NCBI GenBank assembly: GCA_964187785.1
Contig: OZ076410.1
Location: forward strand, 20,708,001 to 20,772,000
DNA from: Amphiscolops sp. MND2022
Taxonomy: Eukaryota
Length of the DNA stretch: 64,000 nt
Direction of reading: 5' to 3'
The notes under the pieces were generated by a model that did no database searches, was not told the origin of the DNA, and saw nothing but the letters and a program-made list of their open reading frames with translations. Within the stretch, counting starts at the first letter, position 1. Every line of letters starts with the position of its first letter. Shown here one piece after another: positions 1 through 64,000 of this stretch. The position numbers and the translations under genes are program-made.

Positions 1-1270
1 TACTTGACGTGTGTCGTTGTTTGTTCTCATTGTTTCTTTTGTTTGTCCAATAAATTGAATCTTGTTGTCATTAACGTCTTCGTATTCAGCTTTTCCACCT
101 TTGAGACATTCTTGAGTAAATGATGTGGTATCACTGGTGATTGGATACTTATCATGAATTTCATTGGCGCAATGTTAACCAATAGTGTTACGTGAAAGTA
201 GTCTGTTTTCGTTTTTTGTTGTTTACCTCTGGACTTTAGAATAACCCCAATTATCCCTTCGGCTATTGATGTTGCTTTATCCACATGTTGTATCCTTTTG
301 AAAAGCCGAAACATCTCTACTTATTGCCCGATCTCTTTTACAATTTCCGCATCCAACCGTTGTGACTGGGCCATTGTGTTGTCTGGTCCAGGTTGGTTCC
401 GCACCGGTTATTTTTATACTGTTCCCTTTGGTAATCCGGTCGCCTTTTACTTCTGCCTTACGTGGAGTTTTCGGACCATTTGTTTTACTGTAGTCTTTCC
501 TAGACGTGCTCTATAATCCTCCCCTTGTTTGAATGATTGGAATCGTTTATATTATTCTTGGAATGCACTTGTATTCGTGGATAATGTCTGTTATCGTTCC
601 AATTATTTAGTTCTTAATCTTCGGCGGATCTTCTGATAAGTGAAGTTTTGAAGCTATTAACTCTGCTGGTGTAACGTTGTTAAACTCACAATTGTTTTCC
701 GTTTGTAGTATTCTTGTCCATTTATCATCAGCTGTCTTGTTTGGTTCTCTCACAACCCCGAAGACGTCAGCTCTACTATGAGTTTTATTCCTTTCTGGAA
801 AGAAATGGAGTCTAAGTAACGATTATAAGTGGTGTATGTTCATTTTGTTTGGTTCATTATTCCTCACAGTCGTTTTCATCTCTGGAACTGCGGCTTCTCT
901 TAACGCCCAAATGAAATTTTTCTCTAGTTTCCGACTCGTCTCTATTTTCGTGTATCATTTTTTGTCAGCTGTCATTGCATTTAGGTCTATGTTCTGCGTC
1001 TTCTTGACGTCTTCAATAAACCTTCGCCACCATAACTTCTCTTCTTGTATGGTCTTCTTATAATATCGGTAGTATAATTTTTGGTGGGTTTTGTTTTTTC
1101 TCTCCTGATTCCTCACTCAAAGAACTCTTGCCCGTCGATTCTGTTAAGTCACTCATGTTGTAAATCACTCAATACCAGAGTTAATTGGATTGTTATACTA
1201 TATTCTATACTTGTTTACTGTATAAATGGGATGGATAATGGTTTAGGTAGGTACGTTACATAACAATGTA
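1..1270 (-). mobile_element. Degenerate Ty3/Gypsy 5' part (putative short LTR, gag, protease), running off the left edge of the window
   Basis: Minus-strand fragments read LWWRRFIEDVKKTQNIDLN (gag-like, also seen at 40300-40500) and VNIAPMKFMISIQSPVIP (decayed V-N-G...F-x-x-D-T-G-S-P-V protease motif). There are many stops and frameshifts. A TGGTA PBS-like motif lies at ~1173-1177 upstream of a candidate ATG. Boundaries are approximate. Confidence 0.65.
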
Positions 1271-2346
1271 TTAAGGTTAGACAATTACATAATAGGATGA
1301 CCTCTAATGATTAAGATTTATCAATAATAAATCACACCATGCCACCGAGAAAACATTGCGAAAATGAGGTTAGTCTCGTCTGAGACAGACCATCAGAGCA
1401 AAGACCTTTAGATAAGGCTCCCGGAGCCTTCGATGCGGACAACCAATTTACTGATTAATTTCCTGTCAGAAACTCAAAGAAGCAGCCTTGGACTCATGGT
1501 CAATTTGGCGTTGGTTTGTCAGCCAAAATTTTGTTTGAGCATGTTTAGCTGGAGGTTATAAACGCATTGGTTTCACTACAGAAGCGGTGTCATTTATGAC
1601 GTCATGTATGTGACAAAAATTATTTTATATAGAAAGTTGTGTTTTTTTACTCCGCTTTATATTTTTTGTTAGAACATATCTTTTGTTAGAGCTATTCATA
1701 TGTTCTTCACTACCTCAGACAATCTTTTTGGCACCTCAAGCAAGCGGTTGCAAAACTCAATCAAGAGGCGTAGTGACACTATGATATTTTTCGTATATAA
1801 AAACAAGTCTTCAGGAAAAAAAGAATTGCAGTATTCGATCGTTAAAAAACGAAAAGGCAACGAAATAGTCTCATTTTGATTGACTCTATGGATCTGAAAA
1901 CGCAGCGTTACAGTTTGCTGCCATTTTACTGTAAAGTGACAAAAGTGGCAAAAGACCTTCACATGACCGGAGAAGTGAAAACTTTGGAAACACACAAATT
2001 TTATCTTTATAATTTGGTGATAAAAACAGAAATAATTCGCTTTCCGAAAAAAAAACAAAAAGTAATAAACTCATTTGCAAATTATTTTCACTCACTTTTT
2101 GTATATTTTGCACGATTCATTTTATGAAAAAAGAACCTAAAATAAACTCAGATTTGAACTAAACGCCTTCCAACCTTTTTAGTTGGGAAACTTCTCAATT
2201 CCACTTGTTTTTACAGACTACTCTACATTATACTTTGCTGTTGCAATTTTAAATTTGCTGTTTGAAACTTTGTTTACAATTTTACTGTAATAAAGTGCCA
2301 TTTTTGTATCTTTGATGTATTCTTGCATTGCTGGGGTCGCCGTTAC

Positions 2347-2633
2347 CTAGCCTTCCAATCCCGAGCAACTGAAAAATTTCCATGCAGGACATAAACTTCC
2401 GAAATAAACGCCCATCGTTGTTTCTTCTCGTAGTAAAGACAGCTAGCTGCAGTTGCCACGATGTCTCTACCAACTACAACACCGCCGCAAGTTTGCTCGC
2501 CCTCTTTCGGTACCAGAACATAAAATGGATAAGGTTCCGATGCTTCTCTAGGGATGCTCCCTGAAAGTTCGCCAACTAAAACTGCATAGCCCACAAACCA
2601 ACACAAATGTAACGAAGGTTCAAAAAGCGCCAT
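2347..2633 (-). CDS. First exon of a secreted trypsin/chymotrypsin-fold serine protease homolog (catalytic His replaced: TAASC)
   Basis: Hydrophobic N-terminus, then TCGGVVV...VATAASCLY. The exon ends WKAR|GTAAC, the same donor position as the paralog at 41936. I could not find downstream exons in the window. Confidence 0.75.
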
Positions 2634-2858
2634 CAAGCATCAGTTAGTGGAAACTGTTCAGCAGATTGCAAGCGCTTGGCAATTTGTCAAAGTTGACTAT
2701 CCAAATAAATTAACAAAAGCTAGCTGAGTAAATATTTGTGACATCGGTCTACTGCCTTGTATTTATTTTGAATCTTTCTTTAGAATCACAAATTACTTGG
2801 AGATGCATTTTTGATTTGATCAAAAAAATATTGTCGGTGATGAGCCACGCAAACTTTA

Positions 2859-3683
2859 CCCAGGTTTTCGACCTTTGCAAATCTGTGCAGATCTGCAGGA
2901 TGTTTTCTGCAGGGTCCTGCAAAGATCGTTGCACTGAATCTTGAACAACTATACAGATCTACAGAATCTTTACAGAATTGTGCAGATTTTTTAAAAAGAT
3001 TTTTGCAGGTAATGTTTTTCTGCAACTTCTAAGGAACCATTTTCCTGCATTTTTGGACCTCTTCAACTACTTTATCAAGTATTTTAGCTGACCAAGGCTC
3101 GGTCAGTTGAAACTCTCCATCACTCAAAATTCTCGAGAAAGAAAATTTGTCCCCATCGCGGTAATTTTGATATTTGCAGAATGTGCGGTATTGGTTATAC
3201 ACCGTAAGTCATCCATTCCACTTGAACTTTCCAGAAGTGGTTGTTGAACTTTGAGAGCCTCGTTTGCCATATTGACTTCGTTTTGACGAATAAACTTTGC
3301 CATGTGGCAACCTTCCTGGTTGGTAGATGAGTTGATAAAGTACTATCTGTTGTTGTAATATTTCGGGAAGATTCTTTGTTGGAGTAATTTTAATAATTGC
3401 TGGTAACTCGGAATACGTTATAATAATTTATTGGTCATTGTTTGGCTCTTTAAAGATCTGTAACCTCTACAGATCTGTACAGATTGCTGCAGAAAAAAAT
3501 CATCATTTCGACATAAGTGAGATTACGCACCAGTTTTGAACATTTTCATTGTTCGTTTGACATCCCTGTAGGGTTTCTATTGTGTTTCTGAGTTGATCAT
3601 TTTTTTTCGAATCTGCACTTATCTGCAAAGTTCTGCAAAAATCCTGCAGATCTGCAGAGATTCGCAAAGATCGGAAACTTGGG
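2859..3683. mobile_element. Non-autonomous TIR element (CACTA/EnSpm-like MITE), CCCA...TGGG ends, TA duplication
   Basis: Left end CCCAGGTTTTCGACCTTTGCAAATCTGTGCAGATCTGCAGGAT matches the reverse complement of the right end, CCCAAGTTTCCGATCTTTGCGAATCTCTGCAGATCTGCAGGAT. TA flanks both sides (2857-2858, 3684-3685). Subterminal GATCTGCAG/GATCTGTA repeats are present. Confidence 0.75.
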
Positions 3684-3925
3684 TAGGCGTCTTGTACTTA
3701 TGAGAAAACTCTTGCAAAAACACAAACGTTTCAGCCAAAATTAGAGAAAACTGATGAAAAGTAGCCTATTTCTGAGCAACAGAAAAGACATTAATTAGAC
3801 AACTTCTTGTTCTAAGTTTTTGTTCTTAGGGGTTTGGTTGTTTTTAAGTGTTTTTATTTGTCGTCTTTTGAAAGTAAACGCACGAACTTTAAAGTGGTTA
3901 GTTTCTTTACAATCGCGCTTTTGAA

Positions 3926-4553
3926 AAAAAGTGCCCGACTCTTACAGTTTTTTAGCCTCGTTTGGTCAAATGTCAGAACCTCGTCCAAAACAAAACAGAC
4001 GTCCATAACCTCGAAAACAGACTAAGAATCCCCACTTTGACTATCTTGGTGTTTTAGTTTCGATTTTTTTCGGCACTATGAGACTTTTTTCGAACATTTT
4101 TTTTGATTGAACCAAAGTGTACCCCCTTCATTTTTTTGATATTTTACAACAGAACGAATGTTTAAAATCCCAAAACGTCCCCCCTTTTACAATTTTTGGC
4201 ACTATGAGATTGATCAAAATTCTAGTATTTGTCTGATATTAGGTTCTCTGATTAAATATCAACCGATAATTTTTTTTCTAGAATATCCGGATTTTGGAGG
4301 TTGAGGTTCGAAGATCTTTTATGGTATATCCGAACTTTGGAACGTTTTATCTGAAGTAACTTGCGTTTCACTGAAGAGGAGTCGTAGGATCGAAAACAAG
4401 CGCTCGCATTTGTCTTAGCACGCTAAATACGATTTTCTGGAGCGTTTTCCGAGCACTAAAGGCTTCTTTAAAAACGTCCTGAGTATAAATTGAAACGTTT
4501 GCGCTTTTTGAGCCTTAGGTATTAGCGCCGACTTTCGTCGTTCGCGGCTTGTT
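3926..4553 (+). repeat. Interspersed repeat, copy 1 (DINE-1/HINE-like non-autonomous Helentron family)
   Basis: Shares internal CCCCCTT/CGGCACT blocks and the 3' end TTTTTGAGCCTTAG...GCGCCGACTTT...CTTGTT with the copies at 5043-5514 and 38583-39190. The 5' boundary is approximate. Confidence 0.6.
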
Positions 4554-5042
4554 TCAGCTTATCATGAAGCGCTCACACTTAAGAATGAAGAATAAAGAAT
4601 ATATATTCGATGTAAAAGCAAAACTGCTTGTATGGCGTCCCTTGCATTGATTTCGGGCAAAACAAACTTTTTCTTTGAATTCCACATTTTAATTTGAAAC
4701 TGTTGATCTGAAAATTATAACCAAACTGACACGTTGTCCAGCTTGTATACACTTTTGTATACGTTTTAAAGCTATTTAGAAGACCATCTAGGTTTTTTCC
4801 GGCACTCTGCAGCTTTATTTGAAACTTTGTAAACTTCACAACAACGAAAAAGCTTTCCAGGTATAAATGGTCCGACTTGGCTGTGTCGGACTTGTTTTTG
4901 TTTCTTTTATTAACCTTACTACAGAGAGGCATTTGAGCTTCTTCAAACAGCAAAAGAATTTCAATGGGACAATTTCTGGTCCTTTCGCACTCACTGCCTA
5001 ACTGAAGGTCGAATACATTTTTAGTCGGTGCTTTTCTTTAGA

Positions 5043-5514
5043 AAAGAGTCGACTATAGTCATGGCTTTTCGTCAGTGTTTTTTAAGACCACCTGAACTGA
5101 CCAAAATAGTTCTACAAAAGTTCTACAAAATATTATTGCACCAAATTGCACCATTTGGCCTAGCGAACTGAACCAAAAAGTTTTTTTTCTGTTTTCCCGC
5201 GTAACATACCATACCGGGCGAGACCAAAGGGTCCCCCCTTTCAGTTTTTTCAGCATTGTGATGCTTTTTTTTCCGGAAAAATAATTTTCCCCAAAGGGTC
5301 CCCCTTTCAATTTTTTTGCTGTTTTGCTACAGAATGGATGTTGGAAAATCACAAAGGGTCTCCCTTTCAGTTTTTTTGGCATTGTGAGACTTTTTTCCAA
5401 AAAAATTTTTTTCATAAAAGGGTCCCCAACTCACCAATACTTTGACATACTGAAGTCCTTTTGCTATTTTTGAGCCTTAGATATGGCGCCGACTTGGGCC
5501 GGTTCCGGTTTGTT
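5043..5514 (+). repeat. Interspersed repeat, copy 2 (DINE-1/HINE-like)
   Basis: Repeated AAAGGGTCCCCCCTTTCA blocks; ends GAGCCTTAGATATGGCGCCGACTTGGGCCGGTTCCGGTTTGTT. Confidence 0.6.
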
Positions 5515-7853
5515 CATTTTTCTCGTGGATTTTTTTATTAAATCAAGTAGTTCCTCGACTTGACGTCGAGTGTTGTAACCATTATTGGTACTACTGATAG
5601 GGCATCGATGGCAGTGACGTTGTTACAATTCTGATTGAAGTGGGCGTTTCCCTCTAAGCCGAACTATACAGTTCAGAACCGGTCCTAGATAGATTGTCTC
5701 TGTAATTATTCTCAGAATCTCTCTCTGGAGCAAGTTGGTGTTTTTCAGGCGTTTCGAGACCCTATTTTTCATTAGACTAGGTATTTCTTCAAACTGTCTC
5801 AGGCATTTTTGTCTCTGATTGAACTTTTTGAGCACGGGAAAGGGAAAACTGTCGAGTGACAATGATTTGAATTAGAGTAAATATTCTTACCTTTCGCTTG
5901 TTTAATGTTGGGTTTCGCAAAGTATTGGAACAAAATTACTAAAGATTTCAAACCTTGTTCAGCTAAGGCGTCCTTCCGATGCAAGGAAATCCAAAAGAAG
6001 AAAGCTTTCTCGAAATTCAGGCTCTCGGGTTTATCGCAAACAAAAATTTAAATCGCTAGAAAAACATTATACTAATGATGGATGTAAAGTGCCATATTTT
6101 TGAAGTAGCACATAATTATCCCATGATAACACTTTAGACCACACGGGAAAATGCGCTATTGTAAAAGGTGGATGAAAGTCTAGGACGTAATCACAGTATG
6201 ATTACTCACACTTAAAGGCCGGGACGATGCCCTACTACACTGTCCAATATTTGAAACAAAAAATTTACCGAATAAGCTAGCAACACACTCAAAACAAAAA
6301 ACATCACTGAAAAATATTAGTATGTTCTTTGACTAAGTATTGTGTAGAAACTAGCATTTAACAAAATCAATTCGACAAAGTGATTCATCCTCGGCCGCTA
6401 CTCAATTGACTGAGCTGAGCATGCTGGCTGGGAAGATGACTCAAGTTATGACAATCAATAATAGTTCATAACAACATTGTTCAACAATTGCTAATTGTAT
6501 TCTAATGATCCGACACTGATTAGCAACTGCTAGCTCAGTATTAGCTATGAAAAACCATTTTCGGCCAAAAAAGCTGTTCTCGGCAGAAGTTCGCCTGAAA
6601 AAAAAACACGATTTTCGCCAAAAATTGTATATTTCGGAAACTTTCTTACCGATTATAATTACAACTAACAATCATCATGTCAGCGAGTCTAGTCGAGCGG
6701 CAAAGACTATCTAATACAGCAATCATTTTATTTAACTCAGTTTTGGTATCATTCGGATTTTCAGCTTTTGGTCCATTTTCCTATAACTCTGCTCTAAATG
6801 AAGAGAGTAGATTATTGATGATAGAGTTGTTCTATTAGTTGCAGAGAAATGTTACAAGTTACATCAATTTTTTAGTGAAACGTTTTATACTGAGTTAAGT
6901 TCTCCTTTTTCTCTATCTCTCTCTATCTGTTTCGTCCACCTTCCTCGTCGCGGTTGATTGCGTATGTTGTGTCATCCTGTGATCGGCCGGTCATCGTGAT
7001 TGGTTAATCTTCGTCTCCTCAACGAAATTTTGTTCCTTTAGAGTGCGTTTCCATGACAGAGTCATGACACATCAGTTTCAGCACAGTTTCCGGTAGAATG
7101 TTCGGTCGGTCCGCTTTGAACGGAGAAAAATCTCTCGACATTGACAGTTTGTTTGGACAATAAAATTTTGCGCAACGCGATGATGTAATTCTCACGCCAA
7201 ATCCGCGTATCGCCTGTGTCTGCACGTGCAAGCAGTTTAACTGGATCATACAAATCCATATCATAATTGAGTTAAGTTTCGGCAAAAAATGGGGTTTTTC
7301 GGCAGTTTTCGGCATTTCGGCGGTTGCCGAAAATTGGTTTTCCTAGTATTAACCCAAAGCACCAACTTTGCTTATTCAATCAAATGAATTGATGAGGCAA
7401 CGGGATGGGATGATTGATCCCGGCTGTTTTAGAGTTCACTGCCTGGTCGGCTGCCTGGTGGCAGCGCTGCTTGTCAGAAATATAAAAATTAGCGCCCAAC
7501 TATGATTGGCCGAGCAGCTAGTCAACTGACTGATTTTCTTTTTTTCTGAGGAGATACTGCCCGTACTGAGGTCCCATGCGATCCCATGCGATCCCATGCA
7601 TGGTCCATGTAAAAAGTCACATCCCACGCATGGCCATGCATGGACCATGCATGGCCATGCATGGGACTATTCATGGAAATTGAAAAACTTCAAATCGCGA
7701 AAAAAAAGTTTTGAATTCATTTTTTGGAAACTTGAAGTTGCGTCAAAGAAAAACTTCCATTTGAAAAAAAATTCCTAACTTTGAAAAATTCGAATTTGAT
7801 GAACGCGGCCATTTTGAATTTTATCATTTTTGGTTGTCATCATATCGGCGAGC

Positions 7854-7973
7854 GGGAATAACGTCTAAGGAATAACGTCTAAGGAATAACGTCTAAATGC
7901 TAAACGGGAATAACGTCTACCGCCAGTCATGCCTATTCACAATCTTAATACATTGAATTTAGACGTTATTTCT
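7854..7973. repeat. Short GGAATAACGTCTAA(G) tandem units with an inverted copy (foldback-like)
   Basis: Four direct units at 7854-7920 and an inverted TAGACGTTATTTC at 7960-7972. A related motif, GGAATAAGATCTAA, occurs at 50776-50913. Confidence 0.6.
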
Positions 7974-8107
7974 TTGACATTAATCCCTTTGACAGTTTTT
8001 GGGTCTTATGAGATGTTTTTTTTCAGATCCTTGAATAATGAATGTTCACGCTAGTAAACTTTCCACAATTGTTCTACATTTTATGAGGATTGTTTATAAG
8101 AAGTTTC

Positions 8108-9307
8108 TGTCGGAACGACTGTTGGTATTGGTAGTAACCGCATTAAGTCTGTTCCCTTCTCCATTAACGGAGGCTAACTGATTAGTTAAACTAAGTACAA
8201 TGTCCGTAAGGTCTCCGATTTGTCTATTTATTTCGTTAAACCGATGATCTATGTCATAGTTATTGTTATTCTGACGCCTGGTTAATACGTCCTCAGAGTC
8301 AAGGTCTGCAATTTGGTCTCTCGATAAGACATCAGGGAAACTAGTTTCGCTTTCACTATCGCTTGACCTGTTCATAGTTCCGTTTTCTGTCTGTCTATTT
8401 TGATTACTTTGAGATCTGGTAGTTACCATAAAGAGGTTGGAGACTTTAAGTTTGAATTGAAGTGTGTTAGGTTTAAGTAAGAATTGATGATTTCAAGGTA
8501 CGGTAGTAAGCAACTTGTCTCGTCAGAAGTTACAATTCGTGTGTTTTCGGTATTGCCCGATTGAGTAATTATAAAAGTGTGTTAGCACCTTTCCTTTTAG
8601 CCAATGACGTTCAATCTACTAATTGTTGTTTAATTGCACTTGACGACTGCAACTACCAGTCGTCGCGGGTGATAATAGGTGTTTAATTACTCTTGTTTGA
8701 TGTAGTATGACCGCAAGCACCAGTCATTTCCGTGTTCGATTAACTCAATTACCTCTTAAACTGAGGCTTTACTACCGTGTATCCTTATCATCATAGTGAC
8801 TGCTTTAAATATCGTTTTGAAGTAATTTACTAATGGATACTGCACTAATTACTGATATAAATAGACGAAATGTTGTGAAATGATTGAGTATTCTAGTAAT
8901 ACTTTACATGTAATATAAAAAGTGTAAAAAACAATGGTTAAATGATGCACTATCACGATAGCTGATGACTGATTGTTTCAGTCGTACATGTATAAATCAT
9001 CTGCAATGACTGGATATTCCAGTCCTGGTTTTTAAACGATGCACAATAACATGGATGGATGTTTAAACGATGCACAATAACATGAATGGATGTTTAAACG
9101 ATGCACAATAACATGAATGGATGTTTAAACGATGCACAATAACATGAATGGATGATTGTTGGTTTCAGTCGTTATGTGTTCAACTGTATTGTTCGGCAAT
9201 TAAACTACTGTAATGTATTTACATGATGATTTGTATTTTAGGGAGTTTGATGTATGAATTGGTATTTTAGGGTTCATTTATTTCCTTCATGCTTGGCAGG
9301 CATGACA
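8108..9307 (-). repeat. 3' LTR (1,200 bp) of the giant Gypsy element
   Basis: Begins TG right after the PPT and ends CA next to the TSD. No differences from 22254-23453 found in by-eye comparison. Confidence 0.97.
9032..9155. repeat. 4 x 31-bp tandem repeat in the LTR U3 region (also at 23178-23301)
   Basis: Unit TTAAACGATGCACAATAACATGAATGGATGT, head to tail, no spacers. One substitution in the first unit is shared by both LTRs. Confidence 0.9.
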
Positions 9308-9321
9308 TTCCCCCCCTTTTT
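9308..9321 (-). promoter_or_regulatory. Polypurine tract (plus-strand primer)
   Basis: Minus strand AAAAAGGGGGGGAA immediately before the TGTCATG start of the 3' LTR. Confidence 0.9.
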
Positions 9322-10116
9322 GAGAGAGAGCGAGCTGTAGGGGTAATGGGAAAGGTGAACGACTGAGTTGAGTGGTAGTAGGTGGTTGAGTTGAGAATTG
9401 AACAGCGGCTGAAGTGGCGTGCGAGGTATGGAAGAACGTGTGGGTGGCAATGTAGTGGCTGAGACTTTCGGATGCATGAATGGACAAGGTGAGGTAGGCA
9501 AACAGTGGGTAGTCGGAAGTTGAAGTTTATTTATAGTAACAGTTTGACAGCCACGTCATCCGTTTAGTGCGCATAGAGTGTAATGTTTGTTTAAGCAACT
9601 TTTCATCGATCATCGGCAGTTGATTGATTTGTTGCGTTGTTGTAGAGTGAGTCAGTTGCTGGCTTTATTGCTTTTAAAATTGAATTTGGTCCTGTTTATA
9701 CTTGTCCTTATCCATCTTCGTTTTGTCAACCGTTGGTGTTGCTCATTCTTCCACAATAATAAAGGTAGTGCGATTTTTGTTTTTCCCAGTTAGTCCTGTA
9801 TTTTCCGGGTATCGATTAGGCGGTTAACTCGGGAGGGAATATATGTACTGTTATGGCTAGGGAAAACTTGACTGCGTTCTCTCTGCTGATTAGCATTTGA
9901 TATCCTGTGGGTGGAGTCGTGAATATGATTCCGCGAATGTCCGGTAATTACTTGGGTAGACCGTTTGATAGGGTGGGTTAGGTGTCCATTATATATTGAT
10001 ATAGGTGATCAGTCTATAACAATAAGAAATGGAAGAATGAGCTGTTGCAGTCGAGTCGCCGTCGCCATTTTATTGTTATCCCCGATCGTGTCGTGTGTTA
10101 CCTTATCGCTCCGACA

Positions 10117-11174
10117 ATGTCAGATGAAGAAGGAGTTTTATCCTTTAGTGGTGAGCTCTCTGCATTAGTTGCTGAAGTCGAGGACCAAATGGCTGCAGGT
10201 AATCCCCCGTTAGATGAGAGTGGGAGTGGACTGGATTTATCTGCAGTGCTGATGGAGAACAATCAGTGTTGCCAGTTCGCTGCGCGGGTTTCTGCGTCAA
10301 ACGTTGGGGATCTGGGTTGCTTGTTGGATGTCGTGCTTTCCCAGGAATTTGCTAAGTACTGGTTTTACATTTACTTTCTCCATAAGCGCTAGGCCTGAGT
10401 TATTCTGTCGTGGGGTTGCGTTCCGTGGATGCTGATCCCAGAACAACTGGAGCGTCTATGTCATCTCTGTTGTTGAGACTGTTCACTATTTTTGTAGCTG
10501 ATGTCAACATGACCGAGTTAGTCTCCTACTTGCGTCAGTTTCGATCTTCCGTGGCTACTGGGTCCTCCGGGAGTGCTGATTTGGATTCTGCTCCCATCTT
10601 GCGTCGTTTGGATGCTTTCCTCTCTTCGCATCTCGGTGGGTGCATTTGCGTTTACTGTTAAGCTAAGTTATATGTTGGGGGGGTCTTCTTCCATACCAGC
10701 GCCTGCAGTATACGGTTGCTGTTCTCTACTCAGTTGATGATAGGCGTCTTCGTTCGTTCGGTTCTAAGTAGGTGCTGAAAATTGTTGGTTGCTTTGTAGA
10801 TGCCAACGTTCGGGCTGACGTCATTGTGGGACAGTTCACGGAGTTGTTCCAACGTGTGGAACGAGAAATTCAACAGTGGGTCAAGGCAGCTGTTGAATCA
10901 AGCCTTGGCAAGCTAGGAACGGTGGGTGCTCTCGCCGTTGAGGAGTTCCTTGGAAAACTGAAGGGGGCACTGCAGGAACTCGGTCAATCGTCATTCTCTC
11001 CTTGTGTGGGTGATGTTCTTCCGCGCTCGTCATCTGTCGCTGGCAGTGTAGCTGGGTTTGAGAGTCGCCGGACATGTGTGGACTCGGACGTGCCGCCATC
11101 AGACTTCGGTGAACGGAGTGTGGCTCCATCTGGTGCTCCATCTTCCTCTGGCGTTGCGACGACTTCAAAACCTG
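10117..11174 (+). CDS. Upstream coding-like segments of the antisense cargo region (three putative exons; connectivity unresolved)
   Basis: ATG at 10117 (MSDEEGVLSF...). GC-rich open segments at ~10117-10355, ~10400-10635 and ~10700-11174 are separated by T/G-rich intron-like spacers. An in-frame TAG at 10769-10771 and a phase mismatch at the 11175 donor prevent a clean model. Confidence 0.5.
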
Positions 11175-11355
11175 GTAATGAATCTCACAAGATCATGCGA
11201 GGGGGTTTTAGTAGTAATTTGGGGGGGGGGGGTTGGTAGTTAACTAAGGACTAAGTACAAACACAGTTTTTTTTTTTGTTTTTTTTTTGGAGTTTTTGTA
11301 AGTTTCTAACGGGTGTTATTGATGTTATTTCAATTGGTATTTCTTGTATTTACAG

Positions 11356-14300
11356 GGCGAAACGTGCGATCAAGACGCTAAAGCCGTCCTTCTTTGTCTC
11401 CGGCGTCGTGGGGACCTTTGTTGGTTTCCCAAGACACAAGCGCGTCATCGATGGCTATGCTAGATGTCGTTTGTGCCGGGTAGACCTCAGCATTGCGGGA
11501 CGTGGGCTCCACAACTTGTGGGACCACTGGAAGGGGCGAGAGCACACTCGCCTCGAGCAGCGCTTTCGTATCATGTCCAATAGGCCCCTGTTGGACAAGT
11601 CGTGCAGGCCTGTTTCAGTAGAGGAGGACCGGAGGATCCGGGCAGAAAGAATGTCGGAGCCCCCTGTCATTCTGGAGTCCGAGTTTAGATTGACCGTTGA
11701 GGAGCGCGTGGCCATCGAGATCGAGGAGGAGGCTGCTGGCGCAAAACCGAAATTGGCTGAGACGAGTGCAGCATACCTTTGGCTATGCTGCTTCATTAAT
11801 GGTTTTGTGGAGTTGCGTGACTTTGCCAGTGTGACCCGCTTCGTCGAGTCATGGTCAGGCAGTATGCGGGGTGAAGTCGAGTTTGCTGAGCGTGCACTGT
11901 CATACCCTAAGTGTCAGGTAATACCTTTTCTTTGTTGTTGTCTTGCGTTTCTTCTACAGCTAGGTGTTGTGTTGTATTTTGCTTGTTTGTGTGTTGTTGT
12001 TGGATGGTTGCGTGATTGATAGGGTGTATCATTGTTGTTTTTTGTTTTAGAGTCTTGTCTTGTACGGATTATATCCGTTTGTGGTTGAGAAGCTTGGTGA
12101 CCTGCTGTCCTCAGGGGTGCGCTTTGGGCTACATGTCCACGTCGATGGGGCTATGCGGAGGCTGGATTGCCATATTTTTGATGGACTGTCAGTGAAAGTT
12201 GTTGTGCTGGCCGTGATCCCGGGCGGGAGCGAGTGGGAACGATCCCTTCTCAAGGTCGTGATGTCTCTGCTGTCTTGTGTGGAGTCATACCGAGGTCTAG
12301 CTGCAGTGAGTGTGGGCGGGAATCTACGTTTGGGACGTGCCCTTGCCAGTGTTGCGCATCCAGCTATGCCTCTTGTCACCCGTCGTTTCGATGCTGAGTG
12401 GCTCACAGATCTGTTGCGTCGAAAATTCATTGAGGAATCGAGTGGGCTGGAACCATTCAGCATTCTAGAATACTTTCGTTTTCGATTGGCAGCGGTGATT
12501 GAAGACTCGGCCTTCGATAATATGCCTGGACTACGCGAGGTTGGTTCATTTTGCTTTATGTTATGTTGGTTGGTCTGCTTCTTTCTTGTAGGAGGGGGGG
12601 GGGTCGAAGGTGGAGGTCTACTTTGCTTCTTCATGGCTTGAGTAATTAGTGGTGTGTTGTTTCTTGCTGTGTGGTTTATTGGTTTAATTTTCCTGATATC
12701 ACTGTTTTAGTTCGTGCGTGGTGGCGTCAATCAGTTTCGGGAGTTGTCTACACTGAGTGCGGAGTTGGTCGAGCGGTGGGATGACCTGGGGGCGTACTTT
12801 GGGGTCCATCGGGCGAACACTAGTGCTGAGACGTCGAACATTGCGAGCATGGAAACCCAGGTTTTCAATGACGCTATGACGCGACCCCGCTTTGCTGTCC
12901 TGAAGTTTCTAGCGGAGACTGGTTAGTATTGATGTTTATTCGTTCTTGTTTTTGGTTGTTTCTGTGAGGGTTCTTGTGTGTCCTTTGTTCAGTTCGGTCT
13001 TGGCATCCTGGTTCTTACGTGGGTGTGTGTGAGTTGTCGGCACGTTGGTTGATAATCGATTTTGTGTTTTAGTTGTAGCGAAGTGCCCTCGGCTGTGCAG
13101 CAGTGGCAGGGACCGTAATCTCTGGTTCGAGAGAGAGCTGGCAGCCTTTTTGCGTGTTTTGTTGTCAATGGTGGTCAATCCCGAGACGATCCCGCCAGAG
13201 TTCGAGGTCTTGGCTGTCCTGAAGCTGAAGATCAGTGAGAGCGTCCCTGTTGACAAGGCACGTTATCAGGCCTTGTTTGGGCAGTATTTCCGTTGGGACA
13301 TCAGTAGCCAAAAGCCTTTTTTCTACAAAGAGGTACAAAACTTCCTGCGCTCTGTTTGTGAGGCATGTGTTGCTGACTTCGACCAGGGGTGGGTGAGACA
13401 CCTTAGCCTACTGCCCTTCGATCCTTGTGCCATACAGTCCTGTTCTATGGATCGCCTGACAGACCTCTTAGTGGGTACGTTGTCCGTCCTCAGTTTCGGG
13501 GACTTGTGTAGTGGGGATAATGGAGCTATTATCGTGCAGCAGTACCGAGAAGCAGTTAGTTACTTCCAACGCCGGTGGGAATCGATCGTCGCAACTGTGC
13601 CGGTTATCGAAGATGCCGTTTCCTTATGGCTGTCGAACCCCTCATGGGACCGGTGCCCAGAGTTGCGTGGCGTCATCGAGGTTCTGTTCGTCGGGATGCT
13701 GCATGATGATTATCGAATCGATTTTTGTGATGTCGGAAGTACAGTGCTGGAGAAAGGCATCATGCTATCCAGTTTGCATCTCGTGAGGAGCTGGATGTCG
13801 AGCGGATTTGTCGGACATTCCCGTCTCTCAATGATTGGCTTTGTCCGTCATTGTAACTCCACGGATATGCAGGCTTCCCGGTTGAATGACAGTGTTCGGT
13901 CTATCCCGTGGGATCAGTTGGTCAAACGTGATGCAGATGAACTGCTCAGTCGGTCAATTGCAGTTCTGGAATCAACTGGGGGTCTCCCGTCTCGGCCTGT
14001 TGTCGATGACTACCGATCAGCTGTTTGTGATCAACTGAGATCACTGGAGTCCAGTCCTGTCGTCAGTCGCCGAAGTCCAGCTAAAGTGAATCGCTCTGCA
14101 GCTCAGATGCCACGTCTGCAGACTGAGGTTGTCGTGTCAACTCCTGCCCCGGGTCCATCGGGATCGAAACGGAAGGCTGCAAGTTCGAAGTCGTCTGAGC
14201 AGGGAGGTAGTCGAGGCCAAAGAACCGGAGGGCGTCCCGATAAAAAAGGACGGAAAACATTGGCGCACATCAGCGAAGGGGCAGGGCAGACGCGTCGGCG

Positions 14301-14361
14301 CTCTTTTACTATCGAAGAAACTAGCAACGAGGATGGATCCTCCTACTCAAAGGAGTATTAG
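11356..14361 (+). CDS. Antisense, intron-containing cargo gene: zinc-finger protein resembling a catalytically inactive hAT transposase (exons 11356-11917, 12051-12539, 12711-12921, 13073-14361; ~850 aa)
   Basis: Three GT-AG introns with matching phases: CAG|GTAATA...TTTTAG|AGT (0/0), GAG|GTTGGT...TTTTAG|TTC (0/0), ACTG|GTTAGT...TTTTAG|TT (1/1). The protein has a C-x2-C-x16-H-x5-H finger (CRLCRVDLSIAGRGLHNLWDHWKGREH). The order of helical and strand motifs resembles hAT transposases; this similarity is recognised by eye only. Confidence 0.8.
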
Positions 14362-16228
14362 TAGTAACTCTGTAAACTTTTTTGCCAACTTCTTTGTGTT
14401 TGCTGATATATATTCCCCTTGTTTTGTTTTTGTAATTAGTCACTTTGTCTCATTTCGGTACTGTAGTTTATTAGTATTCAGCTCTTTTGGTAATTGAGTT
14501 TTGGTGGATGCTATCACCGCAGTACTGTTATTTTTCCTTAGTACTAGGCTTCGAAGGTGTCACAAGTGGATTTTTCGCTAGTTCTGCATGTGTCCGAAAA
14601 GGAAAGAAATTTTTTCGTTATGTTGTGATGACTGCATGTACTTGTCGTTTTTGTTCGTTAGTCTAAGCTATTCTAGGGGTAGTTTTTTGTCGTGTTACAT
14701 GCGACTTAAAATTGTATGGCGCTTCTGCTGACTCCTGATGTTTTTTGTTTTTTTACATTTCTGCTTGATGCTAGGCTAGCTTTGTCGTTCTTAAGTGTGT
14801 GTATGGGGTCACCCATACCTCGCTATGATTTCATGTAAACTTACGTCTTAATTGTTATGTCGTTGTTTGCGAATTTCATGGAAGGTTTCGTATTGGTTAT
14901 GGTGGTCACCGCGGTAACCACCAACATAAAAATTGTTCACGTGCCAAGCTGTGCCGTGCATGGTACTCGAAAGTCAAGTCCTCCTATTCGTTGTTAGTGA
15001 ATGCTCGATGATGGTAACGAGACAGGGTGACTGTGGCCTTCGGTCCTTAGCACCGCGCCGCGAGGTACGTGACTGAGCAGCTCGCTCATTTCAAAGACCG
15101 AAATTCCAAGTAGTGTATCCTTGGTTTGGTGCATGACTTATTAGGTGTGCATGTAAGGTTTATGTTAATGTTCGTAAGGACTAATTTTCATGTATTTTAG
15201 TGTGTTTCGATATATTACATGTAGCGTTCCTGTGGACTCGACCTCATCATCGTTGATGTGTGTCCTGGGACGTCATCATACGTGATGTGTGTCGGCAAGA
15301 TCGCGCGTTCTTATGTTATGTTAACTGCAGTGTTACTAATTTGTTAGGCTGAGAAGGATGGACATGTTCAGGTCTCGTCGTCAAGTAGCTTTTTGGGGCC
15401 GCGTACTCGTTAATCTTTTCCCTATTGAGGCGAGTCTTTCGCATCTTAGGATACGTTTTAAGGGGCCGGGCGTTCATTGTTTTCAGGAGTAGGTAAGTTC
15501 TTGTTCTTACCGGTGTTTTGTTAGCTTTTAGAGCTTGGTTTTTTGTTTGGAAGTTTAGTTCATTGGAAAAGGTGAATTCCCGTCGGAACCACCTATGCAA
15601 AACTAACACTGAATCCAGTTGCTAAAGAGCAACCTTCATCTGTATGTATGACCAACCACACAAGCACGCTTTTTGACGACGCACCCACACAGCCAGGACT
15701 ATGCGTCTAAAGTGAAAAAGGTGGAGTATTGGTTGTGTTGTCCTAACGTTTGCCAGGCAGCAGATCATCATTGTTAGTTTGTTGCTTTTTTTTTGGGAAC
15801 GTTGTTTTCGTTCACGTTTCGTTAGCGGTGTTTTGACAGTTCGCTAAGTGGAATATTTCGTTTCAACTGTAGATGTGGTAAGTTTGGTGCGAATTGAATA
15901 AATTAGCGTTCGCAATTTTGCGCGCTACATGTACTTCCGGACCGCGAGTGTTGGAATGATAGGCGTGTGCAGTCGTTACTTTACCATTTGCTTGTTCCGC
16001 TAGTGATTGATGCTGATAAATTAAATAGTTTACACAGCGACAACGGAAGGGAATGGTCGTTTAATCATGTTAATTGGAGTGTTTGTTAGGTCGTTCAGAA
16101 TTTCCGCTATTGTTTGTTGAATGCTTGGTGTACTAGGGTGTAATTGTAAAACAATTACCTTTATGGTCAGATGAAAAGGCTGTTGATGACTGCTGTTAGC
16201 AGTCGTTGGTTTTTATGGTTGTGTGTTT

Positions 16229-19200
16229 TTATAGGTTTCTGTTTTTCAGAAGCAGCTGTTGAAGCGAAGGCGTTCCGTGTAGTTCGTGCATCAGGAAGTC
16301 AGGGTACGTGGTAGGTTTTGGGTTGTGTCTGAGTCCGTACCGAGACATAGTGTGTCGTGATGTCGGTGGAGGGCGGTCATTTGTTTGATATTTATTGTTG
16401 TTTGTTTCAGAATTGTTCGAGGTAACGGTGTCTGGTTGTGGTACTTGTGTTTCAGCTTGGCTTTCAGGTATGGAAATGTTTTGATCTGGTTCTATGCTTT
16501 GTCGTTCGTAGTATATCATTCCATGGTCGGCCTGTAGTTCTTCGAAGTCCGATTGTTCAGGGATTGCGTGTTGTGGTTGTTCGTGAGCAGGATTTGGTAG
16601 GTGATTGTCGAACAGCTCCTGTTCGTTGAGGGCATCAGGATCTTCAAAGTATTGTGATGAATTGTCTTGAATGTCTTCAATTGGTGCGTTTGGTGTAAAT
16701 GGGCGGAGCCTCATTCTGTGAACGCATTGAGTGCGAAGAGTTCCAATCTTACGTATAATGTAATTTGAATTGGACAAGACTTTGACCACTTTGTATGGGC
16801 CTTCCCACTTGAATTCCTTGAATGGAATTTTGTCAGATTGTTGAGACAGTCTTTTGTTTAGCAGAAAGGTGAAGTCATTTACTTTCAGAGGTGAAGCTTG
16901 CGCTTTTCGGTCGTAGTAATTCTTGTATTTGTGGAAGGCTTCGATTATGTTGTCATGTGTTTGTTGGAATTTTTTGTTCATGTTATCGAGTATCCCAGTG
17001 ACGTCGGTAGTGTTGCGTTGTTCAGTTAGTGGGTTTCCGAATTTGACGTCAAGGGCATTGAATGGAACACGTCCGTGGAAAATTTCAGTGGGTGTACATC
17101 GAATAGCCTGGTGGTAGGTTGTGTTATGGGCCATTACGGCCATGTTGACGTATTTATGCCATTGTGGTGAATCAGCTGAGATGTTAATTTTAAGGATTTG
17201 CTTTAGTCTCTGGTGAGAACGTTCAACCATTCCGACCGTTTGCGGGTGTTTGACAGATGCGTGTGCGATTTTTATACCGGCAGACTCCATCAGGGAGTTG
17301 AACAGTTGGGCTGTGAACGTTGATCCTTTGTCTGTTAGGATTGTCTTGGGTACGTAGGAATGTTGTGTAAAAATTTGCATAAGCGCTTCTACGACCGACT
17401 TTGTGTCCGGTTTACGGATAGGTATTGCGAAGAGGTACCTAGAAAAGTAGTCGCATGCAGTGAGTATGTGTGTGAATCCGTTGGAGGGTGGGAGTTCACC
17501 GACTAAATCAATTTCTAGTATGTCTTCTGGTCCGTTACAAGGGTCATATATTTGTTGGAGTGGTGGTGTGATTGCAGCTTTTCGGATTGGTTTTGAGCGG
17601 ATGCAGTCCTGACAGTTCGAGACATATTGCAGTACCAGTTCAGAGAGGTTCGGGGAGTAGTACCTTTTACGTAGCTCGTGGAGCATTTTATTACAACCAG
17701 GGTGACCTTGCAGAGGGTCATCGTGCAAAGATTGGATGATTTTTTGGATAGTTTCAGTAGGTGTGACAATTTGTTTACACTTAATTTTACCTGTACCATC
17801 GAAAAAGTTCCTGTACAAAACGTTGTTCACTACTTCAAGTCTTTTCTTGTTTTTGACTAGTTTTTGGAAAAACTGACTTTCAAAGTTCACATGATTAGGA
17901 AGGGTTTCCTTTTGATTCAAAATTCTAATCATGCGTTGGATGTCAAGGTTTACGAGTTGATCCTGGATGATTTGAAACTCCCCATTGGGGCATACCTGGT
18001 TTACCACGTTGTCATGAAGCTTTCGCCTGAATCGGGTGAACGTCATCTCGTCATGTTGCCCTGTGATGATGGGTGTGATCTGATGACGGATGGTTTCTAT
18101 CCTCTCGCGAAACTGTCCACTCGATTCGTCACTGCACATGGGGACCTGGTCCAGTATGGCGTTGATGGCTTCATTTTGTTTGGTGGTGGTGGTTTGTTGG
18201 TCATCAGGTATGTATTCTTCTTCTTCTTCGTCCTGCTTCGGTGTCCGTGACGCCAGGTCGATCTCGACGTGAAAGACTGGTATCTCGTCGTTGAGTTTGA
18301 GGTGGATTCTCTCCTCTGGTCGTATGTCAAGACGAGACAGGTAGTCTGCAGCAGGATTCTCAGTTCCAGGAACATGGGCAAGTACGAATTCGAATTGAAG
18401 CGTCTGATCGCAGTAATTCCATAGCTTCGGGGGAATTCGTTTGGACTGGAAAAAACGGGTCAGTGCTTTATTGTCCGTCATTACAATTGTTGGTTTCTTG
18501 ACACCCCAGAGTATGTGTGCGAATTCGTCGAATGCGAAATGCATCGCCAGGAATTCTTTCGCATACATTGTAAGTGACATTTGGCCCTCCGTGAATCGTT
18601 GGGATCCAAATGATACTGGTGCGTACGTCTTCATTGGTCCGTCGTTAGTTTCGGTGTAGTCTTCTATCAGGAGGACATATCCTGCCGCGTGCTCACTGGC
18701 GTCACACATTATAACAAGTTGTTTGTCGGGTAATGGTAGGCGTAGTGAGAGTTTCGCAGCTTTGGCAAGGTTTTCGTTAATCTCGAAAATGATGTCCTTG
18801 TGTTGTTGGTTCAGTTGGAATTTCACATCTTTCTGTAGCAGTTTGTACAGTGGGGTGAGCTTTTCTGCCAGGCGTGGTATGTACTGCCTGTAGAACTGGA
18901 CAAACCCGATGTACCTTTGGAGGGATTTGACTGATGTGGGTAGTTTGATCTTTTTGAGGAAGTCATCAATTTTGTCTTCGAGTGGGGCGACACCCTTTGA
19001 TGTGATGCTTCTCCCAAGGAAATCAATTTGTGGGTGGCCAAACGCACATTTTGCCATTGATAGTTTCAATCCTGCTTTCTGGATTTGCTGGAACACAGCT
19101 TCAATGTTGGACAGTAGTTCATCAACGGTGTGGGCAGCAATCCCAATGTCATCGACATATTGCGCGCATTTGTCCGCTTTCACGAGTGCATCAACGTATT

Positions 19201-21049
19201 CTCGTACTGTGCTGTTGAATGCTGACAAGGATCGGTTGAGTCCCTGTGCCAGTCGTAAATAAGCGAATGTGCGGCTGCCGAAGTTAAATGCCAGAAGTTG
19301 TATGGATTGCTCGTCCGCCATCTGCAGGCAGTGGTACGCCTGCGAACAGTCCAGCTTGCAGAAATACTTTTTTCCTGCCATGTGCTGGGCGGCGTCGGCG
19401 ATGGTGGTTACTGGATGATTATGTTGGTTGTAATCATTTTTCAGGAGGTGGTTGATTCTGCGCAGGTCCACGAGTATGCTGAGTTTCCCGTTAGGTTTGC
19501 GCTGAGCGAATATTGGTGAGGAATACTTGCTGTATGGCAACGTCGTGATGATTCCGTACTCCTGCATCAGTGCTAGCTCGACGAGTAGGTCGTCTTTGAG
19601 ATTTGTGGGTGTGGGTAAACTCTGCGCGTAGACTGGCTCATCGTGCTTCGGGGTGAGTTTAATTTTGAAGTCGGTATTGATGCCTATGTCAAGGCGGTGT
19701 CTGGCGAACACATTGTTATACTTCACAAGGAGGTTCTCAATCTGTTGTCGTTCGTGCTCATTCAGGATTGAGTTTTCCCATTTGAAGTTGGCAAGGAACT
19801 CCTTGCGTTGTTTGTCGTCTGCTGTTGGATCCAGTTTCTCTTCCTCACGGAGTTTAGTGATTTCGTCATATATCCGCCTTTCAATGCGGTTCAACTTGGA
19901 CGGGTCATCACAGGTCTCCGGTGTTGGGTACCATCGGCGGTTGGTTTCGGTGCCGGGCTCCTGGAACAGCTGGTTCAATACATTATCAGCTTCGTCTGGG
20001 TATTTGGTGATCAGTGTCAATTGTTCGTTTGACATCGGTTGTAGGTTCTTTGCCTGGTTGGGAGTCATTATTCTGAATGTGGCCACTGTCGTGTTCGGGT
20101 TGAGGGTGATTGTGTGGCAGGTGAGGTTGGTGATCTGGACATGGCTTTTCATCTCAGTGATTTGTGTTAGAGCAGGGGACACTAGTAGTTGGGTCTTCCT
20201 TTCGAAAGCTGGAAAGGTTTCTACAGTGCCCTGGATTGTCCCGAGGTCCTTTTCTGCTATGACAGGGACCATGATTTGGTGATCCGGTTGTACCACTATT
20301 TTCTGCGATGTGCGTAGTTCGAGCATCTGGACTTTGTATCGGCCTCTTTCTGGTTTAAGTTGAAGGGTAATGTCTGGGAATTTGACCACGTTATTGGCAA
20401 GGTCAAGCGTCACTGAGTATTTCTTGAAGAAGGACATTCCGATCAAGATGTTGCCCATGGTTGGTAGAATCATAAAGGTTTCCTCGAATACTTTACCGCC
20501 AATGAAAAATCGGAGTAATACTTGTTTCCGGACTGGGACGATGCTACCGTTGGCAATTTGGATTTTGAAATCCGGTGCTGGGTATTCTTCGAGAAGTGCT
20601 GCTGGATGAGCTGACAAGATCCGTCTGAGTTCGTCTTCTGACATGGCACTCCTTATTGCTCCCGTGTCGAGGAGGCCATGGTTCTCGTATGCTCTGAATT
20701 GCAATGGGACGTATAACATCTTGTCCTTTTTGTTTAACTGAAGTGTTGCTGTTAACACCTGGATCGCCACGTCCTTCTTGCGGTTTGTTGTTTTTCTTGT
20801 ACAGTCAGTCGTCATAGTCAAGTTAGAGTGCTGTCTGTCTTCTGTCGGTTGTAAAATCACCTCTGTTGGTTCGGAGGGAGAGTTCGCTTCGTTGTTGGTT
20901 GTCTCGTGGGTAGTTGGAGTCATGGGTTTCTGATCCTGCCGAAGATCAGTTGCCCGGTTTTTGTAGTTCTTTGTGTAGTAGTAGTTGTTTGTGTTGCGCA
21001 CTTTGTTATTGTAGTGGTCAGTCGAATGACGTGGCTTCAGAAGTTTTTT
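16229..21049 (-). CDS. pol: Gypsy Pol polyprotein (protease, RT, RNase H, integrase), uninterrupted; probably expressed by -1 frameshift from gag
   Basis: 1,590-aa open ORF with protease LLDTGA, RT YVDDI, RNase H DASEHAAG, integrase H-x6-H...C-x2-C zinc motif and DLVG/TDKG/VERSH catalytic motifs. Integrase lies after RNase H, the Gypsy order. Confidence 0.96.
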   Translation of the reverse strand, partial: KKLLKPRHSTDHYNNKVRNTNNYYYTKNYKNRATDLRQDQKPMTPTTHETTNNEANSPSEPTEVILQPTEDRQHSNLTMTTDCTRKTTNRKKDVAIQVLTATLQLNKKDKMLYVPLQFRAYENHGLLDTGAIRSAMSEDELRRILSAHPAALLEEYPAPDFKIQIANGSIVPVRKQVLLRFFIGGKVFEETFMILPTMGNILIGMSFFKKYSVTLDLANNVVKFPDITLQLKPERGRYKVQMLELRTSQKIVVQPDHQIMVPVIAEKDLGTIQGTVETFPAFERKTQLLVSPALTQITEMKSHVQITNLTCHTITLNPNTTVATFRIMTPNQAKNLQPMSNEQLTLITKYPDEADNVLNQLFQEPGTETNRRWYPTPETCDDPSKLNRIERRIYDEITKLREEEKLDPTADDKQRKEFLANFKWENSILNEHERQQIENLLVKYNNVFARHRLDIGINTDFKIKLTPKHDEPVYAQSLPTPTNLKDDLLVELALMQEYGIITTLPYSKYSSPIFAQRKPNGKLSILVDLRRINHLLKNDYNQHNHPVTTIADAAQHMAGKKYFCKLDCSQAYHCLQMADEQSIQLLAFNFGSRTFAYLRLAQGLNRSLSAFNSTVREYVDALVKADKCAQYVDDIGIAAHTVDELLSNIEAVFQQIQKAGLKLSMAKCAFGHPQIDFLGRSITSKGVAPLEDKIDDFLKKIKLPTSVKSLQRYIGFVQFYRQYIPRLAEKLTPLYKLLQKDVKFQLNQQHKDIIFEINENLAKAAKLSLRLPLPDKQLVIMCDASEHAAGYVLLIEDYTETNDGPMKTYAPVSFGSQRFTEGQMSLTMYAKEFLAMHFAFDEFAHILWGVKKPTIVMTDNKALTRFFQSKRIPPKLWNYCDQTLQFEFVLAHVPGTENPAADYLSRLDIRPEERIHLKLNDEIPVFHVEIDLASRTPKQDEEEEEYIPDDQQTTTTKQNEAINAILDQVPMCSDESSGQFRERIETIRHQITPIITGQHDEMTFTRFRRKLHDNVVNQVCPNGEFQIIQDQLVNLDIQRMIRILNQKETLPNHVNFESQFFQKLVKNKKRLEVVNNVLYRNFFDGTGKIKCKQIVTPTETIQKIIQSLHDDPLQGHPGCNKMLHELRKRYYSPNLSELVLQYVSNCQDCIRSKPIRKAAITPPLQQIYDPCNGPEDILEIDLVGELPPSNGFTHILTACDYFSRYLFAIPIRKPDTKSVVEALMQIFTQHSYVPKTILTDKGSTFTAQLFNSLMESAGIKIAHASVKHPQTVGMVERSHQRLKQILKINISADSPQWHKYVNMAVMAHNTTYHQAIRCTPTEIFHGRVPFNALDVKFGNPLTEQRNTTDVTGILDNMNKKFQQTHDNIIEAFHKYKNYYDRKAQASPLKVNDFTFLLNKRLSQQSDKIPFKEFKWEGPYKVVKVLSNSNYIIRKIGTLRTQCVHRMRLRPFTPNAPIEDIQDNSSQYFEDPDALNEQELFDNHLPNPAHEQPQHAIPEQSDFEELQADHGMIYYERQSIEPDQNISIPESQAETQVPQPDTVTSNNSETNNNKYQTNDRPPPTSRHTMSRYGLRHNPKPTTYPDFLMHELHGTPSLQQLLLKNRNL

Positions 21050-22575
21050 GGCTGGCTAGATGATGCTTCGGTGAAGTCCTGTTGGTAGTACTCATCGTTG
21101 GTTTGGTGTTGTTGTTCCCCTGGTGTGAACTCATTCATTTCATTGGTTGGGTAGGGGCTATTTTGTGCTCTTCTGAAGTCACGTCGGAAGTCCCTGTTTT
21201 CAGTTGTGGTTTGTCTGTTGTAGGGCACACTTCCGTAGGCAGAAGTTTGGGGTATTCTATACCTGCAGTCTTTTGCAGAGTGGCCTGTGTACCCGCAAAT
21301 TTGGCAGACCAGTTTGGCGTTGTATTTCGGTTGTGTTTCTGCGTGGTTGTTGTTCTGTTGTTCGGGCTTTTTCTGAGCTTGAGAGTTGCTGTTACCCGCT
21401 GCCTCGTCTCGCTGTCGTTTTCGACACTCTGCCCATTTGTGTCCGTATATCGCGCAGTATCTGCAATTGCCATCAAATTTCTTCTTGGTAGGTGGTCGTT
21501 CATTTTCGTTTCGTTTCTGGGTGACTGGCTTGTTCGGGACTTCTTGCGTCTGAATAGCCTGATTAAATGGTTGGAGCAGTTGTTGGTTTGGTAACAACTG
21601 TGCATACTGGCATCTCCTCTGAACGAACGTTTTAATGTCCTCGATGCTGGCGTTGTGTTTTCCAGCGATTGCCAATTCATTTTGAAGCTGAATTGGTAGT
21701 TTGGCGAACAGGAAGGTTTGAACGATTTCCTGTGCCTTGTCTCCGTATGCTTGTTTGGCAATCTTTTTGTAGTTTGCAAGGAAGGTACTAAATGACTCGG
21801 TTGTTGGGTCATACCGAAGCTGGTCAAATTTGAATTTCGAGACTTCTGAGAGTTCCTCTTTTGCATATTCCTTTTTGAATGCCGTCAGTATGTCTCTCAG
21901 TGTTGTTTCCGTTGTGATCGGGAGTGTCTGCCAAAACTCAATCGCATCATCCCTGAGGAGACTCTGGAAGTAGTTGAGCTTTTGTTCCTCGGTGAGCTTG
22001 TGGGCATGTGGTCGTAAGTGATTGAGCAATAGATGTTCAAATTCGTTGTATTTGTCTCGATTTCCTTTAAATAGGGGTACTTGGGTCTGCAGGATTTTTG
22101 GCTGGGTCAAGGTTTCCCCCATGGTGCTGCGGAGATGGTGGATTTCCGTCATCACATCGGTCAACTGCGGAATACTGGCGTCACTTCTTGGTGTTCCGCT
22201 GGGTGGTGTTGTCCGAGATCCTGATGGTCGTGAGTTCGAGACTCCTGTCACCATGTCGGAACGACTGTTGGTATTGGTAGTAACCGCATTAAGTCTGTTC
22301 CCTTCTCCATTAACGGAGGCTAACTGATTAGTTAAACTAAGTACAATGTCCGTAAGGTCTCCGATTTGTCTATTTATTTCGTTAAACCGATGATCTATGT
22401 CATAGTTATTGTTATTCTGACGCCTGGTTAATACGTCCTCAGAGTCAAGGTCTGCAATTTGGTCTCTCGATAAGACATCAGGGAAACTAGTTTCGCTTTC
22501 ACTATCGCTTGACCTGTTCATAGTTCCGTTTTCTGTCTGTCTATTTTGATTACTTTGAGATCTGGTAGTTACCAT
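21037..22575 (-). CDS. gag: Gag (512 aa, two CCHC zinc knuckles); ORF starts inside the 5' LTR
   Basis: Capsid-like core (VPLFKGNRDKYNEFEHLL), CRYCAIYGHKWAEC and CQICGYTGHSAKDC. The first ~107 codons lie within the LTR. Confidence 0.93.
   Translation of the reverse strand: MVTTRSQSNQNRQTENGTMNRSSDSESETSFPDVLSRDQIADLDSEDVLTRRQNNNNYDIDHRFNEINRQIGDLTDIVLSLTNQLASVNGEGNRLNAVTTNTNSRSDMVTGVSNSRPSGSRTTPPSGTPRSDASIPQLTDVMTEIHHLRSTMGETLTQPKILQTQVPLFKGNRDKYNEFEHLLLNHLRPHAHKLTEEQKLNYFQSLLRDDAIEFWQTLPITTETTLRDILTAFKKEYAKEELSEVSKFKFDQLRYDPTTESFSTFLANYKKIAKQAYGDKAQEIVQTFLFAKLPIQLQNELAIAGKHNASIEDIKTFVQRRCQYAQLLPNQQLLQPFNQAIQTQEVPNKPVTQKRNENERPPTKKKFDGNCRYCAIYGHKWAECRKRQRDEAAGNSNSQAQKKPEQQNNNHAETQPKYNAKLVCQICGYTGHSAKDCRYRIPQTSAYGSVPYNRQTTTENRDFRRDFRRAQNSPYPTNEMNEFTPGEQQHQTNDEYYQQDFTEASSSQPKNF
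21043..21049 (-). promoter_or_regulatory. Candidate -1 ribosomal frameshift slippery heptamer A AAA AAC
   Basis: The gag end reads CCA AAA AAC TTC TGA. A -1 shift enters the pol frame (...LLKPRHSTDHYNNKVRNTN...), which is open to the annotated pol ORF. Confidence 0.75.
22241..22253 (-). promoter_or_regulatory. Primer binding site TGGTGACAGGAGT
   Basis: Directly follows the CA end of the 5' LTR and begins TGG (complement of tRNA CCA). It resembles tRNA-Leu-type PBSs; tRNA identity not verified. Confidence 0.85.
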
Positions 22576-23453
22576 AAAGAGGTTGGAGACTTTAAGTTTG
22601 AATTGAAGTGTGTTAGGTTTAAGTAAGAATTGATGATTTCAAGGTACGGTAGTAAGCAACTTGTCTCGTCAGAAGTTACAATTCGTGTGTTTTCGGTATT
22701 GCCCGATTGAGTAATTATAAAAGTGTGTTAGCACCTTTCCTTTTAGCCAATGACGTTCAATCTACTAATTGTTGTTTAATTGCACTTGACGACTGCAACT
22801 ACCAGTCGTCGCGGGTGATAATAGGTGTTTAATTACTCTTGTTTGATGTAGTATGACCGCAAGCACCAGTCATTTCCGTGTTCGATTAACTCAATTACCT
22901 CTTAAACTGAGGCTTTACTACCGTGTATCCTTATCATCATAGTGACTGCTTTAAATATCGTTTTGAAGTAATTTACTAATGGATACTGCACTAATTACTG
23001 ATATAAATAGACGAAATGTTGTGAAATGATTGAGTATTCTAGTAATACTTTACATGTAATATAAAAAGTGTAAAAAACAATGGTTAAATGATGCACTATC
23101 ACGATAGCTGATGACTGATTGTTTCAGTCGTACATGTATAAATCATCTGCAATGACTGGATATTCCAGTCCTGGTTTTTAAACGATGCACAATAACATGG
23201 ATGGATGTTTAAACGATGCACAATAACATGAATGGATGTTTAAACGATGCACAATAACATGAATGGATGTTTAAACGATGCACAATAACATGAATGGATG
23301 ATTGTTGGTTTCAGTCGTTATGTGTTCAACTGTATTGTTCGGCAATTAAACTACTGTAATGTATTTACATGATGATTTGTATTTTAGGGAGTTTGATGTA
23401 TGAATTGGTATTTTAGGGTTCATTTATTTCCTTCATGCTTGGCAGGCATGACA
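22254..23453 (-). repeat. 5' LTR (1,200 bp) of the giant Gypsy element
   Basis: TG...CA ends, followed by the PBS, and matches 8108-9307. Confidence 0.97.
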
Positions 23454-24701
23454 GTTTCGTCAAGTTCCTAATTTTAGGTCCTGTCGCTTTCCCCCAATAT
23501 GCTTTTTACCCAATCTCTGAAGGCACATTTCTAACATTGTTTTTGAATTGAATATTTTTGCTGAATTTTTTTTCATCTCAGAAAAGGCCATAGATAAGTT
23601 TTTAATTAAGCCAGGTGTTTCATTGCCTTTCTAGAAGTCGTTTTCGGGCGTTTTTGCGATTGCTTTTCCCCTCAAAACCATGCATGGCCATGCATGGTCC
23701 ATGCATGGTCCATGCAATTCCATGCTTAAAAGTGACATGGCCATGCATGGTCCATGCATGGACCATTGCATGGGATTAGCATGGACCATGCATGGGATCG
23801 CATGGGACCTCAGTACGGGTGTGACGTCGTCTCAGACAGCGTATTTAATTGACTGATATCTGTCTGTGAGCTGTTTGTTTGTTTTCTCGCCAATTAATCA
23901 CTAGCGATTTTTGCGTTGACTAATATCTACATAAAAATGTATTAAATTGGCATTCTAGTCGTCACAGGCAGCGTTTTTATTGACTGTTTTCTGCCTGTGC
24001 CCTGTTTCATTGTTTGTTTTCCACTAGAGACTATTATGAGATGTACTAGAGAGATGTATAAAATCGGGACTTTTATTTTCATGATAATATCAAACTATTT
24101 TATACAAAACTATGTATGAATTGTGTAATTCAAACTGTCTTGGTTTTTGGTTTACTGATTAGTTTTCTTCGTTTTACTCTTCGCCGTTGTTCCGCTTCCG
24201 CTTACATACTCCCATTTTGTCCCCAGAATTTTCACAACGCTGTGGGGGCTGTGACATCGAGTATTTCACTTCATCGCAAAAAAAAACGTTTTTCCCAATG
24301 TTTTGAGAACACGCAGTGTCATCACGAACTCCCCATGGTACGAAACTGTCCCATCTCAAAGCTTTCATCAGTTTTTTTCTGAGCAAACAAAAAAATGAAA
24401 AGCTCGAACGCCCAACAGAGGTGAAGTATTTTGCAGAATTGCAGAACGGCACTTTTTACTGAAGCAAGTCATTTCAGAAGATTTAAATTTTCACAAAACA
24501 AAACGAGAGGGAATGACAGTAAATTTCAAATGCTGAGATATACCTTCAGCTCTGTTTATGTACAGGTTATAGCCTGTTGTTGAGTTATGTGGCAAAGAAG
24601 AAAGTCGAAAACGATTCAATTGATTTTCACTTGACAATACGGTGAAAAGAACTCGATGCTTTTCGAAGCTTAAGGTTATGGGTTCACCAACCTGTTAATA
24701 A

Positions 24702-25146
24702 CGGTTACATGTCAAAATCTCCTAAGTCAAAATCTCCTAAGTTAAAATCTCCTAGGTTAAAATCTCCCAAGTTAAAATCTCCTAGACCTAAATCTCCTAG
24801 ATCAAAATCTCCTAAAATTAGAATAAAAGAAACTCATCGAAAAACAGTTCGCCAACCTAATTGAAGCGGAAAGCTGTTCGCTTAGGAACAAAGGCTCAAC
24901 ACAAACCTCAATTTTCAACCATTTTCAAACGTAATTGCAAACCTTCACTCATTAGTCAATTATGTAATAATCTTTCAATGACTGTCTCAGCTTTTAATGC
25001 TTAATCAAAGTTACTTTCACACTATGAAATTCAATTTAGGAGATTATGACCTAGGAGATTTAGGTCTAGGAGATTTTAGCCTAGGAGATTTAGGTCTAGG
25101 AGATTTTAACTTAGATTTTAACTTAGGAGATTTTGACCTGATACCG
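24702..25146. mobile_element. Foldback-type non-autonomous element with ~15-bp tandem subrepeats in long inverted arms
   Basis: The left arm has seven AAATCTCCTA(A/G)-type units and the right arm has inverted TAGGAGATTT units. Ends are CGGT...ACCG, with TTAATAA directly flanking both ends (24695-24701, 25147-25153). Confidence 0.75.
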
Positions 25147-25658
25147 TTAATAACGCTTCGCAGGTGCTAAATTAAAATTTGTTGAGAACTTTCATTCTGC
25201 CACGCTACCTTCGACATCTAAGAGCTTTTAGAAGACTTAGAAACCTATGAAACTGAAATATCATCTGAATGTTAAACTAATGCTTGTTTTGAAACTGACG
25301 GTACATTTTCCAATCTTGTACACACCCTTTTACCACGCTAGAATCAGTACTTTCTATTTTCCGATGAAAGGCTTTGAAATTTCTCACACCAAACGCCCCG
25401 CCCATGTTGATGAGTGGGCTGGCTGTCGGATCCACTGACATTTGAGTTCATGATTCAAACTATCGAGAGAACAGATTGAGACAATATACTATAGAGACAA
25501 CTTAGGATATTATTCATCACGATTACTGAAGCTTTGAATAACAATATGAGGCCTTTCGCAAAAAAAAACTGTAGTCAGAGTTTCATTTTTCGAAATAAAC
25601 ATTTGGTAGCGTTCTGTCAATAAAAATTGTATTAACTTTGTATCAGTAGCAACTGTAA

Positions 25659-25911
25659 TTAATCTTGTGCTTCAAGCATGCGCATGATTCTAATTTGTCT
25701 TTTGATCCAATTTCTCACAACCCAAATTGATGTGAAGACAGTGTGATGACCACTGTGCAGAGAACTGTTTTTTGCATTGACGCTGGCAACGCCCATTAGG
25801 CATTTGACCTCTCCATCTTCTTTGTGTACTAATGGATCTCCCGGTTGACCTTTCCATGGCCGCCAATCGTCTGTGATAGTGAAAACAAGTTGACCCTCAT
25901 CATCTCTGTCA
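25659..25911 (-). CDS. Terminal exon of a trypsin-fold serine protease homolog (catalytic Ser replaced: GQPGDPL)
   Basis: WKGQPGDPLV...CLMGVAS...VFTSIWVVRNWIK matches the GDSGGPL...GVxS...VYTxV..WI pattern. A T-rich tract and GGCAG acceptor precede it, and it ends in a stop. Confidence 0.72.
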
Positions 25912-26449
25912 CTGCCAATCAGGGATGTAAAAAAAAACAGTTGAATGATACGTTTGAAAAAATATCTATTCCAACAAAAAATATAGTTGTTATAATGTGC
26001 AAGACATATTGGAAAGTTCGAAGAATGTACTCTAATCGTAAGCAAAATATCTTTAAAGTGAGAGAACTATACTTCTAAGAACACACTAATTTGGGCAGGT
26101 AACTAATTGAGAGTGCCTATATGACAACTGCCACAATATTGGGTAAATAGTCCTATGCTGTACGACGGAACAATATCTTGTTTCATTTATCGTCTTCAAA
26201 ATATGTATAATCGAATGCTCACTCCCCAGACCACTTAGAGTAATTCTAGTTCGTCTTCTTTTCCGTGTCAGATAAAAATCCACTGATACATCCGATCAGT
26301 TTCAAATTTCCGCCTTCTTGTTTTCGCCATATAGTGTCTCTCCGGCTTTTTGTAATTGCGTTCGCTGTTAGGATAATTTCACTGTTTGAAATACAGTGTA
26401 CCAAGCAGGGTTTTGTGTACTTTGTGTCTTTAGGTTAATGAAAGCGTTG

Positions 26450-27209
26450 GTGTATTCTTCAGCGCACATACATTTGTTTTCTTTCTTCAACAGTTTTCTA
26501 AGGACGTCTCCTTTCGCGGAGGTGTTCAATGTGTTTTGATAGGTGTGGTAATGCCACTAAGGAAAGATTTCCATTTCTTTTCAACCATTGGGGGTGATTA
26601 CTTCTGTAAATGCAGCCAATTTGTTCTGCAGTACTCTAATCCCATTTTGATCGAATTGTCTTCCGCGCACTTGACATCTTTTCTGCAAAACACACTTCTT
26701 TGGGCTTTGTCGGTACTCAGCTTCTTTCAGTTTTGTCATTGTTTCTCTCACTTCGTGCTTTTATTCGCTGCCTTTCGACAAAACTATTATGTCATCTGGC
26801 CAAGTCGATTGTTTAATTTGTAGGCTTTTGTTTATCCATTCCTGGAAAACTGTATGTGTATGTATGTTTCCCAGTCGGTAAAAACTTAATGACAAACGAT
26901 GTTATCCAGTGACTTTTCCCTCAGTAACCACGATTACACATGGTTCTTGTTCGTTTGTACAGTTTCAATTGTCCGTATTTCAGAATCAAAATCACAATTT
27001 GTTGAATTTTCGCATTTTTTCTTCGTAGTATTTTTGTGAACAGTTTAATACGATATTCTCCACGTTTCTCAATTGTGTTTTTCGTTTGATTTGACAATTT
27101 CCCAAGCCTAGTGCTTATTTGATTGATTTTTGGCTGGTGTCCTGGTATCAAACCGCAATTCTTTTCCAGCTGTAATATCTTGTTTCAAACATCTTCAGTT
27201 TGATTCGAC
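26450..27209 (-). pseudogene. Highly degenerate Gypsy pol relic (RT region), interrupted by the BEL element
   Basis: Minus-strand fragments PGHQPKINQ... and DDIIVLSKGSE*KHEVRETMTKLKEAEYRQSPKKC...DQNGIRVLQNKLAAF...LSKHIEH. These parallel the RT of the 45134-48290 element. Confidence 0.6.
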
Positions 27210-30200
27210 TGTTGGAGCCAAACACTGAAAAATCACTAAACTTGAAAAATTTTCACCTTCTTAGTTATTCATAAAATTGGTCATTACTGCTATTATTGAG
27301 CCCTAAGAGACCCCTATCAGTGCTGCTAATAAAATCCATGGGTATGTGTTGAAGACTTGTAATTCTACCTGTTAAATTACCCATGTGGCCCTTAGACCTA
27401 TGTAAGCCTTGAAACAGTAATTCTCAAGGTCACGTAGAGATCAGCGATCTAGTTTTGCAGTGTCCCCGAATCATTTTGGCTGGACTATCAACCCACCAAG
27501 TTTCAGCCAAATCCCAGACAAAAAATTATTTTTTCTGGCCCTACGGCGCCGCTCCTCAGCTTAAACTCTAACACACAGATAATTGTAACTTTTTGGTGAT
27601 TTTTGAGATACCTATAATCGATGTTATTACTAAAGTGCTTTATACATGCTGTATATCTCCTAACGTGTGTTTTGGAATGTTTTGATTCACAACACAATAT
27701 TTGTAGTGTTGCGAAATAATCGTTATTTCGCCACAAAATTAGCATAATTCTCATATTTTAACAATATTTTCTATATCAAGTGCTGTTTTTTCATCCTCCT
27801 TCTTACTTTATTGATAAATTCAGTTCAGTACTCTGTAAAGGTTATTCATGGTTCATTCACCTGATAGTTTCACTTTGGTTTTTATCTGAGCTTGGCAAAA
27901 ATGTAAAGATTTCATGTGTTTTGTAGTCAAATTTGATGTATTACATCGCCTGATTTGACTTCCGGTGTCTTATAAATGTCAAGATCGACTCAACCCACAT
28001 ATTGCGTGTGCTTCAGTTTAAGTTTTCCCAAATTTGGTGCCATATACCCCTCTGAAGCATCTTAATAATATTTTTGATAAATACTAAATGATTTATATCT
28101 TGAAACTATGTTCAATTTTGATGATTTTCCATTCATCTGTTGAAAAGTTCAATAATCATAAATTGAACCTCACAGTCCTCAAACATAGTTCCCTCATGTG
28201 ACTGGTGGTCATAAACGCCCTAATCCCACCTTTTATTCACGCTTTATAACTTTAGAAATGCGAATGATGTTATTGTTTGTTATGCAAACAATGTGTTCTA
28301 ATAGTTAGTGAGACGAATTCTGAATTACGCTAGTGAACAGTTGTTAATAACTTGAGATTTAAATCGTTCAATTCTTCACAGTCGAGCGCCGAAGACAGAA
28401 TCTAGTCATAGCTGGGACTATTTTCACCTAGATTGTCTTGTTCGAAGAGGATTTGGAGATTGAAATTCTCAAAGTTAGGAATAGCTAGCTAGTGGAGCTA
28501 TTTCAGACCAATTGGAATATACAGTCCTTTCAAATTCTAGAATCCTGCTTTACTAGTGGAAAGCAGGACGGACCAAGGACCGGCACAAGCTTGAATCCGT
28601 TGTTAAGATTTAAGTCAGCCGTTACATTTGGTCCGCCGACCCGGACACTGTCTGGAAGTTGAAGACGAGTTACAACTTTGAACCGATATTGTGGTAGTTT
28701 GGACGTTTGCGTCTGCCACATATCTTCATCATCGTGGTATTTTGGACGTTTGCGTCTGCAACATATCTTCCACACTCATTGGACTTCGTGTTACGAGGAC
28801 GTCAGGACGATGAGTACTCAGACTCAGATCGACTTTGATGTTTCATGGTACACGGATACCAAGCGCTCCAAAGACCTACGAAAATCGACGGATCTTGTCA
28901 AATGGAGAAATCATGCAGAAGCTTTACAAAAAACAATTTTGGATTTGAATGTCGTTGTGAAACAATTCGAAAAGGGAACAAAATGGCTGAAAGAAGGAAA
29001 ACTCAGTGAATTGGGAAAATTGTACCATGAGTATCACGATCTGAGGGCTAGATTGACGGATTTGCACCAAGTTGGCAACGAGATGCTGACGTCCAAAGCC
29101 GTAGATGAACAACGACGTTTGCAGTCAGCCGTGTATGTGCTACTAGACGATGCCTCGAAAAAATGGACCACAACGAACACTGGGTTGTCTTGGCTTGGCC
29201 CAGTTTATACGCACCTAAAGCAGAAGTCTTCTTGCGTAACCTATTGTAAACATGAAGAAAAATTTAATCAACTCATCGTTGAACTGAAGAAGACAACTTC
29301 GCAAATAGAAGACCAAATTGAAAGTGGAGATCGGTCTGCAAAAATACGGACGTCAACACTTGGGTTTCTCAACACCATGGATGAAGCCAAGGATGTTTGT
29401 CGATACCAAAAGAGCCTTTTAAATGAGTCGGGAGCAATACAGCGTCAAAACCTATACGAGGGAAATGAAGTCAGTTGGCTGTCAGCATCCCAGAAATGGC
29501 TCAACTATTTGGATGCTATAGAAAAGGGAAGTGCCCTGTCAGACAATGTTCAAGACCCCGTCGAAACTACTGAAACATCACTAATGATGACAAATAATGA
29601 GACAAGTGAGACTGAAGATGGGAAGCAAGTAGAGAACCAAAACAACGTGGAAGGTAATGTTGCTTCTGCTAGCACTCAGGAAGAGGTGAAAGCGCCTCAA
29701 ATACCTCCAGAAGGAATTTCGAACGCTACTGGCGTAAGGGTGGTCTCACCTCAGAAACACCCTTTTAGAGGAGAAGTCCCCGCGGATGTTCTTGGGGCCT
29801 TAAATGTCACCCAAGGATAAACCGCATCGTCACGGTCTTCTAGACGACGTTTGCAGTTGGAAGCTGAAATCGCCGAAGATGAATCTCGAGCTAAGATTGA
29901 AAAAAAGGAGCAAGAGTTGGAACTGCGACGCAAGCAGAGAAAAATGGAAATGGAACTTGAGGCCCAAAAAGAGGCTATGGAGCTTGCAGAGCTGAAACGA
30001 GAAGAGAAATTGTCCTTGAAGCTGAAGAAAATAGAAATTATGGATCAAGCATCTTTAAGGGGTAGCGGGTCTACCATCAGTGGATGGTTTCGCTCTCAGA
30101 ATGTCAAAACGAGTACATGGGTCAATTCTCCAAAGAATAAATTTGGCCCTCAGGCGGAGACCAAAGTCGAGGATGAACCTCAGGCGGCCTGCAACAGTGA

Positions 30201-33200
30201 AACGCCATGCTCATCGAGGCAGGCTGATGCTAAACTGGAACAGTCATTGAAGCAAAATGCACCCTCTACGACTACCACTGTCAAGCCAAAGAGGGAGCTG
30301 AAGTTCGATTCAACTCTGTTTGTGCCTAGTAATATATCTGTTGGTGTCGCCAAAGCCGCAGCGACAAACCATGTGCTTGGATCAACGATGCAGCCAACCC
30401 CAACGCCGACCGCTCTGCCGTCGGTGTCAGTGCCGATGAAGTTGCCAAAAATGGTTCTGGACAAGTTCTCTGGAGACCCATTGGAATGGCCAGAATGGTC
30501 CGGTCAGTTCTTGGCCACTGTTGATCAAGCTGGAGTGGCCGACAGTGTAAAGATGAACTATCTCAAAACATTGGTAGCTGGGAAAGCTAAAGCAGCTATT
30601 GAAGGCATGGGCTACTCTGGACAAATGTACCATGTTGCTTGGCAGACTCTGGCACATGATTTTGGGCGACCTGAGTTGGTTGTGAATGCGCAACTGAGAA
30701 AGATTCATGCTTACCCATTCATCAAACCGCATGATTCTTTAGAAATTGTGAAGTATTCTCAAGTGGTGTCTGGATGTGTCAATGTGCTCACCCAATTTGG
30801 ATATGAAAGCGACATTTCCTCGGAATCAGTGCTAAACAGCGCCGTCAGAAAGTTGCCAAATGAGCTCAAAAACAAGTGGATGACGTACTTGCAACGGTGC
30901 GACAGGAGCTACAAGAATATGCGAGTCTTCAGTGCATGGCTCAAGAACATTGCGCAAGTACAAGAGAACATACGCTTGCAATTTGGCTCTAAAGCTGACA
31001 AAGCGAAGTCAAACTCCACAAAAGACAAGATGAAGAACACGAGCTTTGCAGCAACAAGTGATTCTGGCTCACCAACGAAGACGCAGTGCCCTCTGAAAGA
31101 CGGAGAACACAAAATCTGGCAGTGTGATGCCTTCAAGAAGATGAAGTTGTCCGAAAGACACGATGCCGTCAAGAAATGCAATTTGTGCTTTTCTTGTCTG
31201 GGCTCTGGTCACAGGATTGGTCAGTGTAAAGCCAATCGAACGTGTGGCAAAGATGGATGTAGCAAGCGGCATAACAGACTCTTGCACGGCGACGACAACA
31301 AACCCAAGTCTCAAAAGGAAAACAGTAGGAGCAATGAGACAACCAATGCCGATGCAGTGATGACAGCAAACGCGTGTACTGGGAGTTTGCAAATTGTTCC
31401 AATCACGCTCTCGCATGGGAACGCATCAATTGAAACGATGGTCATTTGTGACACTGGGTCGACGCTCTCATTTGTAGACAAGGACATCAGAGACCAGTTG
31501 GATCGCCAAGGAGAGGCCCTGACACTGAACATTGCTGGCATTAACGGAACAAAAGAGATGGCCAGCGAGAAAGTGAGAATCAAGGTCACAACTCCGAATG
31601 TGTCGGAGTTGGTGATGTTCCACGTTCACCCCTCAATGAACCTTGGGAACAAGTGTTATGACTATAACAACTTGAAAAGAAAGTACAGCCACTTAGATGA
31701 TTTGCCCGATAACAGTATGGATCTGAATAAAGTAAAGTGGTCCTGGGGCAAGACAATTATCATTTGCTTTTCCCTGTTGAGTATAGGAAAGGCAAACGGA
31801 ATGAACCCTGGGCTGTCAAAACAGAACTTGGATGGACGTTAAGTGGCCCACTACCAAAACATGAAGTGGCGCAGGTAGCAGCGACGAGCTATGTTGCATG
31901 TGAAGACGAGCTGGGAAAGCAATTGATGTCCTGGTTCAGCATGGAGTCATACGCTACACAAGTGAATGTCAGTGGACGTTCAAGAGAAGACAAAAGGGCT
32001 CTTGAGCAACTAGAGAAGACAACAAGACTTGTTGATGGTCGCTACGAAGTTGGGCTACCGTGGGCAGAAGACAAGGCGACTATTGAAAACAACTACTTCT
32101 TGGCACATTCGCAGTTCTGTTCATTGGAAAGAAGACTCGAGAAAGACGAGCCTCTCAAGCAACGTTATGAAGAGACTATTAATGTGGACTTGCAGAATGG
32201 CTATGTTCGTAAGCTAGACGAAAAGGAGCTGGATGAAACCAAAGACGAAAGACAGTGGTATGTGCCGCATCATCCAGTTATAAACCCCCACAAACCCGAA
32301 AAGGTCAGACGCGTATGCAACGCAGCAGCTAAATACAAAGGAGAGTCGCTGAATGACAAGCTCCTGGCAGGTCCTGACTTGCTACAAAGTCTAGGTTGAA
32401 TCATTTTCAGATTCAGAGAACATCAAATTGCCTTGACAGCGGACATTGAAGCAATGTTTCTGCAAGTGAAAGTGCCACCACAAGAGTGCCGAGTGCTACG
32501 ATTCTTGTGCAGAAGCAACCCTGAAGACAAGATCGGCGTCTACGAGTATACAAGGCACGTCTTTGGTGCCAAAAGTAGTCCGACGTGTGCTAATTATGCT
32601 CTTCTCCAAGCGGGTGTCGACAACAGAGAGAGTCACCCGATAGCCGCAAAGGCCATCAAAAGAAACTTCTATATGGATGACTTTGCCAAATCTGTGGCCA
32701 CAGTGGAAGAAGCTCTGCATGTCTATCAAGATGTGAGGACAACTCTTCGAAAGGGAGGGTTTAATTTGCTGAAGTGGATTTGCAACAACGATGTGATCAC
32801 GAGAAGTATTCCTGAGCAGGATAGATCGGAGGCAAAAAGCAAAACATTTGAAGCAGAGCCTCACACTTCATCGCTTCTGTGCATGCAATGGAATGTGGAC
32901 AATGACACTCTGGAAGTGTGTCGTGGTGCTGACAAGGAAGTACCCAACAAGATAACACACCGGGCAGTGCTTTCCTTCGTGGCATCAGTGTTTGACCCGT
33001 TGGGACTCTTTGCACCATTCACAATGAGAATGCGCATCCTACTGAAAACGATTTGGGCCAAGAGTGGACAACAGTGGGATGACAAAAGTGAGGAAGAAGA
33101 CGCACAGCAGTTCCTGGATTGGGTGAAAGAACTAGCGGAGTTGAAAAACATGCCCTTGGAAAGACGATATTTTGACAAACGTTACAAGAAAATGGATTTG

Positions 33201-36200
33201 CATATTTTCTCAGATGCTTCTCTGGAATCAATGTGTATAGTGGCTTACCTGCGAGCAGAAGATGATGATGGAGTGGAATTGTCATTCGTCATTGGGAAGT
33301 GCAGAATAGCCCCAATGAAGCAGCAGACGATCCCGAAGTTGGAGTTGCAGGCAGCGCTCTACTCTGTGAGACTGAGGCAGTTGATCTCAGCAGACCACGA
33401 CATCCAGATCCAGACAGTTACACACTGGACAGACTCTATGACGGTTCTCCAATGGCTACACTCTGCACATAAAAGACAGCAGGTGTTCGTGGCCAACCGA
33501 GTCGGAGAAATACTGGATCAGTCTACTGTGGACGAATGGAGGCATGTGAAGGGCACAATGAACCCCGCAGACATTGGCACAAGAGGGGTCACAGTGTCAC
33601 AGTTGCTTGAAAGCGAATGGCTAAATGGGCCGGCCTGGCTTAGACAGAACCCAGGAAGCTGGCCAAAGCAAGCGAAGCTGGTGGATGAAAACGACTTTGT
33701 TTTGGTGACTAATCCAACGGAGAGCGTCATAGATTGGTCAAGGTTCAGTAAATACAAGAGAATGATTAACGCGGTTGCTTACTGTCTTAGACTTAGATCA
33801 AAACAACGTGGCGTTGTGACAGCATTGGAGAGACAGAAGGTCGAGTTATTGATCTTGCAAATGGCTCAACGCGAAAGTTTTGCTGAATTGTTCAGTAAAC
33901 TTCAGGACAACAGTGATGAGAGAGTGAAGCATGACTTGGCAAAACTTTCCCCATTTGTTGACAGTGACAACACAATACGGTTGAAGGGTCGATTGAGCAA
34001 AGCAACAATTAGTGATGATTTGAAACATCCAATTCTACTTTCAGCCAAGCATCCCGCAGTGGTTCTAATAATGATACAAATGCATGAAGACAACCACCAT
34101 GAGGGAACGGAGTATGTGAGAAGCCTGGTTCAACAACGACTTTGGGTTATTGGACTACGAAATGCTTTGCGCAGCATCAAATCTAAGTGTGTCAAATGCA
34201 GAAAGCAGGCAGTGCGACCAATTCACCCTCATATGGCTGATTTACCAAAGGAACGAGTGGAGCGTAATGTATATCCTTTCAAGAACACTGGGGTAGATTC
34301 CTTTGGCCCATTTGAAGTTACCGTTCTACGTAGACCAGTGAAACACTGGTGTTGTTTATTTACATGTTTGGTCACTAGAGCGGTTCACATAGAAGTGGTC
34401 AATGGCGTGGACACTGATGCATGCATGATGGCGATCACTAGATTCATGGCTAGACGTGGCAAACCCCAAACAATCATCAGTGATAATGGAACTAACTTTG
34501 TTGGAGCTGCTCGGGAATTTAGAGAGTGCCTCAATGAATGGGATCGTGATGCCCTGTGTAAGCGCCTGGCCATTTCACGAGTTATTTGGAAGTTCAATCC
34601 CCCTGGAGCTCCGCATTTTGGTGGAATTTGGGAGAGATTAGTACGTAGCTGCAAGAAAGCTATGTTCGCGATTCTTGGAAATCGACGACTGACTTTGCCC
34701 GTGTTGACATCTACAATGTGTTTGGTTGAGCAAACATTGAATGCCAGACCATTGACGCCTGTGAGTGACGATCCGGAAGATCTAGAAGCACTGACGCCGA
34801 ATCACTTTCTGTTGGGACGACCTGTGCTGGCAGAACCGCTGATGCCAGATTCGGTCAGATACGTGGACTGTCGCAAAATGTACAAAGTGGCTCAGGCATA
34901 CAATCAGATGATCTGGAACAGATGGACGAAAGAGTACCTTCCGAAGTGGAATGTGCGATCTAAATGGGCTACTGACGACGAACGTGTGCTGAAAGTTGGA
35001 GATCTGGTATGGCTGATTGACGACTCAGTTCGACGACATGAGAACAAGATGGCTCGAGTGACTGAGGTGTTCCCTGGAGCTGATGGCGTCATTCGATCAG
35101 CATTGATCAGGACGAGCGATGGAGTCCTTCGAAGACCCGCAGTGAAGTTGGCGCCAGTCTTCTATGAGTGTTTTCGAGATGAAAACAGGGCCGGCGATGT
35201 TGTCGCCAAACACTGAAAAATCACTAAACTTGAAAAATTTTCACCTTCTTAGTTATTCATAAAATTGGTCATTACTGCTATTATTGAGCCGTAAGAGACC
35301 CCTATCAGTGCTGCTAATAAGATCCATGGGTATGTGTTGAAGACTTGTAATTCTACCTGTTAAATTACCCATGTGGCCCTTAGACCTATGTAAGCCTTGA
35401 AACAGTAATTCTCAAGGTCACGTAGAGATCAGCGATCTAGTTTTGCAGTGTCCCCGAATCATTTTGGCTAGACTATCAACCCACCAAGTTTCAGCCAAAT
35501 CCCAGACAAAAAATTATTTTTTCTGGCCCTACGGCGCCGCTCCTCAGCTTAAACTCTAACACACAGATAATTGTAACTTTTTGGTGATTTTTGAGATACC
35601 TATAATCGATGTTATTACTAAAGTGCTTTATACATGCTGTATATCTCCTAACGTGTGTTTTGGAATGTTTTGAATCACAACACAATATTTGTAGTGTTGC
35701 GAAATAATCGTTATTTCGCCACAAAATTAGCATAATTCTCATATTATAACAATATTTTCTATATCAAGTGGTGTTTTTTCATCCTCCTTCTTACTTTATT
35801 GATAAATTCAGTTCAGTACTCTGTAAAGGTTATTCATGGTTCATTCATCTGATAGTTTCACTTTGGTTTATATCTGAGCTTGACAAAAATGTAAAGATTT
35901 CATGTGTTTTGTAGTCAAATTTGATGTATTACATCGCCTGATTTGACTTCCGGTGTCTTATAAATGTCAAGATCGACTCAACCCACATATTGCGCGTGCT
36001 TCAGTTTAAGTTTTCCAAATTTGGGGCCATATACCCCTCTGAAGCATCTTAATAATATTTTTGATAAATACTTAATGATTTATATCTTGAAACTATGTTC
36101 AATTTTGATGATTTTCCATTCATCTGTTGAAAAGTTCAATAATCATAAATTGAACCTCACAGTCCTCAAACATAGTTCCCCCATGTGACTGGTGGTCATA

Positions 36201-36613
36201 AACGCCCTAATCCCACCTTTTATTCACGCTTTATAACTTTAGAAATGCGAATGATGTTAATGTTTGTTATGCAAACAATGTGTTCTAATAGTTAGTGAGA
36301 CGAATTCTGAATTACGCTAGTGAACAGTTGATTAATAACTTGAGATTTAAATCGTTCAATTCTTCACACTCGAGCGCTGAAGACAGATCTAGTCATAGCT
36401 GGGACTATTTTCACCAAGATTGTCTTGTTCGAAGAGGATTTGGAGATTGAAATTCTCAAAGTTAGGAATAGCTAGCTAGTGGAGCTATTTCAGACAAATT
36501 GGAATATACAGTCCTTTCAAATTCTAGAATCCTGCTTTACTAGTGGAAAGCAGGACGAACCAAGGACCGGCACAAGCTTGAATCCGTTGTTAAGATTTAA
36601 GTCAGCCGTTACA
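27210..36613 (+). mobile_element. Full-length BEL/Pao LTR retrotransposon (9,404 bp), mutated
   Basis: LTRs at 27210-28626 and 35198-36613 (TGTT...TTACA, ~1.42 kb, several substitutions). TSD TCGAC at 27205-27209 and 36614-36618. PBS TGGTCCGCCGACCCGG at ~28629, and a purine-rich GAAAACAGGG tract before the 3' LTR. Confidence 0.95.
28678..35216 (+). pseudogene. BEL/Pao gag-pol polyprotein broken by two in-frame stops and one frameshift
   Basis: Gag (KFSGDPLEWPEW; three Cys/His knuckles), protease CDTGS, RT YMDDF, RNase H FSDAS, integrase SDNGTNF/WERLV. Lesions: TAA at 29818-29820, frameshift at ~31737, TGA at 32397-32399. Confidence 0.92.
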
Positions 36614-36798
36614 TCGACTCTCTTACAAAGTCAAAAGAACTTACTTCACTATGAAATTTGTTCCGCTCCGCAGTAAAGTGTAAACGGAAAAACTAATATA
36701 GTTGGTTAATGTCGCGACCTCGTGGTTCTCTGGTCCAGTTATGCAAGTGTAGAAAGCGAACAACAGATGCTGCCCCGAAGAATAAACTGGTTTTAGTG

Positions 36799-38239
36799 AA
36801 ATTACCCATGTGGCCCTTAGACCTATGTAAGCCTTGAAACAGTAATTCTCAAGGTCACGTAGAGATCAGCGATCTAGTTTTGCAGTGTCCCCGAATCATT
36901 TTGGCTAGACTATCAACCCACCAAGTTTCAGCCAAATCCCAGACAAAAAATTATTTTTTCTGGCCCTACGGCGCCGCTCCTCAGCTTAACCTCTAACACA
37001 CAGATAATTGTAACTTTTTGGTGATTTTTGAGATACCTATAATCGATGTTATTACTAAAGTGCTTTATACATGCTGTATATCTCCTAACGTGTGTTTTGG
37101 AATGTTTTGAATCACAACACAATATTTGTAGTGTTGCGAAATAATCGTTATTTCGCCACAAAATTAGCATAATTCTCATATTTTAACAATATTTTCTATA
37201 TCAAGTGCTGTTTTTTCATCCTCCTTCTTACTTTATTGATAAATTCAGTTCAGTACTCTGTAAAGGTTATTCATGGTTCATTCACTTGATAGTTTCACTT
37301 TGGTTTATATCTGAGCTTGACAAAAATGTAAAGATTTCATGTGTTTTGTAGTCAAATTTGATGTATTACATCGCCTGATTTGACTTCCGGTGTCTTATAA
37401 ATGTCAAGATCGACTCAACCCACATATTGCACGTGCTTCAGTTTAAGTTTTCCCAAATTTGGGGCCATATACCCCTCTGAAGCATCTTAATAATATTTTT
37501 GATAAATACTTAGTGATTTATATCTTGAAACTATGTTCAATTTTGATGATTTTCCATTCATCTGTTGAAAAGTTCAATAATCATAAATTGAACCTCACAG
37601 TCCTCAAACATAGTTCCCCCATGTGACTGGTGGTCATAAACGCCCTAATCCCACCTTTTATTCACGCTTTATAACTTTAGAAATGCGAATGATGTTATTG
37701 TTTGTTATGCAAACAATGTGTTCTAATAGTTAGTGAGACGAATTCTGAATTACGCTAGTGAACAGTTGATTAATAACTTGAGATTTAAATCGTTCAATTC
37801 TTCACAGTCGAGCGCTGAAGACAGATCTAGTCATAGCTGGGACTATTTTCACCAAGATTGTCTTGTTCGAAGAGGATTTGGAGATTGAAATTCTCAAAGT
37901 TAGGAATAGCTAGCTAGTGGAGCTTTTTCAGACCAATTGGAATATACAGTCCTTTCAAATTCTAGAATCCTGCTTTACTAGTGGAAAGCAGGACGAACCA
38001 AGGACCGGCACAAGCTTGAATCCGTTGTTAAGATTTAAGTCAGCCGTTACATCGACTCTCTTACAAAGTCAAAAGAACTTACTTCACTATGAAATTTGTT
38101 CCGCTCCGCAGTAAAGTGTAAACGGAAAAACTAATATAGTTGGTTAATGTCGCGACCTCGTGGTTCTCTGGTCTAGTTATGCAAGTGTAGAAAGCGAACA
38201 ACAGATGCTGCCCCGAAGAATAAACTGGTTTTAGTGAAA
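36799..38239 (+). repeat. Tandem duplicate of most of the BEL 3' LTR plus ~185 bp of right flank (source 35362-36801)
   Basis: Restarts at AAATTACCCATGTGG (LTR position ~165), runs to GTTACA, and repeats the TSD and flank TCGACTCTC...TAGTGAAA. The junction has AAA microhomology. Confidence 0.92.
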
Positions 38240-38582
38240 CTCTACAAACTGTCTAAGCCCCCCCTCTTTAGTGTTCCGTTATTTGTTCTAGTTGAGAGAT
38301 TGGGTCATGTAAATATTTGTTTCCATATTTTCTCTTCTAGAAGTGTGAAAGTAACTATAAATTTAGATACAGTTATTTTAAGTTGTTTTCTTGATACTTC
38401 ACCTTTGTTCACAGCCTCATTTGATGACTCATTTTGCTGGAATTTCAATTGCTTTCATGAATGGAAGTTGGTATCAACTTAATACGTGATAGTTCAAACA
38501 ATATTCATGCGTTTTTGTGCGGAAAAATTCGTGATGTATGTACTTCATTGTGCTGTTTTTAGTCGGCGCATTTTCCTTTAAG

Positions 38583-39190
38583 GAAAACAGCCCGACTATT
38601 ACAGTGGCTAGTTTTTTTCTTCTTTTTTTTCGACAGACCACAGAGCTCATCGCGTATGTACCACTTTTTACAGAAACTGATAAGTTCACTCAGGCCAAGT
38701 TCGACCAATGCAAACTTACTGCAAAGTATCCCCCCTTTCGTTTTTTACTATTTTTACGTAACCTACAAAACCGGAAGACTCCAAAGGGTCCCCCCTTTCA
38801 ATTTTTTTTCGGCACTGTGCGAATTTTTTTCTCGAAAATTTTTAATTTTTCAAAAGAGTCCCCCCTTCGGATTTTTTGATATTTTGCAACAAAAAGTATG
38901 TTAATGAATCCCAAAGGGTCCCCCCTTTCATTTTTCGGCACTATGCGACGTTTTCAAAGGTTTTCTCAAAAAAAATTTCTCAAAAAAAAATTTTCAAAAA
39001 TTTTTCAAAATTTTTTTTTGTTTCCAGTCGGGAAAAGTGATTTTCCAGTCATACCGAGCATGACTGCACACTTTGGGTGTCTCAAAAGTGTTTTCAAAGC
39101 TTTTCATGATTACATCCTGGGCATATTTAGAAAACTCTGAGCTTTTTGAGCCTTAGATATAGCGCCGACTTTAGACGTTCCCGTCTTGTT
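38583..39190 (+). repeat. Interspersed repeat, copy 3 (DINE-1/HINE-like)
   Basis: CCCGACTATTACAG near the start, repeated AAAGGGTCCCCCCTTTCA blocks, and end GAGCCTTAGATATAGCGCCGACTTTAGACGTTCCCGTCTTGTT. Confidence 0.62.
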
Positions 39191-39599
39191 AATTATCAAT
39201 AATGCGGTATCATGCAGAAATGTCCAGACGTATATACGTCAACATACGTAAAATTATTTCCGCATGTACGGTTTTATGCGGAAAACCATTATTCCAACTA
39301 TGCAGTGCTATGACCCAATCAGACATCACTACGCGGAAGAATAGAAACGTATACACGTTATTCTACGGTTTTCCAGGGTTGCCATCATAGTTGTGCTATA
39401 CATAATATGACTGCCACGCGATGTTATAATTAGAGTTATATATAGAATTACAACACATGACTCAATTCTTTCATTCATTTTGGGAATTATGACACTCATA
39501 AAAATGGTCGTAATCCCAGATATTTTTCCTCAATACATAAAAAGTGCAGAGATTGATCATTCTTTGAAAAACTCTCCGCGAAAGCAGTTTGATTTCAAA

Positions 39600-40283
39600 T
39601 CCTAACTCAGCCTTTTTAAAAGTAGTTCTCCAATAGATTTTGTTCTAATATTTCATTTTGTCTTGTCGAAATCTTTGGAATAAATCCAAATTCTTCCCCA
39701 ACAATCAAAACACAATTTCACTCAAGAAAGATGGAAATAAGAGAAACAGGAGGTCTAGGAGATTAGAAACAAAATCTCCTGACAGAGATCCAAGAGGATT
39801 ACAGACTTTAACGAGTTTTAATACGGTTGTTAAAGAAAAATTAGATGGAAATAACTCAGAAAACCAACTGACTGAGCCAAATCAACAGTCAAAACAACAG
39901 TCAAATCAGTAATGAAACACAAGTTTGGACTCAGATAATCGAGCAAAAGAACAAGGATGGGATTGAAAAGATGAGAGAAGAAACGGACAACAAGCTTGAA
40001 GCCATCCTAAAGGAGATTAAGACTAATAAAATTGTATCTACTGTAACGAATCCAAGTTCTGAAATGAACGAAATACAAGGTACACAACCATCGGGATCCA
40101 AAACAGAAAAGTCTGTAGGAGTTCACGCATCTAATAACGAAAGTTCAGATTCAGAAAATGAAGATTATCTTCTCAGAGCTTCTAAAATGCAAGAACTAAA
40201 ACATCCTGCAAAACCTTTATACTGTAGTGAATTAGATCTAGATGAAACGATAGTTTCAATCGAAGATGAAGTGGATTATCACA
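39600..40283 (+). mobile_element. Probable LTR fragment of another Gypsy family that carries a gag N-terminal extension
   Basis: Decayed N/S/E/Q-rich ORFs (...NESSDSENEDY...DEVDYH) resemble the LTR-encoded gag extension of the giant element (NRSSDSESET). The sequence stops at ...CAC A, a CA end in the same codon phase. No TSD or 5' TG end identified. Confidence 0.4.
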
Positions 40284-40860
40284 GTTAATATTATCCATTC
40301 TGTTTGGATGATCATCTCTAACGGTTTTTGTCGTTTCCGTTACCGCAACATCTCGCAACGCCCAAATGAATAAATCCTTTATTCTGATCACCGAATCATC
40401 TCTTTGCTTTTCGATTCTTTCTTTGTCGCTGGTCTTCGTATTGGAGACTATGTCTTGCGTCTGCTTGACGTACTGTATGAACCATCAAAGCTTCGATGTA
40501 TGAAGCTCTCCATCAAAGCTTCGCCTCTGGTATGGTCTCCCCTTCTCAAATTTTGACACTGTTATCTTCTGATTTGTTTTTTGTTGTTGCTCTCTTTTTC
40601 TCTCCGGGTTTTATTCTTGATGAACTTCAACTAGTATTTTCAATTAAGTTTTCTTTGGTGTTTGCTGTGGTCATTTTAATCTGTATAATGTGCACGAAGG
40701 AAATAAACCGTTGATGTATTCTAGGTGGAAGCGTATCAACTGTAAAGTGAAACAGGTTTAGACTAAGATTACACTGACATAACTTGGGCAAGTACTTAGT
40801 TGTCAGTGACTAAATGACAGCTTTCACAATGAAAATATATTGTCGTATTTTGTAGGATGA
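40284..40860 (-). pseudogene. Truncated Gypsy gag 5' fragment
   Basis: Minus strand reads ...WFIQYVKQTQDI...IRIKDLFIWALRDVAVTETTKTVRDDHPNRMDNIN, similar to the gag relic at 780-1050. Confidence 0.55.
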
Positions 40861-41227
40861 AGAATTATCTTGTTAGAATAGTTCATTTGGATTCGTATTT
40901 CCATCCTGCAATAACCATACCAAATTTTGAAGTCTTCATTTCCCCCTAGAAAAATTTTTGTAAACGTCTAGTAACCACAAGGTAAATCCAAATACATCGT
41001 ATAAGTTGGTTAAAAAAATTGGCCTGAAATTCATGTGTTTCGCGTACACAAATTATAATCGCACGTTTGTTAACACTTGCCAACCCTAGAACCAATGGTT
41101 CAGAATATAATAGTCTGATGCAAAAATACATTGGAACAAAAAAAATTAGAATATTGCATTGTATAAAATCAAAAATAACTATATGTAATATTTTTTGTCA
41201 ATGTATTTAAAAACAGTATATCTTTAC

Positions 41228-42219
41228 ATCCCTGTGGCCAATCTCTGCCATTTCTGCTTCTACCAGTTGTTTACCTTGGAGATGATCGTTTTGATTGGTT
41301 AGTCCTAGACCAATCACTGTTCCACAACGAAAATAATTTTCTCTGGTACAAAGCCTAAGTTTTCTAAATTCCAAATTATTTCTTACCACGAATTTATCTT
41401 GCATTTTCAGAACTGCCACATCAAGCGCGCCATTACTCTTGGGCGAAGTGGGCTTGTAGCTACTGGGAACTGAGTAATCTGTACATGAATTATATCTGGC
41501 AGCGAAAAGAGGACTCGAAAAATCCAGACACAATGATTGTATCAAACGTAAAATCATCACATTCGCTATTGCGACCAAATTTGATTATTGATTAGTAACA
41601 CAACAAAAAACAAAGTCAACTTGAAATATCCATATTCGATAATATTTGAGAGTTTTGCATTTTTGGCCTTTTTCTCACTAAGATTTTTTTCGCTAATGGA
41701 TCCCTTATGTGAAATTAATGTTAAATTCAGTCAAGTCGCTGTCATTCAAAACCGATGCTTAAAGTTTGCCGATGATTAAAAATCTCTATTTTCACTTAGT
41801 GACACTGCATGGCGAGCCATGAATCATGGATAGAATTTTACTACCGGACTTCCAGGAAAATTTTCTTTTTTTGAAGAGAAACTTGCATGGTCTTTCAAAT
41901 TAGGAATACTTCCTCTTTTCGCTGAAGTCTGTTACCTAGCTTTCCATTGGTGAGCTAAAGAAAAATCCCCGTAAAGGACATACAACTCTTCAGCCACGGC
42001 CCATCTTTGTTTTGATTGGTCGTAAAGGCAGTTGGCTGCAGTCACAACAGCGTCCACAGCTACAATGGAACCCCCGCACATTTCAGTCGTACCTTTGGGT
42101 ACCAAAACAAAGAATTCATGAAGCTCCACGGCTTCAACTGAGATGTTTCTCCATTTGATCAGAAAGACAAAACTGCTTAAAATAATACACTTGAATATCT
42201 GATGTTGGCGGAGCATCAT
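41228..42219 (-). CDS. Serine protease homolog, exons 1-2 (42219-41936 and 41495-41228); catalytic His replaced (TAANC), Asp motif retained (DVAVL)
   Basis: Signal-peptide-like start, CGGSIV...TAANCLY...WKAR|GTAAC, then CCAG|ATATAATTCATG in matching phase 2, giving RYNSCTD...LDVAVLK...GLGLT. A donor GAT|GTAAAG follows. Confidence 0.8.
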
Positions 42220-42787
42220 CTAGGTGGATGTTGCCAATATGTTGCTCAGGTTTGAATATTAAATTTAACACAAACTGTCTGACATCATCGTCTGAGTGTA
42301 TAACACTCTAAGTTTTTGCATTTCCAAATCATTTTAACATTCATTGATTGTGCAAATATACGCAAATTCATAATCAAATAAATGTTATTAGGAGTTAGTA
42401 TGGAGAATCATCATCGCTTTATCAATCCATAAAGAACTTTTTATAAAAATTTTGGTACTTTGATCTGCTTGCACATCAAATAGACTGCATTTCTCAAAGC
42501 AAACACCAATTACACCACAGCCATCCTTCGAATTTTGACACTAATATCGGACATCACTGTTACCGAACTAGAAAAGTGGGGAAACTAGAGTTTGAAAATA
42601 AACGCTTTTTTGTGCCATATAGGACAGGATCACAGAAGAGACAAGCTACACTCTTCATTTCAAAGGCAAGAAGAATCCAAATCTCTGGTGTTTGAACTTT
42701 CAAATTTGTTAAGATATCTGCAAATCATTTCACTGCTTTAAAAATGCATTTCTAGGAATTCCATTATGATGAAAAGCTATGGCTTAA

Positions 42788-43270
42788 CCCGGAATAGAGG
42801 TTGAATTTTCGGGATCCATCAAAAAATCCGGTGTTTTAACTATAAACCGCAATATCTCCAAAACTATTCAAGTCCGACAAACGAAATTTAGCGCGTTGTG
42901 CTGGGCTGGGAGACCGCTTCGCCGCACAGGCTCCGGACTTTGCTCCAAAACTTTGCACGCGTCGTGTCTCTAACTGCATTTAAGCATGTTTCAAAACATG
43001 CCAGGGCCACTTTGACCCAATCTTGTCAATAGTGGTATAAAGTGCCCACCCACGAAAAAACAGAAAAAACGGAAATTTTGCGCTCATTTTTTCTTATTAT
43101 TGGCCCCGTTCTCTTGATTTTGGATACATCAAGTCAATATTCCTTGAAAATGCGTGTAATGCTTAGTAATTTCGTCTGAAAATATTTTTAAAGAGTTTTT
43201 TTATCACACGGTCAGCTGGTGCCTTTAGAAGTTTGCAGATCTCAAAAACGTATCACAATGCTATTAAGGG
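42788..43270. mobile_element. piggyBac-like MITE
   Basis: TTAA|CCCGGAATAG ... CTATTAAGGG|TTAA: CCC/GGG termini with TTAA on both sides and a short imperfect TIR. Confidence 0.6.
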
Positions 43271-43424
43271 TTAATGTTCTTGCCGCAGAAAGATGCTGAT
43301 GCTATACGGTACATATACCTGACCGATCTTTCGGTGACATTGTCAATCAAACTTAGATCTTTTCCTAAAATACCAAACAAAACTTTAGATCAAATGAGAT
43401 ACTTATGTATACTTATGTATACTT

Positions 43425-44985
43425 ATATGAATGCGCAAAGACAGATTTGGGTCCCCTCAAGGCCGAACAAAAGAAGACGCGAAGAAATCGCAGAGATCAA
43501 CGGCGATTTGTTATCGAGAGCGAAGAGAATCGGCGGGGGCTACCAACCCTTCGAAGAACGAACAGAAGAGGAACAAGAAGCTCAAAAGCCGGAAATAATT
43601 GGAGACACCGAACAAGAGAGCAAAGGCGGAAGCCAACTAATCCGGGGCGACAACTTTCCTATCGTCGACTCAAAAGCATACAATACGGACGGAAAAAAAT
43701 CCAGTTAATACAAACAAACCAGATTATTGAAAAAGTCACCAGCGATAAGAAGAACACCGACGATACGATCAAGAAGGCCGAATTTATCTTTATGCTCGAC
43801 TTGAAGACGCTGATTGCAAAATCATCAACGGACGCTGAACTCAACCGAGTACGAGACGCAATGCGTCGGGGCGACAAGAACACGGCCCCGGACCAATACC
43901 GAACGATATTCGAGAAGTTGAACAACAAATGGGGGCTGACAATCAACGATGACCGAATAGTAGTACCTACCGAACTGCGAAAGAAACTACTAGATACCCT
44001 ACATTTCGGGCACTCCGGAGCTACTAAAATGAGAGCGGAGGCCAAAATTTTTTTGTGGCCCAAACAAAAAGGGAAGAGAAGGCATTAACTGAAAAATCGC
44101 CGAAGAAGAAAAGTTCGATTGGTAGATATTCTTTCCAATTCTTCGAAAAAAAAACAAAATAAAAAAGCATTGGGTGGAAGATTCCAGAAAAACGAACAAA
44201 CCGCAATAAATGGTACGCAACACACCGTAACCACTGATTACCGAAAAATATTTCACCGAAAATGTGTTTCGGATCCGATTGTATTTCAGAAAGAATGAAA
44301 GATAGCGCCGAAGATCGGAGACACCATCACCCCAAAAAACCGACACTAACGCAGAAGAGTCGTTGGTAAATACATCCAATGGAATGAAATCCTGAGAGAT
44401 GTGTTAAACGGAAAGCTGCAATTTGTACAAAATCAGCGAACCGAATCCGACTCCGAGAGCGAGGAAGGCGAATTAAACGATGAAGAAAGTGATTTCGAGA
44501 ATCACGATACCTCCGAAAAAGACGGGTGCAATTAACAAATTGCAACATCCCCCGAAGACGAACTGAACCTACATACGGACCGAGAGATAAACCCGAGTGA
44601 GAAACAATCAAATAATGAATTTACCGAAAATGAAAAAATAGGACGGTCCAACCGTGAAAGCAGACAACCGAATAGATACGGGGGGATTAAATATACTAAA
44701 AATTGTTGGGTCTGAATCAAAAAAATTAAATATTACAGGTGCTGCAGTCGAAAATTGGAATAATCGAAAAGAAGCGCCCCCCAAACCACTAACGAAGCCT
44801 GCAGACTTCATCCGTGAGAAAACCCCAACACCGGGAACATCAAAACAGCTACCGAAGAAGATCCAGACGAGAGGAAATGTTATACGGTACATATACCTTG
44901 TCCTACATTGTCAATCAAACTTAGATCTTTTCTTAAAGTACCAAACAAAACTTTAGATCAAATGAGATACTTATGTTTATATATA
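43425..44985 (+). repeat. Near-identical copy of 48292-49850 (3' internal region + PPT + 5' part of LTR)
   Basis: Constant 4,867-bp offset at the start, few substitutions, and the same integrase deletion in both copies. Confidence 0.92.
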
Positions 44986-45133
44986 TATGTAAACATCATA
45001 CTTTTGTTTCATACCGAGATTATATCAATTGATACAAAAACATAGATCGAAAAAGATCGCTTGACATTCCTTTATGTTCAAAAGAGATGCTAGATAAAAT
45101 CTTTGTTTTGTTATTCAACCAAGAAGTAGAACA

Positions 45134-48100
45134 TGGCGCAGTCAGCAATCTAAATTACTCAGGAAACTTTTACCGCGACAAAGAAGATGACAGAAGAAAG
45201 CAAGATCGAATGAAGAAAGAATCTTCATCCGAAACAATGGCTCGAAAGACTTCTGCAATATACGAAGAGAAAACACAAAATGGACATCACCGAACTAATA
45301 CGGGGAATCGAAATAACACAAACCGGTTGGTCTGGAAAAGAAGCTGAAATTCAAAAAGATTTCATATGGGGATCGGTCCCGAAGCATTATACGAGATGAC
45401 ACGAGCGGAAAACAAAACAGAACCCGACAAAATAGCGGTGAAAGACCTTATCCGACTGTTCAACGAATTTTTTCTACCGAAACGGAACACCTACCACGAC
45501 CGCGGAGAATTCTTCTGGACAAGCCAAACCGAACTGGAAACACCGTAAGACTTCTGGCGGAGACTGATTGAAATAGACAAAGAATGTGCATTCGAAGGAA
45601 TAACAGCAGAAGATTTATTAATTTCAAAGTTTATGACCGCAATTTTGGGCAAGAAACTTCGAGACAAATTGATGAAAAAGAAAAGGCTTGAAATGAAGCA
45701 AACAATCGAAAAGATTAAACAAAACACTTATGAAAGAAAAAATCGAAAAAATTCCTTAACGGAAGCCTTGATTTCAAACCGAGACAAAGTAATAAAAGAG
45801 GAGCCAATACAAAGTATGGAAAGATCTGATACAGAAACCATGTATGTTTTGTAACCCATCGAACTGGAACCCCACTCACAAATGCTCGGTATTGGGAAAA
45901 CTTTGCAATAACTGCGGAAAGAAGGGACATTTCGCACGCATATGCAGAAAAAGAGAAAGCTACAAACACAAAGTACGCAATGTAACCGCAGATGAATCAG
46001 GGGCAATTGGAGGAGAATCCGACGAATTAGAGACAAGCATATGCAGAATCGAAAATAGAATTACCGACAGAAACAAATATCTAACAACTTTAGTGAAAGT
46101 AAACGGAATCGAAAAAAAATTCATAGTGGATACCGGATTACCAATTTCAATATTGCCCGTAAACGAAAATATAATGAAGCGAACCGAGATACAGAAAGTG
46201 AAACGCCGGTGCCAAGACGTGAACAAAAATGAAGTGAAACTCCGGGGAAAAATTCCGGTGGTTGTCGAATACGAGAACAACAAACAAAAATGCAAATTCT
46301 GATTACCGAAAGAAACGACATCACACCGCTACTCGGAATGAACTGGATAAAAAAATTCAAATTAACAATGGGAAACATCAGAGTACAGGACGGTAACCAA
46401 TCGGAAAAGAGACAAATAATCGAAAAAATCCCGGAATTGTTTTAGAAATAACACCACGATAAAAGATACTGAGATCAACATTCAACTAAAACTGGGACAT
46501 TATCCGGTGAAACAAAAAGCAAGACCGATACCAAGCAAGACCGATACCACTACGCCTACAAGAAGACGTCGGGAGAGAACTGGAGAAACTAATGAAAACC
46601 GGACACGTGGAGAAAGTGAAACATGTAGATGAAGACTGTTTTGTTTCACCGGAGGTAAATACGGTAAAAAACGATAAGTCGGTAAAAATCGCATTAGACT
46701 CGAGAAAACTGAACGATAGTTGCATAAAAATCCGACCACACATGCCGAATATGGAAGAATTGTTAAATCAAGTTTCGGTAGAAATCACAAGAGACCGAAC
46801 GAAAGAACTAATGATGTCGAAAATTGATCTCGACTATGGATATGGCTAGATGAAATTATCAAAAGAAACAAGCCAACAATGTGTATTCGCAAGAAACGGA
46901 GGAACTTTAGCGGATATTACCGATTCAAAAAGGGACTTTACGGACGTGCCGATATCCCAACAATATTTCAAGAAAAAAACCGACCGAACTTTAGAAAATT
47001 CTACACCGGCATGGCTAGATGATATAATAAATCTGTGGTAACCCGAGGTGACCGAAAAGAACACGAAAAGAAACTGTTCGATGTACTAAAGAAACTAGAA
47101 GACCCTGGATACCGAGCAAGCAAAAAAAATCCGAATGCTTCTTAAATAAAACAAAATGGCTCGGACACAAAATTGATGAAACGGAGATCAAACAGAACAA
47201 AGAAAAGTGAAAGCAATCTTGGATCTGAAACACCCAGAAAATCAAATACAACCAAAGTCATTCCTCGGTGCAATACAATACCTTGCAAATTTCTTACCGA
47301 GACTATCGGAAAAAACGGAAAAACTCCGAAGACTCCAAAAAAAGGACTCGTTATGGAACTGGGGGAAAGACCAAGACGAGGGTTTCAATAACATAGAAGA
47401 AATGTTAACCAAAGAACCCTGCTTGGCACATTATGCAAAGGACAGAGAAAACATCATTACAACCGATGCTAGAAAAACCGGACTCGGGATAACTTTACGG
47501 CAGAAACAGTAGGAGGGAGAAATTAAACCGACAGCATTCGGTAGTAGATACCTAAATAATAGCGAAAAGAATTACTCAATTGGAGAACTAGAACTACTGG
47601 CAGTTGTTTGAGGATTAGAGAAACTCCGATTTCATCTATTCGGTAAGAAAGTCGTTTTATATACCGACCACCAAGCTTTTGAACCCTTGATTAAAAGAAA
47701 CCGATGCAATGAACAAAACAGCGCAAGACTACTTAGATGGTTAGATCAACTTGCGCACTTTGATATTGCCATTCTACATATTCACCGACTTTCAAAGTAG
47801 AAATCCGGTAAAGAAAACAACGAGCGGAGACGTATACGATGAGCAATACGTAACTAACATCCTTTCAGAACAAGTCGAATCAAACGTAAAATACGGACCA
47901 CTAGTTGTTGACCAATCACAAAACGTACCGGAAAGAATTGAAACAACCGAAGAAAATCTAAACGACCAATCACATCGAAATAGAACATTCGAGGAAAACC
48001 GAGACGTGAAAAAAAAATACGAACAAGCGAAAAGCGCATCGAACAAAAGCCGACAAAACGCTAAAACGGAAAGTTCGATCCGAGATTTGAATTCAAATTC

Positions 48101-48960
48101 GATTCCAAATTCAAAATTACTAAAAGAATTATCTCTATTTATGAATGAAATGAACAGAGATTATTTCCACTAGGGTGCAACTGCCGAAAGAATGGAGATA
48201 ATAAGAAAACGAAGAAAAAGCCCAGAAACCCCCCGACTTGTAGAAAGACGGCTAGGAATCTCCCGACCTGGAACAATGCTCCGAAAATTTGATATGAATG
48301 CGCAAAGACAGATTTGGGTCCCCTCAAGGCCGAACAAAAGAAGACGCGAAGAAATCGCAGAGATCAACGGCGATTTGTTATCGAGAGCGAAGAGAATCGG
48401 CGGGGGCTACCAACCCTTCGAAGAACGAACAGAAGAGGAACAAGAAGCTCAAAAGCCGGAAATAATTGAAGACACCGAACAAGAGAGCGAAGGCGAAAGC
48501 CAACTAATCCGGGGCGACAACTTTCCTATCGTCGACTCAAAAGCATACAATACGGACGGAAAAAAATCCAGTTAATACAAACAAACCAGATTATTGAAAA
48601 AGTCACCAGCGATAAGAAGAACACCGACGATACGATCAAGAAGGCCGAATTTATCTTTATGCTCGACTTGAAGACGCTGATTGCAAAATCATCAACGGAC
48701 GCTGAACTCAACCGAGTACGAGACGCAATGCGTCGGGGCGACAAGAACACGGCCCCGGACCAATACCGAACGATATTCGAGAAGTTGAACAACAAATGGG
48801 GGCTGACAATCAACGATGACCGAATAGTAGTACCTACCGAACTGCGAAAGAAACTACTAGATACCCTACATTTCGGGCACTCCGGAGCTACTAAAATGAG
48901 AGCGGAGGCCAAATTTTTTTGTGGCCCAAACAAAAAGGGAAGAGAAGGCATTAACTGAAA
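45134..48960 (+). pseudogene. Fragmented gag-pol (zinc knuckle, protease, RT, RNase H; integrase core deleted)
   Basis: CNNCGKKGHFARIC, IVDTGLPISIL, WLDDII, TDARKTGLG and HFGHSGATKM, followed by a jump past the DDE core. Many stops and frameshifts, including a 16-bp tandem duplication at ~46520. Confidence 0.88.
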
Positions 48961-50775
48961 AATCGCCAAAGAAGAAAAGTTCGATTGGTAGATATTCTTT
49001 CCAATTCTTCGAAAAAAAAACAAAATAAAAAAGCATTGGGTGGAAGATTCCAGAAAAACGAACAAACCGCAATAAATGGTACGGAACACACCGTAACCAC
49101 TGATTACCGAAAAATATTTCACCGAAAATGTGTTTCGGATCCGATTGTATTTCAGAAAGAATGAAAGATAGCGCCGAAGATCGGAGACACCATCACCCCA
49201 AAAAACCGACACTAACGCAGAAGAGTCGTTGGTAAACACATCCAATGGAATGGAATCCTGAGAGATGTGTTAAACGGAAAGCTGCAATTTGTACAAAATC
49301 AGCGAACCGAATCCGACTCCGAGAGCGAGGAAGGCGAATTAAACGATGAAGAAAGTGATTTCGAGAATCACGATACCTCCGAAAAAGACGGGTGCAATTA
49401 ACAAATTGCAACATCCCCCGAAGACGAACTGAACCTACATACGGACCGAGAGATAAACCCGAGTGAGAAACAATCAAATAATGAATTTACCGAAAATGAA
49501 AAAATAGGACGGTCCAACCGTGAAAGCAGACAACCGAATAGATACGGGGGGATTAAATATACTAAAAATTGTTGGGTCTGAATCAAAAAAATTAAATATT
49601 ACAGGTGCTGCAGTCGAAAATTGGAATAATCGAAAAGAAGCGCCCCCCAAACCACTAACGAAGCCTGCAGACTTCATCCGTGAGAAAACCCCAACACCGG
49701 GAACATCAAAACAGCTACCGAAGAAGATCCAGACGAGAGGAAATGTTATACGGTACATATACCTTGTCCTACATTGTCAATCAAACTTAGATCTTTTCTT
49801 AAAGTACCAAACAAAACTTTAGATCAAATGAGATACTTATGTTTATATATATTTGTAAACATCATACTTTTGTTTCATAACGAGATTATATCTTTTGATA
49901 CAAAAACATAGATGGAAAAAAATCGCTTGACAATCCTTTATGTTCGAAAAAGATTTTAGATATAACTTTTGTTTTCTTATTCAACCAAGAAATAGAACAG
50001 CTGAAACGCGTTGAGTGCTCATCGAAAAGCATCGTAACATGCAAACCATTGAAAAATTGTGAGGTAAATGTTTGAAATAATAGAATACTCCTTTTAAACA
50101 TCGAATATTGGCGTATCGAGAGTTTGTTTTTAAAATGAAGCTGACTGTTCAATTATGCTCACGCTTGCTGTATTGAGCTACTACTAAGTTTGACTTTAAT
50201 CCTTCTTGACATTGTTGTCTAGTCCACACCTTTCAAGTTCAAAGTAACAATATCATTCGAAAGCATTCATTTTTTGCAAATGCATTCATTTTTTGCAAAT
50301 GTCTATATAATTCGAAGGTCCGAATTTCTGAACTAACTACATGATTAGGGTTGAATAACTGCAAATGTAGTGAAATTCTCAGAACACACCGTTTTCCCCA
50401 CACCCTTTTGCGGGTCGCTATTTGGTGACATACGAGAATTCTGAGGGTTTGTCCCTGTTTTGGATAGGCTCATTGGACAGGTAAAATATGGGTTGAGCTA
50501 GTAAATCGTCCCCATTTTGACCTTCGTTCTTCGATTGATCAGTTTAGTTCATTCTTTGAAAACAAGAATTATTTCGGTGGTTAATTTGAGTAATTCTGCT
50601 AAATTCAAAGCTGAATCATTGTTTGTTATTTTCCGAACCACATTTTAAAAATAGGGGAGGAAAATCATGATCTGTGACGCGTTTTTTTCCAAAATTTGCC
50701 AAATCTCCACAAACTCCACCTTTTGATTACTTGACCATTTTATATAGTTACTAGTAACTAAAATAGCATACAGCA

Positions 50776-50913
50776 GGAATAATATCTAAAGTCAAAAAAG
50801 GGAATAAGATCTAAAGGGAATAAGATCTAAAATTTCAGGGCGGGAATAAGATCTAAAAGGAATAAGATCTAAAATCACTAAATTTTAGATCTTTTTCTTT
50901 AGATCCTATTCCC
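50776..50913. repeat. GGAATAAGATCTAA tandem units with inverted copies (small foldback-like repeat)
   Basis: Five direct units followed by inverted TTTAGATC.. units. Confidence 0.6.
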
Positions 50914-52929
50914 CCTTCCCAAAAAAGCTATGGCTCAGTTGGTGAAGGCGAACAAGGCGAAAAATATCCCGGTGCTTAGCGGGCGTCTTGTTTGTATTCA
51001 TCTTCCTCTGAGTTCGTGAGGCGCGCTCAAAACATGGCCTACCAACACGGAAGTCGAAACCGAGATCTTCATCGCTTACCTTAGCTGTCATCAGATGTTC
51101 CGCTTGTCGAGAGGACTCAAGTTTTTATGTCATTTTATTCTTTTTTATTTATTCTTGCTCCAAAAGTCTTCAGTTGCTGAATTGGGCCTTCAATAGAGAT
51201 CTATATTATTTCAAGATTTTTAAATAATTTGTTCGCTCAGCAATTAAACATGCCCTTTGCCTGGTTTAGTTTTCTTCGCCTAATTTGGTTTGCTGAAAAT
51301 TTGATTACTTGAATGGAGTTAATTTCTGCCAATTAGTTTGTGAATTGTCTGGGTGAGAGTTTGCGGTTTTAGACCCTGGGATCACCTAGCCTGGGGCCCT
51401 ATATGGCCCAAAATATTACGCAGAGAAAACATTTAGCAAGATCTTGAAACAAATTTTCTGGAAAATTGGACGGTGCGAACTTCACATGTTGAAACTAAAT
51501 ATTTTCATTCTCTCAAGGAAACGATAGAAACGAAAAATTGTTGAAACGACAAAGTTGATATGAATTTCAAGCCCCCAGGCCTAGGCACTCTCAAAATTTC
51601 CAAGTTTGTTCGATAAAAAACCTTCTGTGACCAATAACTTGTTAGTTATTTTGTTTTTCAGAAGTTCATTTTAACATGCGTAAAACTTCTAAACAACCTC
51701 AGTTGATGTTCAAATTTTTCATGCTGCTTTCATTCATCAAAAACAAATTAATAAAACAACATGGAAAATTCCGGGAGCCTGCTTTGAAAATTTTTGTCGG
51801 ATTACAAAGCTGTGTCTGCTATTTCAATCAAAACTTAACTATCGATTTATTCGCCGTCTCGTTTATTTTGCTTTGACGCTTTATCCCAAGTAGTCAGTTC
51901 ATGTAATCACAGTTTGAAATTAAAACTGCCTCGTTATGAAACCTGTGAAACGTCTTGGCTCTGAAGTGCCGCCAAATTTAGGATGCATCATTTTTTAGAC
52001 AATTTGGTAAATTACAATTGACACTCTGAAAATTTAAAGCATGGAAGTTTCTGTGACAGTTCTGCGGAAGCATATAAAATTAGCTTCGCAACCTACAAAC
52101 ACTTACGAAAATTTCAAGTAAATATAACTATAGTGGAGGACATCATCAAGATGCCCTTAGCAGTTCCTAGTCTGCAGATTTGAGTACTTTTTCTATTCAT
52201 TAGGTAGATTTTTATTCAGAATGAATTAGAAGATAAATTGTTTCGTTCTAAATTTCTCAAAAAGTTTCAATTGAAAGAATTAAAATTGGAATTAATGTCC
52301 TCCAAATCTGGAAACTATGTAATAACTAAATTTGACGTACATTTCATTTTTTTGCAACAAGAGCTTAAGTTAAGAACTATCAGACACCAATGGAGCTGAA
52401 AATAGCCCCAAACGAGATCCCCTTTGGAACTCAAACTAGCCAAACTGTGCTGGGTCTTTTCTTTTCTCTTTTTTTGTTCTGGTCAAGTTTTAAAATTTTC
52501 AGGACGTTTTTTCATTTTCCGCCCATATTTCACTTGAGAAAGGAGAATATTTGAATCAGTCGCGTTTTTTTTTACAAAATTTGTCAAGTTCCAAACTTGT
52601 ATCCAAGTTGAAGTGTTTCAGCCACAGAATTCTACACTTAGTATCATGCGACATGCATTTGTGCAGATTTTTGGACTTTTTTTGTTGACCCCGAAAAAAC
52701 CAAAATGACCCAAAAATGGTCCCAAACTGACAAAATCTGCAATTTTTTTAAAATTTCAACAATTCTATGCATTTTTTGTCAAAATCTCGATGCACTTGGT
52801 GGCTTAGAATGTTTAAAGCGTTCGAAACAAAAATTATTTGCTGTCCAATAGACTTTGGTGAACAGATAATTGCATTTCTTTGCTGTAAAAAGGCACCAAA
52901 TTCAACCGAAAAAAAATCAATCCAAAGTT

Positions 52930-54800
52930 TTTTAGTTTTTGTGGTTTTTTATTCAACAATTTTGCTGATGGAGGATTTTACCATTCGTACACGAACGCTG
53001 GACGACTTCCTCGAACTAGATGAAGGAGTGAGTGAGGTACCTAGAAGAAATAATCGCGACGAAAAAAGTAGTAAGAATAGATGAAGGCTGATAGATGGTT
53101 GTAAAACCACGGATTTGAGTATACTCAATAGTAGGACTGCGAAAATTGTGGGAACTGGAGAATTTAGTTGCATAACACAAAATGGCAATTGTACTATAGA
53201 CTATTTCAAGAGAGATTCGGTCGGCGCTCGGGAAGGGCTTAAGATTTGAATTTCGATTTATGTTTGTCTGGTGTGCATTGCCCAGATAAAATAAAGTAAG
53301 TCCACCCAACAGAAGGTATACACAATGCGAAGTCTCTAAAGGAGAGAAAAGTAATCAACAAATGGAATAAAGACATCAAATCGAAATATAAACAGGAACT
53401 AGTATACATACCTTGGAGTTCGGAAAATCTACCTAGAATGTGCGCTATCACCAATAACATACGACAGCATGCAAACGTTCTAAAACACTACTTTGACAAA
53501 CGAATTTGAAGAAAAGGCGGTATAATCTTGATCTTTGAGATTTCATGAGCCGCGAAGATACCAAAAAAAGTGAGCCAACAACCTCGGTTCAATCAATCAT
53601 GTAGACAGCGAAGATTCGTATGGAGAAAACAACCAAGACAAGGAATGAGACAAAAAACGAAGCCGAAAGTCTGCTTTGAGAAAATTCAGACAATTATTAC
53701 GCTCTAAACAGACAGCGAAGGATAACTGTCAGTTATCTTCAATCCGCAAAAGTACAGGACCGCCAAATGTACTGGGAGTTTATAACAAGCCTGATTTGTT
53801 CAGAAACGTGAAAGAAAGCGCGGCAGTTTTCCTGAGCACTGTAAAAACTGAATCACTATGTGAATACAGGTGAAACTCAAGTTGAATCTCATTCAAAATC
53901 GACTACTGCAAAGGAAACTTTAAATGAATCTTTTTAATTTGAGGAATGCAAAAATGATTTTCCTGAAAGACGAGATTTTACGTTTTGAAAAATTTTTTAA
54001 TGAATTTTTTGAATGAATTTTTCCATTTAAATGATCAGAAAGAAACCAGAACTTTACTGCAAATGTTTGTAATGCTGTACGCCGAAGACACTGTACTCTT
54101 CGGCAAAAATGCGGGTGATATGCAGAAAGCGCTTGATGTAACAATTAGGTATTATTGCTTGAGAAGGATGTTTCTGAACATAGAAAAACTAATAACGAGA
54201 TTTTCTCTCGAGTTAAGGTGAGAAAAAAGTGAAAATGTAGTGATAAATGAAACTCTTATTGATTGTGTTGACAATGTCTCTTACGTAGGCATTGTTTTCA
54301 GGTATAATGTTATTTTCAAAACGCGATCGAACACAACATCGACAAAACAAAAGAAGCAAGTTTTATCATTGAACTTTTTTTGAAAGAAGGTAATACTGAA
54401 GTTAAATTGAGGATATATCTCTTTGTTACGACGATGCTCCATGTTTTGTCACATGGTTGTGAACTGTGCGTTTTTGAAATTGTACAAGTTGAGGTTTTCC
54501 ATAGCAAACTTTCAGGAAACATTCTTGAGGTACGGAAAGCATGCCAAATGCAATGGTATACGGAAAACAAGAACGATACGGAATGGTAACATAATATGGC
54601 AAAAAATAGCCAGTTTCTCGAAAAGCATCGAGCCAAAGAAAGCCAATTTTTCAAAATGATCTACCTAGCATTTGTTGGAAACAATCTTGATAATATTTGA
54701 TAATAAATTGCTGATTTCGATAGAAGATATTCTAAACAATTGTGGCATACCCAGCTAATTTCATAATCGAAAAACAAATTCGGAATTTCGTCAAAAATTG
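52930..54800 (+). pseudogene. Very degenerate non-LTR retrotransposon (APE endonuclease and RT remnants)
   Basis: RNNRDE...LIDGCKTTDLSILNSRT...GEFSCITQNGNCTIDY resembles the APE C-terminus. VMLYAEDTVLF...DMQKALD...YC...LNIEK resembles RT YADD. Boundaries are approximate. Confidence 0.65.
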
Positions 54801-57800
54801 CTGCCAAGACCCTGCAATTCGATCTTGACATGTAAAGATATAAAAAGTACTTTATGTGTGAGGGCTAAATCTCCGTCAAATATCAGCTAAGTTGGAACGT
54901 TGCCTAAAAAGCCTAAAATTACGCGAAATGACCCAAATTTTTTTTCACGAGTGCACAATCTTTTTTACCCACTATGCGTAGTAAAATAGCAAATGAGGCG
55001 AGTCTTGTATACCCGTTTTGTGGTATCAGTGTTGCCCAGATGAATATCAAATGTTATTAACGTGTAATGAATCTAAAGAAAAGAGATGAGCCCTTGCCGA
55101 AGATTGTATATAAGTCTCCGACAACCATATTAATTGACCAGCTAATAAACTCCACCAATTTTGCTCAACTAGGAAAACTTGCCCGACTGTGCGAGTCTAT
55201 CTAGACCCTTTGTTGTTCTAAATTTAGGACGTAAAAACCAACCATTTTTGTTTTTTGTTCGCTTTCGGGCAACAAAATTGTTCCGATTTCCTGGGTTTTT
55301 TATGGGTTAGAGGATTTAAACATTTCAAAAGTGAAAAACCTAGCTACGCCGTACACCTTTTCAAAAAAAGTTCCACTGTTTTGCTTCAAAAACACTTCAG
55401 AATTACTTCAAAGTCGGACAAGTAACTTTATTTATTACCATTTGTCATGTAATTCTTGTGAACGTTTGAAACTGTTTGCAATTAGATTGTTGAAAGCGTT
55501 CAAAATTTGTAAAAATATTGTCTCAAGTAGACTTTTTGAAGAAATATTTGCATGTTTGTGTCAGAAAATCCAACAAATTGACCCAAAAAATGTCGACACT
55601 ATCGATTTTAAGATTTTTATAGATTTTTTGTTCACTTTTTGAGAAACTCTTGGAGATCAGATTTATAATTAGACTCCAAACGAAGTATTTAGTCAAGCAG
55701 TATACTTTTCATAGACGAAGGGGCATTTTTCTAGGCAGAACCAAACCACTTGTTGATGAAAACAATCGAAAACTTTGAAGTTTTCCAGCAGAACTCTCTA
55801 ATTTCTTCCAAAAAACTCGTGGGCTGGAGTAATGAAATCAATAAACAACGTACAAATGCCATATCAACAGAGCGCTTTGAAAAAATGCATTTTCGTGTAA
55901 GAAAATTGTTTCAAAATGACCCCCAAAGTAGTTGCATTGTCAAAATTTTCCAATTTCTGATGAATATCGGTGACGTTTCATTCGATGCTAAAACGGTTGA
56001 TAAATTAAAAGCTTCAATACAACCCGAACAAGACAACTAGTTCACAGCACGCTTTTAAAAAGAGAAGCTTGCAGTTTTCATAGCAAATGACCTCAGAATG
56101 ACCCGAATGATTCAAACAAATTTCTAGTTTTTGACATTTTTTGCAAATTTTTGTAAACGTTTTGTACAATTCCGTGGCATGACAAAATTTTAAAAAATCA
56201 ACAACGACTGAGCGCGACGGCTTTGAAAGTCGGTTTTGAGAGTATAAATACAATTTCGTGTGACAATCGGCCACAAAAACAACATACAAACTAGTTTTTT
56301 GACAAGATAGTGACCATTTTTGTTCGTTTCACGACTTGTTTCTAACATAGAACTTTCATTGATCTGAACGTTGAAACAAAAAGCTATTCAAAACGATACT
56401 TGGGAAAGAAAATGGGAAAATACTCCACGAATTTGAAAATTTAGTCGAAAATTTTCTCATTTATCAACCACATACTCCCAGTTTTGGACATTTTCCGAAT
56501 GTTTCACATCATCAAAAAACATTTGGCCTTAGGGACGAAGCATGTAGCTACCAGTAAGGGTTTAGGAAAAAAACTGCACAACTGCAAACGAAAAAATACA
56601 AGATTTTTCAAAAAAAATCCTCCCTCGAAAACAAAACTTTTTATCCACGCTTTGTTTAATATTTAATATTAATTGACTTCCAAACGAAAAATCTTCCAAT
56701 GCACTACGCCTTCGAATGAAGACTATGCAGTTTTCTAGTAGAATAAACGCATAAATACTTCTAAAAATTCAAAAGTGTTTAACGTTTTCATGCAGATTTT
56801 GCAAACATTTCGGAGCTATTTCGTGAGTTAGAATGATGTAGATAGTACTATATACCATATAGTACTATATCAACTGTTTTTGTGGTGACGTCATTGTCAC
56901 TCTCTCATATTCTGTTAACAACTGCCTTTCGCTACCGAAGAAGTTGCTCTACTCGCATTGGCTCCGAATTTTGGTTACATAGCACCAAAGAACGGAGACT
57001 CTCAGAATAGGTAACTGGAAAAAGTCAAATAAGGTAGCCGTTGGTATAACAAAACTAGTTTTAAAAAGAACGAATTTAAACTGTTTTCGCAACGATTTCG
57101 AAAAATATTCAAGCATATTTCAATGAGAATTTTTACCAGACACTCCATATTCTGAACGTTACTGTTTCCATCTAATCGCATTTTTTCATACTCACTTGTT
57201 GAAGTAGAGTCAGAGACCATAGACCGTGAACTTGTTATGTTAATTTAAGTACACTTAGGTTGTCTAGAGTACCTGCTGTTGCTATATTTATCTTTTAGAT
57301 CAGAAGCTCAGATAGTTAAAACGTACTCTATGAAAACAGTATGATTCTAAGTTCTTTTCATGTACACATGAAATGCAACAAGTAAACATGATTTTAGACT
57401 TCCGTTCCAATCAACGAACAACATCAAGATTTAAAACGCGAAGAGATCTTAAGTATTTGGAGTAGATATCCAAAACGGGGTTCAATTTGGTTGAGTTTCA
57501 GTCTCAAGTAGTTAATACAAACGACAAACATTTAGTCAGCTAAACAACCGCCTACCATGCGTTCTTTTTCTGGTACCAAGCGAAAACACTGGGGGATAAA
57601 AATCGCGGAAGGTTATCAGTTCAAATGAGACCTTTTCGAGTCTTGAGAAGGGTTGAAAAGACGAAACTTTGTTGGTAATGTCTGATTTTGACAATCAAAT
57701 AATGATTCAAGGTTTACGGATGGTTTTAAAAACTGCACCTCCAAAATATCCATCTCTTGTTATTTTTGACTGGGTCAATTCAACACTCGACATTTACCGT

Positions 57801-59684
57801 TTTAAAAAAATTGGGAGCGATAACGATTCATTGGAGGAACAAAATCTGATGATGGAATAAGATCTAATATTTAGAATTTGCATTTAATGATTTTCTATTA
57901 CTGAGATCGAGTTTCTCATCAATTTCCATCTCTCCATTAATTTATATTTCGAGGAAAAAATGACAAACACAGTAAAAATACCTCGTTCTGCTGAACCGTT
58001 CTGTGACTTGTCGCCAAAACAATGAAATCGGTCCAAAAACATCAACAGCTAGGGGCGGAGCATTCATTGACCACTGTGTATTTTTTAGATATCTGCGCTT
58101 TCATAAAACTCACATCATTTTTGCGTGCGGCTCAGACTATAGATAGAACTAATTTGTAGACCTTTCAAGGCGTATGTCAGTAAAAACAGCTAAAAACACT
58201 GATTATAGGCACACTAATTTGGCATACGGATCATATAGAAAGAAAAATACGTCGGAAGAGACAAACCTCCGTTTCGAGAAAAGCACTTTTACGTTCGCAC
58301 TGCAACTTGGCGTTCATGTACCAGCGGTGGGAACTCAACTTTCGACTCAAGACACTCGACCTCGTATCACCCCTGGGTTCCGAGCAATTGGCACTGAAAA
58401 AGACGTAGGTCGACTCTCCAGGGAGCGCAGTGATGCTGCGTCAAAATTACCCACTGTGTGCTTAGAACTGATAGGCCCGAAAATAATGGGATGCTTAATT
58501 TACAACATCTACGATGCACGAAGAGGTAGCAAACCTCTTACGGACCTATGTAAACAAACCTTGATTTTCATTTAAAGCTTTAACAGATAGCCAACGAACA
58601 TGAAACTTCCCGATAATACTCGCAGACTAATCCTCAGTAAAATACATGAAAATAATATTCATCGACCCAATATGCATGGAGTACTATTTTGAGTCGCGCG
58701 GGACCGTGTACGCGAGATCGCTGAGAATGTACGTACGTACGTACGTTCATCTTGTAATGTCTCAAACGAACGGTATTTAAGTGAACAGTCGATTACAATA
58801 AAAATAGATTTAGATCCACAATCCATCAATGTGTAGACGCAACAAGTAAACAACTCATATGCACTTGTAACGCGAAGACCGTTAACTCAAGACCTGTAAA
58901 ACATTACCAGTCGCAATTTTGGACAGGCACGAATAACTCCAAGGTCACAGATGACTCTTAACGCCATCCTAGAGGATTCACGACGCACCGCACTCACAAG
59001 GATGGAAAATCTATAAGTGAAGGACATTGAGCATTTTTCTCAACTTTAGACTCATTTGCGAGACTCGGTTATTATGGAATGTAATCATGTTGAATTATTA
59101 GTAATCAGCTCCAAAGCTTTTTTACTCGATGTATAGCCATGAGGAGAGAGCCTGGAATTAAGGAACTCGAATACACTGGAAGAAACGCAATCGAGCTAGA
59201 GAGCTACAAGGCAGCTGAGCCTCGAGAAAGAAACCTGACTTCGCTGAAAAAAATTGTTCGTCGATAGCTCTGGGATTGAGTCTCTACAAGTCTGGGACTT
59301 GTTTTTTGCGCTTCGACATAGCTGGCTAATTCGCGAAAGATTATCAGTTTTTGAATCCTTTTGATGAAGACCCAGATTTGACTTTCTTTAAAGACATCAT
59401 CCGAACGTTACTTCAACTTTAAAGAAAGTCGAATAACTTGAGCTACTGGACAGATTGTACATAAACGAGTACACGATATGAAGGAACGAAAGTTTATTTA
59501 TTTGAGTATAGAAAATATCATCATTGAAAACAAAAACAAAATTATCCATACTCAAAAGGGACAGAAGATGAGCTGATTAACTCTTCAAGCCTCTGCCCTC
59601 AAGAACCAATCATAGCCAAAGGCAATGCCGAACAAAAATGCGAAAGATATTTGCCTTCTTTGTGAAATAGTTGATTTTTATCAT

Positions 59685-62510
59685 TCAGAAGAAAATAGAA
59701 ACTACATTACTATCACCCGCTATATACAAATCTCTTAAAACCCTGAGATAGCTTACAGCTTGCTTGCTAGTCATTTTTGTTAGATTTTCAGGAATTAAGT
59801 TGAATGTTTTCAGCCAGTTATGACCTTTAGTCAACACATTCTGTATCGATTTTGATTTTGCAACCGTTCTGCAGTAGCTTGTTTGTAAATGTCCTTTACG
59901 AGCGCTTCGTGTGTCATATTTATTTACAAATCCCTTATTCAAAAAAATGACCGGCGATTCAGACCGTAATTGGTAGAAAACTTCGCGAAAAATTTCATTG
60001 ACATACAATTCAAACACAGTTAAAATTTGTTTTCTTTCAAAAATGTCTTTTATGCTGTCATACTTTTTTCGGAAAAAAATAGCTCTGATTATTCTACGTT
60101 GAGCCATTTCTATTTCTTCAAGATTGGATTTGCAGGCACTATCATAAACTAGTAACCCATAAGTAATTACTGATTTTGCGTAAGATTCGTAAAACGTAAG
60201 TAGGCATTTAATCGGGTACAAATCTCGTATGCGATAAATTAATCCGCAAAACTTGTTCAGTTTCTTCGATACATATTTGATGTGTTCTCTAAAAGTCAAT
60301 TTAGAATCAATGTAAAGTCCAAGACATTTGCAATGCGTTTTCATACCCACGTTTTCATTTAAAATAGTAAGATGTTTCGATATGCCGCAGCCAAAGTGCA
60401 TGCTTTCACATTTTGAAGTGTTAACACTTAGTTTGTTGAATGAAAACCAGTCAATCACTCTATCCAAATCATCTTGAAGATTAAGGTTGTTCCTTCCCGA
60501 AGATTTCAGTATAGAAGTGTCATCAGCAAACATGGCATTTTCATTTTTACAAAATGCAGGTAAGTCATTAACATAAATTAGGAATAAGAGTGGTCCCAAT
60601 ATGGATCCTTGCGGCACACCGGTTGTTATCGGCAATTTACAACTTTTCTTGCAATGAGATGAAACATATTGACATCTGTTTCTCAAATAGTCGACTAGAA
60701 TTTCATGTATCGGTCCTCGGAAGCCGTAATTGAACAGTTTTTCCAGTAGGATTTCATGATTCAATGAATCAAATGCTTTTTGCAAATCTATGAAACACGC
60801 TTGGCCAGTACGTTTTCTGTCAATTTCATTTCTCATATATTCCGTCAAAGTACTTATTGCGTGTACGCAAGAATGTTTTGACCGAAAACCAAATTGTTCT
60901 GGAGACAAAAGTTTGTTCTTATTTACGAAGTTAATCATTCTTTTGTGGAGAAGTTTCTCAAAAACTTTGCTTAAGGAGCTTTGCAAACTAATTGGTCTAT
61001 AATTTTCCGGGTTTTTCCGGTCACCCTTTTTATATAAAGGAATCACCTTTGCTAGTTTCAAAGTATCTGGAAATTTTCGCTGAAATATACAGTCCTTGAA
61101 TGCAATAGCAAGGTATTTCTCTATGATTGGCGAACAACATTTCAATATCTCGTTGCTAATGCCATCGTGACCTGAGCTTTTTTTGTTTTTCATCAATTTA
61201 ATTATTTTTGCCACTTCAAGATCATCAGTTCCGCATATTACCATGGACTTTGACGACCTCTCCGTTCTAAACGTACGCTTAGTAGGGGGTACATTCGCAG
61301 CTAGGAATTGCCCTACATTGGTAAAGAATTTATTCAAGATATCGGGATCAGGAACTATTGAGTTTTCTTCACCTGTTCTTGTATGACATTTCAAAGTTCT
61401 GTACAGTATTTTACTACTTGGATTCTCTCCTAATTTTTGGAAGTTCGCCTCACGCTTTGCTTGTTTAATGAGTTTAGTGACAATATTCCTTTGCATATTG
61501 TATTGTTCTCTATTATGAGTGTTATTATCGCTGATCCACAATTTAAACAATTTATTTCGTTTAATAATGGCGTTTTTCACTCTATTATTAATCCATTCAT
61601 TCGAATTACATTTTGGGTTATATTGTTTCTCCGGCGCAAATCTATCAACACATAGCATGATAGTTTTTGCAATGCTTTCCATGTTAAGTTCATTTGAGGT
61701 TAATAGTTTCTGTAATTTCTGATCGAGCAAAAACAGGAAGTTCAACGGCTTATCCCCTTTTAGATTTTTCAAATTTCTAGTGAGAACATTTGGTTTTTGT
61801 TGCTCTGCTATGGATGAAACGGGAATTTCTCCAATTACAGTAAAGTGATCGCTTATTGTCGTACTGATGGTCATAGTATTTATTGGGTAACTCGTTATTA
61901 TATGGTCCAAACAGGTTGCTGTGGTTGGTGTTACTCTAGTTGGTTCTGAATTTTGACGCTCAAAGTCATATGCCCTCAAAACATTTTCATATACGGTTTT
62001 AAACTTCGATTCCTTAATTGTGTCAATATTAAAATCGCCAAAAATGACTGTATCATGCTTTAATGTACGCAAAAAGTTCAAAAGATCCTCGAATTCTGGC
62101 ATAAAAGTTTTCAGCTTTTTGCTATCTGGTCGGTATACTACGCAAAAGTTTCGAAATGTTTCAAAGTCAATACATACATTGATGATTGCGCATTCGATTC
62201 CCGTTTCATATTCAATTGGTTTGTATGTTAGTCCTTCTTTAACGTAAAAGCCTACACCCCCTTTTAGTTGTCCCGTAGTTCTTATTTTGGATTCGATGGG
62301 TTGATATCCGTCTAAATTCAACGTCGAGGTATTATCATTTTCAGTGAGCCACGTTTCTGTCAACGCTATGAATGATGGTTTAGAGTTAAAACTATCTTAC
62401 TCAACTAAGAATTCGTCACGATGGCATCTCAATGACTGTATATTCAACCCAAGCATTATAATACTTTTGGCATTGGATGCGACTGGCGGTTGGTTCATAT
62501 GTTGAGTCAT
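59685..62510 (-). CDS. LINE ORF2 (APE endonuclease + RT), one premature TAA at 62397-62399
   Basis: LNIQSL...IALTETWL, GDFNID, CLDHI (APE); QFGFR, FIDLQKAFDS, GVPQGSILGPLLF, FADDT (RT). The likely ATG at 62510 is in frame with the 892-aa ORF. Confidence 0.9.
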
Positions 62511-62547
62511 TATCAATTGACTAGACTCAGTGAAATGGTGTAACAGT

Positions 62548-63449
62548 CTAGTCCTTGTTTATTTGCAGGCCCTCGTCCCCACTGCACGACCCATTGTTTC
62601 CAGGCACTTCTTGATGATCGACAGCATTCTGTTTACTGAGAGGAGAATCTGATACAAGACCTCGCACAAAATCGGCTAAGTCATTAACATTGTTCAGTCG
62701 TTTTTTGAGTTCGATCAGAGTGTCGTTTTCCATCGACTTTGGCGGAGATTCAACTCTGGACCTCTTTAGTGGAGGTTTTGCTTGATACTGTGGTGGTTGT
62801 TTCAACTGGCTCCTCTTTATTGAAATATGTTCAAGATCATCCAAATCTTTCATTGTATTAACTTTGACAAATTTTTCGTCACCATTGAACTGTTTTATTT
62901 TGATCATTGGCACTGAGTTGAGTGATGATGTTTCAATTTCACGTCTCTTAGCTTCAAAATAAACATCCATGTCAGTCTTAGACATCCGTTCAGAGACCCA
63001 TACCTTTCCACCATTTTTGGGATGCTTAAATCCGCGAAGAAGAGAATTTTTCTGAACCATACCTGTTGTTTGTGTTCATAATAATTAAACTTGATGACGA
63101 TTGGAGGCGGTTGGTTGAAATCTCTCACAGGGCCCAGTGGGTGGCATCCCTTGATATCTCTCGGCGTCAGGTCCATGTGGAATACCAATTTAAAGAAGAG
63201 AATCACATCGTGAAGTAAGCTGTTCTGGTAACCAATCGGCAAATTTTTTATAATTATGGTATCTTTGAATAAGTATCGCTCCAACTCATTTGATTTGGCC
63301 TCAAGGTAATTAACTCGTGATTTCAAATCATTAATTTCATTGCTTTTACACTGGATTTCTTGTGCCAAATGAAGCAAAATATCTTTAGTAGATTTGTCAA
63401 GTGTCAAGTTTTGTATGTTCAGTTCAATGTTCGAATCTTTCATTTCCAT
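62548..63449 (-). CDS. LINE ORF1 (coiled coil + RRM-like region), split by one frameshift at ~63047-63051
   Basis: Coiled coil NEINDLKSRVNYLEAK and IIIKNLP...PPPIVIKF. It continues in the adjacent frame (LLRGFKHPKNGGKVWVSERMSK) across an A5 run. Confidence 0.78.
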
Positions 63450-64000
63450 ATTTGGTCGATTTCAGTAGAGCGCTTTGCCTGTGTTGATGTTAACTAGACG
63501 CGACCATTCAGTTCAATGACGTACGTGTGTGTGACAATCAAAAAATACCAAGAATCTTTTTCTTAGAGTCAGGTTTTTGGGAATTTCTCTCCGCTATCGA
63601 TTTGTAAATTTCCTGCAATCGCCAATTGCTGTCAATGGAGTCTAACGTAACAGCTGTTACTGCAGTTCTATCCGCTACCCTTGTTGAACTTGCTTGTATT
63701 TTTGTTGTTTACTGTTTGCCAGCAACTTTTTTGTTTTTCTAAAACTCTTAGGGAATCTTCATGAGGAAAGATTTTCCTGTTGTATTTGACTTTTATAAAG
63801 CTGCTTGAAACATGCATACTGAATTTGGCTGCAATTTTAGGCCTTGAAGTTTTGCAGATTGCATTGTCAGGAAGCAAATAAGTTGCTATCAGTTTTACCT
63901 ACATTTTAATGCAAAATAATTTATATCAATGTAATAAACTGCAAGTTGGCGTCATTTTCAGCGATCTTTTTGAGAAGCAGCGATCACATCATTCGAGTAG

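Follow-up and report, generated by a model that had tools for sequence, protein, structure and literature searches.

Why should an animal retrotransposon carry 6.9 kb of DNA between pol and its 3' LTR, does this DNA belong to the mobile unit, and what does it encode? Animal LTR retrotransposons are usually described as carrying gag and pol, sometimes with a sense-strand env. The locus that raises these questions lies in a window of 64,000 nucleotides from Amphiscolops sp. MND2022 (contig OZ076410.1), to which all coordinates below refer. Positions 8108-23453 constitute, as judged by structure and pol domain order, a minus-strand Ty3/Gypsy (Metaviridae) LTR retrotransposon of 15,346 bp, with an internal region of 12.9 kb and the following components.

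8103-8107, unstranded: target-site duplication GTTTC, left copy, repeated at 23454-23458 and abutting the LTR ends
8108-9307, minus strand: 3' LTR, 1200 bp, TG..CA, with 1200/1200 identity to 22254-23453
9031-9154 and 23177-23300, unstranded: 31-bp tandem repeat within the LTR, four copies (TRF, 98% matches)
9308-9321, minus strand: polypurine tract (PPT), A5G7AA in minus-strand reading, adjoining the 3' LTR and found by sequence reading at the same place in the relatives L001 and L002
16229-21055, minus strand: pol open frame, with a 1590-residue ORF at 16229-21001; protease, RT, RNase H and integrase (Pfam)
21037-22575, minus strand: gag open frame, 512 codons; DUF1759, Retrotrans_gag and a weak zinc knuckle (Pfam)
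22232-22253, minus strand: primer-binding site (PBS), starting TGGTGACAGGAGTC, immediately 3' of the 5' LTR (sequence reading)
22254-23453, minus strand: 5' LTR, 1200 bp, TG..CA, with 1200/1200 identity to 8108-9307
23454-23458, unstranded: target-site duplication GTTTC, right copy, paired with 8103-8107

The match between the two LTRs ends precisely at their TG...CA boundaries and the flanking sequences are unmatched. Direct TG..CA LTRs of this kind are expected within a duplication of 4-6 bp; here it is the 5-bp GTTTC and, in a second copy, GCATC. LTR length varies among copies, from 1200 bp in the window to 1169 bp in L001. The complement of the PBS resembles the T-arm, acceptor and CCA end of a tRNA, and its first 14 nt are common to L004; neither a matching primer tRNA nor any other non-coding RNA turned up when the window and the loci were scanned with Rfam and for tRNA genes.

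Both gag and pol are open and of ordinary size. The gag frame extends back into the LTR, so that the true start is probably an in-frame ATG past the PBS (22152 or 22122), and the gag protein is identical on seven contigs. The pol frame opens at 21055 in the -1 frame, overlapping the end of gag by 19 nt. Its Pfam matches follow the Gypsy order (RVT_1, RT_RNaseH, Integrase_H2C2, rve, Integrase_p58_C), with protease, RT, RNase H and integrase at positions 108-194, 502-663, 738-866 and 1081-1434, respectively; the aspartic-protease match is weak. The nearest pol relatives are ENA proteins, as are the other close protein matches. Pfam detects neither Peptidase_A17 nor DUF5641 in pol, in contrast to the Bel-Pao neighbour. 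The neighbourhood of the element contains Bel-Pao elements and fragments of TRP/HLH genes, which fits an animal host.

The additional DNA (9308-16228, 6921 bp) lies between pol and the PPT. The initial annotation had taken the LTRs, the GTTTC duplication, the PBS and the PPT to bracket this region together with gag and pol, and all of these signals can indeed be read in the sequence. Its unusual size is the one property that would fit a nested insertion confined to this copy, or a nearby gene trapped between two solo LTRs. Both are refuted, and we attach practically no probability to them: the cassette is framed by identical LTRs, a matching duplication, a PBS and a PPT, and it recurs in independent copies and diverged lineages. 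It is bounded neither by terminal inverted repeats nor by a duplication of its own, which the initial annotation had named as the signs of a nested insertion; an origin by nested insertion was rejected on the missing inverted repeats and on the presence of the cassette in all lineages.

Other copies place the cassette within the mobile unit. A search for full-length copies with other duplications, as initially proposed, identified L001, which shares 98.95% identity with the window copy along 15.3 kb, lies at another site with other flanks and the duplication GCATC, and carries the same cassette. Six more insertions, 99.5-99.8% identical, also contain it over the sequence covered. The extra gene therefore belongs to the element, as had been supposed, and is not a neighbour. 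The order cargo (+), pol (-), gag (-) is repeated in the diverged lineages L002, L004, L005, L006, L007 and L018, the LTR ends of L004 being BLAST-derived and imprecise. In the diverged lineage L007, with a pol 59% identical, the cargo is still recognisable (tblastn E 5e-14; end-to-end hhalign probability 69%). Homologues of the last cargo exon form 25 clusters, ranging from 99% to 34% identity, and 139 clusters by HMMER. Pol adjoins a cargo homologue in 13 of 15 distinct loci, the exceptions being L003, which is rearranged, and L016, whose contig is too short. L003 was considered as a possible stand-alone host copy and rejected: the locus holds a cassette fragment in inverted orientation and lacks both pol and gag. 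L002 is a tandem arrangement with a common LTR.

Among the Gypsy clusters of the genome, those of the cargo-bearing lineages rank with the most numerous (289 and 1482 pol sequences in 90% clusters), and the family is very young. The element would be a recently inserted, autonomous member of an abundant clade whose members each carry one extra antisense gene, a reading that we favour with some confidence as part of the overall explanation developed below.

The coding information of the cassette lies on the plus strand, in blocks that span 10117 to 14361, and is organised as follows.

9308-10116, plus strand: stretch preceding the cargo start codon, putatively promoter and 5' UTR (76% identity to L002)
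10117-14361, plus strand: cargo gene, antisense to gag-pol, seven exons (conserved blocks, splice columns, joined frame, dN/dS)
11357-11917, plus strand: best-conserved cargo block, 187 residues, C-x2-C-x16-H-x5-H, BED-like zinc finger and helical region
13075-14358, plus strand: last cargo exon, 428 residues, predicted helical region and Gly/Arg/Ser/Lys-rich tail
14362-16228, plus strand: spacer from cargo stop to pol stop, putative cargo 3' UTR (87% identity to L002 within the gag-pol block)

The cargo coding sequence of 3360 nt specifies 1119 residues and is interrupted by six introns of 120-171 nt each. The joined model runs from methionine to stop with zero internal stops. The pattern of blocks and frame changes recurs at equivalent places in relatives, GT..AG occurs at homologous alignment columns in six diverged members, nucleotide conservation falls within the introns, and conservation in protein alignments drops precisely at both ends of the best-conserved exon. 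Motif matches in the flanks include TATATA at 9990, within the 0.8 kb before the start codon, and plus-strand AATAAA at 15897 and ATTAAA at 16020 in the spacer. The cassette is a single spliced gene with long untranslated flanks. The antisense gene cassette of the initial annotation is thus borne out as to strand and place, between pol and the 3' LTR, but it holds one spliced gene rather than a set. The description of a giant, intact Gypsy element likewise needs a qualification: the length of 15.3 kb and the open gag, pol and seven cargo exons agree with it, but in the window copy a non-canonical splice donor stands at one of the six cargo introns, so that normal mRNA from this copy may fail. 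A sense-strand ORF3 or env in 9308-16228 was rejected, since the longest minus-strand ORF (195 codons) mirrors a cargo exon and it is the plus strand that shows the coding signal; the sense-strand env-like third ORF of errantivirus-like elements is absent.

The frequency of A on the plus strand is ~0.19 in the cassette, as in the rest of the element, and differs in the flanks. This common strand composition counts for a long residence of the cassette in the element. On the same A-poor plus strand, ORFs as long as ~200 codons arise by chance, also on the strand facing pol, and antisense non-coding transcripts of other retroelements are mentioned in PMC7264820. The cassette might on these grounds act as RNA, its antisense transcript leading to double-stranded RNA or small RNAs, and its reading frame be incidental. 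This is improbable in view of the substitution pattern: dN/dS of the cargo is 0.06-0.25 wherever dS is measurable, and amino-acid similarity outlasts synonymous saturation (40% identity over ~400 residues, E 1e-92, against L004). Conserved splice sites and a joined frame of 1119 codons without a stop would also be unexpected in a non-coding transcript. As judged from these rates, the cargo is under purifying selection. Its dN exceeds the pol value by a factor of 2-3 in most comparisons and of 4-8 against L002, so that its constraint is weaker than that of pol.

A gene of this kind could be a transduced host gene that hitch-hikes without a role for the element. Transduction by LTR elements is documented (PMC11963269), and the protein bears no viral or transposon signature. 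Against such an origin, for which we see little chance, the cargo and its intron positions are kept, under purifying selection, across lineages whose pol is 59% identical, and pol lies alongside in nearly all cargo loci. Moreover, searches covering 5.8 billion clustered and 1.8 billion representative proteins revealed no cellular homologue; the finger-exon search covered proteins of ~140-445 residues, so that long annotated proteins sharing just this exon could be missed, and the HMMER search without a length filter covered the last exon. Neither did these searches yield a named homologue, and no relatives of the best-conserved exon turned up when IMG/VR and JGI metagenome contigs were scanned.

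Clues to the character of the protein come from the finger. Its ligand positions C37, C40, H57 and H63 are kept in at least 90% of 66 sequences. The zf-BED match (PF02892) in the window copy is below threshold (E 0.065, 13.7 bits against a gathering cut-off of 20.6); matches at E<=1 occur in 15 of the 66 members, the best at 0.006. The AF2 model of the block shows beta-beta-alpha at the finger with low pLDDT (~50-57), and its top two Foldseek hits, ZBED3 and ZBED1, are non-significant (E 2.4-3.1). The C-x2-C ... H-x5-H pattern and the modelled beta-beta-alpha arrangement suggest a likeness to BED-type zinc-finger proteins (ZBED family and relatives), all matches to which are non-significant. 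Pfam searches of cargo ORFs and trimmed exons gave sub-threshold matches only, PDB sequence searches with profiles of three exons gave none, and the remainder of the protein outside the finger matches nothing known. The model of the last exon, from an 18-sequence alignment, has a pLDDT of 35 and its structure was therefore left unused.

hAT transposases typically have a BED finger at the N-terminus. The cargo might accordingly be an anciently captured hAT-type DNA transposase, with BED finger and catalytic core, that still acts as a nuclease or integrase. The BED likeness that would favour this is present but weak, no exon has a transposase, RNase-H-like or hAT dimerisation Pfam match at E up to 10, and the cassette is devoid of terminal inverted repeats; such an origin is very unlikely. 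From its sequence features we regard the protein as a probable nuclear DNA-binding accessory factor.

From what is established on intron orientation in retroelements, a mechanism can be proposed by which such a gene might persist. In the full-length RNA of the element the introns would be antisense, hence unrecognised by the splicing machinery, and would be copied through reverse transcription with the element. Once the element has integrated, plus-strand transcription of the cargo would begin at the gene's own promoter, located either in the 0.8 kb upstream region or in the adjacent LTR, and the spliced transcript would be translated into a 1119-residue protein. This protein is acidic at its N-terminus, has a BED-like C2H2 zinc finger and predicted helical regions, and ends in a basic tail rich in Gly and Arg. 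This product could act in the nucleus as a nucleic-acid-binding accessory factor serving the element, possibly in transcription control, in the choice of integration sites or in countering host silencing.

The same DNA-binding features would suit an activator and a repressor equally well. Instead of helping the element to propagate, the cargo might act as a regulator that limits the element itself or serves the host, for instance as a repressor or by controlling copy number. Antisense transcripts could in addition damp the sense RNA, as considered for plant elements (PMC7264820). The abundance of the cargo-bearing clusters and the youth of the family are unlike what effective self-restraint would produce, and we consider a restraining role unlikely, albeit deserving some weight. 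The explanation that we judge the best, and moderately probable, is that of a young autonomous Gypsy element with a spliced antisense gene for an accessory factor kept across its clade.

HBZ of HTLV-1, a human deltaretrovirus, is spliced and encodes a nuclear regulator. HBZ and the cargo are both opposite-strand retroelement genes, an analogy of layout only: HTLV-1 is an exogenous vertebrate retrovirus and its HBZ belongs to another protein class. An antisense promoter in the 3' LTR of HTLV-1 is mentioned in PMC7264820. Closer in layout are plant Gypsy elements of the Tat lineage with an antisense extra ORF, namely maize Grande (gene23), rice RIRE2, Silene Retand and Phaseolus PvRetro13 (PMC7264820, PMC11963269). 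Their antisense ORFs occur in most copies of a family, are conserved between species and accompany a long internal region, and an own promoter and a nuclear product have been reported for the Grande gene (PMC7264820, PMC11963269). As described, these elements resemble the present one in the place and orientation of the extra coding region, which here too is antisense, between pol and the 3' LTR, and found in most copies of the family, as in the plant aORF-3R type. They differ in that the window element resides in an animal and its cargo has seven exons, six conserved introns, 1119 residues and a BED-like finger. The word 'intron' is absent from both papers, one of which urges a search for spliced antisense transcripts (PMC7264820, PMC11963269). 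Boty-like Gypsy elements of Botrytis and Sclerotinia, in the account given in PMC7264820, have an antisense gene, brtn, between pol and the 3' LTR; by that description of layout it is like the cargo in its antisense place and non-plant host, but the host is a fungus and nothing here indicates homology or a comparable multi-intron structure.

Among animal elements, Burro/GYPSM1 of planarians are oversized Gypsy-like elements of >30 kb with extra functions, their additional domains lying on the sense strand in a giant polyprotein or in sense accessory ORFs (PMC6431247). In contrast, the cargo here is a separate spliced antisense gene in an element of 15-18 kb, and the internal region of 12.9 kb falls short of the >20 kb, with extra domains in a sense polyprotein, of the Burro type. 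LTR retrotransposons of bdelloid rotifers have captured an ORF3 past pol (env-like, DEDDy, GDSL; PMC5408684). Like the cargo, it was acquired downstream of pol in animals; unlike the cargo, it has recognisable domains. That paper describes no antisense coding gene or introns, 'antisense' occurring once, for small RNAs, and 'intron' never (PMC5408684). No published animal Gypsy family with an antisense extra gene was found in the literature searched. This supports, short of proof, the initial suggestion of an undescribed cargo-bearing animal family. The element is real, and elements with an antisense extra gene, hitherto described from plants and fungi, have in it a new animal counterpart.

The whole clade, whose elements are twice as large as usual, numerous and active until very recently, keeps a large intron-bearing gene on the opposite strand under purifying selection. 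If the cargo is expressed, animal retrotransposons can possess regulatory genes built like ordinary eukaryotic ones, carriage in antisense would be the natural way for retroelements to hold introns, and a protein family absent from annotated proteomes gains a testable role. Prokaryote-style or repeat-masked annotation hides such genes, which may therefore be commoner than the literature suggests. Tentatively, and at less than even odds for the whole, an old, large and still multiplying animal Gypsy clade could retain a spliced antisense DNA-binding accessory gene as complex retroviruses retain regulatory genes, with a second deep Gypsy group in the same genome (L008, L017) having an antisense gene that is distantly related and shares the finger motif. 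In at least one animal lineage, intron-bearing antisense accessory genes would in that case form a general layer of retrotransposon biology that has escaped notice.

The element at window positions 8108-23453 is a Ty3/Gypsy LTR retrotransposon lying on the minus strand. It is delimited by direct repeats of 1200 bp (8108-9307 and 22254-23453) without a mismatch at any position. Their identity stops precisely at TG and CA, the sequence outside the LTRs is unmatched, and GTTTC is present at both element ends. The other features of the element backbone are:

Directly after the 5' LTR, minus strand: primer-binding site (PBS), beginning TGGTGACAGGAGTC
21037-22575, minus strand: gag frame with DUF1759, Retrotrans_gag and a weak zinc knuckle
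16229-21001, minus strand: pol open reading frame of 1590 codons with protease, RVT_1, RNase H, Integrase_H2C2, rve and Integrase_p58_C
Directly before the 3' LTR, minus strand: purine tract (PPT), A5G7AA

The pol domains succeed one another in the Gypsy order. The pol frame is -1 relative to gag and opens 19 nt ahead of the gag stop, an overlap that would represent the usual layout for expression by frameshift. The gag frame also extends upstream without a stop for 322 nt of the 5' LTR (22254-22575, minus strand), with an in-frame ATG spanning the LTR/PBS junction. This continuation accounts for the 512-residue "gag" of the gene caller, and the true gag start is therefore probably an ATG downstream of the PBS. 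Within the LTR, a 31-bp unit is repeated in tandem four times (9031-9154 and 23177-23300), which one might speculate to be a regulatory or binding array; LTR length varies among family copies (1169 bp in L001, a near-identical full-length copy), which fits differing repeat numbers.

The remaining 6921 bp (9308-16228, the cassette) are enclosed by this LTR/PBS/PPT frame. The initial annotation had proposed that the cis elements bracket gag, pol and cassette alike, and identical LTRs, GTTTC at both ends, PBS and PPT were indeed all located. It had also described the element as intact, a description that holds for gag, pol and the seven exons of the cassette gene (the cargo), all of which are open, but not for one of the six cargo splice donors, which is non-canonical.

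The proposal that the cassette is part of the mobile unit is borne out by its presence in L001, in five more near-identical insertions and in diverged lineages. L001 matches the window element at 98.95% identity along the full 15.3 kb, including the cassette; the sequences flanking L001 are unrelated to those in the window and its duplication is GCATC, so that a full-length copy with a different target site duplication carries the cassette. By exact look-up, the window gag protein occurs on seven contigs. One of these, L011, represents the locus of the window itself as assembled elsewhere (99.87% identity over 21.5 kb, Bel-Pao neighbour included), which places the origin of the window in the dominant eukaryote of ENA sample ERZ25074608. 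The remaining six contigs hold distinct insertions of 99.5-99.8% identity; five contain the cassette, as far as the retrieved DNA extends, and the sixth is truncated within pol. Inverted repeats, as might betray a one-off nested insertion, were looked for at the cassette borders and none were found. Among individual copies, pol and the cargo are each broken once in L001, the cargo alone is broken once in L009, and pol has at least one break in L013; L012 ends within pol, and L010, L014 and L015 show no break across the parts reached. The window pol belongs to a cluster of 289 sequences, and the 90% cluster of the best-conserved cargo exon (the finger exon, 11357-11917, plus strand, 187 residues) comprises 48 distinct sequences, one occurring on 11 contigs. 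In a collection of 5.8 billion proteins, a 438-codon plus-strand ORF has 25 clusters of homologues at 99% to 34% identity, all from ENA assemblies. The element family is abundant and young.

Comparative alignment identifies the cassette as one spliced gene, predicted on the plus strand at 10117-14361, antisense to gag-pol. The plus-strand coding blocks switch frame at matching places in all relatives, and nucleotide conservation falls between the blocks in an alignment of six members. At the block edges of these six members, between which exon identity at the protein level falls as low as about 36-40%, GT and AG stand in identical alignment columns; a single donor, at a variable exon end, is not alignable across them. 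Moreover, conservation of the finger exon starts and stops abruptly at the splice sites in an alignment of 25 protein sequences. The common gene model comprises seven exons separated by six introns of 120-171 nt; the introns are T-rich (45% T) and the exons are not. Joined in the window, the exons give 3360 nt, or 1119 codons, from the ATG at 10117 to the stop at 14359-14361, with no internal stops.

No cargo exon reaches Pfam thresholds. The finger exon is 67-74% identical even where other exons are 28-40% identical, and contains a C-x2-C-x16-H-x5-H motif, each of whose four ligands is preserved in 90% or more of the 66 sequences compared. The only family matched repeatedly is zf-BED (E<=1 in 15 of the 66 members; best 0.006, below the Pfam threshold). 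In an AF2 model (pLDDT about 50), a beta-hairpin and a helix surround the ligands, and the top two Foldseek matches are the BED domains of ZBED3 (E 2.4) and ZBED1 (E 3.1), neither significant. Since these three lines agree but each is weak, the putative domain is named BED-like rather than BED. The protein has an acidic N-terminus and ends in a tail enriched in Gly, Ser, Arg and Lys. For the last exon (13075-14358, plus strand, 428 residues), HMMER retrieved 139 relatives among 1.8 billion representatives, the longest of at most 479 residues. The relatives from the homologue searches are all ENA proteins without names, and single-exon queries recovered the cargo gene from none of the annotated proteomes in the protein collection searched.

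The order cargo (plus), pol (minus), gag (minus) is shared by the diverged lineages L002, L004, L005, L006 and L018, and in L002 and L004 the cassette is enclosed by LTR pairs; their last exons are 69% and 40% identical, respectively, to that of the window. The L007 element spans at least 18.5 kb, and its pol, only 59% identical to the window's, forms a cluster of 1482 members; the finger exon is still recognisable in L007 (tblastn E 5e-14), as is the adjacent exon (probability 69% in an end-to-end hhalign match). A second sample, ERZ1742291, contains a 5-kb contig with the same succession of exon ORFs. The sole exception to the layout is the rearranged locus L003, where a cargo gene lacking both pol and gag (7529-11356, plus strand) adjoins part of another cargo gene, inverted and belonging to a closer lineage (13431-14912, minus strand). 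In L002, a 2.2-kb repeat (4176-6399 and 19072-21295) consists of the LTR and 1.1 kb of adjacent leader/gag region, indicating two elements in tandem with one common LTR.

A second deep Gypsy group of the same genome, represented by L008 (16.1 kb) and L017, has pol 43-47% identical and clusters of 850-1547 sequences. After pol, both carry three antisense ORFs (L008 15304-19491 and L017 15327-19601, both minus strand), mutually homologous at 53-62% identity, the largest of which holds a C-x2-C...H...H motif, as in the window family. Aligned with that family by hhalign, the largest ORF scores a probability of 43-46% at E about 2e-4; for the last ORF the probability is 15-17%. Remote homology to the window cargo is thus possible, though weak and unproven.

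Where dS is measurable, cargo dN/dS spans 0.06-0.22 in the comparison with L002 and 0.12-0.24 in that with L003; against more distant members, cargo dS is saturated and protein similarity is still present. Cargo dN is two to three times pol dN in most comparisons and four to eight times in that with L002. Between the window and L002, dS is 0.45 for pol, 0.90 for gag and above 1.2 or saturated for the cargo. Identity is 87% between window 14683-22199 (gag-pol and spacer) and L002 11567-19070, 68-76% in the cargo coding region and 79-81% in the LTR. The modules therefore differ in depth, which suggests, as we infer from these sequences, exchange by recombination between co-existing lineages. Strand composition is uniform over the element, cassette included (plus-strand A about 0.19, G+T-rich), and differs in the flanks, consistent with the cargo having been part of the element for a long time.

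Introns that are reverse-complemented in the full-length RNA of a retroelement are not spliced, and are hence inherited through reverse transcription. The full-length RNA of the present element is the minus-strand transcript, in which the cargo introns lie antisense and would be retained through reverse transcription. The integrated copy would then express the cargo from the plus strand, using the following candidate signals:

9990: TATATA, candidate cargo promoter signal (motif match only)
15897: AATAAA, candidate cargo poly(A) signal (motif match only)
16020: ATTAAA, candidate cargo poly(A) signal (motif match only)

Lineages that went on multiplying have long retained the cargo under purifying selection, which makes it likely that the cargo protein serves the element. 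The finger and basic tail suggest nucleic-acid binding in the nucleus, where the protein may activate, target, protect or restrain.

Extra ORFs in antisense orientation, located between pol and the 3' LTR, which the initial annotation had attributed to the plant Grande and Retand elements, are described there and also in plant RIRE2 and PvRetro13 and in fungal Boty, and their function is described as unknown (PMC7264820, PMC11963269). Introns are mentioned in neither plant paper (PMC7264820, PMC11963269), whereas the window cargo has six. The planarian Burro elements carry extra domains on the sense strand, unlike the antisense gene of the window element, and the review of giant eukaryotic transposons does not contain the word "antisense" (PMC6431247). 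Papers on rotifer and annelid LTR elements yielded no comparable antisense gene. Because plant and fungal cases are described and no animal example was found in the literature searched, the element is regarded as extending a known arrangement to animals, distinguished by its multi-intron gene structure and BED-like product.

The window contains further mobile elements. A Bel-Pao LTR retrotransposon (27210-38239, plus strand), with DUF1759 in gag and Peptidase_A17, RVT_1, rve and DUF5641 in pol, has three LTRs (27210-28627, 35198-36614 and 36796-38239) in the layout LTR-internal-LTR-LTR. Together with TRP-channel and HLH gene fragments close to other copies of the Gypsy element, this Bel-Pao element is the basis for regarding the host as an animal. 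At 43425-49999, two 1.7-kb direct repeats, 98.6% identical, surround about 3.2 kb without a long ORF and with a strong A-over-T skew, probably a non-autonomous LTR element. An 892-codon ORF at 59685-62363 (minus strand), with apurinic-type endonuclease and reverse transcriptase domains, represents a non-LTR (LINE) element. Elsewhere, in L013, an ORF about 9 kb from the element copy (399-1151, plus strand) has a weak capsid-like domain of the double-jelly-roll type and may be part of a Polinton-like or viral insertion.
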